In this document: piece by piece, positions 1 to 64,000 of the stretch
How positions within the stretch are numbered: the first letter of the stretch is position 1
Layout of the letters: every line of letters begins with the position of its first letter
Origin: an uncultured Bdellovibrionales bacterium
GTDB taxonomy: Bacteria > Patescibacteriota > Minisyncoccia > Moranbacterales > UBA1568
Reading direction: 5' to 3'
DNA length: 64,000 bases
Assembly (NCBI GenBank): GCA_964451495.1
Contig: CAYVHS010000005.1
Span: 8,926 to 72,925 of the forward strand
Made by a program: the position numbers and the translations under genes
The notes under the pieces: model-generated
Told to the model about the DNA's origin: nothing
Databases searched by the model: none
The model's input: only the letters and a program-made list of their open reading frames with translations

Positions 1-127
1 ATATTTTCTCAAGGACAAAACCTTCTGCCGCCTGATGAAGTATGTCCCGAAGGAGATAGCCGATATTTGCCTCCTCGTTATAAGCAGGGATTCCTACGGA
101 GAGTGTTTTTGAGTGAGCGGTATGCAT
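1..127 (-). CDS. Glycosyltransferase family 2, N-terminal fragment (gene continues beyond the left edge)
   Basis: ATG at 127 on the minus strand; translation MHTAHSKTLSVGIPAYNEEANIGYLLRDILHQAAEGFVLEKI matches the typical start of a GT2 Rossmann fold (IP-YNEE). Only 42 codons are visible. Confidence 0.45.
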   Translation of the reverse strand, partial: MHTAHSKTLSVGIPAYNEEANIGYLLRDILHQAAEGFVLEKI

Positions 128-136
128 GACAAAAAG

Positions 137-3100
137 TTACTCAGCCTGATTAATCACATGCAAAAATTCTTTGCTACTTTTATCCCAACTAAAGTTTTCA
201 GCCCAAATGCGCGCCTCCTTACTCAGCTCTTCGCGTAAACTCCTATCACGGATAATGAGCGATATTTTTTCCGCAAATCCTTTCGTATCGCCATATTCTA
301 CGAGGTAGCCCGTATCAGCATCTTTCACCGAATCACGCAGTCCTGGGATGTCAGACGCGACTACCGGTGTACCACAAGCATTTGCCTCAATAACAACAAT
401 CCCCCAACCTTCCATAAATGATGGGTTCGCGAGCACCCAAGCGCTTTGGAGAAGTCGGAGTTTCTCCGCTTCATCCACTTTACCAAGAAAGTGGATTTTG
501 TCCGAGTTGAAGCCCAGATCACGAGCAAGGCGTTTGAGATAGTTTTCTTCATCCCCGCCTCCGGCAATCAGCAGTCTGGCGTCTGGACGTTCTTTCACGA
601 CCAAGTGGAATGCTCGGATCAACACATCGACTGATTTATATGCTTTGAGTCGACCGAGATATAGCACCGTTGGCGTTATACTCTTTTCACCACGCACCAG
701 CTCATGGAGGTGTACTCCTGGATGAACTATTTCGATGCCGGCCGATCCGATACCAAGGGCTTTCATCTCTAGCTCGCTTGAACGAGAAACCGTAATAAAC
801 TTTACGCGCTTGTAAATAATTGGCATCAGCCCCTTTTCGAGAAAGCCTGCGAGGAGCGCTAGTGGTTTGATGAGAGAATGACGAAATACCTCCTGGTGAA
901 CATGGTGCATCAGGCAGTATACCGGTTCCTTGACATACAAAGGCGCAAAAAATGGAATACCATTTTCACAATCAATAACCAAATCGTACCGCCCACGGAA
1001 ACGAACCATATAGTACAAGAAAGCCCAAACATAAACCAAATAAAATCCGCCCCGTCGTATAATATTGATACCGTCAATGGTTTCATACCGCTTCTGTAGA
1101 CCATCATTCCCACAAAAGATTGTCACCTGGTTACCATCGGCGACCCATGTCTTGGCAATCTCGTGTACATAAAGCTCCGCTCCGCCCGCGTAGAGGTGTT
1201 TCAGATCACGCCAGTTAAAAATAAGAATGCGTTTACCGGTTGTGAGTGGCGCCGTGGTGTTCGGAAAACCATTATAAAAAATCCCTATGAAATCACGAAA
1301 TCCTCGCTCAAGAAAAGGGAATTGACGTTCCAAGAAGTGCAACACCGCAAAGGAGAGAAAAATACCCAGGCTCACGAAAAAGACAACATTCACAACAGTA
1401 CCCAGAGAGTCATGATGCATCCAAACACTCCAAATAAGTGCCAGCGAACCAAATATAGATACGAGAGAAAAAAGATATCGTCGCTTGGCTAAGTGATAAA
1501 GAGCAATGACATTTCCTAGTGTAAACAAGGCAATACCAGAGGTATAGAGGAGAAGCCATGGAGTAACTGCCCTTGCTTTTTCACCCAAAAGAATTGGGGT
1601 TACATAATGTCCCAATACACCAAGGAGAGTAACGCCGATACTGACGAGTACAAAAACACTGACAAAGATAGAATCGAAGATTTTCTGTGAACTCTGACGC
1701 AAACCTTCCTTTTGACTCACCAGCGTAATCATAAATACCGTTGGGAGCGATCCGAGGAAATAAATCATTTTCCCAATCAAAGAAAGGAGCGCGTACTGAC
1801 CAGCGGTTGTCTCATCAAAAAAGTGTTTAACGAGGAGTATATCAGCACTCAAAAAAACAACAGCTGAGATACTTGTCAAAATAGCAGAAAAGAAAAACTT
1901 ACCAGGAAAAGCCACTCCAGTTCCCGCCTGTTTGGACCCCCCTATCAAAGCGGCTCGTTTTGGAACAAACACCCAGCCAATACTAGCAGAAACGAGCAGA
2001 GAAAGTGGAATAACCGCGTACATCCACTCAGACCATTGGAAGAAAAAGAAGACCACTGCCAAGCCCATCTTTGCCAGAGTTTCGGTCATATTAATCATGG
2101 CTACAGCAGCGAAGCGCAGATTTCCGAGAAGGTATCCCTGATAACTTGATGTCATCAATCCAAAGACGAGCGCTCCGGTAAAAATGAGAAATACTAGATT
2201 ATCATTGACCCGGAAAAACTTCTCCAGAAATGGGGCTGCTACCACCCAACCCATAGACAAGAATAAGACCGTAAGAATTCCATTCTGAAAAGCAAAAACG
2301 AAAAATCTATTGGCGACATGCTGCCCTTTACGAGCGCTCAAAAAAACCGTCTGATGATTGACTGTTGATCCAAAAGCTCCAAAGAAGATACCCGCAATGT
2401 ACCAAAGCGTATTTATGAGAGTCACCAATGCCAACTGAGAGAAGGAAAGGACGTAACCAAGAAAGGCATTAAAGAGAAAATTAACAAAATTTGATAGCAC
2501 AAAAACAATCATCAACACTCCTTTTCCTGAAAAGATAAAATCTATCCACAGAACGGGAAATACTTTCTGCAGCGTTTCTTTGAGAGCAAAGATTTGACTT
2601 TCTGCAAGTAGCTTTTTATTCGCCGCTACTGTTTCTTCATTCTTTTTTGGAATAGCCTTTTTCACATGAAGCCCATGGAGAGTCTTTTCCCAGTAGTGTG
2701 GATTTCTAATGAGCTGGTAGAGTCCGATGAAGGCTGCCCAACTGACGAGGAACCAATAAAACGGCACCAGGAAAACGTACTTCACCACCTGGAAATGTTC
2801 GCGCTTGGCCGTCCCAATCATGTAGTAATAGAGATAGAGGAAGTTGCCGAAAATGAGTGAAAGGGCAGCAAAGTAAAAAACCAGTGGTGGGAAAAGCGCC
2901 TCGAGAGTCGGTCCGACAATGATATAGAGTGTAAAGTACGAAAGCGTGGCCAACCAGAGAAATGGATTGATAAACATGAACCCGATCTTGCCACCGACCA
3001 CCAGCTGGAAAATAAGCGCATGCCATCCGTTCTCACGCACAAAAGTGACCGGGTGACGCATGTGCACGAGATATGTCTGCATGTAGCCCTTGATCCAGCG

Positions 3101-4819
3101 CGAGCGTTGACGAATCCAATTCTTCACATCACTGTTTGCTTCTTCGAGCGTCACCGAATCGATAATAGCCGTCCGGAATCCACGCTTGAAGATACGAGCG
3201 CCGAGATCGCAATCCTCCGTCACATTAAATGGATCCCAGCCTTCTAGCTCCAAAAGATCACGGGTGCGGAAATGATTACTCGTACCACCGAGCGGAATCG
3301 AGGTATTGATGGACTGGAGTCCAGGCAAAATGACATCAAACCAGAGCGAGTACTCGGCTGTAAAAAGCCGTGTGAGTAAATTCTGGTGGGGATTGAAATA
3401 GTTGAGCTTGGCCTGCAGACAACGAACCGAGGGATGCGAATTTTGAAATCCCAAATACGCCTTTTTCAACTGGGACGGCTCCGGGATATCTTCGGCATCA
3501 TAAATGACGACATACTCCCCGCTCGCAAAAGAGAGTCCGTAGTTACAGGCTTTCGGTTTAGTCTTGGGCATGGAGTGGGGCACCACGAGGATTCGGAAAT
3601 AGCCGGGTAGATCCATAGCTCGAGCAGCAGCAATCGTTTCAGGATCATTTTCCTCGAGCAGCAGCAGGACGTCGAGCTTGGTCTTTGGCCAGTCGAGTGC
3701 CTGCATGGCGGCTACGAAAGTAGGGAGCATATGTGCTTCCTTGTAAAGTGGGCAGAGTACAGAATAGACCGGCAGTAGTTGTTCATCGATGGCCACTAAC
3801 TCTTCGTCAGTACTCGAGAGTTCTGGCGGTGTCTTCAAACTCTTCATCACGAGAAAGAGATTGAAGAGAGCGTCGATGAAATAGATAGCCGTGAGGATAG
3901 CCACAATCAAGATGCCAGTATGAAGTGGGCTGACTATGAGTCCTATCAGAATGAAGAAAAATACTCCCCAAATGAGGTTGCGTTGCCAGGGAGCAAACGT
4001 ACGAAGAGCCGAGATGTGGTGATGGAGCGTTGTGTGTGTCACAAAGCGCTGTCTATTGTGGGCGATACCAGCCCCTACCATCGAGTCACCATGTTCCGGT
4101 TTGATAACAAATGGAGTGTGGCCTTGCCACTTGAGTCGCAGCGCACTCCACCCTATTTCAAACAGGGCGCGAAATGGGTTTAGCTTGGAGACACCAGCCT
4201 GACGTTCGGCAAACGTGATGTCTACCGAGTCGATGACGTAACCATAGTTACGAGCAGATAAGAGGAACTCCATGTCAAAAGTCCACGGTGTCGGGTGAAG
4301 AGTTACCTCACGAAGAATTTTTTTGCGGAACACCTTGAGACCAGACTGGCTGTCACAGTGGAGGTCATGGAGCAAACGAGTAAAAACGAGGGTAAATGTT
4401 TTGCTCAAAAGCCTGCGGAGCCAGTTGGTATCGTGTTCTCTGCGATTAGCCACTACAATGTCTGCTCCCTGTGCAAGACGGTCGAGCATCCCAGGGAGTG
4501 CTTCGGGCGGATACTGGAGATCGGCATCAATCATGGCCACCACGTCAAACCGCGCCAACGCAAATCCTTTGATAAGTGATTGGGCTTTGCCCCGATTTCC
4601 ATCCTTCAGATGACAAATGATGCGAAACGTATCGGCGTACTCGATCGCGAGCGAAGCAATCCGTTCCCGCGTCGCATCAGTAGAATGATCATCAATGAAA
4701 AGGAGCTCTCCTGTAAGTGAGCGCTCTCTGAACACGCGCGCGAGGCGCTTTACCAAAGACTCAACATTCCCCTCTTCGTTGAGTGTCGGGATGACAATAG
4801 AAACTTGATTTTCTGACAT
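137..4819 (-). CDS. Giant multi-domain polysaccharide synthase. In order: GT2 (DPM1-like, aa ~6-240), a second GT2 of processive/cellulose-synthase type with DAED and QRSRW motifs (aa ~350-650), a ~12-14-helix polytopic membrane module resembling a Wzx/MOP flippase (aa ~650-1190), and a C-terminal GT4/GT-B domain with the EX7E motif (aa ~1195-1560)
   Basis: Uninterrupted 1560-aa ORF. Motifs read directly from the translation: VSIVIPTLNEEGNV...DDHSTD...DADLQ (GT2); YDAEDIP...QRSRWIKG (processive GT2); a long hydrophobic multi-helix block; EGWGIVVIEANACGTPVVASD (GT4). Confidence 0.8.
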   Translation of the reverse strand: MSENQVSIVIPTLNEEGNVESLVKRLARVFRERSLTGELLFIDDHSTDATRERIASLAIEYADTFRIICHLKDGNRGKAQSLIKGFALARFDVVAMIDADLQYPPEALPGMLDRLAQGADIVVANRREHDTNWLRRLLSKTFTLVFTRLLHDLHCDSQSGLKVFRKKILREVTLHPTPWTFDMEFLLSARNYGYVIDSVDITFAERQAGVSKLNPFRALFEIGWSALRLKWQGHTPFVIKPEHGDSMVGAGIAHNRQRFVTHTTLHHHISALRTFAPWQRNLIWGVFFFILIGLIVSPLHTGILIVAILTAIYFIDALFNLFLVMKSLKTPPELSSTDEELVAIDEQLLPVYSVLCPLYKEAHMLPTFVAAMQALDWPKTKLDVLLLLEENDPETIAAARAMDLPGYFRILVVPHSMPKTKPKACNYGLSFASGEYVVIYDAEDIPEPSQLKKAYLGFQNSHPSVRCLQAKLNYFNPHQNLLTRLFTAEYSLWFDVILPGLQSINTSIPLGGTSNHFRTRDLLELEGWDPFNVTEDCDLGARIFKRGFRTAIIDSVTLEEANSDVKNWIRQRSRWIKGYMQTYLVHMRHPVTFVRENGWHALIFQLVVGGKIGFMFINPFLWLATLSYFTLYIIVGPTLEALFPPLVFYFAALSLIFGNFLYLYYYMIGTAKREHFQVVKYVFLVPFYWFLVSWAAFIGLYQLIRNPHYWEKTLHGLHVKKAIPKKNEETVAANKKLLAESQIFALKETLQKVFPVLWIDFIFSGKGVLMIVFVLSNFVNFLFNAFLGYVLSFSQLALVTLINTLWYIAGIFFGAFGSTVNHQTVFLSARKGQHVANRFFVFAFQNGILTVLFLSMGWVVAAPFLEKFFRVNDNLVFLIFTGALVFGLMTSSYQGYLLGNLRFAAVAMINMTETLAKMGLAVVFFFFQWSEWMYAVIPLSLLVSASIGWVFVPKRAALIGGSKQAGTGVAFPGKFFFSAILTSISAVVFLSADILLVKHFFDETTAGQYALLSLIGKMIYFLGSLPTVFMITLVSQKEGLRQSSQKIFDSIFVSVFVLVSIGVTLLGVLGHYVTPILLGEKARAVTPWLLLYTSGIALFTLGNVIALYHLAKRRYLFSLVSIFGSLALIWSVWMHHDSLGTVVNVVFFVSLGIFLSFAVLHFLERQFPFLERGFRDFIGIFYNGFPNTTAPLTTGKRILIFNWRDLKHLYAGGAELYVHEIAKTWVADGNQVTIFCGNDGLQKRYETIDGINIIRRGGFYLVYVWAFLYYMVRFRGRYDLVIDCENGIPFFAPLYVKEPVYCLMHHVHQEVFRHSLIKPLALLAGFLEKGLMPIIYKRVKFITVSRSSELEMKALGIGSAGIEIVHPGVHLHELVRGEKSITPTVLYLGRLKAYKSVDVLIRAFHLVVKERPDARLLIAGGGDEENYLKRLARDLGFNSDKIHFLGKVDEAEKLRLLQSAWVLANPSFMEGWGIVVIEANACGTPVVASDIPGLRDSVKDADTGYLVEYGDTKGFAEKISLIIRDRSLREELSKEARIWAENFSWDKSSKEFLHVINQAE

Positions 4820-5059
4820 AACAACCAGCGTGCCATACTTATGTTAATCCACCCTCCGGAAACCAAGATGTTTCACCCGAAAGACAAGAATTTACCGTAC
4901 CGAAAAATGGCACAATTGTCAAGCATTTGTTGTCTCGACAGAAGAATAACTCTGTATAGGTCCCTTAGATACCAAACGTACCCTTGCGAAAGCATTCGTA
5001 GGGCCTTTTTGGCTCAAAATGGAAATAGGAAGTACGTACTACAAGCAGAAGTACGATGG

Positions 5060-5923
5060 CTATTTCTCCAAGAATTCCCCCAGCGCCTCTGTATAGGGAC
5101 GCAGGGCGATGCATTTGGTATTGATGAGTGCCGACGAGTGCGGACGCTTGGCTTTACGAGGAAACGTATCAGCCGAGACGGGTTTCACAATGGCCTCTCT
5201 CTCTGCGAGCCTGAACAGCTCTTGTGCGGCCCCGTACCATGTCGCAACACCTTCATTGGGTAGATGATAGATACCGTATTCTCTCCCCTCTTGCTCGAGC
5301 ACCTTGGTTGCCAATGCGAGATCTGGTGCATACGTGAAACAGCTTTTTTCATCATCGACGACGGTCACTTCTTTTTTATCCTCTGCCACTTCGAGCATCT
5401 TCTCGAAAAAGCTCTTTTTACCCAGAGCCGATGTCGCTGACTTCCCAAACAATTTCGAGAGGCGAATGACATAGTATTTCCCATCGACTGCTATCACTCG
5501 CTTTTCCCCTTCCCATTTGCTCATGCCATACCGAGACAGTGGGCGCGGCTCGGCATCTTCGGTATAACCACTCTCGCTTGCTCCATCAAACACATAGTCA
5601 GTGGAGTAGTGCACCAGTGTCGCATCCATCTCTTTGGCGAGTTGTGCGAGAAATCCTGGTACTTCGGTATTGAGCATCTTGGCTTTGGCATATTCATCCT
5701 CGCTTTCCTCGCACTGATCGACAGCATTGTACGCCACGGCATTCACGATGAGCGCCGGAGCACACTCGCGGATCTTCTTTTCAGCCGCTACGAAATCCGT
5801 CACATCGATATCCTCGAAGTCCCAACCTGTCACTTCATATTCATCGTCCTCGCTATAGACGCGCACGAGCTCCTGTCCGAGCATGCCCCGAGCTCCGAGT
5901 ATCAGCACTTTCTTTTTCTCCAT
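5060..5923 (-). CDS. rfbD: dTDP-4-dehydrorhamnose reductase
   Basis: 287 aa; MEKKKVLILGARGMLGQEL Rossmann N-terminus; RmlD-like length and motifs. Confidence 0.85.
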   Translation of the reverse strand: MEKKKVLILGARGMLGQELVRVYSEDDEYEVTGWDFEDIDVTDFVAAEKKIRECAPALIVNAVAYNAVDQCEESEDEYAKAKMLNTEVPGFLAQLAKEMDATLVHYSTDYVFDGASESGYTEDAEPRPLSRYGMSKWEGEKRVIAVDGKYYVIRLSKLFGKSATSALGKKSFFEKMLEVAEDKKEVTVVDDEKSCFTYAPDLALATKVLEQEGREYGIYHLPNEGVATWYGAAQELFRLAEREAIVKPVSADTFPRKAKRPHSSALINTKCIALRPYTEALGEFLEK

Positions 5924-6057
5924 AGATATTCTCTTAGATAGTACATTCTCAATATATCAGATATGAGCAAACACAACGAGAACATGTAAAAAAATCAGCC
6001 CTATCGCAAAGCGACCGGGCTGAAAAATGATTCTCGAGAAGGAGAGGGCCTGGAATT

Positions 6058-6945
6058 TTAGTCCAGATTCACCTCGACTCTTCCCTGTTGAAAAGCGCAC
6101 AGCATATACTGACGCCACTTGGGATCAAGCACTGCAAATGCAGCGAAAAAATGTTGCAGGCTCTGGCGAGTACGTCGATACTGTGCACCGAGCGACAAAG
6201 GATTGCCATAGCCAAAGCTGATTTCTCTATCGAGGAATACGCGTCCGTCTCTCTTCATCCCCTCATTATCAACGAAAGAGAATTTGATATGCGCCGTATA
6301 GGGATGCCCAGCTGGTTCAGGCAAATGAGAATGGGTGATACTTTGTCTCGGTAGCAATGCGGGCAATACCGCTACATCACCTGGTGAACGTACATCCATG
6401 GTATTCGATACCTGGGTCTTTCTCCTCCTGGAAAAACCAAACAAAACACCGAGTGTCGAAACACAAGCCAACGAGCCCGTAGAGCCCGCCACCAATACGA
6501 GATAACCAATCATTTCTTCTTTGGCTGCGAGTTCGCGAGCCATGATATCGTAGCGCTCATTATGAGCCTTCGCACTGTCCTGCGCAGCTACGATCGCTAC
6601 TGATACCTGGCCGATACGATCAGTCACTTGGTCGATACCGATCGCTATTTCATCTTTGGCGACTGGCGGCGGTACCGATGGTGCATCGGCTATATCGAGC
6701 AACAATGGCCCAACCGGTAATAGACGGGCATCACTAATACCGTTTCTAGCAAGAATGCGCTCGCGTATCGACCGCAACGTAACCGGTTCAGCATAATACC
6801 GCTCATGAATTTTCCAGGCCGTATCTCCTGGTTTCACGGTATACACAATGGTCTCCGCCCGTACGGGCGATGACAGCAGATATGCCGCCACAATGAACAG
6901 CAGTATACCGCAAAGCAGGGTCTCGAAACGATGTACAGAGGTCAT
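6058..6945 (-). CDS. LysM-domain membrane protein (signal anchor, LysM, coiled coil, a second TM, C-terminal domain of unknown function)
   Basis: TIVYTVKPGDTAWKIHERYY is LysM-like; two hydrophobic helices; strong RBS AAGGAG 7 nt upstream of ATG 6945. Confidence 0.6.
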   Translation of the reverse strand: MTSVHRFETLLCGILLFIVAAYLLSSPVRAETIVYTVKPGDTAWKIHERYYAEPVTLRSIRERILARNGISDARLLPVGPLLLDIADAPSVPPPVAKDEIAIGIDQVTDRIGQVSVAIVAAQDSAKAHNERYDIMARELAAKEEMIGYLVLVAGSTGSLACVSTLGVLFGFSRRRKTQVSNTMDVRSPGDVAVLPALLPRQSITHSHLPEPAGHPYTAHIKFSFVDNEGMKRDGRVFLDREISFGYGNPLSLGAQYRRTRQSLQHFFAAFAVLDPKWRQYMLCAFQQGRVEVNLD

Positions 6946-7291
6946 GATACTCTCCTTCTAGAGATAGATGTTTTAACGAACAAAAGATGTGTCTTTTCAG
7001 ACTCCCGAGAATACACTATTTTCTCAAGACTAGCAAGCCCCCCTCTTAGATAATTTCTGGATGAATCGATTCCAGAGCGGATGAGTCGCCCCTGCATATA
7101 CACATCGGGTGTGGTTGCTGCCCCAAAAGAAGTTTGGAGAATAGAAAGCGAGGTATATGAAGAGCTCCTGTCCGAGCATCCCCTTTGCCCTAAGAATCAA
7201 TACTTTTCTCTTGTCTATACTAACGAAATCTCATAGCTAGTATCCGCTTTGTACGGTATAGCAAAACCGCCCCATCCTGACACTTTCAATA

Positions 7292-7329
7292 TGCACACTA
7301 TAATATCCGGTCGGATATTATAGTGTGCA
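7292..7329 (-). promoter_or_regulatory. Second, homologous 36-bp perfect palindrome (TTGCAC, 17 nt, GATATTATAGT on the minus strand) at the 3' side of the PaaX-like gene and about 340 nt upstream of the LysM gene
   Basis: GCACACTATAATATCCG-GT-CGGATATTATAGTGTGC: 17-nt arms and a 2-nt centre, perfect. Aligns base for base with the 7998-8033 element (~75% identity, same -35 to -10 geometry). Confidence 0.5.
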
Positions 7330-7339
7330 ACAAAAAAAA

Positions 7340-7963
7340 TCACTTGATTCCAAACTTTTTCTTTAAGACCTCATCTCCATCGAGATGTTCAGTCACGATA
7401 TAGAGCATTTCCTTTCCAATCTTATACTGCGCCTTAAGAAGTTCTACTACTTTGTCACATTCATACGGATACACCCACACACTATCTTGCAGTCTGAGGA
7501 ATCCAAAAGAAAGCATATCACCCCTTGCGCGGTCGCGAGCGAATCTGCGCTTTTCTTCGATGTCAAAAATAAGCAATCGCCATTTACCATCCCATCGCCA
7601 CTTCTTCAGACGCTTCTCTTTCAATTGATAACGGAGAAGTTCTCGCTGACCCTTCTCGGTAAGCCGGACAACTTCCTCATCATTCTGCTCAAAGACATAT
7701 ACTAATCCCTGACGATGCAGCTTTTGTATTGTCTTGCTAACATAGGCTGGCGTTCTATATCGCCTATCGTTCTTCTTGAAGACACGAAGTATCTGCACCA
7801 CATTGGGAGCTGCTACTGCCAAAGCTATTAGCCCAGCCGCGCCCACAATCCCAAGTATCGCCATACTCACAGCGCCACGATCCAATCGTACTGATTTCTT
7901 TTTTGGCTTTCGCTCAGATGCCTCTTGTTTTTGAGTTTTTTTCTTCTGAACTTCCTCACTCAT
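7340..7963 (-). CDS. Membrane-anchored PaaX-like winged-helix transcriptional regulator
   Basis: Lys-rich N-terminus, one TM helix, a winged-helix-like segment, then KKWRWDGKWRLLIFDIEEKRRFARDRARGDMLSFGFLRLQDSVWVYPYE, which matches the PaaX C-terminal (Cas2-like fold) signature W-DG-W-LV-FDIPE. Confidence 0.5.
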   Translation of the reverse strand: MSEEVQKKKTQKQEASERKPKKKSVRLDRGAVSMAILGIVGAAGLIALAVAAPNVVQILRVFKKNDRRYRTPAYVSKTIQKLHRQGLVYVFEQNDEEVVRLTEKGQRELLRYQLKEKRLKKWRWDGKWRLLIFDIEEKRRFARDRARGDMLSFGFLRLQDSVWVYPYECDKVVELLKAQYKIGKEMLYIVTEHLDGDEVLKKKFGIK

Positions 7964-7997
7964 ACTGTTTTTTTTGTTTTCTATCTAATTTTTACAT

Positions 7998-8033
7998 GCG
8001 CATTATAACATACGGTCGTATCTTATAATGCGC
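7998..8033 (-). promoter_or_regulatory. 36-bp palindromic promoter-operator immediately upstream of the PaaX-like gene. On the minus strand: TTGCGC, 17 nt, TATGTTATAAT (extended -10, TGnTATAAT)
   Basis: GCGCATTATAAcATACG-GT-CGTATcTTATAATGCGC reads as a near-perfect palindrome centred on GT at 8015-8016. Minus-strand -10 TATAAT at 8002-8007, preceded by TGT. Confidence 0.55.
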
Positions 8034-8080
8034 AATTCATGGATATAAAAACTAGCCATGACGCTAGAATTTTATGATTA

Positions 8081-8744
8081 TCATTTTTTCTGTTTCTCTA
8101 ATTTCAAAAAATCACCCTCGCTGATGACTTCAATTTCTCCATCGATTATCTTGAGAGCCGATGAATCATCCAGCGCATATACTGCGTGAGGAAACTTCTC
8201 GGCAAGCGATCGAATAAGTGGTGTCCTAAGATGAGCGAAATAATCAGAGTTGAGGTGCGGAAGAATAGAGAAATCAAAAATACCGAGACCTTTCTCATTC
8301 CCTTCAAATACTTCTTCAGGAATAAGGTCCTTCATCGAGTCCTGAGAAAGCAGCTTCCCGACAACCATGCTCCCGGCACTGATACCCATAAACTCGCGTC
8401 TTGAGAAGTTCCGGCAATACACTCATGACACCACTCTCCCGCATCGTCTTAGCTAAATATTGTTCATCACCACCGCCGAAACAAAGAAGCTCTGCGGTTT
8501 CAAATCGTTTAAACCAATTCTCATTCGGCACCGCAGCAATATCGACAATATCAACCGACTTAAAACCACGATCCAGAAAATCATTCAAGTTATCTACAAG
8601 CCAGCCTTTGTCGCCAGCAATACAACTAGCCGCAGTCGGAACAAAAGCAACCGATATTTCATTTGTTGGTTTTCCAATCAATGCCAACAGCGCTTTTTCA
8701 ATAGACGCATTTCGTACGCCAGCTGAAGTGAGAAGAAATTTCAT
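8081..8744 (-). pseudogene. Peptidase E (S51, dipeptidase E family) interrupted by a +1/-1 frameshift near 8385-8397
   Basis: Upstream frame gives MKFLLTSAGVRN...ELLKTRVY and then runs into a stop. The downstream frame continues with ...MGISAGSMVVGKLL, the catalytic GxSAG nucleophile elbow, through to the C-terminus. The two ORFs, 8316..8822 and 8081..8422, overlap. Confidence 0.6.
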
Positions 8745-8755
8745 AAAAAGAATAA

Positions 8756-9760
8756 TTATCGTTTCTCGTACTGTTTCTCGTAATATTTCTGGTACGCGCC
8801 AGACTTCACGTTTTTCCACCACGTCTCATTTTTCTGGTACCACGCCACGGTCTGAGCCAGCCCCTCTAACAAAGAAACTGATGGCTGCCAACCGAGCTCG
8901 TTTTTGATCTTGGAATAGTCGATAGCATAACGACGGTCATGTCCCGCACGATCTTTCACATACTCGATAGCGCTTTCATCCTTGCCGAGGAGCACGAGGA
9001 GTTGCTTGACGATCCAAATATTCTCTCGTTCGCCGTCTCCTCCGACACAGTAGGTCTCGCCGATCCTGCCCCGATGGATGATTGCATCGATAGCACTACA
9101 GTGATCCTTCACATGGAGCCAATCACGCACCTGAGCACCATCGCCATAGACCGGTACCGATTTGCCCTCAAGGATATTGGTGATAGCGAGCGGGATGAGC
9201 TTTTCCGGAAAATGATAAGGCCCGTAGTTATTGGAGCAATTGGAAAGAGTGACAGGGAGTCCGTAGGTATGGAAATACGCCCGTACCAAATGATCCGAGC
9301 TCGCCTTGGATGCGCTGTACGGGCTCCGCGGGTCATACGGAGTATGCTCGTCAAACGGAGCATCATCCGGTGCCAATGCACCAAACACTTCGTCCGTCGA
9401 TACATGATGGAAACGCCGACCATACTTGCGAGCTGCTTCGAGGAGCACATGTGTCCCACGGACATTGGTCTCGAGGAAAATGCCTGGGTCCATGATAGAG
9501 CGATCCACATGAGACTCGGCCGCAAAATGCACCACAATATCGCACTCATCTACGAGTGGCTCGACTACTCCTATATCAGTAATACTCCCCCGGACGAAAC
9601 GATACCGAGGATCATCTTGCCACTGTGCCAGATTTTCCAAATTTCCCGCATACGTCAAAGCATCCAGATTGACTACCTCATACCCTGGATATGCCTTCAA
9701 GATGTGACGGATGAAATTGGATCCGATAAACCCCGCTCCGCCCGTGACTAAGAGTTTCAT
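8756..9760 (-). CDS. rfbB: dTDP-glucose 4,6-dehydratase
   Basis: 334 aa; MKLLVTGGAGFIGSNFIRH; canonical RmlB. Confidence 0.9.
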   Translation of the reverse strand: MKLLVTGGAGFIGSNFIRHILKAYPGYEVVNLDALTYAGNLENLAQWQDDPRYRFVRGSITDIGVVEPLVDECDIVVHFAAESHVDRSIMDPGIFLETNVRGTHVLLEAARKYGRRFHHVSTDEVFGALAPDDAPFDEHTPYDPRSPYSASKASSDHLVRAYFHTYGLPVTLSNCSNNYGPYHFPEKLIPLAITNILEGKSVPVYGDGAQVRDWLHVKDHCSAIDAIIHRGRIGETYCVGGDGERENIWIVKQLLVLLGKDESAIEYVKDRAGHDRRYAIDYSKIKNELGWQPSVSLLEGLAQTVAWYQKNETWWKNVKSGAYQKYYEKQYEKR

Positions 9761-9769
9761 AGAAAGTAT

Positions 9770-10321
9770 TTAATAGTAAAATTCTTGGGGAATGTCTTGG
9801 AGGAGCGGCTGTGCAGCATCCTTTTCTGACACCATCGGCTCTGCCATACCCCAATCGATACCCACATGAGGATCATCAAATCGGATTCCTCTCTCATGCT
9901 CTTTGGAATACACGTTGGTGCACTTATACGAAAAAAGAGTATCGTCTTCGAGAGCGATAAACCCATGAGCAAATCCAACGGGGATGAAAAACTGTTTCTT
10001 GTTTTCTCCCGAAAGTTCGACCGCTACATGCTGACCGAAAGTAGGTGACCCCGAGCGGATGTCGACGGCAACATCGATAACCCTGCCCCGCACAACCTGC
10101 ACCAATTTCCCTTGGGCAAATGGCGGAGCCTGATAATGGAGTCCGCGCACGACTCCTTTTTTGGAGCAAGATATATTGTCCTGAACAAAACATATATCAC
10201 TTCCGAGTAACTCTTGATACCGCTTCTCTTGAAATGTTTCCATGAAAAACCCTCGCTCATCTGCGAAAACATCCGGAGAGATGATAACCACGCCTTCCAG
10301 AAGCGTCTTTTCAATATGCAT
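9770..10321 (-). CDS. rfbC: dTDP-4-dehydrorhamnose 3,5-epimerase
   Basis: MHIEKTLLEGVVIISPDVFADERGFFMETF is the RmlC cupin. The start is placed at the ATG at 10321; the ORF track extends upstream to 10420. Confidence 0.85.
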   Translation of the reverse strand: MHIEKTLLEGVVIISPDVFADERGFFMETFQEKRYQELLGSDICFVQDNISCSKKGVVRGLHYQAPPFAQGKLVQVVRGRVIDVAVDIRSGSPTFGQHVAVELSGENKKQFFIPVGFAHGFIALEDDTLFSYKCTNVYSKEHERGIRFDDPHVGIDWGMAEPMVSEKDAAQPLLQDIPQEFYY

Positions 10322-10376
10322 AATTTCTTTTTTAATCGACGATATTCCAAAGGTGAATACTTCTATTTTAAAATAT

Positions 10377-10417
10377 CGCAGCCGTAAAAGCAAAAGCCGC
10401 CCCTTTTCGGGACGGCT
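10377..10417. terminator. Rho-independent terminator (bidirectional hairpin GCCGCCCC-TTTTC-GGGACGGC flanked by A/T runs) downstream of the KH-domain gene
   Basis: 8-bp GC-rich stem, 5-nt loop, T-run on the minus strand (plus AAAAGCAAAA) and a TTTTT on the plus side. Confidence 0.55.
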
Positions 10418-10432
10418 CAAAATTTTTCAGGA

Positions 10433-10834
10433 CTAAATCTGGATGTCGTTCATCACGTCATCGAGCGTCTTCTTTTCCTCAGGAGCACGCTCTGCATGTT
10501 CTATGCGCTCTGCTTCACGGAGAGGAGCAGATGTCTCACGAGGCTCACGTGGTGGGCGCTCAGAACCCTCTGGTTCATTGATTTTCAGATTGACACGGGC
10601 GTTGTTGCGAGCACCGATGACACGAAGCAACGTGCGGAGCGCCTTGGCAGTCATACCTTCGCGTCCGATTACCATACCCATGTCTTTGGGATTGACATCA
10701 AGCGTAATCAATACTCCCATCTCATCAATCTTTCTCTCAACCTTCACATCCTCAGGATTATCTACGAGCATCTTTACGACGTACTCGATAAATTCCTTAT
10801 CTTTTACATTGTCTGTCATAGACATACACGTCAC
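10433..10834 (-). CDS. KH-domain RNA-binding protein (KhpA/YlqC-like) with an acidic/basic C-terminal tail
   Basis: LVDNPEDVKVE...GVLITLDVNPKDMGMVIGREGMTAKALRTLL is a KH type II fold with a GxxG-like loop. The start could be 10834, 10825 or 10819. Confidence 0.7.
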   Translation of the reverse strand: MTCMSMTDNVKDKEFIEYVVKMLVDNPEDVKVERKIDEMGVLITLDVNPKDMGMVIGREGMTAKALRTLLRVIGARNNARVNLKINEPEGSERPPREPRETSAPLREAERIEHAERAPEEKKTLDDVMNDIQI

Positions 10835-10938
10835 AGATTACCGGTTTACTAGAAGAATACCTTCCACCAATATGATAACTCTTTTTATATAACCGCGCAA
10901 GAAGAATTTGCACACTCGTCAAGAGCACTAGGACTCTT

Positions 10939-12297
10939 CTATTCCACCCATTCAGCTGGCTCGGAAAATGATTTGGCGCGCCACTCCGGAGACTGACAGC
11001 ACAACACCGCTGCTGCCTCTTCCGGATTGATCAAAAGCATTTCGGTGATCTTTTCCATGCGCATACTGCGAGATCCTTTGATGAGGATCAAATCGTCCGA
11101 CCGGATGATAGTCGACAGTGCTTCCATAGCCGAAAGAGGGTCTGGTATCCACATGAGTTGTTTACGAGCATAACCACTTTCGAGCAATGCCTCATGGAGC
11201 GCGCGCATATGTTTACCCACAGTCACGACGATATGCGCCCCGGACTCGATGACGGCCGGTGCGAGCCGCGCATGCTCCTCAACTGATTCGAGACCGATCT
11301 CGAGCATATCACCCAATACTACAATTTTCCGCGGAGCCATCAATTCTCTCACGACCTCGAGCGCTGCTCGCGTCGAAGCAGGTGAAGCATTGTAGGTATC
11401 ATCGAGAAGCGCCGTATCGCTGCGGCCAGCGAGCAAACGCAGTCTCCCTGGCAATGGCTCAAAAGCCTCCAGAGATTCAGCAATCTCTACTAGATTCATC
11501 CGAAGTGCCAGTCCCACACTCGCCGCAGCTAGGGCAGCAGGGATATGATGTTTCGCCACGATCTTTGGCAGACGCACGGGGATACTCTTGCCATCAACAT
11601 TGAGCTTGAAACTAAATCCTTCGATACGTTTCACATCACGATGAAAAATCAGATTATCCGCTCGAACCATGGCACTTTCATCGAATCCATACGTGAACAC
11701 TTTTGCCTTGGTCTTTTCTTGCATCTTCTTGGTCCGCTTGTCATCGGCATTCAGGATAGCAAAACCATCCTCTGAAAGAGCTGAAATGAGTTTCCCTTTT
11801 TCTTTGGCGATATTGGTAATCGAACCGAAATACGCCAGATGACTCCCTGATACCTGCGTCGCGATACCGATCTTGAGAGAAACAAATTGGAGGAGATACT
11901 CCATATCGCCCGGACGGTCTATGCCCATTTCTAGGATGAGCACCTCTGGATATTTCACGGGGAACAGCATCATACCGAGCCACTTGAAACATATCATCCC
12001 CCAATGAAAAAATGACCCACCCCCACTATGGACACCCAAGATAGTAAGTGGTACGCCGACTTCATTATTATAATTCCCCTCTGCTTTGCGCACCGAATAC
12101 GCCCGAGCGATAACCAGAGCGGTTGCCTCTTTGGCCGAACTCTTTCCGACCGATCCTGTGATTCCCACAACCATCGGCTGATATTTACGGAGCACTGCCC
12201 GCGCCATAAATCGGAGCATGTGTTCCAGAATTTTTCTTTTATTCACTGACATACCAATAGTATTATTGAGAAGAAACACTCCTTCAGTATCACTCAT
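10939..12297 (-). CDS. murF: UDP-N-acetylmuramoyl-tripeptide--D-alanyl-D-alanine ligase
   Basis: 452 aa; GITGSVGKSS P-loop of the Mur ligase family; MurF-like domain order. Confidence 0.85.
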   Translation of the reverse strand: MSDTEGVFLLNNTIGMSVNKRKILEHMLRFMARAVLRKYQPMVVGITGSVGKSSAKEATALVIARAYSVRKAEGNYNNEVGVPLTILGVHSGGGSFFHWGMICFKWLGMMLFPVKYPEVLILEMGIDRPGDMEYLLQFVSLKIGIATQVSGSHLAYFGSITNIAKEKGKLISALSEDGFAILNADDKRTKKMQEKTKAKVFTYGFDESAMVRADNLIFHRDVKRIEGFSFKLNVDGKSIPVRLPKIVAKHHIPAALAAASVGLALRMNLVEIAESLEAFEPLPGRLRLLAGRSDTALLDDTYNASPASTRAALEVVRELMAPRKIVVLGDMLEIGLESVEEHARLAPAVIESGAHIVVTVGKHMRALHEALLESGYARKQLMWIPDPLSAMEALSTIIRSDDLILIKGSRSMRMEKITEMLLINPEEAAAVLCCQSPEWRAKSFSEPAEWVE

Positions 12298-14090
12298 TTT
12301 CGAGCCGGCACTTCTTCGGTGGGTTTTATCTTGGCGTACTCTAGCAGAAATTTCATGATCTTGCCAAACGTTGGGGCAGCACTAGATTCGGCCCATTCTA
12401 CATTTTTCGGATTATCAAGCTTCACCAAAACAACAAAACGTGGATCATTGATCGGGGCATATCCGGCAAATGAACCAATATTTAAACCTTCTTCATAGCC
12501 CGCTCCGTCACTTTTGGCCACCTGCGCTGTACCCGTCTTGCCACCGACCAGATACCCAGGTACATCAGCTCTTTTTCCATGACCATTCACCACCACCTCT
12601 CTTAACATACTCCCCATAGTACGACTGGTTTGTTCCGAAAGCACCTGGCGGATCGGCTCTGGAGCCACCTCTTCTTTGCTACCATCACCATGAATGATCT
12701 GATTGATGATGTGCGGTCGCATGAGCCAACCTCCGTTTGCCAGAGTCGCATAGGCATTGACGATCTGAAGCGGCGTCACGGTGATGCCCTGCCCAAAAGA
12801 AGCTGTGAAGTACTGAATATCCGAACGTACATTGGCGAGATTGCGTATATTGCCCGGGAGTTCCGCCGGCAAGGATACACCCGTCCGCTCGCCAAATCCA
12901 AATCGCTTCACATAGTCGCCAAATATTTTATTGCCTACCTGTTTCTCTACAAAGATGACTCCTGTGTTGATAGAATTATTGAGCACACTCGTCATGTTGC
13001 TCCTCCCGTATACCTTGTCCTCTGAATTGCGAATCGCATACCCCCCTATACTTACCACTCCGGTGTCTACATATTCTGTCGTCGGAGATACCTTGCCTTC
13101 TTCGATCCCGATAGCCATAGTAATCGGTTTCATGATCGACCCCGGCTCATACGCCATACTCACGGCAGGATTCATAAACAACGCATAATCCTCGACATCC
13201 GAATATGCATTGGGATCAAACTGAGGAAACGATGCCATGGACAAGATACTCCCTGTTTTCGGATCCATCACGATAGCTGTCGCACGGTCGGCCTGGAATT
13301 CTTCTGTCGCATCCTTGAGAATCTTTTCTGTTTCATACTGGATAACACGATCGAGAGAGAGGACAATACCATCACCATTCTTGGCAGAGACGATATCCCG
13401 ATCCGTGAGCGGTATCCATCGCCCGCCGGCATCTTTCTCCTGAGAAAGCTCACCACCAATACCTCGCAATCGGTTATCCTGCGAAGCTTCGATGCCATAG
13501 CCGCCAGCCCCGCCGCCCGCACCGAGACTCGCAAACCCGATCACCTGCGAGGCGAGTTCTCCTGCAGGATAATACCGAAATTTTTCTGGCAATAATGCTA
13601 CTCCTTTGAAAGAAAGATCCTTCACGCGCGATACTTCTTCATCACTCAGACGATGCTTGATGATCTCAAATGGATCATTCGGCATGTTGAGCTTTTCGCG
13701 AATTGGACCAATGTCCATATTCAATATCTGCGAAAGCTCTATCGCTACCCGGTCTTTCTCGACGACATCTTTGGGCACGACATACACGAGTCTATATTCC
13801 CGATTCACCGCCAAAGGGTACAGGTTCTCACCATCATGCATGAAAATCTCCCCGCGATCCGCCGAGAGCGTCTCGGAAGTACTGTGCTGATCTTCAGCAA
13901 GTGCTACCCACTTTCCATGCGAAAAGACCTGTATAAAATAGAGGCGCGACACGAGCGTCAATCCGACCAACAAAACTACCAGCCCCAAAATGCGCACTCT
14001 CGGTATTCTCTCCGAAGGCGACGCTCGCTTCTTGTTTTTCACCAGAGGTGTCCGAATCTTTCCAGGACTTCGCATAGGCGTATTCTTCAT
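12294..14090 (-). CDS. ftsI: Penicillin-binding protein 2 / FtsI-type transpeptidase
   Basis: 598 aa; N-terminal membrane anchor; SIMKP (SxxK), SxN and KTGTAQ motifs; 4-nt overlap with murF. Confidence 0.85.
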   Translation of the reverse strand: MKNTPMRSPGKIRTPLVKNKKRASPSERIPRVRILGLVVLLVGLTLVSRLYFIQVFSHGKWVALAEDQHSTSETLSADRGEIFMHDGENLYPLAVNREYRLVYVVPKDVVEKDRVAIELSQILNMDIGPIREKLNMPNDPFEIIKHRLSDEEVSRVKDLSFKGVALLPEKFRYYPAGELASQVIGFASLGAGGGAGGYGIEASQDNRLRGIGGELSQEKDAGGRWIPLTDRDIVSAKNGDGIVLSLDRVIQYETEKILKDATEEFQADRATAIVMDPKTGSILSMASFPQFDPNAYSDVEDYALFMNPAVSMAYEPGSIMKPITMAIGIEEGKVSPTTEYVDTGVVSIGGYAIRNSEDKVYGRSNMTSVLNNSINTGVIFVEKQVGNKIFGDYVKRFGFGERTGVSLPAELPGNIRNLANVRSDIQYFTASFGQGITVTPLQIVNAYATLANGGWLMRPHIINQIIHGDGSKEEVAPEPIRQVLSEQTSRTMGSMLREVVVNGHGKRADVPGYLVGGKTGTAQVAKSDGAGYEEGLNIGSFAGYAPINDPRFVVLVKLDNPKNVEWAESSAAPTFGKIMKFLLEYAKIKPTEEVPARK

Positions 14091-14124
14091 GATAGAAAGA
14101 AAAAAAGCGCATCGCGCTTCTTCC

Positions 14125-14478
14125 CTACCTCAAAGCAACTGGGCCACGCTTCTCTAGATATTTGACGTTATCCAATTTATGCATCTGGAGCTCCTCCCCA
14201 GAGGCTTCGATGCGATACAGTGATCTGAGATCAGCTTCGGTAATTTTCAATTCTACGTTCTCTTCTTTGAGTTTGCTTATTTCATTTTCAATCGTGCGCA
14301 TATGGTATCCCTGTACCGCACTCCGATTGACCGAATACAAATACCCACCACCGATAGCAAACAAAAGCATCAGTATACCGAGCACAAACAGGTGCACCGA
14401 ACCCGAAAGATCCGCTTGCGCGGTTTCCCTTCTAGGTGGGCTCGCTGCCACTAACGCTCGACGTTTGGTAATTCGCAT
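14125..14478 (-). CDS. ftsL: FtsL-like cell-division protein (bitopic, coiled-coil)
   Basis: 117 aa; a single TM followed by a leucine-zipper-like ISKLKEENVELKITEADL; sits between rsmH and ftsI. Confidence 0.5.
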   Translation of the reverse strand: MRITKRRALVAASPPRRETAQADLSGSVHLFVLGILMLLFAIGGGYLYSVNRSAVQGYHMRTIENEISKLKEENVELKITEADLRSLYRIEASGEELQMHKLDNVKYLEKRGPVALR

Positions 14479-14536
14479 ACGTTTTATTTTTATTTATCTG
14501 CCAGCAGACGATGCTTTTTGTACACGCATCGATTGT

Positions 14537-15514
14537 TTACGAGAGCTTCTCTATGATACGAAGCTTGGCACTTCTGGCACGTGGGTTTGTGTGTCTTTCC
14601 TGCTCACTCGGAACAATCGGTTTTCTCGTAATCAGCCTGATAGTAGGAGTCTGCTCACAACGACACACGGGGAAATTGGGCGGGCAAATACATCCTTGCG
14701 ATGCATCACGGAAGAACTGTTTCACGATACGATCCTCTCCCGAGTGAAACGTGATAACCGCCAACCGGCCACCGACATTCAAACATTTCACTGCCTGAGA
14801 AAGAAACGTCACCAGATGCTCTCCTTCCTGATTGACAGCGATACGAAGAGCTTGGAATGTCTTGGTCGCAGGATGGATCTTCAATCGATAACGCTTGCCT
14901 CTGGGATACACCCGCTCGATCAGCGCTGCCAAATCGTGAGTAGTCCGGAAAGGCTTGTTCTCTCGCTCAGTGACAATCGCTTCCGCGATACGCCTCGCTT
15001 CTGATTCTTCTCCATATTTGTAGAGGAACTGCTCAATCTCTTTCTCGGTACATGTATTCACTATCTTTTCTGCTGTCAGGTCGGTAGTTTGATCAAGACG
15101 CATATCGAGTGGTCCGTCTTTCTGAAAACTGAACCCTCGCTCTCCATCTTCGATCTGATCCGAAGAAAATCCGAGATCAGCGAGGATAGCATCGACATGC
15201 TCACTACCAGCATCTCCGAGCATTTCGACTATTGCTGAATAATTACCATGTACGAGAGCCAAAGATGTATCTGTAAGCGCTTGCTTGAGAAAGACATCTG
15301 ACTGTGCACGGATTTCAAACCGATTGAGAGCTTGCGTATCGGCATCGATAGCCACGAGCTTGCCTCCTGGCAAAATATGCTCGAGCAGAGCTCGTGTATG
15401 CCCCCCACCCCCAAGGGTCGCATCCACGACTACCATGCCTGGACGAAGCGAGAGCCCTTCCACTACTTCTTTCAAAAGAACTGATGCATGTTTCGTCTCT
15501 GTCATAATCTTCAT
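14537..15514 (-). CDS. rsmH: 16S rRNA (cytosine1402-N4)-methyltransferase
   Basis: 325 aa; VVVDATLGGGGHTRALLE SAM motif; canonical MraW. Confidence 0.9.
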   Translation of the reverse strand: MKIMTETKHASVLLKEVVEGLSLRPGMVVVDATLGGGGHTRALLEHILPGGKLVAIDADTQALNRFEIRAQSDVFLKQALTDTSLALVHGNYSAIVEMLGDAGSEHVDAILADLGFSSDQIEDGERGFSFQKDGPLDMRLDQTTDLTAEKIVNTCTEKEIEQFLYKYGEESEARRIAEAIVTERENKPFRTTHDLAALIERVYPRGKRYRLKIHPATKTFQALRIAVNQEGEHLVTFLSQAVKCLNVGGRLAVITFHSGEDRIVKQFFRDASQGCICPPNFPVCRCEQTPTIRLITRKPIVPSEQERHTNPRARSAKLRIIEKLS

Positions 15515-15630
15515 TCAACCCTCAAGAATAAAAACGCTTTCAAAAAATATTTTCATTTTTATTTTTGAGATCTGAATCTCCTCTCCCTCGAAAACCTGAT
15601 GAACTGTATTCGCTTTACGAACTTGATAAA

Positions 15631-16062
15631 CTAATAGATTCCTAACTTGCCGAGCTCTTCAGCGATTTTGCCAGTATTTTTTTCTGCTTGCTGTTTGTAC
15701 CGATTCCACTTCGCAGTATCCCAAATTTCCAAACGATTGAAGAGTCCTACGATAGTGACTTCTTTGTTGAGTCCCCCGTCATGCTTCAGATATTCCGGAA
15801 GTAGCACCCGTCCCTGACTATCGAGCTCGACATCAGTCGCACCGGCGAGCATGACGCGGATGAAGCTGCGTGTCGCTGCCTCACCAACCGGTAATGTCCC
15901 GAGTTTCGAGGCGAGTTCTTCCCATACTTTCATCGGATACACAAAGAGACAACTATCGAGTCCTCGCGTCACGATCACTTTGCTCCCTAGCTCACCGCGA
16001 AATTTCGAAGGTAGCGCGAGGCGCTTTTTGGGATCGATCGTGTGATTGTATTCTCCGATAAA
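15631..16062 (-). CDS. mraZ: Transcriptional regulator MraZ
   Basis: MFIGEYNHTIDPKKRLALPSKFRGEL matches the MraZ N-terminus, with two DxxxR repeats. The start is taken at MFIG (16062), not the upstream in-frame ATG at 16101. Confidence 0.85.
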   Translation of the reverse strand, partial: FIGEYNHTIDPKKRLALPSKFRGELGSKVIVTRGLDSCLFVYPMKVWEELASKLGTLPVGEAATRSFIRVMLAGATDVELDSQGRVLLPEYLKHDGGLNKEVTIVGLFNRLEIWDTAKWNRYKQQAEKNTGKIAEELGKLGIY

Positions 16063-16094
16063 CATAGGACGCAAAATGACATGTCGTGAAATTC

Positions 16095-16130
16095 CCCACA
16101 TTTCACCACACTAGCTATACATGTCCCCAT
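16095..16130 (-). promoter_or_regulatory. MraZ-box-like direct repeats (TGGGG ... GTGGT-N5-GTGGG, 10-bp phasing) between the promoter and the mraZ start
   Basis: On the minus strand: tagaaTGGGGacatgtatagctagtGTGGTgaaatGTGGGgaa. MraZ proteins are known to bind GTGG[GT] pentamer repeats spaced 10 bp apart at their own promoter. Confidence 0.45.
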
Positions 16131-16157
16131 TCTACGCCACGTGACCACAAGCGTCAA
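16129..16157 (-). promoter_or_regulatory. Sigma-70-type promoter of the mraZ operon: TTGACG, 17 nt, TAGAAT
   Basis: Minus strand: -35 TTGACG at 16152-16157, a 17-nt spacer, -10 TAGAAT at 16129-16134. Confidence 0.65.
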
Positions 16158-16336
16158 CACGCGAGTTATGCACCAAAAAAACGGCTATTTAAAGCCGTTT
16201 TTTATCATACTTATACACCTAAAATCCAAAATTACAGTCTACAATGGCACAAGAGAGTTCTTTTCGAGAAAAACTCTGGACCCAAGATTTCAAAAAAGAG
16301 TGCGGATTCCTAAAATGCAAACATACGAGAAAGAAA

Positions 16337-17734
16337 TCAGAATCTCTCCAAGACTTTCACAAGTAGTCGTACCGGAGCACCGGCAGCGCCTTTGGCGAGG
16401 AATTCATCCGGGAGTGCCGTCATGCGTGGCGCCATATCGAGATGGACCCATGGATACGCGTGATCCACAAATTGCCGCAGAAACGCAGCCGCGGTGATCG
16501 CTCCACCATAGCGCGTTTTGCCGAGATTAGATACATCACCGAAGGTTCCTTTGATTTCTTCATCATATTCTTCCCAGAGAGGCAGCGGCCAGACATAATC
16601 CCCGCTTACTTCACCCAGCTCCCTAAATGTTTTTTCTAATTGTTCATCTTCTGTAAACAGTGCCGTCGCTCGCTCACCGAGCGCGACCACGGCTGCGCCC
16701 GTCAGCGTCGCCACATCCACCACAAGAGTCGGTTTGTACCGCTTTGCGTAATGTAGAGCATCAGCGAGAATGATCCGTCCTTCGGCGTCAGTATTCAGCA
16801 CTTCGATTGTTTTCCCTGACATCGACCGAATCACATCTCCAGGACGATAGCTCGAACCCGAAGGCATATTCTCTACAGCAGGAATGAGCGCCACAATATT
16901 TTTCTTCATCTTGAGACGCGCTGCACACGCGATAGCATGGATGACCGCTGCACCACCCGACATATCCATATTCATTCCAAGGATCGATCCTTCTGGTTTG
17001 AGATTGATACCACCCGTATCAAACGTCACGCCCTTGCCGACCAAAATTACTGGCTTCGCTTTCTTATTGATTGCTCCGAAATATTCCAGAACGATAAAAC
17101 ACGGTTTGGCCTCTGACCCCTTGCCGACACCGAGGACACCACCCATCTTAAGACGCTTCATCGATGCTTCATCAAGTGCGGAATATTTGATCGGCAAGCC
17201 CTTCACCGACTGCCTAGCATGCCGCGCCAAAATTTCCGGCGTCATTTCCCCTCCAGGCATATTGGCAATATGTCGCGCACGGTTGGTCTCTTCACCGATT
17301 ATCACACCAGTATTGATACCCTGCCTGATCTCTGGACTCGATGCATGGGTAAACACAATAGTGTCTACCTCCGGCCAACCCTCCTGGGGTACCGAGAGAA
17401 ACTCACGGAACGTAAAACCAGCCATAACAAAATTCATCGCGAGCAACTCGGCTCGTTCGTACAGGGAACCAATACCACTAGAGAAAGAAAACTGATCAAA
17501 ATCAAGCACGATAGTCGTATATTTTTTCGCCAGAGCCTCGCGGACGATACGTCGAGCCAAAAGAATGAATTTACGACGAGTTATCTTTTCTGGATCAGAA
17601 AGAACAAAGGTCAGTGTATGTTCTTCTCCCCGTACACTCACCATACCGTCCCTACCCTCCTTTTCGAAACGGACGGCCAGTGCTCCTTTCTTTTGCCAGT
17701 ATTTCGTGTTTTCCCGTGAAATCTGTATCTGCAT
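16337..17734 (-). CDS. pepA: Leucyl aminopeptidase (M17)
   Basis: 465 aa; NTDAEGRIILADAL and the other M17 metal-ligand motifs. Confidence 0.85.
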   Translation of the reverse strand: MQIQISRENTKYWQKKGALAVRFEKEGRDGMVSVRGEEHTLTFVLSDPEKITRRKFILLARRIVREALAKKYTTIVLDFDQFSFSSGIGSLYERAELLAMNFVMAGFTFREFLSVPQEGWPEVDTIVFTHASSPEIRQGINTGVIIGEETNRARHIANMPGGEMTPEILARHARQSVKGLPIKYSALDEASMKRLKMGGVLGVGKGSEAKPCFIVLEYFGAINKKAKPVILVGKGVTFDTGGINLKPEGSILGMNMDMSGGAAVIHAIACAARLKMKKNIVALIPAVENMPSGSSYRPGDVIRSMSGKTIEVLNTDAEGRIILADALHYAKRYKPTLVVDVATLTGAAVVALGERATALFTEDEQLEKTFRELGEVSGDYVWPLPLWEEYDEEIKGTFGDVSNLGKTRYGGAITAAAFLRQFVDHAYPWVHLDMAPRMTALPDEFLAKGAAGAPVRLLVKVLERF

Positions 17735-17867
17735 ATGACATTCATTACACTGATTATCTCCCTCCTATAATAGAAGAGTCTATTCTAGCAATGAATGTCC
17801 AAAAAAACAAAAAGGCTCGGGACTAATGAAAGTCCGCGAGCCTCATGATGCGATGCATCAGGCGATG

Positions 17868-18308
17868 TTACGCCACTAACTGCACACGAATACAGCGACG
17901 GGATACCTCGAGATGTTGTGGTCCAACCGATTGAGGCGCGACCATTTCCACTATACCGGGGCCATGCTCTGGAGCGTTGGTCAGGATAAGCCGCAGAGTG
18001 CGACACATCATAGCAACACCCAGAGTCCTGACTTCGAGCGTCTGGTCTTTCAGATATTCCAGATATCCCCTGAGACTGATGGCAAAAACGGTCGTCACAT
18101 GTTTTTTCGCCCTCTCTGCCCGAGCTTCCAGAAATCTTAACCCCGTATACGCTGGAGCAGTATTTCCACTCACGAGGAATTCGGCGACCCTTTCAAGCTC
18201 TCCTTTCACTTCTTCCATTTCATGGAAAGCGACGATGCCCTGTCGAATGATTCGAACAGACCAAAGGCCTGATTCTGTTTTGGGATTTATGTAATCATCA
18301 TAATTCAT
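17868..18308 (-). CDS. Hypothetical protein
   Basis: 146-aa ORF in the main coding strand context; no recognisable motif. Confidence 0.45.
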   Translation of the reverse strand: MNYDDYINPKTESGLWSVRIIRQGIVAFHEMEEVKGELERVAEFLVSGNTAPAYTGLRFLEARAERAKKHVTTVFAISLRGYLEYLKDQTLEVRTLGVAMMCRTLRLILTNAPEHGPGIVEMVAPQSVGPQHLEVSRRCIRVQLVA

Positions 18309-18468
18309 CCAAATACTCCCTCTGTTGTCAAAACAATTGTTAATGAACGCTAAAAAAACAAAACGGCCTCTCCAAAAAAAATGGCGGTCGTTCTTAATAA
18401 AAGAAAAAGATACTCTCTATTCCTTACTCGCAGGATAGCTCACAATACTTGTTTGGTCAAACAAATAC

Positions 18469-19716
18469 TTACTTCATAGAAAAATCAATATACTTTCGAC
18501 CCCTGAGGCGTTCGGGGAAATATTCTTGCAAAGCCTCTTCTTTTGTTTTGAAATCAGGCGTATATTTATAACCCCTCCCATACCCAATCTCTTTCATGAG
18601 TTTTGTCGGGGCGTTCCGGAGATGGATCGGCACGGACTCATTGGGAAAAGTGACCACATCTTGTTTGGCTTTCCCGTATCCGACATAGAGAGCATTGCTT
18701 TTCTTGGATTGGGCAAGATAGACAACGGCCTGAGCCAGGTGTACTTCACATTCGGGCATACCGAGCATCTGACATGCCTGAAAAGCAGCTACTGCCTGGG
18801 GTAATGCGAACGAATTGGCGATACCGACATCCTCCGAAGCAAACCGGACCAAACGCCTAGCAACATAGAGAGGGTCCTCGCCGGCTTCGAGCATCCGTGC
18901 GAGCCAATAGAGCGCCGCATTCGCATCACTCCCGCGCAAGGATTTATGAAGCGCTGAAATAATATTATGATGTTCTTCGCCTCCCTTGTCATAGAGAATA
19001 TGTGACCGCTTGACGACATTCTCCACGACAGCGCTGTCGATATGTGCGGAGTAGAGCGCGCAGGCTTCGACGGTATTGAGTGCTGTCCGCGCGTCACCAC
19101 CAGAAACAGCCGCGATAAATGCGACCGCCGTATCATCGATAGAGATTTTTTTTCCGAAATACATCTCGGTATCCGCAAAAGCTCGCTGCATGAGCGCCAC
19201 CAACGCTGCTTCGGAATGCTTTTCCAACACGAGAACCCGCGTCCGCGATAAAAGAGCAGCGTTGACTTCAAAACTCGGGTTTTCTGTTGTAGCGCCGATG
19301 AGAATCACGGTCCCGTGCTCCACGTGGGGCAACAGAGCATCTTGCTGGGCCTTATTCCAGCGATGAATCTCATCGATAAACAGTATAGTCTTTTTTCCGG
19401 CAGCTTTATTCGTTTCTGCTTTTTCGATAACAGCCCGCAATTCTTTCACTCCACTCCCTACTGCCGACAACTGGTAAAATTCCGACTTGGTTTCCTCTGC
19501 GATGAGAAGTGCTAGTGTGGTCTTGCCACTCCCAGGTGGTCCCCAAAATATGAGCGAGGGTATTCTGTCTGCGACAATGGCTTCACGCAAAAAAGCACCT
19601 TCCCCCAAGATCTTTTCCTGTCCGAGAAAGCCCTCTATCGATTTCGGCCGCATGCGTTCGGCAAGCGGCACTTGATTGCTTGCGACCTGCTGCTTCATAT
19701 ATTCCGTAACCCACAC
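18469..19716 (-). CDS. rarA: Replication-associated recombination protein A (AAA+ ATPase)
   Basis: FWGPPGSGKTTLA Walker A, FIDEIHR Walker B, MgsA C-terminal domains. The codon at 19714-16 is GTG; an ATG (MKQQV) lies 6 codons downstream. Confidence 0.85.
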   Translation of the reverse strand: MWVTEYMKQQVASNQVPLAERMRPKSIEGFLGQEKILGEGAFLREAIVADRIPSLIFWGPPGSGKTTLALLIAEETKSEFYQLSAVGSGVKELRAVIEKAETNKAAGKKTILFIDEIHRWNKAQQDALLPHVEHGTVILIGATTENPSFEVNAALLSRTRVLVLEKHSEAALVALMQRAFADTEMYFGKKISIDDTAVAFIAAVSGGDARTALNTVEACALYSAHIDSAVVENVVKRSHILYDKGGEEHHNIISALHKSLRGSDANAALYWLARMLEAGEDPLYVARRLVRFASEDVGIANSFALPQAVAAFQACQMLGMPECEVHLAQAVVYLAQSKKSNALYVGYGKAKQDVVTFPNESVPIHLRNAPTKLMKEIGYGRGYKYTPDFKTKEEALQEYFPERLRGRKYIDFSMK

Positions 19717-19908
19717 TTAGTAACTATTCAGTATCTCACCGCCATAATACAAAGAAAAACAGTGCTTGTCTGATAAAACACTCAGATTTCGGCTGAAAAC
19801 CTTTCAAGACTCATCAGGTTACGATAGTAGCCTTCCTCGTCTCTTCAACGTTTTCATCTCAAAATCCGAACATTTTCTCGAGACATGAGATACTGAACAG
19901 TTACTAAG
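19716..19908. repeat. MITE-like element: 23-bp terminal inverted repeats (22/23 identical) bracketing the whole rarA-acyP intergenic region
   Basis: Left arm CTTAGTAACTATTCAGTATCTCA at 19716-19738; right arm TGAGATACTGAACAGTTACTAAG at 19886-19908. The ~147-bp core has no ORF. Confidence 0.5.
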
Positions 19909-20173
19909 AAATTATCACAAATCCATTTTCTTCCAGAACAGGCGCTATGTATTCCACTGTCACCTTTTTTACTTCTGCTAGCTGTGGCCCCTCAAGACAA
20001 AACGTCACAAATTGCTCGACAAGTACCTGTTCTCCCTGCGCCTCACATACAACATCCGTATCGACATTCTTGACCCAACCAGAAAGATTGAGTGTACCCG
20101 CAATTTTTTGCGCCGTGTGACGGAAAAACACATTTTGGACCCGGCCGCTGATTGTGATGTGCATGCGAATCAT
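19904..20173 (-). CDS. acyP: Acylphosphatase
   Basis: 89 aa; ISGRVQNVFFR and GWVKNVDTDVV signatures. Confidence 0.8.
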   Translation of the reverse strand: MIRMHITISGRVQNVFFRHTAQKIAGTLNLSGWVKNVDTDVVCEAQGEQVLVEQFVTFCLEGPQLAEVKKVTVEYIAPVLEENGFVIIS

Positions 20174-20194
20174 AAAATACAGATAGGGACTGTG

Positions 20195-21022
20195 TTAATC
20201 AATAGCCCGTGGAGAGAAAGTGATGCCTACGGGACAGTGATCCGACCCCATAATATCCGGCAAAATGAACGCCTCTGTCACCTGATCCTTGAGGGCTCCA
20301 CTCACGAGCACATAATCGATACGCCACCCGCTGTTATTGGCCCGCGCATTACCGAAATGCGACCACCAACTATACTGTCCATTCCCTTGGTGAAACATCC
20401 TAAACGTATCCACGAACCCAGCATCGATAAAACGCTGAAATCCTTCCCGCTCTTCTACTGTAAATCCATGTTTTCCTTCGTTTTGTTTCGGATGAGCCAA
20501 GTCATCTGGTGTATGAGCGACATTCAAATCCCCGCAAAAAATAACGGGCTTTTTCTTTTCCAATTCCTGACAATGTGCGAGGAAAGCTGGGTCCCATTTT
20601 TCATGACGCAAAGGAATCCGACTCAGATCTTGTTTGGCATTGGGCGTATAGACCGTGACCACGAAAAAATCTGCGAATTCTGCCGTGATGACACGTCCCT
20701 CGTGCTGCGGATCACCATAACCGTCGGACTCGAAATGAAATGTCTCAATGATATGCTCCGGAAAACCGTTAGTGACTGAGAGGGGTTTTGATTTTGTAAA
20801 AAGAGCCGTTCCAGAATACCCTTTGCGCTGTGCCGAGTGCCAGTATTCAGTATATTCCGGCAGGTCTACCTCGGATTGTTCTTGCTGCGCTTTGGTCTCT
20901 TGCAGACACAAAATATCCGGCTGATATTTTTCCACAAACGGAACCAGTAAGCCCTTCCGGTGCACCGCGCGGATGCCATTCACATTCCAAGAGATAAGCG
21001 TGATCGGTTTATTCGCTTCCAT
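20195..21022 (-). CDS. xth: Exodeoxyribonuclease III
   Basis: MEANKPITLISWNVNGIRA...; ExoIII/APE1 family motifs throughout. Start placed at the ATG at 21022. Confidence 0.85.
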   Translation of the reverse strand: MEANKPITLISWNVNGIRAVHRKGLLVPFVEKYQPDILCLQETKAQQEQSEVDLPEYTEYWHSAQRKGYSGTALFTKSKPLSVTNGFPEHIIETFHFESDGYGDPQHEGRVITAEFADFFVVTVYTPNAKQDLSRIPLRHEKWDPAFLAHCQELEKKKPVIFCGDLNVAHTPDDLAHPKQNEGKHGFTVEEREGFQRFIDAGFVDTFRMFHQGNGQYSWWSHFGNARANNSGWRIDYVLVSGALKDQVTEAFILPDIMGSDHCPVGITFSPRAID

Positions 21023-21350
21023 AGTGTGTATAATTTGCGTACTCATACTACCATTTTCATCGCTATCACCACAAGAGAGCATCATCCTACTCCCATTCAA
21101 AACTTGCCATATCACCCAAAGAATCCCGACCCATCAAAGCAATTTTTCAGCTCTGCTCCAGACTCACCGAGGCTTTCGATTATCGAAAAAAATCACCTCA
21201 CTCTACGGCGGGACACAGCTCTTTTTTCGAATCGAAAGCCTCGTCTCAAACAAGTGGAGCAACCACTGAAAAACTCTTTGAGGGTCAGACATGTTCGACG
21301 GCGGCCCCGAGAAGAAAAAGAAATGCTGAGGAGAAATTTTACAGAATAAA

Positions 21351-21395
21351 AAGAAAAATCGCCCTGGCCTAGAATTCTAGACAGGGCAATTTTTT
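21351..21395. terminator. Hairpin terminator (GCCCTG-[CTAGAATTCTAG]-CAGGGC followed by AATTTTTT), plus an adjacent GGCGGTA-TCAC-TACCGCC hairpin
   Basis: GC stem with a palindromic loop and T-runs on both strands; lies 3' of the 21407..21664 gene. Confidence 0.45.
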
Positions 21396-21406
21396 GGGCG
21401 GTATCA

Positions 21407-21664
21407 CTACCGCCGCCACAGACGACGATGACTCGTCATAATGGCTTGTTTGTACATCAGCCTGACAATGGGAGCAAAAACATCGATTACCCACAAGCAG
21501 CCGAACAAAATAACCAGGCCGGAGACAATTTCAAGTAACGAAAAGGCCCACAAAAGGATGCTCAACAGAAGCGGGGGCAAAACAGTACATCCAACCATCG
21601 ACCAGCGCTCCTTGTTCGTGAGCGACATCACTTCACAACCATCACAATCGTACATCTTCTTCAT
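21407..21664 (-). CDS. Small Cys-rich membrane protein, hypothetical
   Basis: 85 aa; CDGCEV motif followed by two hydrophobic helices. Confidence 0.4.
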   Translation of the reverse strand: MKKMYDCDGCEVMSLTNKERWSMVGCTVLPPLLLSILLWAFSLLEIVSGLVILFGCLWVIDVFAPIVRLMYKQAIMTSHRRLWRR

Positions 21665-21731
21665 TGTCCAATCTCCTCTGCTGTGCTGCGGTTATACAAC
21701 AAAAAAATTTAAATAACTAAATTTCATTATA

Positions 21732-22913
21732 CTACAAAATATCATTCCTGTCAATATTAGTGCCGTTTTTTCCCTTAAACGCGATAGAATCGAGCTCTGT
21801 GAATCGGCGATGCTTTTCCTCGATGGAAACATCGTCCACCATCCCCTTGGCAGCAGCCGTCCCGGGACGAGGTGAATACCAGGCGATAAATGTCTTGGCA
21901 AAATCAACCTGTTTCACGAGATCAATCGTTTCGTGAAATTGCGCCAGGGTTTCACCTGGAAAACCAACGATAATATCGGTCGTAAGTACAATATCCGGTA
22001 TCTGCTCGCGTATCCTCTCAATAAGCGCTAGATATTCCCCCACCGTATACCAGCGATTCATACGCTTCAAAACTTCATCCGACCCCGACTGAATCGGCAG
22101 ATGCAGCGTCCGATCGATATTTTCATATCGTGCCATCACGGCAATCAATTCGTCTGAAAAATCCCATGGATTCGAAGAGAGGAACGAAATATGTTTCAAC
22201 CCTGGTATACGAGCCACGTGTTCCAAAAGATGTGGGAAAAGTGTCGGAATGCGATGACGCCCCAAGTGCTTGACCATCACTGGCCGAACAGTCGTCCCAT
22301 CAGGTAGACCATATGACTCTTCTCCTTTCATTGTTTCCATGAGCAAATCAGCACCGTAAGAATTCACATTCTGACCCAGAAGCACGACCTCATCATAGCC
22401 TGCGCTGACTGCGTTTTGTACTTCTTCGATGATATCCTGAAACGGACGCGATTGTTCTTTGCCCCGAGAAAACGGCACGATGCAGTAGGCACAGTAATTA
22501 TTGCAACCATTGGAAATGACGACCGAGGCCCGCCTACCCTTGGCCCGCTTGGGTATATATTCAAATCCGACTTCTTCCATGGGCAAAAATTCTACATCGG
22601 GCAAACGCGACGTCAGCCGCTTCATCATTTTACCACCAGGCACGCGCGCTGCGGCGCCGACGAGACAACCTGTCACCACGATACGCGGAGACTTACCAGC
22701 CAGACGTTCACGGACACTTTTGATCATACCGTAGACTTTCTCTTCGGCTCGGTCTCGTATGACGCAGGTATTCAAAATCAGTACATCTGCTTCTTCGAGA
22801 TTTGCGGCGTGACGAAAACCGCGCGACGCATACAGACTCGCGATGCGCTCGGAATCAGCCACATTCTGCTGACACCCAAATGTTTTTATATAAAACGTTT
22901 CTTGCATACCCAA
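21732..22913 (-). CDS. Radical-SAM methylthiotransferase (MiaB/RimO family) apparently lacking the C-terminal TRAM domain
   Basis: FGCQQNVADSE (UPF0004 domain), CNNYCAYC (radical SAM), SPRPGT; only ~40 aa follow the radical-SAM core. Confidence 0.8.
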   Translation of the reverse strand: MGMQETFYIKTFGCQQNVADSERIASLYASRGFRHAANLEEADVLILNTCVIRDRAEEKVYGMIKSVRERLAGKSPRIVVTGCLVGAAARVPGGKMMKRLTSRLPDVEFLPMEEVGFEYIPKRAKGRRASVVISNGCNNYCAYCIVPFSRGKEQSRPFQDIIEEVQNAVSAGYDEVVLLGQNVNSYGADLLMETMKGEESYGLPDGTTVRPVMVKHLGRHRIPTLFPHLLEHVARIPGLKHISFLSSNPWDFSDELIAVMARYENIDRTLHLPIQSGSDEVLKRMNRWYTVGEYLALIERIREQIPDIVLTTDIIVGFPGETLAQFHETIDLVKQVDFAKTFIAWYSPRPGTAAAKGMVDDVSIEEKHRRFTELDSIAFKGKNGTNIDRNDIL

Positions 22914-23028
22914 TAGTAGAACTTCGACAATATTCTCGTGAAATCACATCTTTATAAAATGTATTCTCATGCTCGGTCGAAGTTTCATTACCGAACAGAG
23001 ACATTGGCGCATTGTATCTGAAAAAACA

Positions 23029-24033
23029 TTACCGAGCAAGCCGTGTCTGCCCATTAACATCGAGAACGAGAGGAATATCGCGAAAGGATAATTCTTTGGT
23101 TTTCGGATCAAGTGTCATTTCCACCAAGAGCCCTCGCTTCGTATCCTCGCTGAAATACTGGTCAAAGATGAAATTGCCCAAAGAATAATAGATCGTCTTT
23201 CCATGATACTCTTCCTTCTCCTGTACAATATGTGGGTGCGAACCAATGATGGCATCTACCCCCAGATCGATGAACCGATGCGCTAGTTCACGTACCGATG
23301 ACTGAACGGGTTTGTATTCTACTCCCCAGTGCGCATACACGATAACAACATCGGCCTGCTCCCGAGCATCCGCAATATCAGCGAACGCCTTTTCTTTCCC
23401 CTGATAGACGAACTGATTATAATTCACGAAAGCGACTTTTATACCATCAACATCCTCGATATATATTCGCTTCTCTTCCGGAAGCGGAGAGCCGAAAAAT
23501 CCCACTCCTGCCACTTCAAGCAATCGCTCTGTATCTCGCACACCCGTCGTTTGAAAATTCAAGATATGATTATTACCGATATTCACAATATCGATATGAT
23601 TCTTTTTGAGCATAGCGGCTGTATCTGTAGGAAAAGTGAACACGTAATTTTTCGCTTCACCGATGATACTCGCCTCACTCACCGACTGACTCTCTGTGAT
23701 CGGTCCTTCGAGATTGGCCACGACAACGTCCGCGTTGCCTAGTACCTCTGTCACTCCACCCAAAACAAATTCATCGCCATGACGCGCTATAATTGTCCGG
23801 ATATACCGGTCAAACATCATATCTCCGCCAAAAATAATCTTGATCGCTGGTTTCTCTCGCGATACAATAGGCACCTCGTTTATTAGGTTCTCTGTAGTGG
23901 CAACCGATACTTTCTTTCCCAGCACCGACACAGCTGCTCCTGACTTGCCATAACGCATCACGACAAAAAAAATACCGAGCAGAAGTATCGCCAAAGAAAA
24001 AACAACAACGAAAAAATTTTTCAAAGAAAACAT
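23029..24033 (-). CDS. CapA/PgsA-family metallophosphatase (poly-gamma-glutamate synthesis-like)
   Basis: Signal anchor, IFGGDMMFDR, VVIVYAHWGVEY. Start at the ATG at 24033, just after the rlmN stop. Confidence 0.7.
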   Translation of the reverse strand: MFSLKNFFVVVFSLAILLLGIFFVVMRYGKSGAAVSVLGKKVSVATTENLINEVPIVSREKPAIKIIFGGDMMFDRYIRTIIARHGDEFVLGGVTEVLGNADVVVANLEGPITESQSVSEASIIGEAKNYVFTFPTDTAAMLKKNHIDIVNIGNNHILNFQTTGVRDTERLLEVAGVGFFGSPLPEEKRIYIEDVDGIKVAFVNYNQFVYQGKEKAFADIADAREQADVVIVYAHWGVEYKPVQSSVRELAHRFIDLGVDAIIGSHPHIVQEKEEYHGKTIYYSLGNFIFDQYFSEDTKRGLLVEMTLDPKTKELSFRDIPLVLDVNGQTRLAR

Positions 24034-24043
24034 ACTGTGTTTC

Positions 24044-25090
24044 TCAAACAGAATTCTTTTCGACAACGAGCTGTCCGCAGGCAGCCGCAATATCATCCCC
24101 CATGGTACGACGTCGAGTGACATCGACTCCCGCATCGCAGAGCTCTTTCTCAAAACGAGCGAAATCTCCAGGGAGACTATCTCGATACACGCTACCGGTA
24201 AAGTTATAGGGAATAAGATTAATACGCACCTTACCAACACGCCGAGCGAAACGGATGAGGGCGGCTGCATGCTTTTCAGTATCGTTCATCCGGGAAAGCA
24301 TGACATACTCGAACGTCAGATGTCGTCGTCTACTATCAAATTTTTGAAAATACTCTTTCGTCCAAACAACAAGGTCTTCGAGGAATCCATCAAATGAACT
24401 CGGCATCATATTTTTGCGCGTCACGGCATCGGCACTATGGAGAGAAACAGCGAGGCGGACCGGCGGCCACTCTGGATCTATAAGTATTTTCCGAAGCATG
24501 GGCAAAAGACCAACCGTAGACACGGTGATCCGTGTCGGACCCAGATCAGTATAAGTGAGGAGTATACGGAGCGCCTCTTTAACATGTTCATAATTTGCGA
24601 GCGGCTCACCCATGCCCATAAAAACGATATTGCTGATATGCTGGGGAAGCGTGGGTCGCTCAGTCAGAAATATTTTCCAAAAACGATACTGATCCACGAT
24701 TTCATCCGCTGTCAGATTGCGCGTAAACCCCATAGTCCCAGTCGCACAAAATGTGCATGCCATAGCACAGCCCACCTGTGAAGAAACACAGACAGTGAAA
24801 TGCCCCCTCGCATTCTGCATGAGCACTGTCTCGACGCGCTTACCATCTTGTGTTTCTACTACAGCCTTATACGTATCTTTTTTGATGCTTTCGAAAACGC
24901 GGATCTCACTCACTGCAAGAAACCGCACGTTTGCATGAAGCGTTTCTCGCATGATTTTTGATAGACTCGAGACATCGAGAAAATTTTTAAAAGCAGGAAA
25001 AAATAACGCCTCTTCCATTTGCTTGAAACGAAATGACGGGGCCTCCGGAAAAAGTGCTCTAAATTGTTCTCGACGTAAGGAAATTATCAT
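24044..25090 (-). CDS. rlmN: 23S rRNA/tRNA m2A methyltransferase (radical SAM)
   Basis: 348 aa; CAMACTFCATG CxxxCxxC cluster and the RlmN/Cfr-family C-terminal Cys. Confidence 0.85.
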   Translation of the reverse strand: MIISLRREQFRALFPEAPSFRFKQMEEALFFPAFKNFLDVSSLSKIMRETLHANVRFLAVSEIRVFESIKKDTYKAVVETQDGKRVETVLMQNARGHFTVCVSSQVGCAMACTFCATGTMGFTRNLTADEIVDQYRFWKIFLTERPTLPQHISNIVFMGMGEPLANYEHVKEALRILLTYTDLGPTRITVSTVGLLPMLRKILIDPEWPPVRLAVSLHSADAVTRKNMMPSSFDGFLEDLVVWTKEYFQKFDSRRRHLTFEYVMLSRMNDTEKHAAALIRFARRVGKVRINLIPYNFTGSVYRDSLPGDFARFEKELCDAGVDVTRRRTMGDDIAAACGQLVVEKNSV

Positions 25091-25224
25091 AACTGAGTAC
25101 TGTACCAGTATCTGAGCATCTGGTCAATTCCGTCCAGCGCCAAGATACGTCCATTGCTACCAAAAAAATACTGGCTATAGACGTATCCACAGCCACTCTC
25201 TATGCCATGAAAACATGCCATCTC

Positions 25225-25566
25225 CTACTGCAGATTTTCCCCTGAAAAGATATCTCGTTTTATATCTATGCGCTCTGTATGACTTTCGGCCATACGCTTC
25301 ACGCGATCGACTGTTTCGCGAAATTTTGCTTCCTTAAAATTGGTTTCCTTCACATAAGAATCCAAAAAGGCCTTTTTCTGTTCATCGCTCCAGCTGTATT
25401 GATGCAAGCTCCGGTACCACGCCACACTACTTAATCCTAGTACGACACAAAAACAAAAGAAAAAAAGCGCCTTATAGTGCCGATACCACGAAAACATCAG
25501 CTGTTTGGGTACATGCGCAAAACTGATTTTCCATTTTTTCAAAAAAGAGGGTGATGCCATATACAA
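25225..25566 (-). CDS. Hypothetical membrane protein (last gene of the pilus block)
   Basis: 113 aa; one TM helix, then charged helices. Confidence 0.35.
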   Translation of the reverse strand: MYMASPSFLKKWKISFAHVPKQLMFSWYRHYKALFFFCFCVVLGLSSVAWYRSLHQYSWSDEQKKAFLDSYVKETNFKEAKFRETVDRVKRMAESHTERIDIKRDIFSGENLQ

Positions 25567-25570
25567 AATA

Positions 25571-26338
25571 CTACTTTTTATCTACATAAACAATTGTATC
25601 GAAAACAGCTTCCAGCGTATTCTTTTCTTCTGGAACAATAACGGGAGTCTCTAAGGGCGGGGTACTAGCGGTACTTTCTGATGTAGCCACAAATGGATTA
25701 ATACCACTCCCTGAAGTAACCGGCAAAGAAGATGATGGACTCTCCTCATTCTCTTTCTGATGCATCTCCATTCCGACGACATCTAGAGCAAATGGGAGTG
25801 TCTCCATTTTATGGAGAAAATTGATAATATCAGCATACTCCCCAACCACAGAGACACCAAGATGTAAATACCGATCAAACGGAAGGGTATCAAAAATACC
25901 GGTTGCCTTTTTCTTCTCCGAAACAGCCGGCGTAGGAGCATCCGCATCGGCTGAACTCTTGGTCTGGGGCTTACCTACGACTACCTTTTTTTCAATGATC
26001 GAATTGCCTTCTTTCGACGCGATAGAAATCTCGGTGTTTGTCTCACGAGCGAGGCCTTCGAGAGTCTTGACAAAATCAACGATGTGATCTTCTTTGAGAA
26101 GAATATTCAAATGCTCCTCATCTGCCTGGATAACCCCAAACTGCTGCTCGAGCTCTGATAACTTACTGATCTGACGATCGCGATTTTCTCGACTCGTATA
26201 AAATTTCTGAATATCGTCCATTTTTTGAGAAATAGACTGTTTGATTGGCAAGATGGCAAACCACACAACGAGACCCATAGCCACAAACAAGATGAGCATA
26301 GTAGCAAAGGGGATGTGTTGTTTCTTGGAAAAATTCAT
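25571..26338 (-). CDS. PilO-like type IV pilus assembly protein
   Basis: N-terminal TM, coiled coil, periplasmic domain; position after pilM/pilN. Confidence 0.5.
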   Translation of the reverse strand: MNFSKKQHIPFATMLILFVAMGLVVWFAILPIKQSISQKMDDIQKFYTSRENRDRQISKLSELEQQFGVIQADEEHLNILLKEDHIVDFVKTLEGLARETNTEISIASKEGNSIIEKKVVVGKPQTKSSADADAPTPAVSEKKKATGIFDTLPFDRYLHLGVSVVGEYADIINFLHKMETLPFALDVVGMEMHQKENEESPSSSLPVTSGSGINPFVATSESTASTPPLETPVIVPEEKNTLEAVFDTIVYVDKK

Positions 26339-26341
26339 AGG

Positions 26342-26908
26342 CTAGTTTTTACGGAGGCATTCTATCTTTATCGAAAAATCTAATTGAAATTCCACATTTT
26401 CTTCAGAAAAAAGATTCGAAATAGGGACGTTGACATCGCTAATACAATTGGATGCTTTGAGCCGATCTCCCAGTAAAAGCAAATCATCACGCTTGGCTGC
26501 TTTTCCGGTAAGCAATATCGTATATTCCTTGGTAGCCAACTGAGTAATCGTGATGCCCTCGGGCAATAACTCCCCCAAAAGCACAAATACGCCGGTAAAA
26601 TAGAGATGCCCATACTCCATCTTCCCGATAATATCAGCAGTTTCATTGGTACTACGGAATTTCTCTTCGTACTCACTTAATTTCTTGTCCTGTGAAAAAG
26701 CGGGGCTCGTAATTTCTGTTGCGGTCGTCTGATAATTTTTCAATTGAAAATCCAATATAAAATAAATCCCTAAAAGAACTCCTAAATAGAAACATTCGAG
26801 ACAAAAAATGAGGAGGAGTTGCCACAAGAAAAAACGAAAACGTAGACCGCTCTGAATCGCGGCCTTTTTTTCTTCCGGCAAAAGATTAAGCAAAGTCTTC
26901 ATATTCAT
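26342..26908 (-). CDS. PilN-like type IV pilus assembly protein
   Basis: MKTLLNLLPEEKK N-terminus followed by a TM; typical PilN architecture. Confidence 0.55.
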   Translation of the reverse strand: MNMKTLLNLLPEEKKAAIQSGLRFRFFLWQLLLIFCLECFYLGVLLGIYFILDFQLKNYQTTATEITSPAFSQDKKLSEYEEKFRSTNETADIIGKMEYGHLYFTGVFVLLGELLPEGITITQLATKEYTILLTGKAAKRDDLLLLGDRLKASNCISDVNVPISNLFSEENVEFQLDFSIKIECLRKN

Positions 26909-27980
26909 CCAAACCTCTTAAAGCCAACCCTATAGCTGTCGAATACTGTACCGAATGACCACGATCGATAAGCGGTATCTCCCGACCCAACCTGACATTG
27001 ACCCAAGGATTTCCTGATTCCACCAAACGGCCGAGTCTGCGAGACATATAGGGTAGCAATCCATGCATATTTGATCCACCACCACAGAGAACAATCGAAT
27101 CGATCTTGTCGGAGTATCGTAAGTGATTGAGATAAAAATCAATAGATTTTTCGATTTCGACGGCCATATTTTCAAGTACCGGTTGCGCGGCCTTGAGTAC
27201 CGGACTCTTCAGTGCGAGCGACCCCAGACCATGTTTGATTTTGATACTCTCGGCCTCATCAAAAGAGATATGCATCGATTTCGATATCGCATCCGTTACC
27301 ATCTGAGAAGAAAGCGGTACGCTCGATGTGAAGCATGGCGTACTCCCGATAGCAACGAGAAAACTCGTCCGGCGATCACCAATATCAACGATAAGTGTCG
27401 TACTCTTTTCATTTTTTTCTGGGAGAAGACTCCTGGCTTGAGCGATAGATTCGGTTTCCAATCCAATAACTTCCAGGCCAGCGCTTTCGAGTACTGCCTG
27501 AAACTGATCGACGACGCTTCGAGCCACCGCCACAACCAACACATTCATTTTACCCTTCTCTTGAACGAGATTGAGATCAAGAATCTCCCAATCATAATAC
27601 ACTTGGTCGAGTGTCAGAGGGATATTTGCCTCAATTTCCCATTTAATCGCTTCTTTTACTTCGTCTTTTTCCATTTTCGGCAAAGAAAGTACACGCAAAA
27701 AAGCTTTCGTTTCTGGAAGAGAACAAATGACTTTGCGCGTCTTAATTTTTTTCGGACCGGATTTTTCCAAAAGCTGTGTGACGGCCGATCGCACCGCATC
27801 GGCATCCATGATTTCGCCATCGATCACACTCCCAACGGGAAGTGGTACCGATCCAAAACTCGCTATCGAATCACGCTGCCCCGCACGATCAAGCCAGACT
27901 GATTTGATAGAAAGGTCACTCAAATCTAGCCCGAAAGAACTCGGAAAAAGATCAAAAATTTTCTTCTGGAAAATACTCAT
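26886..27980 (-). CDS. pilM: Type IV pilus assembly protein PilM (actin-like ATPase fold)
   Basis: 364 aa; GLDLSDLSIKSV N-terminus, LCGGGS phosphate-2-like motif. Confidence 0.8.
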   Translation of the reverse strand: MSIFQKKIFDLFPSSFGLDLSDLSIKSVWLDRAGQRDSIASFGSVPLPVGSVIDGEIMDADAVRSAVTQLLEKSGPKKIKTRKVICSLPETKAFLRVLSLPKMEKDEVKEAIKWEIEANIPLTLDQVYYDWEILDLNLVQEKGKMNVLVVAVARSVVDQFQAVLESAGLEVIGLETESIAQARSLLPEKNEKSTTLIVDIGDRRTSFLVAIGSTPCFTSSVPLSSQMVTDAISKSMHISFDEAESIKIKHGLGSLALKSPVLKAAQPVLENMAVEIEKSIDFYLNHLRYSDKIDSIVLCGGGSNMHGLLPYMSRRLGRLVESGNPWVNVRLGREIPLIDRGHSVQYSTAIGLALRGLDEYEDFA

Positions 27981-28045
27981 TTATTGTTCTATTTGTTTGT
28001 TTCTATCATACCATAGACTGAAACTTTTCAGCTACGAGAAAATCT

Positions 28046-29551
28046 TTATTCTTCTTCCCATAAATCCATCTCATACTGTGTCCCTGTTGGAAAATACGGT
28101 GGCGGGAAATAGAGCAAGCTATTGTCATAATACAAATTGCGCGTCGCATACCCCCAATCTTGACTGCCATTGGTCCAGGCAAATCCATACCGCTGATTCG
28201 TCGCGATGGCTCCATACACAGTAATAGACGTTTTATGGTCAGATGTTCCATAGTCTGACCGTCCCACTTTGCCTTGCTGAGCCAAAAGCGCCCCATCGAT
28301 ACGGAGATTCGTATCACTACTTTTTGGTATATCAATATTTTGTTGTCCGATGACACCGATAATATCGTTACCAGTGTATGTCGTGTAGAGCAAATCATTC
28401 GGGATATACACCGATGGCGACGCTCCGCTCAAAAGATTCGCAGCTACAATAGTGACTTTTTTATTATTGATTTGTCCTTCGAGCCAGAGATTATCTTCGA
28501 CGAAAATGACTCCATTACTGGGAATGGTATAATTGGCCAAACACTGTCCGCTACACGATGAGCACGTACTACCTCCAGATGTCCTTCTATATCCATTATT
28601 CGTACTGATATCATAGGTTGCGGGACTACCCGTCATGCTGGCCGCTGCCACCTTGCACATATCAAACGTCCCATTGGTCTTGAGAATAATACGCCGACCA
28701 ACATCATTCGAATCATTGGCAAAATACCGACTATTGCCCGTACCAGCCTGTGCCACCGTTTTCATATTTCCCAAATCACCCAAAACACCATTGAAATCTA
28801 CGGTTGGATTGGGAAATACTCTGCCCGCCTCAAAAACATCTGCTCTACTTGCCATAACACTCGGCGGCGTTTCCAGGGGACGAGCACTATCATTAACACC
28901 GCTACTCGGTGGCACGTTGACGTGCGTATGGACACCAAACTCACTACTCCCCGTATGATCGGGATCATTGTATGTCGAGACGGCACTCGATATGACATTA
29001 TGAGCCAATCCATCGAAACGAATGCCCTGATTAGAATGGACTTTACCAAATATCTCGGTCCCCTCGCCAAAACGCATAAAGTCATTGGCCAATACGGCAT
29101 TCTCACTCCATGACGGGCGTCGAAACCGAACAACTACCTTTCGTGTATCACTCGGATTTTTATACGTCCAACCAATCGATGTCACCGTGACAATCGTCGA
29201 CCCAGCCACCGGAGGGACAACCGTGATACTATATCTCCCCACGGCACCACCCAACGGGTCAGTATATTCGACTTCATACGCTGTCGTTTTCCCAAAAGGA
29301 GCCGATGAATTCCAAAATGCCTCTACTTGGGCGGCTGTCCGTCCGTCAACGACATGCGCCAAATACCACCGATAAAAATGAATGCCCGACTCGGCAATCT
29401 GAAAGGCCTGTTCACGACTATTGACTTGCATCGAATACTTCATTTGACCAACAACAAACGCGATGATAGAGGAAAGGAGGATCGAAACTACCGTCATAAT
29501 AATGATGCCGAACACGAGCGCAGACCCCTTGAGATATATTCGATTATTCAT
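28046..29551 (-). CDS. Large PilX-like minor pilin/pilus-tip protein (501 aa)
   Basis: N-terminal hydrophobic segment GSALVFGIIIMTVVSIL (PilX_N-like), then a large Thr/Ser/Gly-rich extracellular region. Confidence 0.55.
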   Translation of the reverse strand: MNNRIYLKGSALVFGIIIMTVVSILLSSIIAFVVGQMKYSMQVNSREQAFQIAESGIHFYRWYLAHVVDGRTAAQVEAFWNSSAPFGKTTAYEVEYTDPLGGAVGRYSITVVPPVAGSTIVTVTSIGWTYKNPSDTRKVVVRFRRPSWSENAVLANDFMRFGEGTEIFGKVHSNQGIRFDGLAHNVISSAVSTYNDPDHTGSSEFGVHTHVNVPPSSGVNDSARPLETPPSVMASRADVFEAGRVFPNPTVDFNGVLGDLGNMKTVAQAGTGNSRYFANDSNDVGRRIILKTNGTFDMCKVAAASMTGSPATYDISTNNGYRRTSGGSTCSSCSGQCLANYTIPSNGVIFVEDNLWLEGQINNKKVTIVAANLLSGASPSVYIPNDLLYTTYTGNDIIGVIGQQNIDIPKSSDTNLRIDGALLAQQGKVGRSDYGTSDHKTSITVYGAIATNQRYGFAWTNGSQDWGYATRNLYYDNSLLYFPPPYFPTGTQYEMDLWEEE

Positions 29552-30176
29552 AGACTTCGAGATTTCTTAAATCAGCGAATGATTCAACATTAATATTGTT
29601 TGGAGCATGTATCGGATCGATATTCACCATAAAGTGCACCCGAACTAGCCTCACATTCCCAGTCGCCACTGGCGTCACGATAGGATTGTTCACCGTATCA
29701 CCAGGATAATTCTGATTATAATAATAAAATATCGGATCAGTAGCCGTATTGGTTATATACTGCGCAAGTGTGATAACCGTATCATCAGCTGCCGGGTAAC
29801 TAACGGGGGTTGTACCCCGCGGATTCGTAACGCCTATCTTGAACAAATCATTCGGTTGATCAAGAAAATAATGTACTCGTTCTGTCGCTCCGTCGCCATC
29901 GATATCTATATACACCTTCAAGTCAAAGTCAGATCCCGAAACTATTGGGTAGGAACCATTGTCCGACTGACGGACTTTCCTCAATTCTCGGACTGTTTTG
30001 TTCACTACATGCGAGGCAGTCGCTGAAGCGATTCCTTCTTCTAAGATGAATTTATTCGTATCCAGACTCTTCGACAAAAGAAAGGTGAACCCCTGTGTCG
30101 TTATCAGCATAATAGCGATAGCAACAAGCATTTCGACTAGCGTCATGGCCCTCAATGTTTTGTGTACCATATGCAC
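29544..30176 (-). CDS. Prepilin-type (pseudo)pilin
   Basis: RAMTLVEMLVAIAIM prepilin N-terminal methylation motif (Ala at -1). Confidence 0.65.
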   Translation of the reverse strand: MHMVHKTLRAMTLVEMLVAIAIMLITTQGFTFLLSKSLDTNKFILEEGIASATASHVVNKTVRELRKVRQSDNGSYPIVSGSDFDLKVYIDIDGDGATERVHYFLDQPNDLFKIGVTNPRGTTPVSYPAADDTVITLAQYITNTATDPIFYYYNQNYPGDTVNNPIVTPVATGNVRLVRVHFMVNIDPIHAPNNINVESFADLRNLEVYE

Positions 30177-31567
30177 TAAGGATTGAGAGAAATAATTTTC
30201 TTTACAAGCGCCCCCGCTATCGTCACCGTCGAAGTATCATTACTGAAGCCCGATGCACTCACTTCCACATCATACACTCCATCCACAAGCGCCGGGAGTG
30301 ATGTCGGGAAGTAGGCAAACCCGTATTGATCAGTAGTGATGGTCGCATCATAGCCGAGCGTCGTATTCGAAAGATGCACGGTTGCGCCCGGTAGTACCGA
30401 AGCATCAGTGTTGTCCTTGACGGTTATTTTCACTGACCCAATATTTTCACTGAGAAACCGTCCCACGATCTCTTTTGTCGTTCCGGGGCTTACCACAAAA
30501 TCGTCTATCGGGACGCCTTCGGGATCGAGCTTATAAAATTCATACTGGGCAGGATCGGTAAATGTCAGCGTATACGGGCCATAACTCTGATCATTCAACG
30601 TTATTTCTCCAGAAGCATCCGTTGCGTCGTCCTGTACCAATCCATACACTGTTTGCAAGGTTGGGTTAACCCCCATGATGCGTCCGCCCTCAATATGAAA
30701 ATCTACATTTGGGATATCTACTCCAAAGGCGTCTTTCGTCCGGAGGTGAATATCAGAAGACTGATCCATCACTATCGTTTTTTGATTGAGCACACCATTG
30801 ACCACGGAAGCATGTACATCAGTCGGACTATAAGCCGTCGTTGGATAAGGAGAAAGGGTGGTCGCGCCATAATAGCCACTCTTGGAAACCGTCAAATGAT
30901 ATACTTCTGTACCTGCTGGCGTTCCGACCAAGGTGATATTGCCATCAGAGCTCGTCGCAGTCGTCAAATTTACACCAGCAGCTGAATTTTCTACATGAAC
31001 CGTCGCTCCAGAAACGCCACCCCCTATCGAATCAAGAATATTTATAGAAAAAATACCTCCTCCGGCGGATGTCTCGATGCCCTTGGGTGAAAAATGTGCA
31101 TACGATGCCACGGATTGATCTGCTCCGCCACTACCCCACGATACGGTCAGTCGCACCTTTTTATAATCATTTGGTATCGCATCATTGGGACTACCACCCA
31201 ATGTCCCGTCAAATGTGTCATCGACATATTGAACAAAGGTATGGACATGATACAAAGTAGTATTGACTGAAATATCTTCGTCCTCCAAAATATCTCCCGG
31301 TGGAATACCATAAACCCAGGCGCTTCCATTCCAATGCTTTGTCCCAATAGTGCTGTACGCCACGCTCCTGATAACTTCCATTTTTTGATTAACAAGAGCT
31401 GTCGCACCCAGACGATTTTTGGACTCAATAATCATCCTCGTCCCTACGGTGTATGTCTGGAGAAAAACAACGGAAATCAAAGCAAAAATAAAAAGGACTA
31501 CCAAGGATTCAATCAAGGTAAATCCCTGCATCTGCTGGTGTTTTATTTTTTTCAATACAAACATTTT
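30176..31567 (-). CDS. Large type IV pilin (463 aa) with tandem carboxypeptidase-regulatory-like Ig domains
   Basis: Leader MFVLKKIKHQQMQG|FTLIESLVVLFIF is a canonical prepilin cleavage/methylation site; two beta-sandwich repeats (..GATVHVEN..DGNITL.., ..GATVHLSN..DQYGFAYF..). Confidence 0.7.
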   Translation of the reverse strand, partial: KMFVLKKIKHQQMQGFTLIESLVVLFIFALISVVFLQTYTVGTRMIIESKNRLGATALVNQKMEVIRSVAYSTIGTKHWNGSAWVYGIPPGDILEDEDISVNTTLYHVHTFVQYVDDTFDGTLGGSPNDAIPNDYKKVRLTVSWGSGGADQSVASYAHFSPKGIETSAGGGIFSINILDSIGGGVSGATVHVENSAAGVNLTTATSSDGNITLVGTPAGTEVYHLTVSKSGYYGATTLSPYPTTAYSPTDVHASVVNGVLNQKTIVMDQSSDIHLRTKDAFGVDIPNVDFHIEGGRIMGVNPTLQTVYGLVQDDATDASGEITLNDQSYGPYTLTFTDPAQYEFYKLDPEGVPIDDFVVSPGTTKEIVGRFLSENIGSVKITVKDNTDASVLPGATVHLSNTTLGYDATITTDQYGFAYFPTSLPALVDGVYDVEVSASGFSNDTSTVTIAGALVKKIISLNP

Positions 31568-32786
31568 ATTTGATATTCTCGAGTACGCTATACATCGGCT
31601 GGAGCATGGCCACCGCAAAAAACCCTACACCACCACCGATAAGCAACATAAGAATCGGTTCGATGATAGAAGACATGTTCTTGGTAATCTGCGAGACTTC
31701 TTCTTCATAAAACTCGGCGAGGCGTCGCAACATAAGCTCGGTCTTGCCCGTCTCCTCTCCTACCTCAATGATTTGCGGCAGCAAAATAGGAAAAATCGCT
31801 GGATATTTGGCAATCACCTTACTCAAATCAATGCCCTTCTGAATCTCTACAACAGCCTCGTTGAGAGCATCTTTGTAATAAACATTCGACAATGTTTTGG
31901 AAACAATCGTGAGAGCAGTCACTACAGGGATACCACTTTTCAGGAGCGAACTGTAGATACGAGCGAAACGGGCGCAGTTTACTTTGATGACAATATTTCC
32001 CACAATCGGCAAGTGGACAAACACAAGACTGAAAAATCTCTTACCCAGTGGTGTGCTAGCAAAAATTTTCACCCCGAGCGTCGAACCAACAGCAATAACA
32101 AGACTCAAAATCCAATGTGTAGATAAAAAGTTACTCATCGCCATAATCGCCTTTGTCGTGGCAGGCAATTCCACATCCATATCCTGAAAAGTACTCATCA
32201 TCTTTGGGAGGATATACGTGAGCATGAAAACAGCGATACCGACCATAGCCACGACAATAACCGCCGGATAAATCAGCGCTCCACGCACTTTGGAAAGAAG
32301 ATCGTTTTCCTTTTCGAGTTGAAGAGCCAGAATATCGAGCACCTCTTCGAGATTACCGCTGACCTCGCCGACGTATACCATATTCACAAAGAGCTCGTTG
32401 AAAACCACCGGGAACTTGGCTAGTCCCTCCGAAAGAGTCTTGCCACCCTGGAGATCATCGTACACACTTTCCAAAATGCCTTTAAATGTCTTATTGCGGG
32501 TCTGAAGACTCAGGTTATGGACCGCTCGTGAAACAGTCAAACCCGAAGAAACCATCACGGAGAGGTTGCGCATGAACGACATTTTCTCCTTGAGCGACAC
32601 CGTTTTGAATCGATCAAAAAACTTGACGTGCAAAGCCGATACCTCTTTCACTTCCTGGTGCGAAGTCAAAAGAGCACCCTCTGAACGGAGCTGCTGTGCC
32701 AATGATTTCTCATCCTTGGCTTCCATTTCGCCGCCAGAAGTCTCACCACTCGTGATATCTTTGGCGGTATATATGAATTTTGGCAT
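31566..32786 (-). CDS. pilC: Type IV pilus/T2SS platform protein (GspF/PilC family)
   Basis: 406 aa; two GspF repeats, three TM helices. Confidence 0.85.
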   Translation of the reverse strand: MPKFIYTAKDITSGETSGGEMEAKDEKSLAQQLRSEGALLTSHQEVKEVSALHVKFFDRFKTVSLKEKMSFMRNLSVMVSSGLTVSRAVHNLSLQTRNKTFKGILESVYDDLQGGKTLSEGLAKFPVVFNELFVNMVYVGEVSGNLEEVLDILALQLEKENDLLSKVRGALIYPAVIVVAMVGIAVFMLTYILPKMMSTFQDMDVELPATTKAIMAMSNFLSTHWILSLVIAVGSTLGVKIFASTPLGKRFFSLVFVHLPIVGNIVIKVNCARFARIYSSLLKSGIPVVTALTIVSKTLSNVYYKDALNEAVVEIQKGIDLSKVIAKYPAIFPILLPQIIEVGEETGKTELMLRRLAEFYEEEVSQITKNMSSIIEPILMLLIGGGVGFFAVAMLQPMYSVLENIK

Positions 32787-32797
32787 ACCTGATTAGT

Positions 32798-32917
32798 AGT
32801 TTTTTGACATGTTTCTTTTTCTGATGTCGAAAACTACCAAAATTTTATTCTTTCTGTTTATATTTGGCTACTCGTCTTACTTCGGATGTATTTTCATTTT
32901 CTGTAGTTATTATACCA
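32798..32917 (-). promoter_or_regulatory. pilC upstream region: extended -10 promoter (TGGTATAAT on the minus strand at 32909-32917) and a ~16-bp imperfect hairpin in the 5' UTR (32798-32845)
   Basis: TGnTATAAT read on the minus strand; stem GTAGTTTTTTGACATG / ATGTCGAAAACTAC. Confidence 0.4.
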
Positions 32918-32958
32918 CATTTTTTCTCTATGATTGTGCTCCTCTTCACAAATAAATC

Positions 32959-33909
32959 TTACACACCGAGACGCTCTTTGAATTTCTGAAATACACGTGG
33001 CCCTTGCGGACGAGGGAGGAATATAAGAGCTCGATCGTGAGCCTCTATCAGGCTTCCTTCTAGAGAACTTTTTGGATTGTGTCTGATCTTTTCTTTCTGC
33101 CAAGATGCGAGCCACTTCTCCAAATCAAACAGATTAAAAAAAGCTTCCAGACTCTCTCTGCTAAAACGGATCAAAGAATTTTCTGAGATTTCCCACAAAC
33201 TCGACATGAGTGTCACAGAAAAATTTGGCTTATAATCACGTATCCAAGCATTTTTCACTTCAAAGACCTGGAAAAGCTTGAAATTAAAAAGCGGGATAAG
33301 AAACCGATACTCATGCGCGGAGAAGAGGTCTTTTGTCCCAATTCTCAGATTATCATCCGTGATGAAATAATTAAGACAAGCACGATCCTCTACCTTGCTC
33401 CCGTGCCGCCGTTTGCCGATGAGATGGAGAAATCCCGTGATGAGCGTACGTCCGAGCCAGATTTTACCAGAACGCAATACAACAAACATATCCCAATCAC
33501 TTCCCTTGTCACCATGCTTCATCGCCAGGCTACCAGTTGCTCCCAACATGTGCACATAGGGCAAACAGGCCATCAATTTTGCGAGAGAACGCATCCGCCT
33601 TAACTTCCTCACGGAAAGTTTTTCTGCCTGTATCCGACTAGCAATCAGCGATTCTCGTCCCCGCAAAAAATAAAAGCCGTCTTTCTTGTCTATCTTTGGG
33701 GAGAAATGCTCTGATACGAGTAATCGCACCACATCTCCCAAACGAGAAGTCTGGCTCGATATATTTTCCTGATCACGATTATGCACAATCAAATGTTTCC
33801 ATATCTCAAAAGAGGTGAGTGGATAATTCAAAACATCATAGTATGTAACAGTAGCAAGAATGTTTTTCCCCAGTTGATAGGACATACGGGACAATGTATA
33901 AATTTTCAA
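32959..33909 (-). CDS. Hypothetical protein with a Pol-beta-like nucleotidyltransferase motif
   Basis: GATGSLAMKHGDKGSDWDMFVV matches GS-x9-DxD of the nucleotidyltransferase superfamily. Confidence 0.5.
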   Translation of the reverse strand: MKIYTLSRMSYQLGKNILATVTYYDVLNYPLTSFEIWKHLIVHNRDQENISSQTSRLGDVVRLLVSEHFSPKIDKKDGFYFLRGRESLIASRIQAEKLSVRKLRRMRSLAKLMACLPYVHMLGATGSLAMKHGDKGSDWDMFVVLRSGKIWLGRTLITGFLHLIGKRRHGSKVEDRACLNYFITDDNLRIGTKDLFSAHEYRFLIPLFNFKLFQVFEVKNAWIRDYKPNFSVTLMSSLWEISENSLIRFSRESLEAFFNLFDLEKWLASWQKEKIRHNPKSSLEGSLIEAHDRALIFLPRPQGPRVFQKFKERLGV

Positions 33910-33914
33910 TTTCT

Positions 33915-34005
33915 AATTTCTAAACAATTTCTAACGGTCAAATTCTAAAATTTTCAAATTGAGAAATTACATCATTGTTTGAAAATTGAGAACTAAAAAT
34001 TGAGA
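33915..34005. repeat. AT-rich block of short direct repeats (AATTGAGAA x3, ATTTCTAA x3-4) between uvrA and the upstream gene
   Basis: ...atttctaatttctaaacaatttctaa...caaattgagaaattac...gaaaattgagaactaaaaattgagaattc... Confidence 0.5.
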
Positions 34006-34008
34006 ATT

Positions 34009-36804
34009 CTACAAATATTTCGCGGTAAAACTTTTCTTGCAAGATTTGAGTTTTTCAGGTGTTCCAGAAAAAACGAGTTCACCACCCTTTTCGCCACCAT
34101 CCGGTCCCAGTTCAATCACCCAATCTGCTGAAGCAATAACATCCACATTGTGTTCAACGACCAGTACAGTGTTACCTTTATCTACCAACGCCTCAAGTAC
34201 CTCGAGCAAGCGACGGACATCTTCGAAATGAAGCCCTATCGTCGGCTCGTCCAGAATATAGAGCGTCTTGCCAGTCGATTTGCGAGCGAGCTCTGTAGCG
34301 AGTTTGATACGCTGTGCTTCGCCACCCGAGAGATTGGTCGCACTTTGCCCCAATACGAGATAGCCAAGACCTACCTCCTCAAGCACTCGGAGTTTCTCTT
34401 CAATTATCGGCTGATCGAGGAAAAAATGTCGTGCCTCGGTCACTGTCATACGGAGCACTTGTGCGATATTTGTCCCGCGATATTCGATTGAGAGAGTCTT
34501 AGCATTATAGCGTGTTCCCTGACAAACTTCACATGGTACATACACATCCGGCAAAAGATACATCTCTATCTTTTTCAGACCACCGCCCTGACAAGCTTCA
34601 CAACGACCACCACGCATATTGAAACTGAAGTGACTAGCTGAGAACTTCTCGCGTTTGGCCTCGGCTGTTTCTGCAAATAAATCCCGGATCATACTAAATA
34701 CTCCGGTATACGTCGCCGCATTAGAGCGAGGGGTGCGGCCGATAGGATCCTGATTGACAGAAATAACCTTGTCGATATTGCCCAATCCGTCTATTTTCTT
34801 GTGTCTGCCCGGCTCAGCCTTGGCATGATAAAAATATTTCGAAAGAGCTCGTGCCAAAATATCGTGCACCAAACTCGATTTCCCAGAACCGGATACTCCC
34901 GCTACCGCGACGAGCATGCCGAGAGGAATCTCTACATCGACATTTTTCAAATTGTGCTCTGTCGCCCCATGAATCGTGATGGCGTCTCCGGATCCTTTGC
35001 GACGCTTTGTTTTTTCAGATACCTCACGTTTACCCGAGAGGTACTGTCCTGTCAAAAGTTTCGAACGCATGAGTTTGTCTGGTGTGCCAGCAAAAATCAC
35101 TTCGCCGCCCTCGCTGCCCGCTCCTGGACCCATGTCTATGATATAGTCAGCTCGTCGCATAATCGCGACATCATGCTCTACGATAACCAACGAATTATTG
35201 GCTGTGCGCAAATCTTCTAGTGCATGGATGAGACGTTCAGTATCCCGATTATGCAGTCCTACGGATGGCTCATCGAGCACATAGATGATTCCAGAAAGCC
35301 CGGATTTCATCTGGACCGAGAGACGAATACGTTGTGCTTCGCCACCAGAAAGTGTGTCCGCGCTCCGGCACAACTCGAGATAGCCCAATCCGACTTTTTC
35401 TACGGCGCGCATGCGTGTTTCCATCTCACTAAAAAGCGGGGAAATGACACTTTTCTCTGCTGATTTTAACAGCTTGCCACAGAGTGGCTCAAGCACCTCC
35501 AAAAATTTTTCCACACTCAGCTCCACGAGCTCATGTATCGAATACTCTCCTACTTTTACCGCAAGCGATTCCGACTTCAGACGCTTTCCCTGGCAAAGAG
35601 GGCAAACACGCGTCAGCATATACGCCTCGATCTCCGCGCGCAAATGATCAGATTTCGTCTCTCGATATTTCCGCTCAAGCAAATGTATCACCCCTGGGAA
35701 AGCGTCTTCTTTACCCTCCTCACCAAATAAAACAATAGAAAGTTGTTTGCTAGAAAATTTCTTGACCGGGGTATCGAGAGAAAACTTGAGACGTTTCGCA
35801 AGATTACGCAGCATAACCATCGGCCCCTGCCCTGCCTGTCGGTCACCGTTCATCTTGCTCCACGGGCGGATCGCGCCTTCGGAAAGAGAGAGGTTCTTAT
35901 TTGGTATGACCAATTCCGGATCAAATTCGAGCGCTACACCCAGACCAGAACATTTCACACAGGCACCATCAGGATTATTGAAAGAGAAGTGGCTCGGAGT
36001 GAACGCTGGTAAAAAAACATCACACGCTTCACAACGATATTCTTCATTATAAATTTTTGTTTCACCGCTGCCATTAACACGAAGCAAGAGCGTCCCATGC
36101 CCTACATGAAATGCTGTTTGCAAAGAATCCAAGATACGCTCTTTATCCGGACGTGCGCGAGAAAGTACGAGTCGATCAATAACCACGAGCATATCCGAAT
36201 GTTCTGTGGCAGATGCTTCTGCTATCGCTTCGGCAACAGAAACTACTTCTCCTCGAAAACAAACGCGTACATACCCCCAAGCGCTTATGAGAGCAAGGGC
36301 CTCTTTTTCCGTTTTCAAGGCAAGCACAGAGCTCTCGGCGAGAAACACAAGTGGCGTCTCGTCAGGTAACTCGAGAATTTCATCTAAAATCTGCCGCACA
36401 CTTTTACGAGAAAGGACTTTGCCACACTGCGGGCAATGCGGTACGCCCAATTTGGCAAAAAGGACTCGCAGATAATCATACACTTCTGTCATGGTCCCCA
36501 CGGTCGATCGTGGACTGCGCGACACACTCTTCTGGTCGATAGAGATGGCCGGCGAGAGATTGCGGATAGCATCGACATCTGGTTTGTCGAAACCATCGAG
36601 GAAATTGCGTGCATACGAAGAAAGCGACTCAACATAACGCCGATTCGCTTCCGCAAAAAGAGTATCGAAAGCCAAGGATGATTTCCCTGATCCAGATAAC
36701 CCGGTAATGACCACAAGGGCATCACGCGGAATATCAACACTCACGTTCTTCAAATTATTGACTCGGGCACCTCGGATTTCAATCACTGAATTTTTCGCTG
36801 GCAT
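34009..36804 (-). CDS. uvrA: Excinuclease ABC subunit A (full-length, with UvrB-binding and insertion domains)
   Basis: Two ABC modules (GLSGSGKSS / [14 protein letters not shown] signatures); Zn modules CPQC...CEAC and CVKC...(~125 aa)...CPLC. Start at the ATG at 36804. Confidence 0.9.
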
Positions 36805-37013
36805 AGAGCGTATGGCTGAGAGCAAAAAATGATACAATTGTTTCTCAGTATACTCGCTTTTCGCGCGACTGTAAAGACTGTGGATAAAGTCAAAATCCAA
36901 ATTTCAAATGCCAAATGAATCTCGCCTCCGCCAGTTGGCGGATGGCGGACTAAGCGCTAAGCCCTAAAAATCCGTTTTGGACATTTTTCACTTTTGATTT
37001 GACTTGATATTCG

Positions 37014-38315
37014 TCATTTGGTTTTTGGGCTTCTCCCGAGAAATTCTTTGCCACGGCGTTTGCGATGAAAGGTGACAGCGAAACGATGGGCCTCGCTATT
37101 GGCCAAAAGAATATTAGCGCGTACATGAGCGAACCCCGGTGGAAGATTGATGATGTCTTTGGGCTGATGACGAGCATCTTTCACGACACCCACCAGGAGA
37201 GGCTGTACTGTTTCTGTTTCTGCAAAAAGCCTTTCTGCTACGCCGAGCTGGAGAAACGATCCGTCCACGATGATAATATCAGGATTCCCCCACTCAGGAT
37301 GTTTCATTCGTCGCTGCATAATCTCTTCGAGCGCAGACAAATCGTTGCCGCCATGCTCGCCACGCAAGATGAATTTCTTGTATGATTCTTTTTCTGGCCT
37401 GCCATCTTGCATCACCACCATCACGCCGACACTCGCCCCGCCACCCAAGTGAGCGACGTCATACGCCTCCATCCGGATACCCTCTACGGCATGATTCCTT
37501 TCTCGCACGTCCTCTTTGATGAGTGCCATGTCCTGAATATGTTGCAAACCAAACAGCGTTCTTTTGATTTCTCCGGCTCGCTCAAACTCGAGCGCATGAG
37601 CAGCCGCTTTCATTTCATTCGTCAGCTGTTTTACCAAAACGCTTTTGCGTCCCTCGAAAAACAAACGGATATGATTGATCATGCGACCATACTCTCGTGC
37701 AGTCACTGCCCCCGTACACACCCCCGGACAGAGACCAATCTGCGCCGAGAAACAAGGCTTGGTCTTTAGCTGGCGCGCCTCGGGCACTGTCTCATACGGC
37801 ATACACGTATCACGAAACGGAAACAACTTGCGCACGATCTTTATCGCCTCACGCAGTCCTGAACCTGATGGGAACGGCCCAAATATATATTTCGTCGGTT
37901 CGATGAATTTTCCTTGTGCGATATCGCGACCGCGCACGATGAGTACTCGTGGAAATGTTTCTTGTGTAATAACAACATGATTGTAGCTCTTGTCATCTTT
38001 CTCATCGGTATTGTAATACGGCTGGTGTTCTTTGATGAGTTTCGATTCGAGGATGAGTGCTTCGAGCACCGAGTCCGTTTTCCGATGCGCGACGAAACAT
38101 ACCTTTTCGAGCATGAGAACAATTTTCGGGCCACGCGTCACAGAAATATCCTGGGCGAAATAGCTCTTCACCCGATCGCGGAGTGACGTCGCTTTACCGA
38201 TATAAAGTAACTTCTTTTCTTGATCCAAGAAGAAATATACTCCCGGGGTTTCCGGCAATACATTCTTTTTCTGAAACATCTTCAGAGGAATAACTTTTTC
38301 CCAGAGTTTCGACAT
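37014..38315 (-). CDS. uvrC: Compact UvrC-like excinuclease (GIY-YIG plus UvrC core; C-terminal HhH region absent)
   Basis: PGVYFFLDQEKKLLYIGKATSLRDRVKSYF (GIY-YIG), PDIIIVDGSFLQLG, AHRFAVTFHRKRR; 433 aa against ~600 aa for canonical UvrC. Confidence 0.7.
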   Translation of the reverse strand: MSKLWEKVIPLKMFQKKNVLPETPGVYFFLDQEKKLLYIGKATSLRDRVKSYFAQDISVTRGPKIVLMLEKVCFVAHRKTDSVLEALILESKLIKEHQPYYNTDEKDDKSYNHVVITQETFPRVLIVRGRDIAQGKFIEPTKYIFGPFPSGSGLREAIKIVRKLFPFRDTCMPYETVPEARQLKTKPCFSAQIGLCPGVCTGAVTAREYGRMINHIRLFFEGRKSVLVKQLTNEMKAAAHALEFERAGEIKRTLFGLQHIQDMALIKEDVRERNHAVEGIRMEAYDVAHLGGGASVGVMVVMQDGRPEKESYKKFILRGEHGGNDLSALEEIMQRRMKHPEWGNPDIIIVDGSFLQLGVAERLFAETETVQPLLVGVVKDARHQPKDIINLPPGFAHVRANILLANSEAHRFAVTFHRKRRGKEFLGRSPKTK

Positions 38316-38492
38316 ACCCAGTCAGTAAAGATTCGACAATGTAATAAGAATTGCGGTTTTAATAAAATTTTGCTCTTTCATGCCCAGTCAAGGCTTCACC
38401 ACCGGACATAAATTTCTTTCTTTCCTTTATTCAAGCACGTATCGGCTTCCTCTGGCAATACATTCGTTGCTATTGACTTTTTTGTATTTTAG

Positions 38493-38852
38493 GTGTATAA
38501 TATTAGAAAGTTAATTTTACAATCTACCACCAGGGAGGCACTCATGCCGGATGATTTTTTGAGTATTATGACAAAAGAAGTTGTCAAAAAAATGCGAGAG
38601 GCCAATGTTCCATTCCGTACGGCCTTTATGAACACAGCACACAAGCGGAATATATATCATCACAAAAATGCCAACCAATACAATTACTTCTTCGCTCAAA
38701 TTATCAAACGAGTGAAGCGAATTGCTGGCTTTGATCCGAAAAACCAGACATTGCCGCTCAAAGAAACAGCTTCACGCAAAATGATTGCGGAAAATGTCCC
38801 GCGAGCGATCGTTGACTATAAGCAGCTCGCTGCTCATGATCTCTTCAATTGA
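38493..38852 (+). CDS. Hypothetical protein (one of four plus-strand genes)
   Basis: 119-aa ORF, divergent from uvrC; basic; no recognised motif. Confidence 0.4.
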   Translation: MYNIRKLILQSTTREALMPDDFLSIMTKEVVKKMREANVPFRTAFMNTAHKRNIYHHKNANQYNYFFAQIIKRVKRIAGFDPKNQTLPLKETASRKMIAENVPRAIVDYKQLAAHDLFN

Positions 38853-38931
38853 TGGTCGCCCCCTCCGAAAAAACTGGTTTCCCCTGAAACCGCCCCGATG
38901 CCAACGCACAACCGTGCCTGGCATTTTTTTT

Positions 38932-38967
38932 AAAAAAAGAAGGCTTTGCGGAAATCTCCACAAAGCC
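38932..38967 (-). terminator. Rho-independent terminator of phoH2 (GGCTTTG-N12-CAAAGCC followed by T9 on the minus strand)
   Basis: 7-bp stem and a U-run immediately 3' of phoH2. Confidence 0.55.
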
Positions 38968-38989
38968 TCAGGGATTAAAACCCAAACAA

Positions 38990-40423
38990 CTACAGCACCT
39001 CAGCCGCAAAATCAGCCAGCCGTGAACGTTCACCACGCTGGAGCGTCACGTGTCCGCTGTGTGGCCAGCCCTTGAAACGATCGACAACATACGTCAACCC
39101 AGAACTGCCTTCAGTCAGATACGGCGTATCAATTTGCGCGATGTTACCCATACAGACCACTTTGGTACCGGGACCGGCACGAGTGATCAGCGTTTTCATC
39201 TGCTTGGATGTCAGATTCTGGGCTTCATCGATGATGAGAAACTTGTTGAGGAACGTCCGGCCACGCAGGAAATTGAGCGATTTGATCTTGATCCGATTGC
39301 GGATCAAATCATGCGTTGCTGCACGACCCCATTCACCGGCATCGACATCGGTCTTGTTGAGTACCTCGAGATTGTCTTCGAGGGCACCCATCCACGGCCC
39401 CATCTTTTCTTCTTCCGTACCCGGCAAAAAACCGATATCTTCCCCTACCGGCACCGTGACCCGAGTCATGATGATTTCAGAGTACCGCTTCAATTCAAGC
39501 ACTTGTGTCAAAGCAGCCGCCAACGTAAGAAGTGTCTTGCCCGTACCGGCCTGGCCGAGCAAACTGACAAAATCAATTTCCGGGTCCATGAGCAAATTGA
39601 GAGCGAAATTCTGCTCCCGATTACGCGCCAGAATACCCCACACTCCATGCTTCGAGTGCGTGTAATCAATCAATGTCTCGAACTGCACGGTCTTTCCATT
39701 TACTTCACGAACGATGGCATAGAGTGGCTGTTCCCCTTCCTGATAAATGAACTCGTTGACCAGCATCTTGGGACAGAGCGGGCCATGGACACGATAGAGC
39801 GTTTGGGCTTCGCGCTTCCAAGACTCCATACCTTCGCCATGTTTATCCCAGAAGTTTTCAGGCAATTCCATCGAACCAGTGTACAAAAGATCAGTGTCCT
39901 CCATCACCTTATCGTTGAAATAGTCTTGTGCTTCCAGTCCGAGAGCTCGGGCCTTGATACGCATATTGATATCCTTGGAGACCAATATAACGGCCCGTTT
40001 CGGAAACTGTCTCTGCAAATGTATGACAACGGCCAGGATCTGGTTGTCAGCTTTGGCCGTAGGCAAACTAACCGGTAGTTCACCCGGGATGGATTCCGTC
40101 TGAATGAACAACCGACCACGCGCTTGCTTGCGAGAAGGTCCATAAAGCGGAATACCACTTACGAGATCAGTATGACCATTGACGATTTCATCCAGAATCC
40201 GTGTCACTTGTCGTGCATTACGGGCTACCTCTGATAAGCCCGTCTTGTGATTATCGAGCTCTTCGAGTGTCATGATGGGGAGATAAACATCATGCTCCTC
40301 AAAACGATACGGGCTCGATGGGTCATGCAACAAGACATTGGTATCCAGGACAAACCACTTCTTTACCTTTGCTACTGGCTTTGCTTTGGTTGGGACTTTA
40401 GCAGCCACGATGTTCTCCTTCAC
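38990..40423 (-). CDS. PhoH-like ATPase with an N-terminal PIN domain (PhoH2/YlaK type)
   Basis: FVLDTNVLLHDP (PIN), GQAGTGKT (Walker A). The first codon is GTG; a second GTG at 40408 lies 6 nt after AAGGAG and is the more likely start. Confidence 0.8.
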   Translation of the reverse strand: MKENIVAAKVPTKAKPVAKVKKWFVLDTNVLLHDPSSPYRFEEHDVYLPIMTLEELDNHKTGLSEVARNARQVTRILDEIVNGHTDLVSGIPLYGPSRKQARGRLFIQTESIPGELPVSLPTAKADNQILAVVIHLQRQFPKRAVILVSKDINMRIKARALGLEAQDYFNDKVMEDTDLLYTGSMELPENFWDKHGEGMESWKREAQTLYRVHGPLCPKMLVNEFIYQEGEQPLYAIVREVNGKTVQFETLIDYTHSKHGVWGILARNREQNFALNLLMDPEIDFVSLLGQAGTGKTLLTLAAALTQVLELKRYSEIIMTRVTVPVGEDIGFLPGTEEEKMGPWMGALEDNLEVLNKTDVDAGEWGRAATHDLIRNRIKIKSLNFLRGRTFLNKFLIIDEAQNLTSKQMKTLITRAGPGTKVVCMGNIAQIDTPYLTEGSSGLTYVVDRFKGWPHSGHVTLQRGERSRLADFAAEVL

Positions 40424-40605
40424 GTTGAACTACAGAATGATTCAATTGTTAAAAGGACCGATTTTACGACGGCCCCACCTGCCCTTCTTATACTCCCTAC
40501 CAGGAGAAATGGCAAGAGTAAGCAATTATCCAGCAAAAATAGAGTCTCACTCCGTGGCCGAGAAACGAGGACGCTAAAATACGGCAATACACTCATGATA
40601 CTACG

Positions 40606-41841
40606 CTATACCCTCCCGCGATCCGCCATGGCCTGTGCCACTCTTTTGAGGGCCAATGCATAAGCACCCATACGCATAATGGTGTTGTAGTGCTCCTTCT
40701 CTGACCAGACCGCATCAAACGCCGTCTCCATTTTTTCTTTGAGCTTGGCATTGACATCTGCTTCGGTCCAATAATAATTGGCTGCATTCTGTACCTGTTC
40801 GAAATACGAAACAGCTACGCCTCCGGCATTGGCCAAAATATCCGGCACCACGGTAACATCTCTTTTGATAAGTATATCTTCTGCTTCTGGTGTGATCGGA
40901 CCATTGGCAATCTCTACAATGAGCCGCGCCTTCACATCATGCGCGTTCCCCTTATGGATAGCATTTTCGAGAGCGGCTGGCACCAGAATATCCGCCGGGA
41001 CAGAAAGCACGGCTTCACTCGAAAGTTTTTCACATCCTATACATGTTTCTAGATCACCCGTGACACGCTTGTGCTCATCAATCTCTTTCACATTCAGTCC
41101 GCTACTGTGGTACACGGTCGATTTCGAATCCGCTATCGCTACTACGGTATAGCCAGCTTCTTCTAGCATCCGAGCGATATGTCCACCGCCATTACCAAAC
41201 CCCTGGATAGCCACCGTCGCGTTTTTCCTGAGATGCAGTTTGGCTGCTGCGCGCTCGAGCACATACAATGCCCCCTGAGCTGTCGCATACCCACGACCGA
41301 GCGACCCTCCGATAGAAAGCGGCTTGCCCGTGATCATACCTGGTGCCAACTGGCCGATGAGCATCTCATACTCATCGAGCATCCAACCCATGATACGCGG
41401 ATCTGTCGAAACATCCGGTGCAGGAATATCGAGATTCTTTCCGACGATGAAATGAATGGCTCGCATATACCCACGCGAAAGAGCTTCGAGTTCCCGATCA
41501 GAAAGAGTCTTGGGATCAACGACCACACCACCCTTGGCTCCTCCGAGAGGAATATCGATAACAGCGGTCTTCCATGTCATCCAGGCCGAAAGAGCCTTCA
41601 CTTCAAATCCTGTCACAGCGGGATGGAAACGAATACCTCCTTTGTAGGGCCCACGTGCCGCATTCCACTGCGAACGATACCCAACGAAAACCTTTGTTGT
41701 ACCATCATCCATTTTGACTGGTATGGACACTTCAATCACCCTCTCTGGAGAGAGGAGTCGCTCGAAGATATTGGGGTCGATTTTGAGAAACGTCTGCACC
41801 TCGTAAAGCTGCTGTCTCACTGACTCGAGAGGATTATTCAT
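40606..41841 (-). CDS. gdhA: Glutamate dehydrogenase (Glu/Leu/Phe/Val dehydrogenase family)
   Basis: 411 aa; IPLGGAKGGV and the GxGxVG dinucleotide fold. Confidence 0.9.
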   Translation of the reverse strand: MNNPLESVRQQLYEVQTFLKIDPNIFERLLSPERVIEVSIPVKMDDGTTKVFVGYRSQWNAARGPYKGGIRFHPAVTGFEVKALSAWMTWKTAVIDIPLGGAKGGVVVDPKTLSDRELEALSRGYMRAIHFIVGKNLDIPAPDVSTDPRIMGWMLDEYEMLIGQLAPGMITGKPLSIGGSLGRGYATAQGALYVLERAAAKLHLRKNATVAIQGFGNGGGHIARMLEEAGYTVVAIADSKSTVYHSSGLNVKEIDEHKRVTGDLETCIGCEKLSSEAVLSVPADILVPAALENAIHKGNAHDVKARLIVEIANGPITPEAEDILIKRDVTVVPDILANAGGVAVSYFEQVQNAANYYWTEADVNAKLKEKMETAFDAVWSEKEHYNTIMRMGAYALALKRVAQAMADRGRV

Positions 41842-41944
41842 ATGATTTTTTTATACGTTCAAGCGTCATAGCAACACTTGTTTTTTTATACCATATATAC
41901 CCTACCTGGGTATAGTATATACGGAAGACTCTTCTGTCAAGAGA

Positions 41945-41975
41945 ACAAAAAACCGCTTAAAAAAGCGGCTAGTGG
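41945..41975 (-). terminator. Small rho-independent terminator after the response-regulator gene
   Basis: Minus strand: CCGCTT-TTTT-AAGCGG followed by TTTTTTG. Confidence 0.45.
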
Positions 41976-42146
41976 CAAAGAGTCTCTTTTGGTGATATAT
42001 TAGATACGAAAAGCCTTCAGAATGGAAAGCGAAAAATTGAGACCCACCTGGATTATCAGGGAAAAATGAAATTTTTTCCGTTACTCTTTTTCAAGGGACT
42101 CAGTCGCCCTCCTGCATTGAAGGCTTTTTGATTTTCCCAAGTCCAC

Positions 42147-42533
42147 CTACAGTACTTCACGGACATAGTCCACTGTTTTCTGAGGATCAGTCAGTGATTT
42201 GATGAGATAAAACCGAGTTTCGAATTTCCCAACTTCTCGAAACATCTCCTCGTTATCAATATTACTCAAGACAACCACCGGGATTGTAGAGAGACTTTTG
42301 TCATTGCTCAGTTCTTCTAGGACTTCGACACCGTTTTTCACGGGCATCTGGAGATCAAGCAGGATAATATCTGGTCGCTTCTCGCGGATCATTCGCATCC
42401 CTTCCTCGCCATCCCTCGCGCCCACGGCATCAAATCCCTCCAGACCAAACTTCATGATATATATTTCCCGAATATCATTATCATCATCGATGATACAGAC
42501 TCTTTTTTTTACCAAAACTTCTTCATTGCTCAT
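42147..42533 (-). CDS. Stand-alone response-regulator receiver domain (CheY-like)
   Basis: 128 aa; CIIDDDNDIREIY...ILLDLQMP..G (receiver Asp pocket); no output domain. Confidence 0.8.
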   Translation of the reverse strand: MSNEEVLVKKRVCIIDDDNDIREIYIMKFGLEGFDAVGARDGEEGMRMIREKRPDIILLDLQMPVKNGVEVLEELSNDKSLSTIPVVVLSNIDNEEMFREVGKFETRFYLIKSLTDPQKTVDYVREVL

Positions 42534-42610
42534 AGGGCAAAGATTGTCTTATTACTGTGTCACTATTGTAGCACGTCTCCATCCCGGTACCTCTCCAAGA
42601 CAACAATCCT

Positions 42611-43159
42611 TTATTCCCCATCAGTCTTGCGGATAGAATACCGGCACCCACAATACGTCTGCCGATATATCCCTCGCTGTTTCACCATCTGACGCGATTT
42701 CTCTTCACGACCTTTTTTCTTCCAGTCCTCTACATAATATACTCGGTCATACTGCTTGGCTGCTTCCTCGCCGAGCGGCGTGACAAATGCTGCTGGTTTG
42801 CGTCGCCCCATAGTGAGCGTCGTACTAAAAAGATTGATACCGAGACCCTTGGCAACCTCGGCCGTATAGGAAAGCCGCATGCCAATACACTGCTTGCAGC
42901 GCAGCCCGCCCTCGGGTTCATCTTCAAGCCCACGGGTTTTGTCTTCCCATTCCTTTGGATCATAATCCTGATCAAGCATCGGAATCTTCCATTCCTCACA
43001 CACGCGAATCACTTCCTGTTTGCGTTTCAGATATTCTTCCTCTGGAAAAATATTCGGATTATAGAACAAAACGGAGAGCGCATACTCGCTTTTCAGCTCA
43101 TCAATGACCGCGATACTGCACGGAGCGCAGCAAACGTGGAGGAGGAATTTTTCAGGCAT
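42611..43159 (-). CDS. queH: Epoxyqueuosine reductase QueH (DUF208)
   Basis: LLHVCCAPCS and the C-terminal CGC motif. Confidence 0.75.
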   Translation of the reverse strand: MPEKFLLHVCCAPCSIAVIDELKSEYALSVLFYNPNIFPEEEYLKRKQEVIRVCEEWKIPMLDQDYDPKEWEDKTRGLEDEPEGGLRCKQCIGMRLSYTAEVAKGLGINLFSTTLTMGRRKPAAFVTPLGEEAAKQYDRVYYVEDWKKKGREEKSRQMVKQRGIYRQTYCGCRYSIRKTDGE

Positions 43160-43868
43160 GGTATTTCTTTTCCAGAAAATATTTCTTGTCTTCCGCGCTC
43201 ATTCGCTCGATAGCATACCGGAGCGCGGTTCGAGGCATCGTCGCCGCGTATCGCTCGAGAAATTCTTTCTCGCGCTCGATTGAACAACGCTTGCCGACCT
43301 CACGGAGCATCCAGCCGACAGCTTTGTGTATCAAATCGTGTGAATCATACACGAGTTTTTCCGCTACCGCGAGAGCTGGGTCAGGATTCCCCTTATATAT
43401 AGCATGAAAGGTCGCGATCATCGCGATCCGACGCTCCCATACTACTTCTGATTTTGCTAATCGAAAAAGAACAACGAAACCTTTTCCCTCCAGATGAGCG
43501 CCGACAATACGCTGGGCCGAAAGATCCACGAGATCCCAATTATTGATAGCACTTATATGCTCCAAATAGACCCGATATATTTTTTCTTTCTCCTGCTTGG
43601 TCCCCGTCCGATACCGCTCCGCCAAGATGAGCAAAGCCAACAGTCGCTCTTCGTGAAACGGAGAGTGAAGAATTTTAAGAACTATTTCAAGAGCAAGATT
43701 TTTATACTGCCTTGCGATAGCCCGAGTCTGCGGCACACTCACCCCAAGGAAGCGATCTCCCTCGGCATATTCGCCCCGCCCCGTTTTAAAAAAACGCGAG
43801 AGTACCTCTGCTTTCTCTGGACTCGCCACCCCACGCAATGCTTTTCGTATCTCAGGTATCGTTTCCAT
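43152..43868 (-). CDS. DNA alkylation repair protein (AlkC/AlkD-like HEAT-repeat glycosylase family)
   Basis: 238 aa; RKALRGVASPEKAEVLSRFFKTGRGEYAEGDRFLGVSVPQTRAIA is the typical AlkD N-terminus. Confidence 0.7.
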   Translation of the reverse strand: METIPEIRKALRGVASPEKAEVLSRFFKTGRGEYAEGDRFLGVSVPQTRAIARQYKNLALEIVLKILHSPFHEERLLALLILAERYRTGTKQEKEKIYRVYLEHISAINNWDLVDLSAQRIVGAHLEGKGFVVLFRLAKSEVVWERRIAMIATFHAIYKGNPDPALAVAEKLVYDSHDLIHKAVGWMLREVGKRCSIEREKEFLERYAATMPRTALRYAIERMSAEDKKYFLEKKYHA

Positions 43869-43905
43869 ACCACAATAATCACAAAAAGGAATTATTCACA
43901 ACGGA

Positions 43906-44346
43906 TTATCCTTGAAAATCACGATCATGTTCGAAGCGTGCCCGCCATGCGAAAAAATTCACAAAAATATATAGGATAACGGAAACAAAAAAGAGTGCTC
44001 GGCTCTGTTCTTGGCCCATCAGCCTGATATCAATGACCGCAAATACGGCAGTGAAAGCAATAAGTGGCAAAAGAACGTCTACCCAGGCATTGCCTGGCGC
44101 CTCACTCAAACGGAAATACTTCTCGAGCAACTCCCAGAGCATGGCAAGTACAAAAGTGATAAAAAACGAAAGCATTACCGGCAAAGAAAACACGATAACA
44201 GCGAGAGCAGCCACAATACCGGACAGAAAATGTGGCACCGACCACGGATCGATGAGCTTATCAAGATTGATCAATTTTTTCCCTTTCTTGCTTCGGATAG
44301 TTCTCATAGACTGAACATGCGTACGGATTGTGATGATGTATTCCAA
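43906..44346 (-). CDS. Hypothetical polytopic membrane protein
   Basis: Four predicted TM helices. Confidence 0.4.
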   Translation of the reverse strand: MEYIITIRTHVQSMRTIRSKKGKKLINLDKLIDPWSVPHFLSGIVAALAVIVFSLPVMLSFFITFVLAMLWELLEKYFRLSEAPGNAWVDVLLPLIAFTAVFAVIDIRLMGQEQSRALFFVSVILYIFVNFFAWRARFEHDRDFQG

Positions 44347-44382
44347 CCTGTCTAGTATACACTATAACCCAGAAAGACTCTG

Positions 44383-44649
44383 CTATTTTCGGAGGACCCT
44401 TTTCTTCCACCAGCTCGGATATTCACCATAGCGGAAACAGAACAAATCAAACACTGTCATGAGCGCTATCGCCCAGGGAGCAAAGCCGATGATCGTATCA
44501 GAAACCGAATGCGACCGGCTATCAATAAAGGAAAACAACAGTCCGCCAATACCGAGAAGTACGAACGTTACAGCCCAGCCTCTTCGAGAAGCTGGATAAT
44601 AAAAAGCGAAACATCTCCAAAACTTTTTCGGTCTGAACCAGTATTTCAC
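44383..44649 (-). CDS. Small membrane protein, hypothetical
   Basis: 88 aa; two TM helices. Confidence 0.35.
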   Translation of the reverse strand: MKYWFRPKKFWRCFAFYYPASRRGWAVTFVLLGIGGLLFSFIDSRSHSVSDTIIGFAPWAIALMTVFDLFCFRYGEYPSWWKKRVLRK

Positions 44650-45293
44650 AATGAAAATCTAATAGGAATAAGTATCTTAGCATCGTTCTCGGGCAATCCG
44701 GAAGGATTATCTCGAGAAAGAATAATCGATCCCGACAAAACCGGCGACTCAGAAATATTAATTGTAGCCTCAAACGGTACGAAATCATCCGTCATCCAAT
44801 CCCCCGTGGCCTGCGCCACGCCACTCCCAAGTATCATTCCATTATCACCGACGATAGTGATAGGAAAGCTCGCTTCAAAGAACCATCTACCCCTCGCCTC
44901 ACCAGTAATCATCACGGGATTTTTGATGACTGCCTCAGGAAGAGGCGATGTCACACGAATATCTTCATTCATCTGAGCGATATCCGGACAGGCCGAAAAC
45001 TCACACCGAGGGCCACTCCGTCCTACAGTCGAACCATCCGGACATAATTTTGCCTCCATCGTACACCCCACTTCTTGCGGCCAATTCACTCCTGGTATCC
45101 TATCGCCACCATTCGTAAAATTGAATCGATACACTCCCGCCAGAAGAACCAAGACTGTCACGGCGCCAATCACAGCGAGAATCCCGATGATGATATTTTT
45201 CATACTTTTTTCCGCTTCATCTTTATACAGAAAGTATACTCTCCTTTGCCTCAAAAAACACCCTAGGGACAACACCTTGACAATAAACTCCAC
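44646..45293 (-). CDS. Secreted/anchored protein with a Gmad2-like immunoglobulin-type domain
   Basis: ITGEARGRWFFEASFPITIVGDNG...GDWMTDDFVPFEATINIS...SRDNPSGLPEN resembles the Gmad2 Ig-like domain. The true start is probably MKNIIIG (45206). Confidence 0.5.
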   Translation of the reverse strand: MEFIVKVLSLGCFLRQRRVYFLYKDEAEKSMKNIIIGILAVIGAVTVLVLLAGVYRFNFTNGGDRIPGVNWPQEVGCTMEAKLCPDGSTVGRSGPRCEFSACPDIAQMNEDIRVTSPLPEAVIKNPVMITGEARGRWFFEASFPITIVGDNGMILGSGVAQATGDWMTDDFVPFEATINISESPVLSGSIILSRDNPSGLPENDAKILIPIRFSL

Positions 45294-45363
45294 TGCGCTA
45301 CAATGCCTTCTGTCTTAATTTAGACAGGAATTTCTTTGACAATACAAAAGAGAGGAAAAAATC

Positions 45364-45762
45364 ATGAAATGCGCATCTAAAGTAACGCCCCGCAAGCCCA
45401 TTTTCAAGGCGGATGACATGAACGGCAACATCGCTCGCTTACTGGTGTATCTTGGCTTCGAAGAGGAATCAGATGTGCCTGTCAGACAATTCATCGTTAC
45501 ATGCGATGGCGGATTACCAGAAGCAACCCGCGTACAACAAGGGAAATACAGATCCGCTCTGTTACTGTATTACTTGGCCAGCATGACTGCCTATGAAGAC
45601 GATAATCCGATGTTTACGCTCACCTCAAAAATGCGGAAGGTAATCGAAAACTTTTTTGGTCATGAGTTATGCCGACAAGCCATGACTGATCCCGATACCA
45701 TCCATCAGACCATCAAAAAACTCCTCCTCGGCAAAAAAGTAACAGTACGACTCCTCGCATAA
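45364..45762 (+). CDS. Hypothetical protein (plus strand, with its own RBS and terminator)
   Basis: GAGAGG 8-9 nt upstream of the ATG; followed by the terminator at 45840-45878. Confidence 0.5.
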   Translation: MKCASKVTPRKPIFKADDMNGNIARLLVYLGFEEESDVPVRQFIVTCDGGLPEATRVQQGKYRSALLLYYLASMTAYEDDNPMFTLTSKMRKVIENFFGHELCRQAMTDPDTIHQTIKKLLLGKKVTVRLLA

Positions 45763-45839
45763 CAAAGGATGACGCCTCAAGTTATCCTTGTACGAAATAA
45801 GACATACATTCTGTGTCATCAAGAAAAATTGCCCAGCCT

Positions 45840-45878
45840 GTCAATGACGCGCTGGGCTTTCTTTTTTTCTATTCCAAC
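45840..45878 (+). terminator. Rho-independent terminator (GCCCAGC-N13-GCTGGGC + TTTCTTTTTTT)
   Basis: 7-bp GC stem followed by a U-run on the plus strand. Confidence 0.7.
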
Positions 45879-45957
45879 TACGCATCTTCTTCGTCCCAAA
45901 CCACTTATTCCCGAACTAGCCACTAAGCAATCAAAATAAGGCTTTATAGAAGGATAG

Positions 45958-45986
45958 TTGACTTTACTGGTTTTTCATGCTACAAT
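45958..45986 (+). promoter_or_regulatory. Promoter of cspA: TTGACT, 17 nt, TACAAT, giving a ~60-nt 5' UTR
   Basis: -35 at 45958-45963, -10 at 45981-45986. Confidence 0.65.
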
Positions 45987-46052
45987 CAGCCTTGCAACTA
46001 ATGCAAGAAGAAGTGTAGTCGGACTTTCTCCAAAACCCCAAGAAGCAAAACT

Positions 46053-46250
46053 ATGACCGGAACAATCAAGACGCTCACGGATCGCGGATTTGGATTCATC
46101 TCTCGCGATGGCGAAGAGAAGGATCTTTTTTTCCACTCCAAAGAGCTCTCTGGCGTTACCTTCGATGAGCTCAAAGTTGGCGATGTCGTCACCTTTGAAG
46201 TAACCGATGGCCAGAAGGGTCCTGCAGCAACCAACGTATCTCGCGCATAA
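46053..46250 (+). CDS. cspA: Cold-shock protein (CSD, S1-like fold)
   Basis: MTGTIKTLTDRGFGFISRDGEEKDLFFH carries the RNP1 and RNP2 motifs. Confidence 0.9.
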   Translation: MTGTIKTLTDRGFGFISRDGEEKDLFFHSKELSGVTFDELKVGDVVTFEVTDGQKGPAATNVSRA

Positions 46251-46270
46251 TTGCACAGTTACGCTGATCA

Positions 46271-46298
46271 AAAAACCACCTCTCGAGGTGGTTTTTTG
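46271..46298. terminator. Bidirectional rho-independent terminator (AAAAACCACCT-CTCG-AGGTGGTTTTTT)
   Basis: Stem flanked by A5 and T6; lies directly after the cspA stop. Confidence 0.8.
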
Positions 46299-46308
46299 TT
46301 GTATGAAT

Positions 46309-46348
46309 AAAAAAAGCCTCGTGTGCATATGCGAATGCAAACGAGGGT
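46309..46348 (-). terminator. Terminator of gene 46375..46926 (branched hairpin + T7 on the minus strand)
   Basis: CCTCGT...ACGAGG stem enclosing a TGCAT-ATGCGA-ATGCA sub-hairpin, then TTTTTTT. Confidence 0.5.
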
Positions 46349-46374
46349 TTCAAAAAATAACCCTACATCACCAA

Positions 46375-46926
46375 TCATATCCATGAAATGATTCCTTTTT
46401 CATCAATGGAAAACTTCTTGGCGCTCTTAATCAATTCAACAAGAGAATCAGGGTAAAATCCTTCATCCGTAGAAATTTCTTGCTGAAGTCGCGACTGGAG
46501 ATCAGAATCACTCTTCCACCCTTCCGGCAGGCAAATGACATTGATGAGCTGCACGTCAGCATTGCCAGCCTTGGCGATTTCCGAGAGATGACGCTCCATC
46601 AATTCGAAAACTGAAAGAGCCTTTTTGGTACGAATGACTTTTGGCGGAACGGGATCATAGAAAGAATCAGCTTCATCGGTCTTCCTGGCGAACCAATGAA
46701 TTTTTTTCTTTGTCTGTTCTTCTTCGTCAAACTGATTGTTATACGCGATACAGGCTTGGCGAAAACGCTCATACTGCGAAGGCTCCACTTCTACAACAAA
46801 GCCAAGCTCATCGCCATATCCATGCAACGTGATTTTGCCAAAAATATATGTCTCCGCGCCAGAACAGAGAGTCTTCAGGCGCTCGGCACATTTCATTGCT
46901 TGATCCAAAGTACAAATATTGGTCAT
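46375..46926 (-). CDS. Hypothetical protein
   Basis: 183 aa, acidic; no motif recognised. Confidence 0.45.
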   Translation of the reverse strand: MTNICTLDQAMKCAERLKTLCSGAETYIFGKITLHGYGDELGFVVEVEPSQYERFRQACIAYNNQFDEEEQTKKKIHWFARKTDEADSFYDPVPPKVIRTKKALSVFELMERHLSEIAKAGNADVQLINVICLPEGWKSDSDLQSRLQQEISTDEGFYPDSLVELIKSAKKFSIDEKGIISWI

Positions 46927-47047
46927 GATTACACACTCCTTGTTTTGTTAAACGACAGATAAGATTCCATATCGAATCTCGCGAGAAAGCACCCTCAGTA
47001 TACAAAATACCCCATAAAAAACAAGGGGTAATGCATCGACCCCTCTA

Positions 47048-48847
47048 TCACTCCTCTCTGTCATCATCCAAAAGTACATCCCCAAACGATGATGTCTGAC
47101 GAGTCCAGAAGCCCGCGTAGATTCCCTCCTGATCAATCAATTCGGCATGCGTCCCCTCTTCGGCTAGTTGCCCATCCTCGAGTACGACGATACGGTCCAT
47201 CTCGCGTACCGTACTCAATCGATGCGCGATAACGATAGTGGTCCGCCCCTGCATCAATTCATGAAGTGCTTCTTGAATATGATGTTCGCTCGTCGTATCG
47301 AGAGCGCTGGTCGCTTCGTCGAGGACGAGGATGGGCGCATCTTTGAGTATCGCCCGAGCGATAGCCACGCGCTGCCGCTCGCCACCTGAGAGCTTCACTC
47401 CCCGCTCTCCTACGAGCGTTTCGTATCCATGTGGAAGACTCATGATGAAATCATGAGCGTGCGCTTTCTTGGCAGCCTCCTCTATAGCCTCGAGTGAACT
47501 CTCTGGCCGGCCATACGCAATGTTTTCAGCGATAGTCCGATGAAAAAGAGCGGTATCTTGGGGCACATATGCGATGAGGCGACGGAGTTCTTGGGGTGCA
47601 AGCTGCATGATATCCTGCCCGGCTACTGAGACTATCCCCTGATTCGGCACAACAAATCGAAGCAGAAGCTTGGTGAGTGTACTCTTGCCCGAACCAGAAA
47701 CTCCGACGAGACCAACTTTTTCACCCGCCTTGATATGGAGAGAAAAATCATCAAACACACGGCTACTCTGAGGGTACCGAAAAGTAATGTGATCAAACAA
47801 AACTGCGCCGCCAACTGGCTTGGTGTCTGCCGAAGGAAGAGTCATGTCCAATATCTCTCCATCAGTGCGTTCGAGAGTCTCTATCATTTCCGAAGCATCG
47901 GCGACACTTTTCATCAACCGACCAAACGCTCGCCCGAGACCAAATAGCTCGCTAAATATTGATCCGATATAGACCTGCACAAGGACGACCGTCCCCGTAC
48001 TCACGCTCCCTGCAATCCACAAACGAATCACAACGTACATAGCCACAATCTCGAGTACACCAAACATAATCGTCTGGATGGCGATGAGAATATTATTGAA
48101 ACGCCAGGTTTGCCATCTCGCCTGCTCATCCCTCTCAGCCACGAGAGAAAAAGATTCGATCTCACGCTGCTCGGATGCAAATGTCTTGACCGAAAAAATA
48201 TTCGAGAGTGTATCGGAAAGGCTCGCTGTGATAGCAGAATCTTGTGTAGCACTCTCTTTGTCATAAGGAAGCTTCTTCTTGGTAATCCAAATAGCGATAC
48301 TGATGTAGAGAGGAATCCAGACAAGAAAAATGACAGCGAGCATCGGCTTGATCCAGAGCAGTGATCCGATCACGCCAGCCAGATGGATGAACGGCATCCA
48401 AAAATTAAAAACAAGGCTATCGATGATATCTTCGAGTGTCCGTGTATACCTCCTCGCCTGCGCTACGAGACTGCCCGAAAAACGATCTATAAAAAAGCCA
48501 TGCCCTTGCCGCATGAATGCCCGAAAGGAACGATTATTCAAGTCCTCCATCGTCTTGCTCTCGGCGTACCCGATACAAACATCCCCCGTTCGATACATCG
48601 ACTGATACGCAACAATAACAGCTACTAACATCCAAAGACTGTGAAACAAATCACCGGCCAACACTGCCCGATCCGTCGCACCAGAAATCGTATCGATAAT
48701 ATGCCGATAGACGAGTGGTGACAGTATGCCACTCGTAAACGAAGCTAGTCCGTATGCTAGCAGCATACCCAAATACACCCACCGAAAGCGACGGATGGAT
48801 ACGCTGTATGATTTCAAAACCTGAAAAATAGATGATTGTTTGGGCAT
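47048..48847 (-). CDS. ABC exporter, fused permease/ATPase (MsbA/LmrA-like)
   Basis: Six TM helices followed by a Walker A, LSGGERQRVAIARAIL, and Walker B ILVLDEATSALD. Confidence 0.85.
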   Translation of the reverse strand: MPKQSSIFQVLKSYSVSIRRFRWVYLGMLLAYGLASFTSGILSPLVYRHIIDTISGATDRAVLAGDLFHSLWMLVAVIVAYQSMYRTGDVCIGYAESKTMEDLNNRSFRAFMRQGHGFFIDRFSGSLVAQARRYTRTLEDIIDSLVFNFWMPFIHLAGVIGSLLWIKPMLAVIFLVWIPLYISIAIWITKKKLPYDKESATQDSAITASLSDTLSNIFSVKTFASEQREIESFSLVAERDEQARWQTWRFNNILIAIQTIMFGVLEIVAMYVVIRLWIAGSVSTGTVVLVQVYIGSIFSELFGLGRAFGRLMKSVADASEMIETLERTDGEILDMTLPSADTKPVGGAVLFDHITFRYPQSSRVFDDFSLHIKAGEKVGLVGVSGSGKSTLTKLLLRFVVPNQGIVSVAGQDIMQLAPQELRRLIAYVPQDTALFHRTIAENIAYGRPESSLEAIEEAAKKAHAHDFIMSLPHGYETLVGERGVKLSGGERQRVAIARAILKDAPILVLDEATSALDTTSEHHIQEALHELMQGRTTIVIAHRLSTVREMDRIVVLEDGQLAEEGTHAELIDQEGIYAGFWTRQTSSFGDVLLDDDREE

Positions 48848-48891
48848 ATTCCTGAGTCAAAGGCCATATCAGGATACCAGAAGTGGCGTAT

Positions 48892-49617
48892 TCACGCCAT
48901 AGGCACATCCAACAGGAGCACCTCTGTTCCAGCCAATACCTCTATCAAAACCTCATCAGTACCCCAGATACCACACCCATCACGCAAGCCGAGAGTCTCA
49001 CCCGCGACGCTCACCTGTCCCAAGATGACAAAAATATACAATCCATTGCCTCTGCGCTTCATGGTATATGCGACCTTTTCATTGCGTTCAAACACCCCGA
49101 GCGAAAGCCAGGCATCTTGATGGATCCACAGTGCGTTTGTGGGGTGAGGCGAAACGATTTCTTGGAGAATATTTTTGTGCTCGCGCCAATGAAGCGTCAC
49201 CTGATCATACCGCGGTGCCACGCCCTGCTCGCGTGGTCCTATCCAAATCTGGAGAAACTGCCCTGCTTCCGTCTCGCTCGCGTTGTATTCACTGTGGAGC
49301 ACACCCGTTCCCGCGCTCATCACCTGGACATCGCCCGCCCCTATGATAGCCACATGCCCCATATCGTCCTCGTGCTGTATCGCACCGACAAGGGGTATAC
49401 TCACGATTTCCATATTCTGATGTGGGTGCATCCCAAACCCCGACCCACCGGCAATGATATCATCATTTATGACACGCAAAACACCAAAACCCATACGCTC
49501 AGGGTCATAATACTCAGCGAAACTGAACGAAAAACGCGACTTGAGCCAACCATGATCAGCATAGCCTCGTGTATCCGCTCGATGTACTACTGTTTTTGGA
49601 TGTGCTACTGATTCCAT
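48892..49617 (-). CDS. Pirin-family cupin protein
   Basis: HPHQNMEIVSIPLVG and the bicupin layout. Confidence 0.75.
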   Translation of the reverse strand: MESVAHPKTVVHRADTRGYADHGWLKSRFSFSFAEYYDPERMGFGVLRVINDDIIAGGSGFGMHPHQNMEIVSIPLVGAIQHEDDMGHVAIIGAGDVQVMSAGTGVLHSEYNASETEAGQFLQIWIGPREQGVAPRYDQVTLHWREHKNILQEIVSPHPTNALWIHQDAWLSLGVFERNEKVAYTMKRRGNGLYIFVILGQVSVAGETLGLRDGCGIWGTDEVLIEVLAGTEVLLLDVPMA

Positions 49618-49629
49618 ACTAGGAGCACG

Positions 49630-50031
49630 CTATTCGGTCGTCTCGCCATCAAATTCTTCCTCACTCGCTTGCGCCTCACCACGAGTCTTGTGAACAACAC
49701 CATCCTTGTGGTGCGGCGGAGCATAGAGAGTATAGAGTTTGAGTGATTCAGTATCTGACGTATTGATGACGTTGTGCCTCGATCCCATAGGCACGATGAC
49801 CGCGTCGCCGTCCCCGACACTATATTCCGTCTCATCGATGATGACTTTGCCCTCGCCGCTTTCGAAACGGAAAAATTGGTCTCCTCCATCGTGTACTTCG
49901 AGGCCGATTTCCTCGCCCGGCAAAAGCGACATGAGCACCAACTGACAATCAGCGGCTGTATAAAGCACCTGACGAAAATTCGCATTCTCGATCGTCAACT
50001 TCTCGATGTTCCCCTTGTAGCCTTTTTTCAT
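49630..50031 (-). CDS. Small cupin-domain protein
   Basis: 133 aa; GEEIGLEVHDGGDQFF...VIVPMGSRHNVIN cupin motifs. Confidence 0.6.
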   Translation of the reverse strand: MKKGYKGNIEKLTIENANFRQVLYTAADCQLVLMSLLPGEEIGLEVHDGGDQFFRFESGEGKVIIDETEYSVGDGDAVIVPMGSRHNVINTSDTESLKLYTLYAPPHHKDGVVHKTRGEAQASEEEFDGETTE

Positions 50032-50108
50032 AGCAGTATACCGCTTAATGGATTACTTCTGCTTATACCCTGCATGTAGTACATACGAAAGCGTAAAAGC
50101 ATACATAC

Positions 50109-50873
50109 TCAGAAAAGCGAAGCGTCCTTTTTCGGATTGAGGTAGTAATCGAGCGTATAAATCCAGTTCTCATCATCCTCGCCACCCTGCTCCCTCGTCA
50201 TGATTTTCTGATTGAAAAGCCAGGTCAGATAGTCAGCATCTTCATCGGCTACCTTCTTCACATCCATGCCGATGTATTTCCCAAAATTAAATTTCCTCAT
50301 GAGAATGGGTCGAGCAGAAATCTCTATCATCTTCTGAAGTGTCGCCTCCTGGTCGCCGGAAGACTGTGCGAGCATCTGCTCGAAATGAAAATCGAAAAGT
50401 TTCTCAAGCACTCGAACATCCCCTAGGGCATCATGCGCCACCGCTTCGCCCACTTCGAGATGATGATAGTAGCGCAAATACTGCAGGCTATGTTTGGGGA
50501 TCGCCGACATCTCATCGAGAAAATGCGAGAGTTTAAACGTATCGATACTCGCCTTGACCGTGATGCCCTCACGATGGAGCATCTCGGCATCAAAGGGAGC
50601 ATTGTGGGCCACCAGGATACCGCCAGACGCAAAAATCTTTTCGAGGTCCTGATACATCTGCGAACCCCTAAACGGCTCGCAGCTCTCGACTGTCTTGTCC
50701 GTGATATGTGTGACCACCATCGCGTCTATCGTCATCGCAAGCGGCGGCTTGAACAAACCCTTCGCTTCCTGACCTTGGTAGACATAGGCCACCTGGCACA
50801 GCCGGTCTTCGGGTCCTACTCCCGTCGTTTCGGTATCGAGAAATATCAGATCAGTTTTCTGCATAGTATACAT
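50109..50873 (-). CDS. DEDDh 3'-5' exonuclease (DnaQ-like) with a C-terminal DUF3820-like domain
   Basis: LIFLDTETTGV (Exo I), HNAPFD (Exo II), HDALGD (Exo III); C-terminal FNFGKYIGMDVKKVADEDADYLTWL. Start at the ATG at 50873 or 50864. Confidence 0.75.
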   Translation of the reverse strand: MYTMQKTDLIFLDTETTGVGPEDRLCQVAYVYQGQEAKGLFKPPLAMTIDAMVVTHITDKTVESCEPFRGSQMYQDLEKIFASGGILVAHNAPFDAEMLHREGITVKASIDTFKLSHFLDEMSAIPKHSLQYLRYYHHLEVGEAVAHDALGDVRVLEKLFDFHFEQMLAQSSGDQEATLQKMIEISARPILMRKFNFGKYIGMDVKKVADEDADYLTWLFNQKIMTREQGGEDDENWIYTLDYYLNPKKDASLF

Positions 50874-50964
50874 ATATTTATGAGATGACCTCTCTATTCT
50901 ACACCATAAAAAAAGAGCGGGGTAATCGATGATCACACCCGCCTTTTTGTGACTACTTGCGCAG

Positions 50965-51351
50965 CTATTTCTCTCCAGCTGCTGCCGCCATTGCTCTAGC
51001 CCGCCTCTTCCTGAGATTTTTCCTAGCTTCCAAAAGGAAAACGCTCTGGCGCCGCTGTTCGATGAAACCAGCCGGAGAAATAGGCCCCGAAGTACCATTA
51101 CGCTTGAAAAAGCGAAAAGTGTAGCGGGCATCGCTTTGTTTGGCTGCCCGGAGCTTGGCTACAAAATGCCCCGGAATCTCCCAGACATCACGTCTTTTAC
51201 CATCGCTACACAGCATGTCGGGATGTTTGACCCCTTCGGCCTCACCAATCCCAATCTCGGCCAGCGCTGCTGCGAGACTCTCGTTTGGAATCTGATTATT
51301 GCCGCACCCGATGAACCACTGCACATTCGCCTTCTTTTTCTCTGTTGCCAT
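50965..51351 (-). CDS. Hypothetical protein with a canonical promoter and RBS
   Basis: AAAGGAG 7 nt before ATG 51351 (MATEKKK...); promoter at 51409-51437. Confidence 0.55.
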   Translation of the reverse strand: MATEKKKANVQWFIGCGNNQIPNESLAAALAEIGIGEAEGVKHPDMLCSDGKRRDVWEIPGHFVAKLRAAKQSDARYTFRFFKRNGTSGPISPAGFIEQRRQSVFLLEARKNLRKRRARAMAAAAGEK

Positions 51352-51408
51352 CGCACTGCTCCTTTGCAAGATTGTTGTTCAAGAACTACTCCACTTTTAT
51401 AACTGATA

Positions 51409-51437
51409 ATACTATCGAAAAAATCACATTATGTCAA
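51409..51437 (-). promoter_or_regulatory. Promoter TTGACA, 17 nt, TAGTAT for gene 50965..51351
   Basis: Minus strand: -35 at 51432-51437, -10 at 51409-51414. Confidence 0.6.
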
Positions 51438-51463
51438 TCCAAACCCCGACCCGCTACGCTCTG

Positions 51464-51541
51464 TGTTACGTAATTTACCCTATGAAATTGCTCGTTTTGA
51501 GCACCTGCGGAGCAGGATTTCACAGGGCGAATTACGTAATT
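51464..51541. repeat. 78-nt structured inverted-repeat element: 23-nt arms (20/23) each carrying a TTACGTAA core (AATTACGTAATT is a perfect 12-mer palindrome at 51530-51541), enclosing two small hairpins
   Basis: Arms TTACGTAATTTACCCTATGAAAT and ATTTCACAGGGCGAATTACGTAA; inner TGCTC-GTTTT-GAGCA and CCTGC-GGA-GCAGG. Confidence 0.5.
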
Positions 51542-51821
51542 ATACATACTGAGAACAGAGATAGAGGAGCGCGAGATTTTCAGTCATGAGCATAGGAATA
51601 CCGATGATGAAATACCATTTGTTCGTCTTGTGCCGGAAAGCAAACATGCCGAGATACACCCCGACACTCCCGAACATCGTCGCCATGAAAAAGAGTAGGC
51701 CCTCGGAGATTCGCTCCGCCCCCAGCCGCTTCGAGCGCATCTTGTCCCAGAGCATCATGAGAAACGCCGCTGTATTAAGAGCAATATAAAGGGCTGTCAA
51801 AAAAGAGATACTATCAGTCAT
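51540..51821 (-). CDS. DUF1294 membrane protein
   Basis: LMMLWDKMRSKRLGAERISEGLLFFMATMFGSVGVYLGMFAFRHKTNKWYF matches the DUF1294 signature. Confidence 0.65.
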   Translation of the reverse strand: MTDSISFLTALYIALNTAAFLMMLWDKMRSKRLGAERISEGLLFFMATMFGSVGVYLGMFAFRHKTNKWYFIIGIPMLMTENLALLYLCSQYV

Positions 51822-52171
51822 CTTGATTTTGTTTTACGCTTTGGAACAGGCAGATGTTTCGCCGTGATACGGATAAGTTCGCAGAGCCACTCATGATCTT
51901 CGATTCGGTCCTCATCGATACGTATCGACGGTTTGGCTCCGGGATAGGCATTGCCCTCCTCGTATCCTGCACCGACGAATATCTTTCCTTCCTCGGTGAT
52001 CTTCACAAAAAGTTGATCATCACAAACGAGCGCCACAACTTTGTCGCCACAATAAAGAGCATATTCACCGAACATCTTGCGCGAATGAATCTCTGACACA
52101 TCCGCCAGCTGATCCTCAATATATTCGATAGTCGATTGCTTCGTCGCCATACTCAAATCATCATTCTTCAC
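51818..52171 (-). CDS. TfoX N-terminal-domain protein
   Basis: RKMFGEYALYCGDKVVALVCDDQLFVK resembles the TfoX_N fold. Confidence 0.55.
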   Translation of the reverse strand: MKNDDLSMATKQSTIEYIEDQLADVSEIHSRKMFGEYALYCGDKVVALVCDDQLFVKITEEGKIFVGAGYEEGNAYPGAKPSIRIDEDRIEDHEWLCELIRITAKHLPVPKRKTKSR

Positions 52172-52201
52172 CTTTCAATTATACACCACAGCGAAAGACA
52201 T

Positions 52202-52239
52202 AAAAAAACCAGGAGGCACAAAAATCTGTACCCTCCTGG
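52202..52239 (-). terminator. Rho-independent terminator (CCAGGAGG-N15-CCTCCTGG + T7 on the minus strand)
   Basis: 8-bp GC stem and a U-run directly 3' of the HIT gene. Confidence 0.7.
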
Positions 52240-52344
52240 TAAAGCGGATCACTGATTCACAGGGCCCTCTGAAACTCGACGAGCGACCAGCCTGTCAAAG
52301 ATTCAAAGGCTCGATGGTATGCTCCTATACCGGCCTTTATCCTT

Positions 52345-52809
52345 TTAGGACCTAAGTGCTTCATCGATCAATCTCTGAGTCTCATTGGGAGCAATCGTCA
52401 CGATATGTAGATCCGCAAAAGTATTCATGACAGTGACATTCTGAAATTTTCTCGGCACGACCTGCCAATGGAGGTGCGCAATCGACGCCCCGGATTCCGG
52501 ACCAGTATTGAGCCCGACATTGAACGACTGTGTCTTGAATATCCTGCCCAATACTTCCTGCGTCCGTACTAATACCACACCAAATTCCTGCCATTCCTCC
52601 ACGCTCATATCGCCAATCTTTTCGATATGCCTCATAGGAATAAGCATAACATTGCCATCCATATACGGGAAACGATTGACTACCACGCGCCAATACTTTC
52701 CAGTCAATCCCGGGCACTCCAAAACCTCGTCCCTCTCACAAAAAACACATACAGCGTCATCTGAAAATTTTCGCTTGTAACCTGCCCTGCCTGTATCGAG
52801 TATTCGCAT
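52345..52809 (-). CDS. HIT-superfamily protein of the HxHxQ (GalT/Ap4A-phosphorylase-like) branch
   Basis: IAHLHWQVVP shows the H-x-H-x-Q variant of the histidine triad. Start at the ATG at 52809. Confidence 0.65.
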   Translation of the reverse strand: MRILDTGRAGYKRKFSDDAVCVFCERDEVLECPGLTGKYWRVVVNRFPYMDGNVMLIPMRHIEKIGDMSVEEWQEFGVVLVRTQEVLGRIFKTQSFNVGLNTGPESGASIAHLHWQVVPRKFQNVTVMNTFADLHIVTIAPNETQRLIDEALRS

Positions 52810-52850
52810 AAAAAGAAATGGGCCGCTTTGAGAAACGGCCACAAATTAAT

Positions 52851-53336
52851 TCATTGATTGGTGAATCGCCTGATGATATCAGTAGTCGACTCATTCTTTG
52901 TCGCACCAAGCTCGATAATCCGAGTGCCGATGCTTGTGAGCAATGCGAAACGTCGTCTATCGTCACACACGCGAACGTGCGAAGTCGACGAGGCCACATA
53001 GATATCGGGTTTGACCGCTGTGATTAATTCGTCATCAGAATCAAAAACAACAACCCAATCTACCGGTGAAAATCCAGCCAAAGTAAAGGCTCGATCATCC
53101 TGGCCACGCACTGGTCGACTCGCACCTTTGAGTGCTCTGACTGATACATCGCTATTAATACCTACTACGAGAGTAGGCCCAAATTCTGACGCATCACAGA
53201 TATATTCGAGATGCCCGCCGTGCAAAAGATCAAAACATCCGCTCGTCAGAACAATGCTCTCGCCAGCATGTTTACCCGTCTGGCAAATCTGGGATAATTG
53301 TTCCAGTGTCGCGACTATCTTGTTTCTCGGATGCAT
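52851..53336 (-). CDS. Cytidylyl/adenylyl-transferase of the RfaE-domain-II / TagD family
   Basis: IVLTSGCFDLLHGGHLEYI carries the (H/T)xGH nucleotidyltransferase motif. Confidence 0.75.
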   Translation of the reverse strand: MHPRNKIVATLEQLSQICQTGKHAGESIVLTSGCFDLLHGGHLEYICDASEFGPTLVVGINSDVSVRALKGASRPVRGQDDRAFTLAGFSPVDWVVVFDSDDELITAVKPDIYVASSTSHVRVCDDRRRFALLTSIGTRIIELGATKNESTTDIIRRFTNQ

Positions 53337-53485
53337 GATACGTCCTCCCTATCGAAATGTACTGCTCATAAAGTACACCAAAAAATCACTAAGCGCAAGA
53401 CGGACATCCTCCGCGCCGACACCTGATGCGATACAACTGTTTCGTGATAAGAGGAGCCCTATCAAAGGATACTTCTCACGTGGCG

Positions 53486-54376
53486 TCACTGTGACTTTTT
53501 GCCTCCGAAATGTTCTAAGGCACGTAAGACTTCGATTGGCGTCACAAAAATGAGTGTATTGGACTGATCAGACGAAACATCATTGATCGTATTGAGCGTA
53601 CGCAGATGGAGCGCTCCATCGGCTGATGTGAGGATAGTCGCTGCTTTGGCCAGGTTTTCTGCCGCAATCACTTCACCCTCGGCTTTGATGATGACGGAAC
53701 GCTTCTCTCTTTCGGCTTCTGCTTGCTTGCCGATGACGCGCTTCATCTCTTCTGGTAGCGTCACGTCTTTGAGCTCGACTGAGTTGACCTTGACTCCCCA
53801 GACATCCGTGGCCGCATCCACGATAGTCCGGATGCGTTCGGCGATAGCATCACGCTTGGAAAGGAGTTCATCGAGATCGACTTCTCCGACGACATTGCGC
53901 ATTGTCGTCTGCGCCAGCTGTGACACCGCGTAGTAGACATCCTCTACTTCCAAGATAGCCTTTTCTGCTTCGGAAATCTTGTAGTAGATGACGGCGTTCA
54001 CGGTGACGGAAATATTGTCCTTGGTGATAGCTTCTTGATTCGGCACGTCTACCGCACGCACGCGCATATCGATTTTCTGATACGACTGAAATACTGGGAT
54101 AACGAGCCTCCAGCCAGGAGCCATGAGTCCGGTGAATTTTCCGATGGTAAATTTCACCCCGCGCTCATACTGATTGATCTGTTTGATAGAGAGCAACAGA
54201 ATAACGACGAGGATGATGAGCAATATAAGAGGCATATTGAATTCAAAAATATTTAAAAGCGTCATAATCGGTCCAGAAAACACAATGGCTCCAAACACGA
54301 GAAAAAACGGAAGTTTGTATTTCTCGAGAGACCGGGCGAGTTTTTCCGGGTCGATCTGACTCATGTCTTGCTTCAT
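53486..54376 (-). CDS. SPFH/band-7 (stomatin/HflKC-like) membrane protein
   Basis: N-terminal TM, SPFH core, coiled-coil C-terminus. Confidence 0.8.
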   Translation of the reverse strand: MKQDMSQIDPEKLARSLEKYKLPFFLVFGAIVFSGPIMTLLNIFEFNMPLILLIILVVILLLSIKQINQYERGVKFTIGKFTGLMAPGWRLVIPVFQSYQKIDMRVRAVDVPNQEAITKDNISVTVNAVIYYKISEAEKAILEVEDVYYAVSQLAQTTMRNVVGEVDLDELLSKRDAIAERIRTIVDAATDVWGVKVNSVELKDVTLPEEMKRVIGKQAEAEREKRSVIIKAEGEVIAAENLAKAATILTSADGALHLRTLNTINDVSSDQSNTLIFVTPIEVLRALEHFGGKKSQ

Positions 54377-54505
54377 AGATTAATTATTTAATACATAACA
54401 CACTCTCAGTATATCACTTCTCAACCACCCTTGTATCACCCCTACATCCTTCGAGTTCCCGAAAAAACGACCGCTCCCGTGCGGTAAAATACTCTACATC
54501 ACTAA

Positions 54506-54686
54506 ATATCTCGATTTACCGAGGCGGCAGAAACGGGGCAAAAGTAATCCCTAGATAATACGGCCAGATGACAGCTGCCAGCACCCCCTGCCAGAATGTC
54601 AGATGCAAGAAGCCAATAGTGAATATCCAAGCCGCTATCCACAGCCCACCCGAAAAGACATGATTTTCAATCTTGATTTTTTCCAT
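54506..54686 (-). CDS. Possible 59-aa two-helix membrane peptide (below the ORF-track cutoff)
   Basis: MEKIKIENHVFSGGLWIAAWIFTIGFLHLTFWQGVLAAVIWPYYLGITFAPFLPPR read from ATG 54686 on the minus strand. Confidence 0.3.
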
Positions 54687-54696
54687 ATGAGTATGA

Positions 54697-54918
54697 TTAT
54701 CCCTGTGCCGATGGTGTCTCTGCCTTTGCTACCGGTCGCACTGGCATGACAAAAACAGCGAAAATATAGGCGATGACGCCAGGTACAAATCCAGTAAAGA
54801 CCGTGAGTAAAACCCAAAGGAGCCGGAGAACCACCGGATCAATATCCCAATATTCCCCCAAACCGCCACACACCCCCGCCAACGTCTTATTCGTATTACT
54901 CCGATAGAGATGCTTCAT
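54697..54918 (-). CDS. PspC-domain protein
   Basis: RSNTNKTLAGVCGGLGEYWDIDPVVLRLLWVLL matches the PspC signature. Confidence 0.65.
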   Translation of the reverse strand: MKHLYRSNTNKTLAGVCGGLGEYWDIDPVVLRLLWVLLTVFTGFVPGVIAYIFAVFVMPVRPVAKAETPSAQG

Positions 54919-55007
54919 AGGTATTCGTCTTTATGGATTACATATGTAATAGTATCTTCGGCTTTGTTTTCTTTCACGAGTGCAGACCAAGTCACTCAAA
55001 GGCTGTT

Positions 55008-55604
55008 TTACTTGGGTTTGCGAACCACAAAGAAAAACAGTGTCGCCGCGATAGCCCCGAGGGTATCTGCGAGCATGTCCTTTTGCGCATCCCAGATATC
55101 ACCCTGGCTGCCCAAATAGGCCATAGCATCGGCAGCATTGGACTGTGCAGCATAGATCCACTCGACCAATTCATAACTCATGGCGATAGTCGCGATGACA
55201 AAAACAGGATACGTGAACAGCAGAAATCTATTGGCTACCAATTTTTTGCTCCAGAGCCACTCTGCGATAGCGAAGGCATAAAACCCGACCGAAAAATGTG
55301 CCATCCGATCGAAATGATTGCGAGAGAATCCGAAAAAATCAGTCACCCAATCAAACGGCACGAGCGCGAACGTATAGTGGCCTCCGATAGTATGCAAATA
55401 GATGAGCACAAACATGAGCGCATACGCGAGCCTCGAAAAGCACACCCCTCCCCAGTACAGGCCGCAGATGACCGCGAGAATAATCCAGACCGTCACATTC
55501 TCGGCAAACCAGGTCGTCCGGTCTATCGGATTGATAGCCAAAGCAGTAAAGAGTACGACATAGATCGCTAGCAAACCTCCCAAAAATTTTGATGAATTCT
55601 CCAT
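55008..55604 (-). CDS. DUF2238 (YjdF-like) membrane protein
   Basis: Multiple TM helices; HTIGGHYTF...RNHFDRMAHFS motifs. Confidence 0.6.
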   Translation of the reverse strand: MENSSKFLGGLLAIYVVLFTALAINPIDRTTWFAENVTVWIILAVICGLYWGGVCFSRLAYALMFVLIYLHTIGGHYTFALVPFDWVTDFFGFSRNHFDRMAHFSVGFYAFAIAEWLWSKKLVANRFLLFTYPVFVIATIAMSYELVEWIYAAQSNAADAMAYLGSQGDIWDAQKDMLADTLGAIAATLFFFVVRKPK

Positions 55605-55920
55605 ATTCTCATGCGTTATTTGTTTCCTCTATTATATCATCTCGCCAGCACCCATCCCAATCTAAAGACTAGGAATTTATATCAAAAAGGTACTTGACCC
55701 CTTTTCTTCTCGACGGCCCATTTCGACTCGAATCGAGGCGAGCACGGCGGGCGGCCGTCAGGTGAGGTAACATTTTAAAATTTGAACGAGAGGAATTGAA
55801 TATAGTTGGAAAAAAGACAACTAGAAAATAACCGATTGATCTTGACCACCACCCTACCCCCGATGAATGTCTTCGCCAGCTACAAAGATTTCGATGTATT
55901 CGCAATCATACAGGTGACTC

Positions 55921-55941
55921 ATTACGTAACTGGTTACGTAT
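55921..55941. promoter_or_regulatory. Tandem TTACGTAA-type palindromic sites (ATTACGTAAC-TG-GTTACGTAT), 12 bp centre to centre
   Basis: Same 8-mer palindrome core as in the 51464-51541 element; about 320 nt upstream of the DUF2238 gene. Confidence 0.4.
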
Positions 55942-56019
55942 ATTCTATCACCAAAAAACCCTGTCTAAAAACGAGTTTTCCCAGGAGAAATGCCTGGTGA
56001 GCGTAGTAATGTTGTAAAA

Positions 56020-56050
56020 AAAGAAGCCTATTCCCCGTTTGGGAAATAGG
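56020..56050 (-). terminator. Terminator of gene 56064..56621 (hairpin CCTATTCCC-CGTTT-GGGAAATAGG + T-run on the minus strand)
   Basis: 9-bp stem with a 1-nt bulge, followed by TTCTTTTTTT on the minus strand. Confidence 0.5.
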
Positions 56051-56063
56051 CCCTGGGCGCTGT

Positions 56064-56621
56064 TCATGGCAACGCTGAGGCGCAGATGGCCTCGCACATG
56101 ATATCAGTCAGTTTATCTGTGTTGTAGCCAAACAGTACTGGCGGACGTCCACCTGCCTCGATAGAGACTATTTGTCTCCAATCACAAGGAAGGCAAATGA
56201 TCTCGCACTGCGTATCAAGCGAAAGGCCATTGGCATAGAAGAGGTCGTCTATGGTCGTCATGTCTATACCAATGGCTCTGACGACAGAAGGAATCCTCCT
56301 CATACGACCGAAATCACTCTTCTCCCACGGAACATACTGACAATCATGCGCATGGAGATGAAACCAACCAGATACTCTCTTTGCGACATAACACTCCCCC
56401 AGGTACCGATCGTACTGATCGAGGGTTACTTCAAAAAGCAAATGCACGTACATCTCTTCCTGGGCGACATCATCCGAAACAGCATTACCGAAAAGATACA
56501 CGATAATATGCTGTTGCCGCAACAGAGCCTCCAACTCGTGAGCAAGGCGAATTGCCTGTTCTCTCGTCACATTTTCCACGGAACACTCCTCATAATAAAA
56601 AACTACCCTCCAGTATAGCAC
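56064..56621 (-). CDS. Hypothetical protein
   Basis: 185 aa; Cys/His-rich; no confident motif. Confidence 0.45.
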   Translation of the reverse strand: MLYWRVVFYYEECSVENVTREQAIRLAHELEALLRQQHIIVYLFGNAVSDDVAQEEMYVHLLFEVTLDQYDRYLGECYVAKRVSGWFHLHAHDCQYVPWEKSDFGRMRRIPSVVRAIGIDMTTIDDLFYANGLSLDTQCEIICLPCDWRQIVSIEAGGRPPVLFGYNTDKLTDIMCEAICASALP

Positions 56622-56695
56622 AAAACAGACGCTACGAATATCCTGGGCATCTGCAGCGAATTCAGACCATAAAATCCTCTTACACTGTTTTCACT

Positions 56696-56914
56696 TCAAA
56701 GCTTGCCGAGTTCTTTCAGGTCTTTGTCAGGAAGATATAAAATGAGAAGTCCCACGATAATGCCCCCCACCGAGGTATAGACCAGATTGCCACCCAGCAA
56801 TTCGATATCGATGATATCGAGGAGATGCCAGATACCGCGCCAGACGAACACTACACCGACGACAACAGCGATGTTATGTGTAAAATACCGAATGATATGA
56901 TGCCGGGTGAACAT
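56696..56914 (-). CDS. Small two-helix membrane protein
   Basis: 72-aa hydrophobic ORF. Confidence 0.35.
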   Translation of the reverse strand: MFTRHHIIRYFTHNIAVVVGVVFVWRGIWHLLDIIDIELLGGNLVYTSVGGIIVGLLILYLPDKDLKELGKL

Positions 56915-57039
56915 AAAGTATCGATTAGCAGGTTACTATGGAAGTATATCATAGACAATGGTATACGTACTCTGCATAATCTCTCATGCGTCACGAGGGG
57001 TCCTGTCTTTCATCACATACGAACTTGTCCAGGTAGCCC

Positions 57040-57612
57040 GTGCCCACGAAGAGGAGTATACTAGAAAGTGTCGTATCATTCATCTGCACGCCTATGGAAC
57101 ACAATCAACCCACCGAACAGGAAATTCCCCGTCTCCAAGCCCTGGCTCTGGCTGCTCCAGAATACCTGGGATCACCGACTTCCCTCATCATCCATACGGT
57201 ATTTTTTGTCGGGATTTTTGTGCTACAACTTTTCGGCTTCTCGTTCGACCAGGTCATGCTCATCCTGACCACGCTCGTCTCACTCGAAGCTATCTATCTT
57301 TCGCTCTTCATCCAGATCACTGTCAATCAGCATGCCAGACAGATCGAGGAAGTCAGCGAAGACGTGGAAGAGCTCGGCGAGGATGTCGAGGAGATTTCCA
57401 AGGACATCGATATCATCCAAGAAGACGTCAAAGAGATTGGTGAGGATGTCGAGGATATTTCCGAGGATGTGGAAGAGCTCGGCGAAGAAATCGAACAAGA
57501 TGACCATGAAGACGCTATCGAACGCACCGAGGATCAGAAACGTATCGATCGCATCGAATCTGCCATCGAAATTCTCCTCAAAGAAATTCAGGCTATCAAA
57601 AAAGAAAAGTAG
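57040..57612 (+). CDS. Membrane protein with an acidic tandem-repeat tail (E-D-V-E-E-[LI]-[GS] x7) and a C-terminal coiled coil
   Basis: Two TM helices, then VSEDVEELGEDVEEISKDIDIIQEDVKEIGEDVEDISEDVEELGEEIEQDD. The likely start is MEHNQ at 57094. Confidence 0.55.
   Translation: MPTKRSILESVVSFICTPMEHNQPTEQEIPRLQALALAAPEYLGSPTSLIIHTVFFVGIFVLQLFGFSFDQVMLILTTLVSLEAIYLSLFIQITVNQHARQIEEVSEDVEELGEDVEEISKDIDIIQEDVKEIGEDVEDISEDVEELGEEIEQDDHEDAIERTEDQKRIDRIESAIEILLKEIQAIKKEK
57340..57500 (+). repeat. Degenerate ~21-24-nt tandem repeats (GAAGAYGTSGARGAGMTYKSC...) encoding the acidic repeat of gene 57040..57612
   Basis: About seven imperfect in-frame copies. They also create spurious antisense ORFs (57280..57507, 57327..57527). 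Confidence 0.6.
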
Positions 57613-57678
57613 TTGTTCTGCAGACTACTCATTCATGCGCCCGGCACATCGCCGGGCTTTTCGTTTCTACAAGAAGAC

Positions 57679-58182
57679 TCATATCTTGCGACTGTCGTAG
57701 GCCCAGTGGAGCAATGCCTGACGCTGACGTGGTCGACAGAAGATATCACCCCTCCGGCAATGACGTGCGAGCTGAGCAATATGCCTCTGTATGGCTCGCC
57801 ATCGTTTGACCTGCCTTTCATCCTCGCCCGGAATGCGCCGGCCCATATAGTAGCGACAATACCACTGAAACCATCCCCGAGGATCATCGGGAAATATCCA
57901 TCCTTTGGCTCGCCAGACTGCGAGGGATTGGCTCGCATCAACATTGAAGCAATTGAGGCTTGGGTTTCGTTTCTCTGGGGAAAGTTTGGCATGAGAAAAC
58001 CAGTTTCCAGGAAATTCTTCTCGACAATCCGTCATATATTTACCACCAAAAACACCCAAAGAAAGCATCTGCTCGGGTGTCAGATCTGGCTTGAAATCAG
58101 GATGAAAATGCTTGCCTATCGGCTCGGAAAGCTCATACTGATATCCATCCTGCATCGTATCGTGCACCACGACTCGTTTCAT
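57679..58182 (-). CDS. Conserved hypothetical protein (W/R-rich; KGWIFPDDPRGWFQWYCRYYMGRR motif)
   Basis: 167-aa ORF; the motif looks like a conserved domain, but the family cannot be named from memory. Confidence 0.5.
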   Translation of the reverse strand: MKRVVVHDTMQDGYQYELSEPIGKHFHPDFKPDLTPEQMLSLGVFGGKYMTDCREEFPGNWFSHAKLSPEKRNPSLNCFNVDASQSLAVWRAKGWIFPDDPRGWFQWYCRYYMGRRIPGEDERQVKRWRAIQRHIAQLARHCRRGDIFCRPRQRQALLHWAYDSRKI

Positions 58183-58193
58183 AGGAGAAGGGT

Positions 58194-58673
58194 TTAGGAT
58201 TTTTTCAATGCTTTCACATCAGCGAGGATTTTTTCAGCGTGATCATCAGGTTTTACATTGCTATAGATCTGAGCGATCTTGCCGGTCGGTGCGATGAGAA
58301 ATGTCGTCCGGAACACACCCATATATTCACGACCCATGAATTTCTTTTTGCCCCAAACGCTATAGAGTGTCACGACTTTCTTTTCTTCATCAGAGAGGAG
58401 CGTGAATGGCAACGAAAATTTCTCGATAAATTTACGGTGTTTGAGTGCTGAGTCAGGGGAAACACCGAGTACCACGACACCGGCGCGTTTGAACTTGGCA
58501 TACCCATCACGAAACCCGCACGCCTCCATCGTACAGCCAGGAGTATTGTCTTTGGGATAAAAATACAGAACAACCCATTTGCCTTCGTACTGCTTGAGCG
58601 TGTGGATGACATCATTCTGATCAGGCAAGCTCATCGCTGGTGCTTTCTGACCTATTCTCGGTGGCATGTGCAT
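58194..58673 (-). CDS. bcp: Thiol peroxidase / peroxiredoxin Bcp
   Basis: VVLYFYPKDNTPGCTMEACGFRD carries the peroxidatic and resolving Cys. Confidence 0.85.
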   Translation of the reverse strand: MHMPPRIGQKAPAMSLPDQNDVIHTLKQYEGKWVVLYFYPKDNTPGCTMEACGFRDGYAKFKRAGVVVLGVSPDSALKHRKFIEKFSLPFTLLSDEEKKVVTLYSVWGKKKFMGREYMGVFRTTFLIAPTGKIAQIYSNVKPDDHAEKILADVKALKKS

Positions 58674-58722
58674 AGGATTGAATTCATAAATAATAAAAGG
58701 ATTGGTAACTACTACATCTGCG

Positions 58723-58977
58723 TCATAGAGCTCCTTCTCTCTTAAGCAATCGGGCTTTGACTAGTGTACCGCCACGATTATACTGCCCGAGCGTCCCATC
58801 ACTACGGATGACCCGATGGCATGGAATGGCTGGATTGAGATTCTTGCGCATAATAGAGCCGACCGCACGAGCTGCTCCCGGATTGCCAGCCTGAGCGGCT
58901 ACTTCAGCATACGAGAGCGTCTCTCCTCTAGGGATAGTGGCTACGATACCCAAAACTTTTTCGGTGAATGTCTTCAT
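58723..58977 (-). CDS. ogt: Single-domain methylated-DNA-protein-cysteine methyltransferase (C-terminal MGMT domain only, active-site Cys retained)
   Basis: 84 aa; IPRGETLSYAEVA...NPAIPCHRVI carries the PCHR active site. No N-terminal domain. Confidence 0.75.
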   Translation of the reverse strand: MKTFTEKVLGIVATIPRGETLSYAEVAAQAGNPGAARAVGSIMRKNLNPAIPCHRVIRSDGTLGQYNRGGTLVKARLLKREGAL

Positions 58978-58985
58978 GTGTTTTA

Positions 58986-60566
58986 CTACACTGTTACCAG
59001 TCCGAGCTTCCGCAGACGCGATCGGATAGCACCAGGATTACGTCCGAGCTTCTCACTCATCTCTTTCATCTGCTTACCTCGAGAGAATAATCGTTTGAGC
59101 TCCTTCTCTTCTTCCGGATTCCAGGCACGATAGGCATTGGTATGTTTTTCACGAATCTTTTCGAGGGAATAGGATTTTTCTTCCTCTCCTTTTTTCTGAG
59201 ATTCTTTTTTTGGCTTTTTCTCTTTTGTTTTTTTGTGCGAACCTATTTTGCCACCACAAACGATGATGAAATTATGTTCTAACTCATGGATTTTCTCTTT
59301 CGAATATGCACTGAAAGTCTCACGAGCTTCACGAGAGGCCTCGCGGAATATACAGTCCTGCTCGAGCACGGTCGGATGGACTTGGAACGCTCGCTCATTC
59401 AGGCCAATCAAATGGACCCCCGACAAACGCCTGACGCGAGAAAGAGCCACATACCCCTGGCCAAATTCGAATGTCTGCGAAAGATCCATGACAGCCGCGT
59501 CGAGACTGACTCCCTGGCTTTTATGGATCGTCATGGCCCACGCGAGACGGAGCGGCAGCTGGATGACTTTGGCCAGTGCTTCCTCGCCCTCGGCGATGAC
59601 CCATTCCATGGGTTCGACCAAGATACGACGGCCATCATGTGTCTCGACGAGCGGATAACGAGTTGTACTATCAAAACCAATCACCGTACCAAGTGTCCCA
59701 TTGGCAAATCCTTCATTCGGATTGTTCTTGGTGAACATCACTACGGCACCATCTTTGAGCTCGAGGCGCTCTGGCGAGAGACACCCGCGTTTGAGTGCAT
59801 CGGTCAGCCCGGCCGGCCCACGATCAGCCATGGTAAATCCGTACGTCTTGCCAGGCAGTTTCATGAGCTCGAGTGCGTTGATCTTGTCCACATCGACATT
59901 ATGAGAAAAAAGCCTCGTCGTGTTTTCGGGTAATTCCTCGGTAGCCAGCATCCGCATTTCGACGCGTTCTCGATGTATCGACAAACAGGCGTTACTGCGA
60001 ATAGCCGTCAGTACTTCGAGGAAAGCATCGTCCTCCTGACGATGCTGTTCTGTGAGATAGCATGTCCGGAACCCCATCATCTGCCAAGCGTCAGACTGGA
60101 AAGCGAATTGCATCTTCTCGCCGCCTTTCGCCACCGGCGGCAACTGGAAAAAATCCCCTACGACGATGACCTGAAGCCCGCCAAAGGGCAAATGGCCCTT
60201 GCGCACACGACGACACACGGCTTCGACCAAAGCAAAGACATTGCCATCGAGCATGGATATTTCATCGATGATGAGGACCTTGGCTTTCTTGATACGCTTA
60301 GCAGTACGGCCATTCCCGGCGATGTCTCGAATCAAATCTTTATCAACCACGCGTGCAATACCGATACCGCTCCACGAATGAATAGTCATGCCATGGATAT
60401 GCGTCGCAGCGATACCCGTCGAAGCCGTGACGGCGTAATCGATCTCATGCTCGCGCAAATATTCCGTATACCTGTTGATGGTATGCGTCTTGCCTGAACC
60501 CGCCTCACCAGTCAGAAAAACACTGGCGCCGGTCTTGAGTATCGTGAGCGCTTCTTCTTGGGTCAT
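58986..60566 (-). CDS. Pif1-family SF1B DNA helicase with a C-terminal basic linker and HTH-like tail
   Basis: FLTGEAGSGKTH, ASTGIAA, TIHSW, IIDEISM, VGDFFQLPPV, EQHRQ, TIHKSQG, YVALSR; C-terminal K/E-rich linker followed by GRNPGAIRSRLRKLGL. Confidence 0.8.
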   Translation of the reverse strand: MTQEEALTILKTGASVFLTGEAGSGKTHTINRYTEYLREHEIDYAVTASTGIAATHIHGMTIHSWSGIGIARVVDKDLIRDIAGNGRTAKRIKKAKVLIIDEISMLDGNVFALVEAVCRRVRKGHLPFGGLQVIVVGDFFQLPPVAKGGEKMQFAFQSDAWQMMGFRTCYLTEQHRQEDDAFLEVLTAIRSNACLSIHRERVEMRMLATEELPENTTRLFSHNVDVDKINALELMKLPGKTYGFTMADRGPAGLTDALKRGCLSPERLELKDGAVVMFTKNNPNEGFANGTLGTVIGFDSTTRYPLVETHDGRRILVEPMEWVIAEGEEALAKVIQLPLRLAWAMTIHKSQGVSLDAAVMDLSQTFEFGQGYVALSRVRRLSGVHLIGLNERAFQVHPTVLEQDCIFREASREARETFSAYSKEKIHELEHNFIIVCGGKIGSHKKTKEKKPKKESQKKGEEEKSYSLEKIREKHTNAYRAWNPEEEKELKRLFSRGKQMKEMSEKLGRNPGAIRSRLRKLGLVTV

Positions 60567-60687
60567 AAAAAATTATTCATCTTGTACTGTACTATCATAC
60601 GTGATAGACCAGGCTCTGGCAAAGCAAAGAAAAAGAGCGGGCGTGTACATGTACATATCCGCTCCTCGGCTGATTCCCAGCCATACT

Positions 60688-61044
60688 TCACTGACCAATG
60701 AAACGACGCGTACTCGTATACAGCCGTCCATTCAAACCCCCTTTGGCGCAACGCACGAAATGGAACACTTGGCGCCATTTGCCTCTCCCGAGTCGGTAGA
60801 TGATCTCGATAGCATCATCACCATGATAGGGGCGTCCCTCGTGATTGATAGAAAAATGCTCGACAGCCATATTGGTCGATGAGCATTCGGGAAGCATACC
60901 GTGATGATGCTCTAGAATGAGCGCGGCAACCTTTTTCTGCATCAGAGCTGAGAAACGCTCTTTCAAAAAACAGGTATTCTCAAATAATTGCCCCATCTCT
61001 TCGGGAGAAAAAACCACAGCGACACCACACATTTGGCCTTGCAT
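60688..61044 (-). CDS. Hypothetical protein with an His-rich EHHHG..P.CSSTN motif (possibly a degenerate JAB/MPN-like metal site)
   Basis: 118 aa; the motif resembles, but does not match, HxHx7Sx2D. Confidence 0.4.
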   Translation of the reverse strand: MQGQMCGVAVVFSPEEMGQLFENTCFLKERFSALMQKKVAALILEHHHGMLPECSSTNMAVEHFSINHEGRPYHGDDAIEIIYRLGRGKWRQVFHFVRCAKGGLNGRLYTSTRRFIGQ

Positions 61045-61169
61045 ATTATCCTCCTTTCACTTGGCTAGACTTCGATTGAAAAAGGTACAGCACATGCACC
61101 TCTAGCATAGTACAAATGGCACAAAATAGCATCTCTCTACAAAACAAGATTCAATAAAAGAAAAAGCAA

Positions 61170-63755
61170 TTATTGTTTCAAAATCTTTCTGAGATATTCA
61201 CCGGTATATGAACCCTTTTTCACGACCACTTGTTCGGGTGTGCCGCAAGCGACTACTTGTCCACCCGCTGCTCCACCCTCGGGGCCAATATCGATGATAT
61301 AGTCGGCACTCTTGATGAGGTCCATGTTGTGTTCGATGACGAGAACAGTATTGCCCTTGACCACGAGACGATCGAGAATCTCGATGAGCTTTCTCACGTC
61401 TTCATAATGCAGTCCGATAGTCGGTTCATCGAGGAGATAGATCGTACGTTCGACATGTTGACGATACAGTTCGGAAGAAATCTTCACACGTTGAGCTTCG
61501 CCACCAGAGAGTGTCGTAGCTGACTGTCCTACCTTCAAATAGCCGAGACCGACTTCATTGAGGGTTTTGAGACGATCGGCGATAGCGGGAATATCATAAA
61601 AAAACGCGTAGGCCTCTTCGACGGTCATTTCGAGTACTTCATAGATATTCTTATGCTTGTATCTCACTTCAAGCGTTTCCTTGGTGAAGCGCTTGCCGTC
61701 ACAAACATCGCACTGTACATACACGGTCGGCAAAAAATGCATTTCAACTGCGATGAAACCGTTGCCTTCACAGGTTTCACAGCGCCCCCCAGGACGATTG
61801 AAAGAAAAACGACCCGCCTTCCACCCGCGTACCCTGGCTTCTTCACTCGCCGCAAACAAATCACGGACATGCGTCCAGGCACCAGTGTACGTCGCTGGGT
61901 TGGAACGTGGCGTCCGACCAATCGGACTCTGATCGATAAGCACAGTACGAGAGAGATATTCCGTCCCGGTAAATGTCTGGCAATTGAAAACCTTGTTAGA
62001 TTTGTACCGGCGATCGAAACGGGCTTCGAGATTCTTATGAAGGATCTCATACATGAGAGTCGATTTGCCCGATCCAGAAACACCCGTAATCACACTGAAA
62101 CGACCGAGTGGAATATCGACATTCATGTTCTTGATATTGAACAGATTGCCACCGCGAATCTTGATGGTACCCTTATCCTTCTCCCGTCGCTTGGTTGGGA
62201 TAGCAATCTTTTCTTCACCGCGCAGGTATGCGAGCGTGAGTGATCCAGAAGTATTCTTTTTCGCCGTGAGGAGATCATGAAGATATCCTGAGACCACGAC
62301 CTCACCGCCATGGACACCAGCACCTGGACCGATATCGATAATGTAGTCCGAAGCAAATATCGTATCCTCGTCATGCTCGACAACGATGATAGTATTGCCC
62401 AAATCACGGAGAGATTTAAGCGTGCTAATAAGACGATCGTTATCACGCTGGTGAAGTCCGATGGTCGGTTCATCGAGGACGTAGAGTGCTCCGACCAATT
62501 TGGACCCGAGCTGTGAAGCGAGACGGATACGCTGTGCCTCGCCACCCGAGAGTGTGTTGGCCCGACGATCGAGCGAGAGATAATTGAGCCCAACATCGAG
62601 GAGGAACTGGACCCGTCCGCCAACTTCGCGTAATACCACCGCGGCGATTTGACGCTCACGCTCTGAAAGTTCGAGCGTATCGAAAAAATGTTTGACATCT
62701 GCGGTCATCATGGCCGTCACCTGGACGATATTTTTCCCGCCAATTTTCACATGCAGTGCTTCTTCGCGAAGGCGTGAGCCGTGACAGACTTCGCACGGCT
62801 CATCACCAAAGAAATGCTTGGTTCCGAGACCATTGCAGGCCTCACAGGCACCGTACGGCGAATTGAAAGAAAAAAGGCGTGGCTCTACTTCGGGATAAGA
62901 AAAACCATCATAGGGACAGGAAAATTTGGAAGAAAGAACAAAGTTTTCTTTCCCAATATGAATATTCACCAAACCATCGCTCTCTTCAATCGCCCGCTGT
63001 ACTGCCTCGGAAAGTCGCTCGTTTGATGTCTCGGGAAATTTCTCAAATTCAATAAGTGGCATTTCATCGACCACGAGGTCAATATCATGCTTCTTGTTTT
63101 TCGAAAGAAGAATCTGTTCACGGAGACTGAAACGATTCCCATCAAGAAAAATTTCACTGAAACCCTTGCTCAAAGAATTATAGAGCAACTGGTAGTACTC
63201 GCCCTTGCGACCACGTACGACGGGAGCCGTAATCGTGAGGACTTGCTTGCCTTTTTTCCCCAGAGCCAATGCCTGCTGTACCCGCTCTGATACGATCTCG
63301 AGCATCTCCTCGGGTGAAAGCTTTTGAATCTCACGATCACACACGAGACAGTGTGGCCGGCCGAGCCTCGCATACAAAACGCGCAAATAATCATAGATCT
63401 CAGTAATAGTCGCAACGGTCGAGCGCGGATTGCGACTCGCTGATTTCTGATCGATAGAGATAGCCGGTGAAAGTCCCAGAATCTCATCGACATCTGGTTT
63501 CTGCATGGTATTCAGAAACTGCCGCGCATAGGCGGAAAGTGATTCGACATAGCGACGCTGGCCCTCGGCAAAAATCGTATCGAACGCGAGAGACGATTTA
63601 CCAGACCCAGAAAGTCCCGTACACACAACCATCGCATTGCGAGGCATGTCGACCGAAATATTCTTCAAATTGTGTGTGCGGGCGCCACGGACCGAAATCC
63701 ATTCTGACGGCCCAGACGACGCATCAGCACTCTGATGCCCATGCTTCTTGGCCAT
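61170..63755 (-). CDS. uvrA2: UvrA paralog lacking the insertion domain (Zn-module-2 CxxC pairs only 14 aa apart); UvrB-binding-like domain retained
   Basis: 861 aa. Two ABC modules. [16 protein letters not shown]...[11 protein letters not shown] (UvrB-binding-domain-like). [23 protein letters not shown], against a ~125-aa spacing in the uvrA at 34009..36804. Confidence 0.85.
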
Positions 63756-64000
63756 AGTACGTATTCATTTACACGAAAACTCAGTATAGCTCTTTTTGGC
63801 GAGACTATCAAGGGACCAAAAGAAGACACCGAAGCGAGAGGAGCTAGAAGCAATCAAGAAGAATGCGGTACTCCTCTTCACGTTCCGGATGAACAACTAG
63901 TTCGATATGTTCCTCATTATCAAGCGCGGAAACAAAAGCAGGAAAATCAACCAGCCAATCCAAATTGACGAGAAAACGCGAAGTCGTCAGTTTCATGCTC

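Follow-up and report, generated by a model that had tools for sequence, protein, structure and literature searches.

The fused gene and its surroundings

The stretch of DNA analysed here (64 kb, called the window below) carries an open reading frame (ORF) at 137..4819 on the minus strand that begins with ATG and encodes 1560 amino acids (aa) with no internal stop codon. Four modules follow one another in this protein, as follows: a GT2 of the GtrB/ArnC/DPMS type, a membrane GT2 of the BcsA/HAS type, a 12-helix module with a MOP/Wzx fold, and a GT4. Pfam assigns both GT2 modules and the GT4, and AF2 models searched with Foldseek assign the membrane block. An earlier note on this DNA had described a single uninterrupted ORF with this order of modules, next to dTDP-rhamnose genes and a further GT2 at the window edge, and all of these were found:

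1..127, minus strand: next gene of the operon, a GT2 of ~300 aa cut by the window edge; starts 9 nt past the ORF stop codon
137..1267, minus strand: module 4 (aa 1185-1560 plus stop), GT4 with a GT-B fold (Pfam, PDB matches)
1268..2527, minus strand: module 3 (aa 765-1184), 12-helix MOP-superfamily module, Wzx/PST-like, N-in/C-in (AF2, Foldseek)
2528..2671, minus strand: linker between synthase and transporter (aa 717-764), variable, lysine-rich, cytoplasmic
2672..3025, minus strand: module 2, membrane part (aa 599-716; AF2 secondary structure and invariant columns)
3026..3823, minus strand: module 2, catalytic part (aa 333-598), membrane-embedded GT2 of the BcsA/HAS/PgaC type (Pfam, BcsA alignment, Foldseek)
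3824..4114, minus strand: beta-hairpin motif and two-helix transmembrane hairpin (aa 236-332), between the GT2 modules and common to both
4115..4819, minus strand: module 1 (aa 1-235), GT2 with a GT-A fold, GtrB/ArnC/DPMS-like (Pfam, PDB sequences, Foldseek)
5060..5923, minus strand: RmlD, dTDP-4-dehydrorhamnose reductase (Pfam RmlD_sub_bind, 2e-71), immediately upstream of the ORF
8756-9760, minus strand: RmlB (Pfam GDP_Man_Dehyd/Epimerase)
9770-10420, minus strand: RmlC (Pfam dTDP_sugar_isom, 3e-73)

The GT2 gene that starts at 127 (sequence MHTAHSKTLSVGIPAYNEEANIGYL...) runs out of the window and matches positions 14708-15610 of the related locus L034. Rfam at the gathering threshold gave no match over the 64-kb window.

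Conservation of the fusion

More than 110 full-length orthologues of the 1560-aa protein were found, with identities of 50 to 83%. Among the best 120 database matches listed, 116 are at least 1500 aa long and cover ~100% of the query; they come from independent contigs, some belonging to genomes of 1.0 to 1.1 Mb, and orthologues also occur in complete or closed Patescibacteria genomes of ~1 Mb. These 116 full-length orthologues are the denominator of the motif counts given below. Their independence excludes a chimeric assembly of the ORF, and on this comparison of sequences the four-module fusion is real.

No curated family corresponds to the architecture, all NCBIfam matches to the protein being far below their cut-offs, and the literature searched, from which subscription journals were mostly absent, yielded no earlier account of the fusion or of its locus in Patescibacteria. 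This agrees with the earlier note, which could not name a described architecture. Every module is of a known kind, and the fusion is genuine.

Properties of the four modules

Module 1 contains a Pfam Glycos_transf_2 match at aa 7-171 (4e-26). Its closest PDB sequences are DPMS (5mlz, 1e-25, with the alignment reaching DPMS residue 258) and ArnC (7e-18), with GtrB also retrieved, and Foldseek superimposes it on DPMS (5mlz) and ArnC (9asc) with an rmsd of 2.9 to 3.1 Å, again with a match to GtrB. The DxD motif, part of the site for metal and nucleotide sugar, is DAD (aa 98-100), kept in 104/116 orthologues, and a CDSQSG motif lies at aa 155-160. Scores against the equivalog models ArnC, PgfS, and AglJ are all below cut-offs (AglJ, 1.8e-20). 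These matches suggest a putative polyprenyl-phosphate glycosyltransferase, which would transfer a sugar to polyprenyl monophosphate, and they narrow the "initiating GT2" of the earlier note to this specific type instead of a generic initiator. An enzyme of this type implies a monophosphate-linked lipid sugar. No priming enzyme of the WecA/WbaP type was seen in the related loci, as would be expected if module 1 initiates on polyprenyl monophosphate. The module is absent from several loci (L007, L009, L012, L013, L015, L022, L023, and L025) and is therefore not an absolute requirement in cis.

Between the two GT2 modules, the orthologue alignment shows a conserved beta-hairpin motif with near-invariant columns, SMxGAGxAH..RFxTHTTLHH (aa 247-274), followed by a transmembrane hairpin (aa 277-329; AF2 helices 277-296 and 298-329). 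The AF2 helix at 215-232, ahead of this hairpin, is the juxtamembrane interface helix of module 1. Where the protein is split (L014 and L021) the transmembrane hairpin goes with the first GT2, and in loci that lack the first GT2 it goes with the second.

Module 2 is the most conserved module, with 53 to 90% identity across loci. It matches Pfam Glyco_tranf_2_3 and Glyco_trans_2_3 at aa 352-638 (2e-22 and 5e-21) and carries the motifs DAED (441-444), PLGGTSNHF (509-517), TED (534-536), and QRSRW (571-575). Of these, DAED, TED, and QRSRW correspond to the BcsA motifs in the sequence alignment and are present in 116/116 orthologues. Foldseek aligned the module with BcsA (9b8v_E and 5ej1) over 440 columns that include membrane helices, with an rmsd of 5.1 to 5.7, and also with CvHAS; the AF2 model covering the GT2 modules has a pLDDT of 89.5. 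The CelA and PgaC models score well below their cut-offs against the 1560-aa protein (79 bits versus 699 and 44 versus 422). The membrane part comprises AF2 helices 599-630, 632-642, 645-672, and 682-705, with a basic loop at 670-681 that is a possible gating loop, and ends in the conserved motif NPHYWEKTLHGLH. Because the linker that follows is cytoplasmic, the chain must cross the membrane an even number of times after QRSRW and before the linker, whereas AF2 suggests three long helices in this part. According to AF2, module 2 has only two N-terminal and three to four C-terminal membrane helices, compared with the channel-forming bundle of the BcsA/HAS synthases, and it could be a non-exporting lipid glycosyltransferase instead of an exporting synthase.

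The linker has a pLDDT below 50 at aa 738-760. In the orthologues it is 11 to 192 aa long and net basic, and hydropathy gives no clear transmembrane segment, the maximum reaching 1.6 or more in only two or three of them.

The membrane block at aa ~745-1200 has no match in Pfam (E<=10), NCBIfam, or PDB sequences and was identified by its structure model alone. The AF2 model of module 3 (pLDDT, 92.1; pTM, 0.89) shows 12 long helices, in agreement with the two six-helix lobes of the MOP superfamily, and matches WzxE (9g95 and 9g9o, TM 0.72 to 0.79 over 421 to 426 columns), MurJ (0.70 to 0.73), and MATE transporters. The description "flippase-like" in the earlier note is confirmed by these matches, with 12 helices at the lower end of its range of 12 to 14. 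P0121, a stand-alone relative that is 37% identical, passes Polysacc_synt_3 (43.3 bits versus 23) and Polysacc_synt, and of the 120 orthologues listed, a minority have PF01943 in their precomputed Pfam annotation. In the sequence, basic residues gather in the even-to-odd loops, as expected for positive-inside topology. Together with the basic linker that lacks a clear transmembrane segment, this places all three catalytic domains in the cytoplasm. Fusion to a GT4 is the commonest fusion of the module 3 family (37/149 representatives), and other relatives are joined to cytoplasmic GT2, GNAT, or kinase domains, a pattern in keeping with coupling between a flippase and the enzymes by which its lipid-linked substrate is completed. 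Given the fold of the model and the operon context, module 3 probably flips a polyprenyl-(di)phosphate-linked glycan.

Module 4 is composed of Pfam Glyco_transf_4 (aa 1212-1371) and Glycos_transf_1 (aa 1382-1538, 6e-43) domains, corresponding to the two Rossmann-like halves of a retaining GT4. It carries GGAE at 1212-1215 and an EX7E motif, EGWGIVVIE (aa 1470-1478), kept in 112/116 orthologues. PDB matches are to PimA (5e-21), PimB' (6e-18), MshA, and BshA. Matches to the models of GlcNAc-phosphatidylglycerol synthase and MGlcDAG synthase are weak and below cut-offs, as is that to PelF (1.6e-11, 44 bits against a cut-off of 100).

The operon in related genomes

In more than 20 related loci, the four-module gene heads a same-strand operon of ~13 kb. 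The tail of this operon encodes two PMT_2-like (GT-C) polytopic membrane proteins of 530 to 580 aa, followed by a membrane-anchored extracytoplasmic CarboxypepD_reg protein. The two GT-C-like families, found downstream on the same strand in 22/31 and 20/31 loci (the CarboxypepD_reg protein in 16/31), are paralogous (hhalign E of 3e-5). Their PMT_2 matches are weak and confined to a minority of members (7/21 and 4/20; best values, 4.6e-8 and 5e-6), and profile searches of PDB sequences gave no match for either family and nothing useful for the operon-final protein. The latter has weak Glyco_hydro_cc matches and looks like an enzyme; in L034 a SdrD_B/SpaA-like adhesin comes after it.

The middle of the operon is variable and includes CE4 or PIG-L deacetylases, methyltransferases, GT2 and GT4 proteins, a pyruvyl transferase, an aminotransferase, GNAT proteins, and kinases. 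The CE4 gene matches the NCBIfam models PdaA, PgaB, NodB, and HfsH; its reading as ArnD-like was dropped, as the NCBIfam scan gave no Arn-type match. An accessory GT4 matches the Agl16 model (7e-46) below its cut-off. PIG-L genes (GlcNAc-PI de-N-acetylase family) occur in several operons, and a PAP2_C lipid-phosphatase-like gene lies directly upstream of the locus in CP064974.1.

The order of the modules is kept, with varying fusion and fission, in 29/31 loci, the other two (L030 and L031) being partial matches; in some Patescibacteria, the four modules are two or three separate adjacent genes in this order. The loci range from Microgenomates and Dojkabacteria through Parcubacteria-type lineages. 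We read the ORF as the fused core gene of a locus for glycan assembly that is conserved throughout Patescibacteria. By analogy with L001 and L034, the operon is predicted to continue beyond position 1 with a CE4 deacetylase, a methyltransferase, two GT4 proteins, two GT-C-like proteins, and a CarboxypepD_reg protein. The GT-C genes are not visible in the window because they would lie past its edge.

A proposed dual-chain assembly

All three transferases keep their catalytic motifs (104 to 116 of 116 orthologues). At the cytoplasmic face, module 1 would use a nucleotide sugar to load polyprenyl phosphate with a sugar that is probably an N-acetyl-hexosamine. This monophosphate-linked intermediate would then be extended and modified by the GT4 module together with the accessory transferases, the deacetylase, and the methyltransferase, and it would be flipped by the MOP module, which is tethered to enzymes that would finish this substrate. 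Outside the cell, the two GT-C proteins may polymerise the flipped intermediate, transfer it to an acceptor, or both. Module 2 would polymerise a beta-linked backbone from a nucleotide sugar, threading it through its own membrane helices, and this backbone would be the most likely acceptor for the flipped glycan. The scheme resembles the assembly of lactococcal rhamnan and pellicle, with a synthase in place of the ABC-transporter route, and we give it a probability of about 0.5.

A more far-reaching form of the proposal, which we advance tentatively and consider rather unlikely as a whole, is that one polypeptide couples two export routes, a synthase channel for the backbone and a Wzx-type flippase for polyprenyl-monophosphate-linked side chains made by the flanking GT2 and GT4, and that together with the two downstream GT-C enzymes it assembles an envelope heteroglycan that is phylum-wide in Patescibacteria and possibly essential. 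To our knowledge, a synthase-dependent backbone combined with Wzx/GT-C grafting of side chains has not been described for any system, and no known system explains why a channel-forming synthase is fused to a separate flippase.

Alternative explanations

The locus might instead encode a lipoglycan or glycolipid pathway, similar to that of PIM/LM/LAM or GPI, in which the GT4 glycosylates a phospholipid or diacylglycerol in the cytoplasm, the MOP module flips the glycolipid, and module 1 merely supplies polyprenyl-P-sugar donors for GT-C extension outside. PimA and PimB', the relatives with solved structures that best match the GT4 module, point in this direction, as do the weak matches of this module to the two glycolipid synthase models, the closeness of module 1 to dolichol-P-mannose synthase, the PIG-L genes, the PAP2_C gene in CP064974.1, and the PMT_2-like character of the GT-C genes. 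The GT4 similarity is, however, generic, with MshA and BshA scoring equally well or better and everything far below cut-offs. Moreover, MOP/Wzx transporters are known with polyprenyl-linked and not phospholipid-linked substrates, and variable cytoplasmic transferases with pyruvyl and amino modifications are more typical of repeat-unit assembly on polyprenol. This pathway is possible but unlikely.

Protein glycosylation appears doubtful. Here, the MOP module would flip a polyprenyl-P-linked sugar or oligosaccharide that the PMT_2-like GT-C pair attaches to surface proteins (pilins, S-layer, or adhesins), as in actinobacterial Ppm1/Pmt O-mannosylation or archaeal AglJ-initiated N-glycosylation, while module 2 makes an unrelated polymer. 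PMT and PMT_2 are the families of protein mannosyltransferases and ArnT, module 1 matches AglJ and an accessory GT4 matches Agl16, and a membrane-anchored surface protein ends the operon, next to an adhesin in L034. All of these model matches fall below curated cut-offs, and the operon-final protein resembles an enzyme more than a glycoprotein substrate. Nor does this reading account for a flippase that is invariably linked to the BcsA-type synthase, the most conserved module.

The earlier note suggested that the protein is a self-contained synthase for a rhamnose-containing surface polymer, which it would initiate, elongate, and export by itself. One ORF does hold three transferase domains together with a transporter, with RmlD directly upstream and RmlB and RmlC less than 6 kb away on the same strand. 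"Self-contained" is largely refuted by the operon, which continues 9 nt past the ORF and in relatives has 6 to 10 further genes, two GT-C genes included, and by the division of the modules elsewhere into two or three genes. With regard to rhamnose, the rml genes of the window are found in 0/31 related loci, where the only similar gene is one weak RmlB-like epimerase (26% identical), and the 83%-identical orthologue has copper-resistance genes as its upstream neighbours. As the rml neighbourhood is not conserved even in this close relative, the link to rhamnose is weak. A motif search found no RmlA-like motif in the 64-kb window, and no module resembles known rhamnosyltransferase models. A terminator-like hairpin separates rmlD from the ORF, but it is weak, and the promoter/terminator scan does not exceed shuffled expectation and so carries little information on co-transcription with rmlD. 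The Rgp/Gac/Cwps type of rhamnose-rich locus was rejected for want of conserved rml linkage, of an RmlA-like motif in the window, and of an ABC exporter, none being seen in the related operons. The adjacent rml genes may supply dTDP-rhamnose to one of the variable transferases in this genome, but rhamnose does not define the system, and the original reading as a whole is improbable.

Two independent synthase-type exporters are more improbable still. PelG is PST-like, and Pel pairs this MOP/PST-like protein with the GT4 PelF; MOP-GT4 could similarly be a cytoplasmic GT4 polymerase feeding a 12-helix exporter with no lipid carrier, and module 2 would make a second polymer. The frequency of the MOP-GT4 fusion and the weak PelF match of module 4 favour this arrangement, whereas that match falls short of its cut-off, neither the MOP module nor its relatives match PelG in Pfam, the loci contain no PelD/PelE-like genes, and module 1 and the two GT-C proteins are left with no role. 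The Pel analogy was rejected on the model scores and missing partners. Finally, although the modules occur as separate genes in some lineages, a merger of adjacent genes by sequencing error or in a chimeric contig is next to impossible given the independent full-length orthologues (closed ~1-Mb genomes included), the conserved linkers, and the consistent reading frame, and the composition shift at 1000-2500 reflects the hydrophobic MOP module (T-rich coding strand) and not a junction.

Significance for Patescibacteria

Patescibacteria (CPR) make up a large part of bacterial diversity and live attached to other microbes, and their surface chemistry is almost unknown. The layout of the locus is O-antigen-like: its core and its tail are conserved, and its middle varies. 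This layout, the broad conservation, and the retention of intact catalytic motifs in genomes of ~1 Mb make the locus a strong candidate for producing the main envelope glycan of these bacteria and for a role in strain-specific recognition of hosts. Through the fusion, the synthase-type GT2, the Wzx-type flippase, and their partner enzymes have a fixed topology relative to one another, and the modules are predicted to act as a single complex. The fusion also offers a compact one-gene target for the expression, structure, and biochemistry of a pathway started on polyprenyl monophosphate.

Comparison with known systems

Module 2 shares with BcsA (4hg6, 5ej1, and 9b8v), the hyaluronan synthases (HAS) of Chlorella virus and Xenopus, and PgaC/IcaA a GT-A domain in which D, DxD, TED, and QxxRW align residue by residue, and with BcsA also the interface and flanking membrane helices in the 440-column structural alignment. 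Module 2 differs from these synthases in several respects. A PilZ or c-di-GMP module was not seen, and neither was a BcsB, PgaD, or IcaD partner. The N-terminal membrane part is only a two-helix hairpin held in common with the preceding GT2, and the C terminus is fused to a MOP transporter.

The Arn pathway consists of the GT2 ArnC, the CE4 deformylase ArnD, the flippase ArnE/F, and the PMT_2 GT-C ArnT. The present locus likewise brings together a GT2 of the ArnC subfamily (7e-18; rmsd, ~3 Å; the ArnC structure is described in PMC12690121), a CE4 enzyme, a flippase, and a putative PMT_2-type GT-C. It differs in that the flippase is MOP-type and not SMR-like and the CE4 enzyme is nearer to the PdaA, PgaB, and HfsH models; these organisms also lack lipid A. 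Mycobacterial PIM/LM/LAM synthesis (PimA, PimB', Ppm1, and GT-C mannosyltransferases) resembles the locus at the family level only, through a GT4 near PimA/PimB', a DPMS-like polyprenyl-P-sugar synthase, and putative extracytoplasmic GT-C enzymes, and has no known MOP flippase or synthase-type GT2.

Joining a lipid-modifying enzyme to the transporter of its product recalls MprF and the PplT-glycosyltransferase fusions, although the PplT flippase fold is unrelated and the substrates in those cases are phospholipids (bioRxiv 10.1101/2022.03.11.483950). In Streptococcus pyogenes GacI/GacJ-GacK(Wzx)-GacL and other multi-component transmembrane glycosylation systems of the GtrA/B/V type (PMC8035078), a GT-A polyprenyl-P-sugar synthase, a flippase (Wzx-type in the case of GacK), and a GT-C transferase are encoded together, as they appear to be here. 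Those systems add a single sugar, whereas the GT4 and several accessory transferases of the present locus suggest an oligosaccharide; in addition, its components are fused and it has two putative GT-C paralogues.

The pellicle (PSP) pathway of Lactococcus lactis (WpsA/B, WpsC-F, WpsG [Wzx], and the GT-C proteins WpsI/WpsJ), which takes part in the dual-chain assembly of Rha-CWPS, has a GtrB-type GT2 that initiates on polyprenyl monophosphate, as module 1 is predicted to do, together with elongating cytoplasmic glycosyltransferases (PMC9574508). Both have a Wzx-type 12-helix flippase, and the two GT-C proteins of the lactococcal pathway, a polymerase and a transferase, have putative counterparts here. 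All proteins of the lactococcal pathway are separate, whereas here the predicted initiator, the flippase, and one putative elongating glycosyltransferase form one polypeptide. No activator of the GacJ/WpsB type is present, as the module carries its own transmembrane hairpin, and the candidate backbone enzyme is a fused BcsA/HAS-type synthase in place of the ABC-transporter-dependent rhamnan route. The likeness is one of layout: in both, conserved parts flank a variable middle, and the side chain is, or in the present case would be, joined outside the cell to a separately made backbone.

The four-module gene and its orthologues

The large open reading frame (ORF; positions 137 to 4819, minus strand) starts with ATG and encodes 1,560 amino acids without an internal stop, as the earlier note had described. 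Pfam profiles place its transferase domains as follows:

aa 7-171, GT2 domain of module 1
aa 352-638, second GT2 domain, of the Glyco_tranf_2_3/Glyco_trans_2_3 type
aa 1212-1538, GT4, both halves

The QRSRW motif attributed to the processive GT2 was located at aa 571 to 575. A search of 5.8 billion clustered proteins retrieved 1,383 matches, and 116 of the best 120 were at least 1,500 aa long with approximately 100% query cover. These orthologues show 50 to 83% identity and an identical Pfam set, lie on independent contigs, and, where named, belong to Moranbacteria, Niyogibacteria, Falkowbacteria, Parcubacteria, or the “Patescibacteria group”; among their sources are genomes of ~1 Mb that are closed or nearly so, for example CP064974.1 (Moraniibacteriota). 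The catalytic motifs of all transferase modules are retained in 104 to 116 of the 116 full-length proteins. Independent orthologues and motif conservation together exclude, for practical purposes, the chimeric assembly against which the earlier note had cautioned. The extra length of the longer orthologues (P0012, P0013, P0018, P0094, and P0097; 1,650 to 1,730 aa) comes from expansion of the basic linker between synthase and transporter, to as much as ~190 aa. Hundreds of orthologues are annotated in the databases merely as “glycosyltransferase.”

Between positions 1000 and 2500, the GC content falls to 0.42 to 0.44 and the AT skew rises to +0.27 to 0.31. A junction or foreign DNA was rejected as the explanation, because this interval coincides with the transporter (MOP) module, which is hydrophobic and has a T-rich coding strand.

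Module identities and membrane topology

Module 1 (GT2a, aa 1 to 235) has as its closest solved structures the dolichol-phosphate-mannose synthase (DPMS) of Pyrococcus (1e-25), ArnC, and GtrB, and its reading as a generic GT2 was rejected in favor of this polyprenyl-phosphate type. In an AF2 model of aa 1 to 760 (pLDDT, 89.5; pTM, 0.85), the module superposes on all three at ~3 Å, and it shares their layout of a catalytic domain followed by an interface helix and a two-helix membrane hairpin (aa 277 to 329). A β-hairpin between GT2a and the membrane hairpin (aa 247 to 274; positions 3998 to 4081, minus strand) carries the near-invariant motif SMxGAGxAH...RFxTHTTLHHxxSA, for which GtrB, ArnC, and DPMS have no equivalent that we know of. 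The membrane hairpin (aa 277 to 332; positions 3824 to 3991, minus strand) accompanies GT2a where the genes are split (related loci L014 and L021) and GT2b in loci without GT2a (L009 and L022), so that one hairpin seems to serve both GT2 enzymes.

Module 2 (GT2b, aa 333 to 716) aligns in sequence with BcsA such that DAED, TED, and QRSRW fall on the matching motifs, and its structure aligns with BcsA over 440 columns and also with hyaluronan synthases (HAS). It is the best-conserved part of the protein, with 53 to 90% identity across loci and dozens of invariant residues. For module 3 (aa 765 to 1184), sequence searches of Pfam, NCBIfam, and the PDB gave no family. The AF2 model of module 3 (pLDDT, 92.1) is a MOP fold of 12 helices, and its nearest matches are WzxE, which flips lipid III (TM, 0.72 to 0.79), MurJ, and MATE transporters, in support of the earlier description of a flippase-like membrane block. 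A stand-alone relative of this module clears the Pfam thresholds for Polysacc_synt and Polysacc_synt_3. Module 4 is a GT4 carrying EX7E, nearest to PimA, PimB', MshA, and BshA. Across all four modules, no curated NCBIfam equivalog model scored at or above its cutoff.

The linker between synthase and transporter, taken from the end motif W.KT.H to the first MOP helix, measures 11 to 192 aa in orthologues and is net basic; no clear transmembrane segment was seen in it, only two or three orthologues reaching a maximum hydropathy of 1.6 or more. Being basic and without such a segment, it is assigned to the cytoplasm. Together with the N-in/C-in orientation that the placement of Lys and Arg in the MOP loops gives, a cytoplasmic linker puts all three catalytic domains on the cytoplasmic side, which nucleotide-sugar enzymes must face. 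It also requires that, past QRSRW, the number of membrane crossings of the synthase be even. The AF2 helices of that region (long, 599 to 630, 645 to 672, and 682 to 705; short, 632 to 642) map ambiguously to crossings.

Related loci

A scan of one genome per species yielded 31 related loci. The order of the modules is constant in 29 of them, which are all those beyond a partial match, and every fusion state occurs.

Fusion states among related loci
All four fused: L001, L003, L011, L019, L020, L024, L027, L029
GT2b-MOP-GT4: L009, L022, L023, L025, L028
GT2a, then GT2b-MOP-GT4: L014, L021
GT2a-GT2b, then MOP-GT4: L008, L010, L016, L018
GT2b, then MOP-GT4: L013, L015
GT2b, then MOP: L007, L012

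The loci belong to Levy-, Davies-, Woese-, Gottesman-, Ames-, and Roizmanbacteria, Dojkabacteria, and Parcubacteria-type genomes. MOP-GT4 proteins account for 37 of 149 transporter-family representatives, and others join MOP to GT2, GNAT, or kinase domains. Records titled “uncultured Bdellovibrionales,” “Gammaproteobacteria,” or “Pseudomonadales” account for L001 to L003, L006, L008, L010, L011, L015, L017, L018, L025, L028, L029, and L031. Most of these metagenome-assembled genomes (MAGs) share the operon with named Patescibacteria, L001 being the closest relative of the window, and the taxonomy given for this TPA MAG series seems unreliable.

Clustering of the ORFs that flank the core revealed a conserved same-strand operon, in which the four-module core is followed by a variable middle and a conserved tail. 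In the window, middle and tail would lie beyond position 1; they are visible in the closest relatives, L001 and L034 (83% identity). The variable middle comprises a ~300-aa GT2, a CE4 or PIG-L deacetylase, methyltransferases, and more GT4s, joined in some loci only by a pyruvyl transferase, DegT aminotransferase, GNAT, kinases, or SDR. Its GT2 corresponds to the gene that starts at position 127 (minus strand), 9 nt past the stop codon of the large ORF, and is cut by the window edge. The related loci showed no priming enzyme of the WecA or WbaP type.

Conserved tail of the operon
Polytopic protein, ~500-560 aa, 20 loci; PMT_2/PMT matches in 4 of 20 members, best 5e-6
Polytopic protein, ~530-580 aa, 22 loci; PMT_2/PMT matches in 7 of 21 members, best 4.6e-8
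Operon-final protein, ~350-430 aa, 16 loci

By hhalign, the polytopic families are distant paralogues of each other (E value of 3e-5 over 327 columns). The operon-final protein has its membrane anchor at the N terminus, then a ~300-aa domain with weak matches of the clan GH-A type (Glyco_hydro_cc in 3 of 13 members, 8e-4), and a CarboxypepD_reg domain. Its alignment (A6; L034, 22798 to 24054; L032, 23004 to 24278) contains invariant acidic residues E162, E164, and E261, and the protein possibly acts outside the cytoplasm as a dedicated glycoside hydrolase. In CP064974.1 (L032, 7156 to 9818), the core gene is immediately preceded on the same strand by genes for a 665-aa GT4-GT2 fusion and for a PAP2_C protein, which may also belong to the locus.

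Rhamnose genes and the remainder of the window

The rfbD, rfbB, and rfbC (rml) genes lie upstream of the large ORF and, like the further GT2 at the window edge, are present as the earlier note reported:

5060-5923, minus strand, RmlD
8756-9760, minus strand, RmlB
9770-10420, minus strand, RmlC

None of the 31 related loci has these genes beside the core (one has an RmlB-like epimerase, 26% identical), and the upstream neighbors of the 83%-identical orthologue are copper-resistance genes. An RmlA-like motif was looked for in the window and not found, and LysM, PaaX-like, and S51-peptidase genes intervene between RmlD and RmlB/RmlC. The rml neighborhood is thus local and does not define the system; its genes may supply one variable transferase in this genome.

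The PaaX-like gene, with a Cas2-like middle domain (7340 to 7963, minus strand), and the LysM gene (6058 to 6945, minus strand) appear unrelated to the glycan genes. The Peptidase_S51 gene (8081 to 8822, minus strand) occupies two overlapping ORFs that differ in frame, 8316 to 8822 matching profile positions 2 to 114 and 8081 to 8422 matching 119 to 206, and represents either a pseudogene with a frameshift or an error of sequencing. At 4894 to 4916 (minus strand), rmlD and the large ORF are separated by a terminator-like hairpin; the scan as a whole did not exceed shuffled expectation. The window is ~90% coding, with 49 of 62 long ORFs on the minus strand, and Rfam at gathering score gave no family across its 64 kb, hence no tRNA or rRNA was detected.

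Proposed mechanism and comparison with known systems

The module identities, their conservation, the cytoplasmic orientation as read from sequence, and an operon of conserved and variable parts form the established basis of a model. We infer that the parts match the logic of multi-component transmembrane glycosylation, where a GtrB-type GT2 makes a polyprenyl-phosphate-sugar, a flippase moves it, and a GT-C enzyme uses it outside, the flippase being of the Wzx type in GacK and WpsG (PMC8035078). Among elaborated precedents, the pellicle pathway of lactococci comes closest: WpsA/B make C55-P-GlcNAc, WpsC to WpsF extend it, WpsG (Wzx) flips the product, and the GT-C proteins WpsI and WpsJ polymerize the pellicle unit and attach it to a rhamnan that is made separately (PMC9574508).

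Following this logic, module 1 would start a chain on polyprenyl phosphate, and the GT4 and accessory enzymes would lengthen and modify the lipid-linked intermediate. Its sugar is suggested to be an N-acetyl-hexosamine, because CE4 or PIG-L deacetylases alternate in the operons. The same PIG-L genes, together with the resemblance of the GT4 to PimA and PimB' and the PAP2_C neighbor, hint at a lipoglycan route like that of PIM/LM or GPI, with the GT4 acting on a phospholipid, which we consider possible but unlikely. On the polyprenyl-linked route, the tethered MOP module would then flip the intermediate; coupling of the flippase to the final step in the cytoplasm would agree with how often MOP is fused to GT4 or GT2. 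The two GT-C-like proteins would complete assembly outside the cell; that these PMT_2-like enzymes instead glycosylate proteins is less probable still. Module 2, which always adjoins the MOP module, most likely makes a β-linked polymer that would be the backbone or acceptor. Synthase systems usually carry a dedicated hydrolase, a part that the membrane-anchored, hydrolase-like product of the last operon gene could play; this link is the weakest in the model.

The self-contained synthase of a rhamnose-containing polymer proposed in the earlier note is very improbable, being contradicted by the accessory transferases and conserved tail of the relatives' operons and by an rml linkage that is not conserved. 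A Pel-like reading was rejected, with the PelF model at 44 bits against a cutoff of 100 and no PelG, PelD, or PelE.

In curated families (NCBIfam) and the literature searched, we found no description of the four-module architecture or its locus. The kind of each module is already known, and there are precedents for the logic of the operon. The novelty lies in the joining of all four modules, above all in the obligatory pairing between a synthase of the BcsA/HAS type and a transporter of the Wzx type, and in the place of the fused gene at the conserved core of a locus that extends across the Patescibacteria and has a variable middle.

What the first reader, a model, noticed from the sequence alone, without database searches (positions are those of the whole stretch)
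7292..8033. Two homologous 36-bp palindromes with built-in promoter geometry flank a membrane-anchored PaaX-like regulator gene
The palindromes at 7292-7329 (perfect) and 7998-8033 (one mismatch) align base for base on the minus strand: TTGCRC, 17 nt, xATRTTATART. The upstream copy overlaps an extended -10 (TGTTATAAT) placed about 38 nt before the regulator start. It looks like a self-operator-promoter. The downstream copy could drive the LysM gene through a ~340-nt leader, or act as a second operator. No third copy was seen in the window.
Basis: seen in the sequence. Interest (0 to 1): 0.55.

Follow-up and report, generated by a model that had tools for sequence, protein, structure and literature searches.

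The report
Paired operator palindromes bracketing PaaX-like gene
Two nearly identical 38-bp palindromes sit just before and just after a small PaaX/Cas2-like DNA-binding protein gene in a Candidate Phyla Radiation bacterium. The same "palindrome–gene–palindrome" layout, with lineage-specific sequences, recurs across the protein family, so they are most likely the protein's own binding sites for self-control, not a dispersed repeat.

Summary
Window 7292-7329 is a perfect 18+2+18 palindrome and 7997-8034 has one mismatch. They are 30/38 identical, and nothing else in the 64 kb resembles them.

They bracket a 207-aa gene (7340-7963, minus strand) encoding a winged-helix plus PaaX_M/Cas2-like protein of a Moranbacteria-type (Patescibacteria) genome.

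In all 11 distinct homologue loci with a hydrophobic N-segment (41-100% identity, at least six unrelated gene neighbourhoods), the gene is bracketed the same way. Each lineage has its own 36-42-bp palindrome, with a shared CG-rich centre.

Fifteen closely related copies show no compensatory covariation, and none has a trailing U-tract. They therefore look like double-stranded protein sites, not hairpins or terminators.

E. coli PaaX is reported to bind TGATTC-N27-GAATCA (39 bp) and to repress its own promoter, which is the same geometry.

Best reading: the upstream copy is an operator overlapping the gene's extended -10 (TGTTATAAT), giving autorepression. The downstream copy is a second operator belonging to the gene unit (loop or roadblock), not the LysM promoter.

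"Membrane-anchored" is unresolved. A related genome carries three solo copies and rearrangement scars sit beside some copies, so a cassette-like role is not excluded.

Verdict: a new variant of a known kind, of moderate interest.

The parts
7997..8034 (-). Upstream palindrome (18+2+18, one mismatch). Proposed operator overlapping the regulator's promoter. Minus strand reads TGCGCATTATAAGATACG-AC-CGTATGTTATAATGCGCA.
   Evidence: Orthologous copies lie at the same place in L001, L004, L005 and L034.
8002..8010 (-). Extended -10-like element TGTTATAAT inside the promoter-proximal arm, 38 nt before the ATG. Promoter activity is inferred, not shown.
   Evidence: Sequence. TGnTATArT is present on the sense strand in 6 of 7 upstream copies of the close group, against 2 of 5 downstream copies (read).
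8052..8067 (-). Intrinsic-terminator-like hairpin plus T-run ending the upstream (S51 peptidase) gene. It leaves only about 84 nt, mostly palindrome, in which the regulator's promoter can lie.
7340..7963 (-). 207-aa gene: basic N-tail, hydrophobic segment (residues 31-53), winged helix (recognition helix about 72-84, wing 88-101), linker helix, and a Cas2-like PaaX_M domain (128-203) with invariant F133-D134-I135-x-E137.
7292..7329 (-). Downstream palindrome (perfect 18+2+18), starting 10 nt after the stop codon. Proposed second operator of the same gene unit. Minus strand reads TGCACACTATAATATCCG-AC-CGGATATTATAGTGTGCA.
   Evidence: A downstream copy is present in all 11 TM-type lineages.
7162..7218 (-). 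Remnant of the first 19 codons of rmlD (IDKRKVLILRAKGMLGQEL; 74% identical to the intact rmlD N-terminus). It marks the ancestral palindrome-rmlD junction seen in L001.
6058..6945 (-). LysM-domain membrane protein gene, a lineage-variable insert between the regulator unit and rmlD. It has its own weak -35/-10-like pair at 7036-7008.
5060..5923 (-). Intact rmlD (dTDP-4-dehydrorhamnose reductase-type). This is the gene that directly follows the downstream palindrome in the closest relative, L001.

Best explanation
The two palindromes are double-stranded DNA binding sites (operators) for a dimer, or higher oligomer, of the winged-helix/Cas2-like protein encoded between them.

As in PaaX, the two winged helices of the dimer would sit far apart and read the outer blocks (TGCRCAYTATA / TATARTGYGCA, centres about 26 bp apart). 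The conserved CG-RY-CG centre lies under the dimer core.

The upstream site overlaps the gene's only plausible -10 element (TGTTATAAT), so bound protein would exclude RNA polymerase and the gene would be negatively autoregulated.

The downstream site, 10 nt after the stop codon, belongs to the gene unit rather than to the next gene's promoter. It most likely cooperates with the upstream site (a ~705-bp loop closing off the gene) and/or acts as a roadblock that uncouples the regulator's transcription from the downstream envelope genes (rmlD remnant, LysM protein, rmlD).

Shown: the existence, uniqueness and conservation of the sites; their family-wide association with the gene; the absence of hairpin covariation; the fold and family of the protein.

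Inferred: binding, repression, looping or roadblock, and promoter activity.
For: 1. Association. 11 of 11 lineages of the TM-type protein (window, L001, L004, L005, L034, L035, L037, L038, L039, L040, L041; 41-100% identity) have a palindrome 20-133 nt (centre) before the ATG. They have a second copy 22-60 nt (centre) after the stop, or 194 nt in L034. The neighbourhoods are unrelated: rml cluster, dnaG-rpoD, ftsK, secDF/lactamase_B, Laminin_G/TPR genes, and aaRS/M16 peptidase.
2. Specificity. Arm sequences differ between lineages, yet the two copies within a locus are 25-36/38 identical. Lineages that share the TGCRCAY motif share the recognition-helix sequence RRY(R/K)T..YV(S/N)KT; the other lineages differ.
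3. Protein site, not hairpin. Across 15 close copies, 91.1% of cells pair against a shuffle mean of 91.0% (253/500 shuffles reach the observed value). The covariation score is 0.126 against 0.134. Positions 12/27, 13/26 and 16/23 are often unpaired, while the outer block and the centre are invariant.
4. Not dispersed. There are only two sites in 64 kb, and none elsewhere in the ~20-kb L037 or 8.6-kb L035 loci.
5. Protein. PF20803 at 5.8e-18. PaaX 8A39 is the only PDB sequence hit and the top Foldseek hit (3.3e-4), followed by winged-helix repressors and Cas2. The AlphaFold2 model (pLDDT 80.5) has a canonical winged helix plus a ferredoxin-like domain.
6. Precedent. The E. coli PaaX operator is given as TGATTC(N27)GAATCA, and PaaX represses its own Px promoter by hindering RNA polymerase (PMC9493321).
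7. Promoter overlap. Upstream copies are enriched for a sense-strand TGnTATAAT. The soluble-variant locus L042 has three upstream copies of the form TTGCAC-17-TGCTAyAAT.
Against: - There is no experimental binding or transcript data.
- The hydrophobic segment could be a true signal anchor. In that case the positive N-tail would place the DNA-binding domain outside the cell, which is incompatible with an operator model.
- A related MAG keeps three intact solo copies with no family gene within 4 kb. One is at the syntenic rml site and one lies between convergent terminators. This fits either a wider regulon or a function independent of the adjacent gene.
- In L038 the arms contain no -10-like hexamer, and in L040 the upstream copy reaches the annotated ATG. 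'Promoter built into the palindrome' is therefore not universal.
- The role of the downstream copy is purely inferred.
Confidence: 0.6

Rival explanations
1. Cassette or recombination sites. The palindrome-gene-palindrome unit is a mobile or excisable module. Recombination between the two flanking copies would excise the gene and leave a solo palindrome. The encoded winged-helix/Cas2-like protein, or a host recombinase, would act on the sites.
For: - The unit occurs in at least six unrelated contexts, always with both copies.
- The syntenic locus L012 lacks the gene and has one hybrid copy: left arm of the upstream type (GCGCAT), right arm of the downstream type (GTGTGC).
- Solo copies exist at two further sites in that MAG. 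One (L009) lies beside a second-class palindrome between two terminators, with no gene between them.
- Rearrangement scars abut the copies: an rmlB 3' remnant in L034 and an rmlD 5' remnant in the window. Gene content is variable on both sides of the unit.
- The centre has a non-palindromic dinucleotide (AC/GT), as serine-recombinase crossover sites do.
- A Cas2-type FDI..E motif is invariant in the family.
Against: - No recombinase or transposase gene is found in the unit. A Y1_Tnp gene about 2.6 kb upstream in L039 is the only one seen in any flank.
- The unit holds the same rml position across 51-100% protein identity (window, L001, L004, L005, L038), which indicates long vertical inheritance.
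- There are no target-site duplications and no copies in viral contigs.
- Hybrid arm combinations also occur where the gene is present (L004 p1), so the L012 hybrid is not diagnostic.
- The orientation of the centre dinucleotide is not consistent between loci.
Confidence: 0.1
2. RNA stem-loops. The palindromes act in the transcript: a 5'-UTR hairpin controlling translation or stability, and a 3' hairpin acting as stabiliser or factor-dependent terminator of the regulator mRNA.
For: - The downstream copy folds to -32.1 kcal/mol as RNA (z = -6.6) and lies right after the stop codon in all TM-type lineages.
- In L040 the upstream copy reaches the annotated start codon.
Against: - There is no covariation: the arms vary independently and inner-arm positions are often mismatched.
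- No U-tract follows the stem on either strand, whereas ordinary terminators with U-tracts exist nearby at 8067-8052 and 46265-46302.
- The conservation pattern is block-wise (outer block and centre conserved, 3-4 variable non-complementary positions between them), which is typical of protein-DNA contacts.
- Rfam has no match.
Confidence: 0.1
3. Generic promoter or insulator element read by RNA polymerase, or by another factor encoded elsewhere. It would not be specific to the adjacent gene.
For: - -10-like hexamers (TATAAT/TATAGT) sit in both arms, and TTGCRC sits at the edge.
- Solo copies precede prmC (59 nt before the ATG) and a LysM-like gene in the related MAG.
Against: - Arm sequences change with the adjacent protein's lineage, and in L038 they lose any -10 resemblance.
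- No other gene in the 64-kb window uses the element.
- One solo copy lies between convergent genes.
- Spacing from TTGCRC to TATAAT is 22 nt, too long for a sigma-70 -35/-10 pair (sequence).
Confidence: 0.07

Closest known systems
PaaX repressor of the phenylacetate catabolon (E. coli / Pseudomonas; PDB 8A39, 3L09)
   Same: - Winged helix followed by the Cas2-like PaaX_M domain.
- A long, widely spaced palindromic operator: PaaX TGATTC-N27-GAATCA is 39 bp; the element here is 38 bp.
- Repression of its own promoter is reported for PaaX (PMC9493321) and is proposed here.
   Different: - No PaaX_C ligand-binding domain and no paa genes nearby.
- Far below the equivalog score (35.8 against 264.55 bits).
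- An extra, very hydrophobic N-terminal segment.
- Retains the Cas2-type FDI..E motif that E. coli PaaX lacks.
- The operators bracket the gene itself instead of lying in catabolic promoters.
Repressors with operators on both sides of their own gene that cooperate by looping (phage lambda CI with OL and OR; gal OE/OI, lac O1/O2) - from general knowledge
   Same: Two homologous operators several hundred bp apart, with the regulated gene or promoter enclosed between them.
   Different: Looping here is only inferred. The distance (632-901 bp) encloses exactly one small gene, and the arrangement is conserved as a unit across a whole protein family.
Centromere/operator sites flanking partition genes (pB171 par2 parC1/parC2; R1 parC as both centromere and autoregulatory operator) - from general knowledge
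   Same: - Binding sites for the encoded DNA-binding protein lie upstream and downstream of its gene.
- Winged-helix centromere binders (AspA, TubR) are among the fold hits.
- One family member (L042) sits next to parA-parB.
   Different: - No partner ATPase is encoded in the unit.
- The sites are single palindromes, not iterated repeats.
- The fold hits are generic winged-helix matches.
Cas2 / VapD nucleases
   Same: Ferredoxin-like beta-alpha-beta-beta-alpha-beta domain with an invariant Asp at the end of beta1 (F133-D134-I135) and an LQxSVW motif. Cas2 structures are among the fold hits.
   Different: - Below the Cas2 family thresholds (Pfam E 0.072; TIGR01573 19.6 against 24.5 bits).
- No CRISPR array or tandem repeat in the window.
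- Fused to a winged helix.
REP / dispersed extragenic palindromes and intrinsic terminators
   Same: Intergenic location and a strong potential hairpin.
   Different: Only two copies in 64 kb, both at one gene. No U-tract. No pairing covariation.

Membership tests
PaaX (TIGR02277 equivalog; GntR-type phenylacetyl-CoA-responsive repressor) | Central Cas2-like PaaX_M domain | tested here: met
   PF20803 E 5.8e-18, 65.2 bits against a cutoff of 24, residues 123-197.
PaaX (TIGR02277 equivalog; GntR-type phenylacetyl-CoA-responsive repressor) | N-terminal winged-helix DNA-binding domain | tested here: met
   The AlphaFold2 model has alpha1-beta1-alpha2-alpha3-beta2-beta3 at residues 30-101. Residues 75-166 align to PaaX 57-146. 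8A39 is the top Foldseek hit with 188 aligned columns. The Pfam PaaX N-domain model itself was not hit.
PaaX (TIGR02277 equivalog; GntR-type phenylacetyl-CoA-responsive repressor) | C-terminal helical PaaX_C (ligand-binding) domain and full-length equivalog score | tested here: not met
   The protein ends at residue 207, right after the Cas2-like domain. There is no PaaX_C hit. TIGR02277 scores 35.8 bits against a cutoff of 264.55.
PaaX (TIGR02277 equivalog; GntR-type phenylacetyl-CoA-responsive repressor) | Genomic association with paa catabolic genes | tested here: not met
   The neighbours are rmlC, rmlB, an S51 peptidase, a LysM protein and rmlD.
PaaX (TIGR02277 equivalog; GntR-type phenylacetyl-CoA-responsive repressor) | Widely spaced palindromic operator (6-N27-6) overlapping promoters, including its own | tested here: inconclusive
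   The geometry matches (a 38-bp palindrome overlapping a TGnTATAAT; PMC9493321). Binding and repression cannot be tested with these tools.
Cas2 (CRISPR-associated endonuclease) | Scores above the family threshold and lies next to cas1 or a CRISPR array | tested here: not met
   PF09827 E 0.072, below cutoff. TIGR01573 19.6 against 24.5 bits. No tandem repeats in the window. No cas genes among the neighbours.
REP-like dispersed palindromic repeat | Many copies scattered through intergenic regions of one genome | tested here: not met
   There are two copies in 64 kb, both flanking one gene, with no degenerate copies at 12 bits or above. The rest of the source genome could not be scanned; it was not in the genome collection.
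Intrinsic (Rho-independent) terminator | G+C-rich stem followed by a U-tract | tested here: not met
   The terminator scan does not report either palindrome. Downstream of the stems the minus strand reads TATTGAAAG and TGTAAAAAT.
Structured RNA element (hairpin under selection) | Compensatory covariation that maintains pairing | tested here: not met
   All five measures equal the shuffle means on 15 distinct copies. There are no Rfam matches.
Membrane-anchored one-component regulators (ToxR/CadC type) | Cytoplasmic DNA-binding domain, one membrane-spanning helix, extracytoplasmic sensor domain | tested here: not met
   The hydrophobic segment precedes the DNA-binding domain and there is no further domain. 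Whether the segment spans the membrane at all is inconclusive.
Site-specific recombination cassette (integron attC / pdif-module type) | Flanking recombinase sites with a cognate recombinase, plus empty and filled sites | tested here: inconclusive
   An empty syntenic site with a single palindrome exists (L012). No recombinase is encoded in or next to the unit. The 18-2-18 geometry differs from the 11-6-11 of dif-type sites.

The most novel reading that the evidence does not exclude
The palindrome-gene-palindrome unit is a self-contained, self-recognising module and not an ordinary regulator. It encodes a membrane-embedded (re-entrant or anchored) winged-helix protein with an intact Cas2-type metal site. 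Its only high-affinity genomic targets bracket its own gene.

It would either mobilise the unit, by excision or insertion that leaves solo palindromes as seen in MAG SRP342105_co1_463, or tether its locus to the membrane in a centromere-like way. Either would be a minimal element or tether of a kind not described for Candidate Phyla Radiation bacteria.
Probability: 0.1. Interest if true: 0.85.

Novelty: new variant of a known kind. Interest (0 to 1): 0.47.

Why it matters
Almost nothing is known about transcription control in Patescibacteria (CPR), which cannot be grown alone. This work gives a concrete protein-site pair to test.

- The family is large: 690 cluster representatives at E <= 1e-30.
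- The proteins are about 190 residues, a PaaX-like regulator stripped to a winged helix plus a Cas2-like domain.
- The cognate 38-bp site can be read directly from the flanks of each gene.

The lineage-specific sites offer a natural data set for learning the recognition code of PaaX-type dimers. No protein-DNA complex structure was available as of the 2022 review (PMC9493321).

The invariant downstream copy points to looping or insulation as a built-in feature of compact, co-directional CPR genomes. If the minority reading is right, it points to a new minimal self-recognising cassette.

Tried and rejected
- **Genome-collection motif scan.** It returned 11 loci, close to my chance estimate of about 9 (computed from pattern degeneracy and 596 Gb). 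Only the three from one MAG are true copies.
- **Metagenome motif scan.** It returned 17 loci, none with the CG-RY-CG core. They are chance hits or other families, for example a terminator-type hairpin AAAA-GCACACTATA...TATAGTGTGC-TTTTT in L014, L024-L026, L029 and L033.
- **Viral contigs.** No motif and no relatives.
- **Rfam.** Nothing in the window. My guess that L040 3080-3580 is RNase P RNA was not confirmed at gathering threshold.
- **Hairpin covariation.** The three 'compensatory' differences between the two window copies suggested a hairpin. With 15 copies the arms prove independent, so I rejected this.
- **NrdR-box and dif/XerCD resemblances** (ACACTATA half-site; GGTGCGCAT...). Both were recalled from memory. 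The geometry (18-2-18) does not fit either, and the more distant lineages lose the resemblance. I did not pursue them.
- **A conserved partner gene.** LysM-like downstream proteins are homologous only within the rml-context loci, so I rejected this.
- **Paralogues.** None in the window or in any fetched locus.
- **CRISPR link.** No arrays.
- **Failed look-ups.** The P0017 locus had no DNA. The del Peso-Santos 2006 paper (PMC1483010) is not held. Literature searches for PaaX with Cas2, Cas2-like or Patescibacteria returned nothing.
Full report
**1. What is in the window**

The repeat finder reports two inverted repeats of 18+2+18 nt. One is at 7292-7329 (100% complementary) and one at 7997-8034 (94%). 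The degenerate motif, a 38-column PWM and a generic long-palindrome scan each find only these two sites in 64 kb. Shuffled sequence gives none. The only other long palindrome is a terminator-like one at 46265-46302.

Both sites flank ORF 7340-7963 on the minus strand (207 aa). So 7997-8034 lies upstream of the gene and 7292-7329 starts 10 nt after its stop codon.

Read on the minus strand, the copies are TGCGCATTATAAGATACG-AC-CGTATGTTATAATGCGCA and TGCACACTATAATATCCG-AC-CGGATATTATAGTGTGCA. They are 30/38 identical.

Gene order on the minus strand is:
- KH-domain gene, rmlC, rmlB
- a frameshifted S51 peptidase gene followed by a terminator-like hairpin (8067-8052)
- upstream palindrome, regulator gene, downstream palindrome
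- rmlD 5' remnant, LysM-domain gene, intact rmlD

.

**2. The protein**

Pfam gives PaaX_M (PF20803, E 5.8e-18) plus weak winged-helix and Cas2 hits. NCBIfam gives PaaX at 35.8 bits (cutoff 264.55) and cas2 at 19.6 (cutoff 24.5).

The only PDB sequence relative is E. coli PaaX 8A39 (E 0.011 with the single sequence, 6.8e-5 with a family profile). It is also the top Foldseek hit (3.3e-4), followed by PaaX-like 3L09, many winged-helix repressors, and Cas2.

The AlphaFold2 model (mean pLDDT 80.5) has three parts:
- a canonical winged helix: H30-43, E46-47, H48-62, H72-84, E88-93, E96-101
- a linker helix at 103-118
- a ferredoxin-like domain at 128-203

Names attached to homologues place the organism in Patescibacteria/Moranbacteria. 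The family is large: 690 representatives at E <= 1e-30 in a 50%-clustered library.

Sixty aligned members share invariant W124, D125, F133, D134, I135, E137, L158, Q159, S161 and W163. This is a Cas2-type signature. E. coli PaaX lacks it in the aligned positions.

**3. Is it membrane-anchored?**

Residues 31-53 are very hydrophobic. The best 19-residue Kyte-Doolittle mean is 2.45, and 56 of 60 members score 1.6 or higher.

Three observations argue against a simple spanning helix:
- AlphaFold2 folds the segment as alpha1-beta1-alpha2 of the winged helix.
- Both flanks are net positive, on average +3.1 on the N side and +2.5 on the C side.
- Four members carry acidic residues inside the segment.

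This pattern fits a soluble or oligomer-buried helix pair, or a re-entrant hairpin with both ends in the cytoplasm. It fits a signal anchor less well, since an anchor would export the DNA-binding domain. I treat 'membrane-anchored' as unresolved.

**4. Relatives**

I fetched loci for homologues at 41-87% identity.

*Close group (69-87% identity; L001, L004, L005, L034).* These keep the same motif at the same two places, and L004 and L005 have two upstream copies. The consensus is TGCRCAYTATAAnATmCG-AC/GT-CGkATnyTATARTGYGCA.

*More distant members.* These sit in unrelated neighbourhoods, yet each is again bracketed by two copies of its own palindrome:
- L035 (59%, LytR_C-like gene | regulator | dnaG-rpoD): TTTTCACATTTTACTACG-AC-CGTAGTAAAATGTGAAAA
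- L037 (49%, ftsK | regulator | unknown gene): CTGCAyAATAy..GCG-GT-CGTGGTATrTTATGCA, one copy upstream and two downstream
- L038 (51%, rml cluster): AAACACATCTCAGTGCG-GT-CGCACTCACTyGTGTTT
- L039 (49%, secDF | regulator | lactamase_B): ..ATACTACG-AT-CGTAG..
- L040 (45%): ATTACTCAATnnnTCACG-AT-CGTGTAnnATTGAGTAAT
- L041 (41%, aaRS | regulator | M16 peptidase): TTGTACTAArnTACGC-TATA-GCGTrGTnnTrTACAA

.

*Positions.* Upstream centres lie 20-133 nt before the ATG. Downstream centres lie 22-60 nt after the stop, except 194 nt in L034. The two copies within a locus are 25-36/38 identical.

*Soluble variant.* L042 sits next to parA-parB. It has three upstream copies of promoter-like form (TTGCAC-17-TGCTAyAATGTGTGCA) and none downstream.

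*Recognition helix.* Its sequence tracks the motif class.

*Partners and paralogues.* No locus or the window holds a second family member. The neighbouring genes are not conserved partners.

**5. Hairpin or protein site?**

On 15 distinct copies of the close group, pairing and covariation equal the shuffle expectation. Pairing is 91.1% against 91.0% (253/500 shuffles reach the observed value), and the covariation score is 0.126 against 0.134.

The R/Y positions 4/35 and 7/32 combine as expected under independence. Inner positions 12/27, 13/26 and 16/23 are unpaired in 6, 4 and 8 of 15 copies. The outer block and the CG-RY-CG centre are invariant.

The same block pattern is seen in L038 and L040: conserved outer block, 3-4 variable non-complementary positions, conserved centre.

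No U-tract follows either stem, and ordinary terminators exist nearby. The RNA could fold (-32.1 kcal/mol), but nothing indicates selection for pairing.

This supports recognition of duplex DNA by a symmetric protein.

**6. Link to known biology**

A review states that E. coli PaaX binds TGATTC(N27)GAATCA, and that PaaX represses its own Px promoter by sterically hindering RNA polymerase (PMC9493321). A 39-bp, widely spaced palindrome is the geometry seen here, at 38 bp.

Between the upstream gene's terminator and the ATG there are only about 84 nt. The one strong -10 candidate in that stretch, TGTTATAAT (8010-8002), lies inside the palindrome.

Sense-strand TGnTATArT occurs in 6 of 7 upstream copies of the close group but in only 2 of 5 downstream copies (read). 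The upstream copy is therefore plausibly an operator overlapping the promoter. That is negative autoregulation, and it is inferred.

**7. The downstream copy**

It does not look like the LysM promoter, for three reasons:
- In L001 (87% identity) no LysM gene exists, and rmlD starts 74 nt after the palindrome.
- Window 8034-7162 is colinear with L001 2931-3822, and it ends in a 19-codon rmlD remnant.
- The LysM gene carries its own -35/-10-like pair (7036-7008), which matches TTGCCA-17-TATAAT in L034.

The downstream copy follows the regulator's stop codon whatever gene comes next. I therefore assign it to the regulator unit. It could be a cooperative second operator (loop of 632-901 bp) or a roadblock/insulator. 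This is inference.

**8. Observations that do not fit neatly**

One MAG, labelled Bdellovibrionales, has an rml locus 72-73% identical at nucleotide level to the window. It has three intact copies of the motif and no family gene within 4 kb of any of them:
- L012 is the syntenic site (lactamase_B, palindrome, LysM-like gene, rmlD) without the regulator.
- L016 lies between prfA and prmC.
- L009 lies between two convergent terminators. It is 25 nt from a second-class palindrome, TGTACATAATT..CGGTCG..AATTATGTACA.

In L034 the last 27 codons of rmlB sit immediately after the downstream copy.

These facts allow either a small regulon served in trans or a cassette-like behaviour. Against mobility:
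- No recombinase gene is in the unit.
- The unit holds the same rml position from 51% to 100% protein identity.
- Nothing related is found in viral contigs.

**9. Verdict**

- The downstream copy belongs to the regulator unit, not to the LysM gene.
- Membrane anchoring is uncertain.
- The protein is a truncated PaaX/Cas2-like relative, not PaaX.

The new result is the family-wide palindrome-gene-palindrome architecture with lineage-specific sites. I found no paper describing it. It is a new variant of a known kind (a PaaX-type autorepressor with a wide palindromic operator) and of moderate interest. A roughly 10% tail remains for a self-recognising cassette or tether, which would be much more interesting.

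Noticed in passing
window 8081-8822 (minus strand): The S51 peptidase gene is split into two overlapping ORFs (8316-8822 and 8081-8422). They match the N- and C-halves of Peptidase_S51, so this is a frameshift (pseudogene or assembly error). An intact 218-aa version sits at the same place in L038.
   Followed up: partly
window 7162-7218 (minus strand): Duplicated remnant of the first 19 codons of rmlD (74% identical, start codon lost). It lies upstream of the LysM gene, while the intact rmlD is at 5060-5923. The LysM gene appears to have been inserted into the palindrome-rmlD junction.
   Followed up: yes
L034 2525-2605: The last 27 codons of rmlB (48% identical, E 2.5e-8) lie directly after the downstream palindrome. 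They are followed by a terminator (2627-2658) and a TTGCCA-17-TATAAT promoter. The rest of rmlB is replaced by an FAD_binding_4 gene plus the regulator unit.
   Followed up: partly
L012 (contig CAYLJX010000004.1), palindrome 5527-5564: A MAG labelled 'uncultured Bdellovibrionales' carries an rml locus 72-73% identical in DNA to this Moranbacteria-type window. The locus lacks the regulator gene and has a single hybrid palindrome. The label or the bin may be wrong.
   Followed up: partly
L009 3556-3593 and 3618-3655: Two palindromes of different sequence class (TGCGCACTATA... and TGTACATAATT..., both with a CGGTCG centre) lie 25 nt apart between two convergent intrinsic terminators. No gene lies between them.
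   Followed up: no
L015 3645-3682 and L027 3158-3195: A look-alike palindrome, CGCGCATTATACCATTCG-GG-CGGATGATATAATGCGCG (PWM 34.7 bits), occurs in a 69% G+C Anaerolineales MAG. It lies between a site-2-protease-like gene and a glycosyltransferase gene, with no family member nearby.
   Followed up: partly
L042 2773-3007: A tandem duplication of about 90 bp (93% identical) carries the promoter-like palindromes upstream of the soluble-variant gene. The annotated GTG start lies inside the last palindrome, so the true start is probably the ATG 19 codons downstream. The gene follows parA-parB.
   Followed up: partly
L014, L024, L025, L026, L029, L033: A separate family of hairpins, AAAA-GCACACTATA..(16)..TATAGTGYGC-TTTTTGGAAA, shares the outer 10 nt by chance but looks like ordinary bidirectional terminators.
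   Followed up: no
L040 about 3045-3600: After the downstream palindrome come a canonical TTGACA-18-TATAAT promoter and a roughly 500-nt G+C-rich stretch rich in stems, containing GGAAAGTCCG (RNase P RNA-like). Rfam gives no match at gathering threshold.
   Followed up: partly
window 137-4819 (minus strand): A single 1560-aa ORF fuses a family-2-type glycosyltransferase, a long multi-helix membrane region and a family-1/4-type glycosyltransferase. It lies next to the rml genes.
   Followed up: no
window 46265-46302: The only other long palindrome in the window: AAAAAACCACCTC..GAGGTGGTTTTTT, a bidirectional-terminator-like hairpin.
   Followed up: no

Follow-up and report, generated by a model that had tools for sequence, protein, structure and literature searches.

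Domain searches and alignments show that one of the two UvrA paralogues in the window (the whole 64,000-nt stretch of DNA analysed here) is a class I UvrA derivative that arose by clean loss of the insertion domain (ID), with zinc (Zn) module 2 closed over a conserved 13-residue loop. They also show that in this protein, UvrA2, the two ATPase sites and the UvrB-binding domain are preserved, as are the C-terminal zinc finger and the basic patch that binds DNA. We found no description in the literature of a natural ID-less, UvrB-binding UvrA, and such a protein matters because current structural models make the ID central to damage recognition. Reading function from sequence and synteny, we judge it reasonably likely that UvrA2 is the damage sensor and that the second paralogue, UvrA1, is its partner in an asymmetric dimer.

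An ORF check of the window recovered uvrA1, uvrA2 and uvrC, all three on the minus strand. Both uvrA ORFs and their Pfam domains were found, in agreement with a first-pass annotation that had reported two paralogues. The features discussed below are as follows.

61170..63755, minus strand: uvrA2, an 861-aa UvrA with a UvrB-binding domain and no ID; the cluster-embedded, lineage-wide copy
62784..62846, minus strand: Zn module 2 of UvrA2, mini-loop (residues 304-324), the place where the ID is missing
62955..63251, minus strand: UvrB-binding domain of UvrA2 (residues 169-267; Pfam UvrA_inter)
61797..61865, minus strand: intact ventral DNA-binding patch of UvrA2 (23 residues), with Arg at all four equivalents of E. 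coli R712/R722/R724/R730
34009..36804, minus strand: uvrA1, a 931-aa UvrA paralogue with UvrB-binding domain and ID; divergent, and found in Moraniibacteriota only
35605..35949, minus strand: trimmed ID of UvrA1 (residues 286-400; Pfam match 295-393)
34618..34686, minus strand: degenerate ventral patch of UvrA1 (23 residues), with E/E/H at the R722/R724/R730 equivalents
37014..38315, minus strand: uvrC, 433 aa; GIY-YIG, UVR and RNase H-like endonuclease domains present, (HhH)2 absent; directly upstream of uvrA1
63783..63811, minus strand: promoter-like -35/-10 pair of uvrA2 (TTGATA-17-TATACT), 28 nt upstream of the ATG; consensus match only
36847..36875, minus strand: promoter-like -35/-10 pair of uvrA1 (TTTACA-17-TATACT), 43 nt before the ATG, within the spacer between uvrC and uvrA1; consensus match only
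63847..63990, minus strand: 3' end of a ydjC-family gene that precedes uvrA2, with uvrB then beyond the window edge (tblastn and the gene map of contig L001)

Domain architecture of the two UvrA paralogues

Pfam recognised the UvrB-binding domain in UvrA2 (UvrA_inter, 169-267) and no UvrA_DNA-bind domain (PF17755). Zn module 2 runs from CEAC (304-307) to CEVC (321-324) over a spacer of 13 residues, not the 14 first counted. The proposed alignment to the B. stearothermophilus structure (2r6f) maps a clean deletion: phmmer placed residues 5-313 on chain residues 8-303 and residues 314-860 on 417-957, so that the gap coincides exactly with the insertion domain. In the alignment to E. coli UvrA, the four residues GDEP stand in place of 290-405, and the mini-loop corresponds to E. 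coli 277-289 plus 406-409. Pfam and both alignments thus support the earlier description of this copy as one without an ID but with a UvrB-binding domain. We also considered whether the Cys pairs had been misassigned and an ID lay elsewhere in the protein. No ID-like segment was found elsewhere in UvrA2, a custom ID HMM applied to 15427 ORFs matched UvrA1-type genes only, and the AlphaFold2 model (pLDDT 83, pTM 0.74; mini-loop pLDDT 74-89) contains no additional domain. Moreover, the spacer C-x2-C-x13-C-x2-C is identical in 79/79 complete UvrA2 orthologues from GTDB species representatives.

The remainder of UvrA2 is that of a canonical UvrA. Both paralogues carry the Walker A motif GLSGSGKS, the signature motif twice and LDEP...VEHD/VEHN, that is, two ABC ATPase modules, together with a C-terminal zinc finger (C-x2-C-x19-C-x2-C). 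Conservation of the Walker A lysines K37 and K646 is 119/119 in the UvrA1 family, 114-115 of 115 in Moran-type and 58/58 in Parcubacteria-type ID-less sequences. R712, R722, R724 and R730 form the DNA-binding mutant set of E. coli UvrA, and G502D is a damage-recognition mutant (PMC3025350); the UvrA2 residues matching these four arginines are all Arg, as they are in all ID-less orthologues, and every canonical DNA-binding and ATPase residue checked is retained in those orthologues. R216 of the UvrB interface (E. coli numbering) is likewise invariant, in the UvrA1 family as well as in the ID-less orthologues of the Moran type (115/115) and the Parcubacteria type (58/58). Position 222 is E in 58/58 Parcubacteria-type sequences, Q or E in the Moran type and Q/A/S/H in the UvrA1 family. 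UvrA2 exceeds the cut-offs of the NCBIfam UvrA equivalogs NF001503 (1239.5 bits; cut-off 1147) and TIGR00630 (1177.1 bits; cut-off 729.8), as does UvrA1 with 1228 and 1175.7 bits. Compared with Bacillus UvrA, UvrA2 shows 58.5% identity and 1017 bits, UvrA1 54% and 992 bits though it is longer.

By its sequence, UvrA1 is a Moraniibacteriota-specific divergent paralogue, its named relatives all belonging to that group. It has UvrA_inter (135-242) and UvrA_DNA-bind (PF17755, 295-393), and the ID expected between CVKC (282-285) and CPLC (401-404) is present, although it spans 115 rather than about 125 residues. UvrA1 retains the UvrB-binding domain and R216. At the R712/R722/R724/R730 equivalents the window protein has R/E/E/H; the family has R, E/K, E/A/D and H/Y, a pattern that holds in 42 deeper members, and K at G502 (E. 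coli numbering). Its ID is trimmed, with the Tyr wedge equivalent replaced by Gly and the beta-hairpin partly missing. Across the family, E. coli Y316 corresponds to G in 113/119 members and Y317 to P in 111/119, and alignment to M. tuberculosis UvrA places Gly opposite Y323 beside a hairpin gap of 11-15 residues. Lack of the wedge and of part of the hairpin would weaken a role as a working recognition ID, and so counts against a heterodimer. Taken at the level of sequence, UvrA1 is most likely not a canonical sensor able to act alone.

Distribution, gene neighbourhood and the accompanying UvrC

Among 120 database homologues of UvrA2 (77-100% identity), none had PF17755, and GTDB species representatives yielded 80 ID-less loci at 67-86% identity. 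The 79 complete orthologues span Moraniibacteriota, Paceibacterota, Taylor-, Zambryski- and Adlerbacteria; since they share the ID-less architecture in other genomes, it reflects neither chance nor assembly error. In the 15 inferred same-contig pairs, the identity of UvrA2 was at least that of UvrA1. Residues invariant in canonical UvrAs are retained at 0.89 and 0.87 in the ID-less families vs 0.79 in the UvrA1 family, with 11 vs 36 family-specific replacements at such sites, three of the four DNA-binding arginines being among the 36. The roles implied by the first-pass annotation are therefore inverted: it is the ID-less gene that is conserved, slowly evolving and linked to uvrB and uvrC, and the ID-bearing one that is divergent and found in Moraniibacteriota only.

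The suggested phylogeny of the second copy was built as a neighbour-joining distance tree of 48 sequences, midpoint-rooted and without a class II outgroup. It recovered an ID-less clade in 200/200 bootstraps, joined to canonical Blackburnbacteria and Bacillus UvrAs (55-58% identity) in 187/200 and to UvrA1 as sister in 0/200. As the ID-less UvrAs are nested among class I UvrAs in this tree, the ID was lost secondarily.

The remark that no uvrB was seen holds for the window, where uvrB is absent among ORFs of at least 400 aa and a relative's UvrB found no tblastn match, but this is a window-edge effect. Contig L001, which matches the window end at 99.99% identity, includes the UvrB C-terminus and puts the uvrB 3' end some 2 kb beyond base 64000. 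In GCA_028699965.1 the order uvrB-ydjC-uvrA2-uvrC-uvrA1 forms a single cluster; in the window, uvrA1 and uvrA2 are separated by 24 kb. At Parcubacteria-type loci, uvrB lies upstream of the ID-less uvrA in 33/38 cases and uvrC downstream in 44/47, and an ID-less relative at 59% identity is also placed after uvrB. Searches confined to the loci found an ID-bearing UvrA at 0/58 Parcubacteria-type ID-less loci, and several Moran-type ID-less loci likewise have no UvrA1. Where uvrA1 was seen, it directly follows uvrC in every genome, and in the window it has a promoter-like site of its own, a point against a heterodimer.

The compact 433-aa UvrC had been described as having no HhH tail, and this proved correct well beyond the window. 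Pfam identified GIY-YIG (PF01541, 25-102), UVR (PF02151, 227-258) and RNase H endonuclease (PF08459, 281-414) domains, and neither this protein nor any of its 54 orthologues gave an HhH family match. GIY-YIG and RNase H domains were found in 54/54 orthologues and UVR in 47/54, and all 54 terminate about 15-25 residues past the SEAHRF motif, right after the RNase H domain. The invariant GIY-YIG residues Y26, Y37, R47 and E84 are present, and the RNase H DDH triad (D285, D350, H409) is invariant across the 54 sequences. The protein barely passes TIGR00194 (294.5 vs a cut-off of 285.45 bits) and fails NF001824 (221.5 vs 451). Judged by its orthologues, the HhH-less UvrC is the lineage-wide norm and no accident of the present genome. 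We also considered Cho, which comprises the GIY-YIG half only, and rejected it given the RNase H domain and an NF007833 score of 61.1 vs a cut-off of 367.

Possible division of roles between UvrA1 and UvrA2

The ID-less UvrA at 61170..63755 would serve a large part of the Parcubacteria, Moraniibacteriota included, as their vertically inherited NER damage sensor. Cryo-EM work has termed the IDs essential for DNA coordination (PMC11985968), so that an ID-less sensor calls for an explanation, and the one given here we infer. UvrA2 would grip DNA via the signature-II/zinc-finger groove alone and load UvrB through its retained UvrB-binding domain. Its damage discrimination would probably be poorer than that of ID-bearing UvrAs, with specificity shifted to UvrB verification and possibly to transcription coupling, by analogy with the engineered E. 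coli UvrA d290-400 (Manelyte et al. 2010). That protein still supports incision but discriminates damage less well, and it loses global repair more than transcription-coupled repair, being relatively proficient in Mfd-dependent repair (PMC3025350). Neither the window nor the loci yielded an mfd, which is uninformative for or against Mfd coupling. UvrC may perform both cuts, the 5' incision less efficiently, by analogy with D. radiodurans UvrC-d(HhH)2, an engineered protein that keeps dual incision (PMC10085695).

UvrA1 would pair with UvrA2 in an asymmetric dimer that combines a single ID with a single intact DNA-binding patch, as the two-gene equivalent of the tandem-fused UvrAs considered below. 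More tentatively, and with some doubt, we propose that UvrA of Moraniibacteriota is obligately asymmetric, UvrA2 offering a groove without an ID and UvrA1 a single ID with a disabled groove, and that the rest of the Parcubacteria carry out excision repair without any ID and with a UvrC without HhH. In most lineages no UvrA1 lies near the ID-less gene, so that ID-less UvrA evidently works without UvrA1, which counts against the heterodimer.

It is possible, if rather unlikely, that the two proteins instead form independent homodimers, with UvrA2 in general or Mfd-coupled excision repair and UvrA1 at some other task without pairing, for example handling a special class of lesions, acting as a regulator, titrating UvrB or guarding against a DNA-binding toxin. 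The ID-less gene stands without UvrA1 in 58/58 Parcubacteria-type and several Moran-type loci, the 24 kb between the genes and a promoter-like site for each (consensus matches only) fit separate functions, the Mfd proficiency of d290-400 would suit a lone UvrA2, and class II paralogues offer a precedent for non-NER roles. A UvrA1 homodimer, however, would carry E/E/H on both groove halves, which makes duplex binding in the known mode hard to picture. UvrA1 also keeps the UvrB-binding domain and R216, directly follows uvrC wherever seen, and has its counterpart in fused UvrAs that join exactly these two unit types in one chain.

A reading of UvrA1 as the canonical sensor of excision repair, with the ID-less gene as an accessory paralogue like class II UvrA2, DrrC or Ecm16, is very improbable and largely refuted. 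UvrA1 does have the full class I domain set, passes the NCBIfam cut-offs and adjoins uvrC. Yet UvrA2 has the UvrB-binding domain that class II proteins miss (PMC3167621), scores higher against the same cut-offs and is nearer Bacillus UvrA (58.5% vs 54%; 1017 vs 992 bits despite its shorter length). It keeps all the DNA-binding arginines lost from UvrA1, and its gene is far commoner and sits between uvrB and uvrC, whereas named UvrA1 relatives are confined to Moraniibacteriota.

The candidate phyla radiation is often put deep in the bacterial tree, and the mini Zn module 2 is similar to the C-terminal zinc finger of the second ABC half, the two being aligned by BLAST. Nevertheless, we give almost no credence to the ID-less form as ancestral, a relic of a pre-ID UvrA in a deep-branching radiation: the present distance tree already nests the clade within ID-bearing class I sequences, joining it to ID-bearing Blackburnbacteria (another candidate-phyla lineage) and Bacillus at 187/200 bootstraps and 55-58% identity, the more distant Deinococcus class II UvrA (598 bits) still has its ID (PMC3025350), and ID-less units have several independent origins among fused UvrAs.

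Comparison with known UvrA and UvrC systems

UvrA1 and UvrA2 share with class I UvrAs (E. coli, 2r6f, T. maritima 3pih, M. tuberculosis 3zqj) a pair of ABC modules in which the Walker A lysines and signature motifs are intact, a UvrB-binding domain and a C-terminal zinc finger, and both score above the NCBIfam equivalog cut-offs. UvrA2 differs in lacking the whole ID (E. coli 290-405) and shares the four DNA-binding arginines; UvrA1 differs in its trimmed ID, E/E/H at R722/R724/R730, Lys in place of G502 and Gly at the position of the Tyr wedge. UvrA2 has counterparts in engineered ID deletions, of E. coli UvrA (d290-400, with near-identical boundaries) and, as cited in PMC3025350, of B. stearothermophilus UvrA (Pakotiprapha 2008), in which the UvrB-binding domain and ATPase core are also kept. 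These constructs were made in the laboratory from UvrAs that had evolved with an ID, whereas the loss in UvrA2 is natural, fixed across about 80 species and accompanied by a conserved loop (NGLGT+xFF) and, presumably, by partners that co-adapted. The d290-400 phenotypes, less discrimination with transcription-coupled repair spared, are no more than a guide to the action of a natural ID-less UvrA.

Class II/IIa paralogues (D. radiodurans UvrA2 2vf7, DrrC, Ecm16 7sh1) resemble the window UvrA2 in being second UvrA-family genes with one domain missing. The domain loss is the reverse, however: class II UvrAs are without the UvrB-binding domain and Zn module 1 and keep the ID (PMC3167621, PMC9328131), as in Deinococcus (PMC3025350), which bears out the earlier suggestion that the ID-less copy is a variant other than class II. 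A class II/IIa identity was rejected for UvrA1 and UvrA2 alike, both having a UvrB-binding domain and 2vf7/7sh1 scores far below class I (for UvrA2, 598 and 465 bits vs 1017). The window UvrC resembles UvrC-d(HhH)2 in its GIY-YIG, UVR and RNase H (DDH) domains, its truncation being natural, and differs from Cho in having the 5'-incision domain.

Of the tandem-fused double UvrAs (~1800 aa; e.g., Planctomycetota MEW6747171.1, Fibrobacterales MDB9744133.1), many consist of one ID-bearing and one ID-less unit. These fused proteins are related in form to the Chlamydia-type NF001885 but are not members (1038-1270 bits vs a cut-off of 3054). The Zn2 spacer of the ID-less unit is 10-28 residues long, and exactly 13 in P0242 and P0249; as the ID-less halves are not close kin of the Parcubacteria clade, the ID losses are independent. 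In 29 fused UvrAs with one half of each type, the ID-less half has more patch arginines in 19, equal numbers in 9 and fewer in 1, although these are related cluster representatives and any p-value is only nominal. As in UvrA1 and UvrA2, the degenerate patch goes with the ID-bearing half and the intact patch with the ID-less half, here in a single polypeptide rather than two genes. By analogy, this split of ID and patch suggests an asymmetric UvrA1:UvrA2 dimer. A division of labour between the two IDs of UvrA has been proposed by Genta et al.; an obligately asymmetric UvrA, if true, would hard-wire in nature the 'recognition-ID / support-ID' split that has been inferred from cryo-EM of symmetric UvrA.

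Insertion-domain loss in UvrA2 and its distribution

The window encodes two UvrA paralogues and a short UvrC:

34009..36804, - strand: uvrA1, 931 aa from its ATG (a TTG-extended version reaches 36900)
37014..38315, - strand: uvrC, 433 aa
61170..63755, - strand: uvrA2, 861 aa

Pfam searches placed a UvrB-binding domain (UvrA_inter, 135-242) and the insertion domain (ID; UvrA_DNA-bind, 295-393) in UvrA1; UvrA2 carries the UvrB-binding domain (169-267) and no ID. Both passed the NCBIfam UvrA equivalog cut-off of 1147 bits, the slightly better score being that of UvrA2 (1239.5 bits), not of UvrA1 (1228 bits). Against B. stearothermophilus UvrA (2r6f), UvrA1 aligns over its whole length, and the match to UvrA2 falls into two segments, residues 5-313 with chain positions 8-303 and 314-860 with 417-957. 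In E. coli numbering, UvrA2 retains 277-289 and everything from 406 onwards; four residues stand in place of 290-405, and the stretch reads [21 protein letters not shown]. In an AlphaFold2 model (pLDDT 83.2, pTM 0.74) the stretch of Zn module 2 is confidently folded with no additional domain, and a custom-built ID HMM detected no ID-like segment in UvrA2 or its surroundings. Alignments, model and HMM thus agree that the ID is missing, as the first-pass annotation had proposed: the cysteine pairs are not mis-assigned and no ID lies elsewhere in the protein. Nor did the HMM find a stand-alone ID protein able to act in trans among 15427 ORFs from 84 loci.

Zn module 1 of UvrA2 (residues 136-139 and 280-283; window 63339..63350 and 62907..62918) reads C-x2-C ... 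C-x2-D, with C136, C139, C280 and D283 invariant in 65 sequences of the ID-less family. The fourth position is thus Asp in that family and Cys in UvrA1 (CPQC...CEAC).

The ID-less form is widespread. The nearest database proteins are labelled Candidatus Moranbacteria or Moraniibacteriota (Patescibacteria, Parcubacteria group), and PF17755, the ID family, occurs in none of the top 120 UvrA2 relatives (77-100% identity, about 855-870 aa). Scanning a single genome for each GTDB species recovered 80 UvrA2-like loci at 67-86% identity, with titles naming Moraniibacteriota, Paceibacterota, Taylor-, Zambryski- and Adlerbacteria, Minisyncoccia and the "Parcubacteria group". All 79 complete genes have C-x2-C, exactly 13 residues and C-x2-C, with the consensus [16 protein letters not shown]+.FF....C..C.G.RLR. 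Judged by these sequences, the ID-less architecture is a fixed, ancient trait, neither an artefact nor a gene in decay.

Many TPA_asm MAGs labelled "uncultured Bdellovibrionales" or "Candidatus Saccharibacteria" carry uvr clusters of the Moran or Parcubacteria type, the two groups of ID-less loci (contigs L006, L013, L019, L026 and others; L018, L046), so they are probably mislabelled. The presence of two distinct ID-less uvrA genes in assembly CAZUII01, at 87% and 68% identity, points to a mixed bin.

Identity of the lineage's UvrA

E. coli UvrA served as the reference for aligning 119 members of the UvrA1 family and two ID-less groups, 115 Moran-type and 58 Parcubacteria-type sequences.

Residues at E. 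coli UvrA positions in the ID-less sequences and the UvrA1 family
Walker A K37 and K646: kept in both
R216 (UvrB interface): kept in both
R712 (DNA binding): kept in both
R722 (DNA binding): ID-less, kept; UvrA1 family, E in 86/119, also K, G, V
R724 (DNA binding): ID-less, kept; UvrA1 family, E in 96/119, also A, D
R730 (DNA binding): ID-less, kept; UvrA1 family, H in 82/119, Y in 33/119
G502: ID-less, G; UvrA1 family, K or R

Combined mutation of R712, R722, R724 and R730 abolishes DNA binding by E. coli UvrA, and G502D weakens its damage discrimination (PMC3025350). Each of these four arginines is retained in 114-115 of the 115 Moran-type and 53-58 of the 58 Parcubacteria-type ID-less sequences; 42 deeper UvrA1 relatives repeat the arginine pattern of the UvrA1 family. 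Four canonical references agree at 371 columns; family-specific replacements at these columns number 36 in UvrA1 and 11, mostly conservative, in the ID-less family. The ID of UvrA1 is itself altered. Its wedge position, equivalent to the wedge tyrosine Y323 described in M. tuberculosis UvrA by Genta et al. (E. coli Y316), is Gly in 113/119 family members, the adjoining Tyr is replaced by Pro, and the ID beta-hairpin is short by some 11-16 residues. Each paralogue thus departs from the canonical form: UvrA2 in the ID and nothing else, UvrA1 in lacking the DNA-binding groove although it has an ID.

Over 810 shared columns, UvrA1 and UvrA2 are 47% identical to each other. UvrA2 shares 58.5% identity with Bacillus UvrA and 55% with the canonical 979-aa UvrA of Blackburnbacteria, another candidate-phyla lineage; the values for UvrA1 are 54% and 49%. 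In a neighbour-joining tree with 200 bootstraps (a distance tree with limited sampling), the ID-less clade was recovered in 200/200 replicates, as was its grouping with P0350, a more distant ID-less UvrA (59% identity), and the two joined the canonical Blackburnbacteria and Bacillus UvrAs in 187/200. UvrA1 sequences formed a long-branched clade in 200/200 that was sister to the ID-less clade in 0/200. Scores of UvrA2 against PDB entries are consistent with the tree (about 1000 bits for class I versus 598 bits for the class II Deinococcus UvrA2). Because tree and scores agree, and class II proteins retain the ID, loss of the ID inside class I is the parsimonious reading.

Searches with the window's UvrA1 and with the deepest UvrA1 found (L024) returned named relatives in Moraniibacteriota only. 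Fifteen same-contig UvrA1/UvrA2 pairs could be inferred among the matches listed, and both genes are directly visible in six loci, so the pair is stable in this lineage. In every pair UvrA2 is at least as conserved as UvrA1 (for example 83 vs 75%, 80 vs 73% and 79 vs 71%).

Gene neighbourhoods add to this picture. In GCA_028699965.1 the order is uvrB (695 aa), ydjC, ID-less uvrA2, a small ORF, uvrC (438 aa), uvrA1 (932 aa), a hypothetical gene and pilC. The window carries the same two blocks, ydjC–uvrA2 and uvrC–uvrA1–hypothetical–pilC, about 23 kb apart, and its uvr supercluster is split relative to that genome. The first-pass annotation had seen no uvrB; the gene in fact ends about 2 kb past the window edge. 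This follows from the Logan contig L001, which agrees with window 52963..64000 at all but one of 11,038 nt and reaches 2.56 kb further; its first 589 nt encode the last 195 residues of UvrB, where helicase motif VI and the UVR domain lie. At Parcubacteria-type loci (n=58), uvrB lies upstream on the same strand in 33/38 with enough flank (median gap 957 nt), a short uvrC lies downstream in 44/47 (median gap 408 nt), and none has an ID-bearing UvrA (0/58). The Moran-type counts are 13/15, 6/16 and 4/14, respectively. P0350 likewise follows uvrB. No conserved small gene separates uvrA from uvrC among the loci, and an E. coli Mfd query (E <= 1e-10) found no mfd in the window or loci.

The ID-less copy is very probably the primary NER UvrA of the lineage. 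This reverses the initial assignment of UvrA1 as canonical and UvrA2 as paralogue: it is the ID-less copy that is conserved, has its arginine patch intact and sits beside uvrB and uvrC.

We also recorded several features of the neighbourhoods. Between uvrA2 and uvrC lie ~23 kb of unrelated genes (window 38.3-61.2 kb), encoding among others PhoH-PIN, glutamate dehydrogenase, an ABC exporter, an ExoX-like exonuclease, a Band 7 protein and peroxiredoxin; the interval is 0.5 kb in GCA_028699965.1 (locus L002, 12.6-13.1 kb). An 84-aa O6-alkylguanine-DNA alkyltransferase (58723..58977, -) has C-terminal DNA_binding_1 as its sole domain and a catalytic PCHR motif; as that cysteine is retained, we rejected its assignment as an alkyltransferase-like (ATL) protein. 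The same gene sits between uvrB and ydjC, within the uvr cluster, in Moran-type relatives L006-L022. A 526-aa PIF1-family helicase whose C-terminal ~90 aa form a lysine-rich tail (58986..60566, -) lies two genes downstream of uvrA2, likewise in L006, L009 and L010. Type IV pilus-like genes (a PilX_N-domain protein, PilC/T2SSF, others; 26.3-32.8 kb, -) directly follow uvrA1 and a conserved 316-aa hypothetical, as they also do in L002, L005, L008 and L017. About 19 Parcubacteria-type loci have a receiver-domain-like ORF of 130-290 aa between uvrB and uvrA (e.g. L041 3597..4466). The UvrB beside P0350 (L087 7798..9627) has just 609 aa and no recorded UVR-domain match, and may lack the UvrC-binding tail. 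A 1560-aa protein at 137..4819 (-) combines two GT2 modules with a GT4 glycosyltransferase module.

Tandem double UvrAs and a possible asymmetric dimer

An exhaustive representative search with UvrA2 was dominated, in its top 150 matches, by proteins of ~1800 aa consisting of two UvrA units in tandem, with named examples from Planctomycetota and Fibrobacterales. Such fusions are common. At least 81 cluster representatives (P0242-P0390, e.g. P0264, P0268, P0275) have four Walker A motifs, and about half of the 81 combine an ID-bearing with an ID-less unit and show complementary patch retention. Pfam found two UvrB-binding domains and one ID in each of P0242 and P0243. Halves were classified with the ID HMM together with Walker A spacing, and a regular expression extracted the patch. 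Twenty-nine proteins pair an ID-bearing half with a cleanly ID-less one. Of the four basic patch positions, the ID-less half retains more than its partner in 19 proteins, equally many in 9 and fewer in 1 (means 3.17 vs 2.24; nominal Wilcoxon p 8e-5, only indicative because the representatives are related). Fusions of two ID-bearing halves lack the bias (3.12 vs 3.47). The ID-less halves are not closely related to the Parcubacteria ID-less clade, so the pairing of an ID and weak groove with no ID and an intact groove evolved repeatedly.

We propose that an ID-less UvrA dimer would bind DNA via the signature-II/zinc-finger groove and recruit UvrB via its intact UvrB-binding domain. Lacking the ID clamp, it would discriminate damaged from undamaged DNA more poorly, as does E. 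coli UvrA d290-400, which still supports incision and relatively spares Mfd-dependent repair (PMC3025350). In genomes of about 1 Mb such unproductive binding may cost little, specificity being available from UvrB verification, and UvrC would make both cuts without help from a helix-hairpin-helix (HhH) region. For UvrA1 in Moraniibacteriota, the leading candidate role would be as partner of UvrA2 in an asymmetric dimer, a proposal to which we give somewhat less than even chances. The proposal fits both the fused double UvrAs and the "recognition-ID / support-ID" division of labour that Genta et al. put forward on the basis of cryo-EM. In the main rival reading, UvrA1 and UvrA2 each form a homodimer of their own, and the two homodimers differ in task. 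Because the paralogues have complementary defects, paralleled in the fusions, the proposed asymmetric dimer can be tested directly.

UvrC and comparison with known systems

The window's UvrC comprises GIY-YIG (25-102), UVR (227-258) and RNase H-like endonuclease (281-414) domains and no HhH (Pfam). Its 54 orthologues beside ID-less uvrA (397-516 aa) terminate soon after a conserved SEAHRF motif; GIY-YIG and RNase H domains occur in 54/54, UVR in 47/54 and HhH families in 0/54, and the DDH triad (D285, D350, H409) is invariant. By analogy such proteins are plausibly functional, since the engineered D. radiodurans UvrC-d(HhH)2, which they resemble in lacking the HhH tail, still binds UvrB, has near-normal affinity for DNA and makes both incisions, just the 5' cut being partly impaired (PMC10085695).

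Recent structures show UvrA's two IDs clamping, unwinding and possibly flipping bases at the lesion, and the IDs are regarded as central to damage recognition and transfer to UvrB (PMC11985968, PMC12796330). A whole bacterial radiation nevertheless keeps uvrB, uvrA and uvrC together under strong constraint without the ID or the UvrC HhH tail, which argues that a leaner excision-repair machine is viable. These natural proteins offer material for asking what the ID is truly needed for. Annotation pipelines label all of them "excinuclease ABC subunit UvrA", masking three different architectures. In the literature covered, which excludes some UvrA classification work, we found no published description of a natural UvrA with a UvrB-binding domain but no ID; searches on natural ID-less UvrAs, UvrA classes IIb/III and Patescibacteria NER/mfd yielded nothing relevant beyond engineered deletions and class II definitions.

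The ID-less, UvrB-binding UvrA is a new variant of a known excision-repair system, and of real interest to that field. The fused double UvrAs score below the cut-off of the Chlamydia-type model NF001885. The natural deletion in UvrA2 has almost exactly the boundaries of d290-400, engineered to remove the ID from E. coli UvrA (PMC3025350), and class II UvrAs are defined by the reverse loss, that of the UvrB-binding domain.
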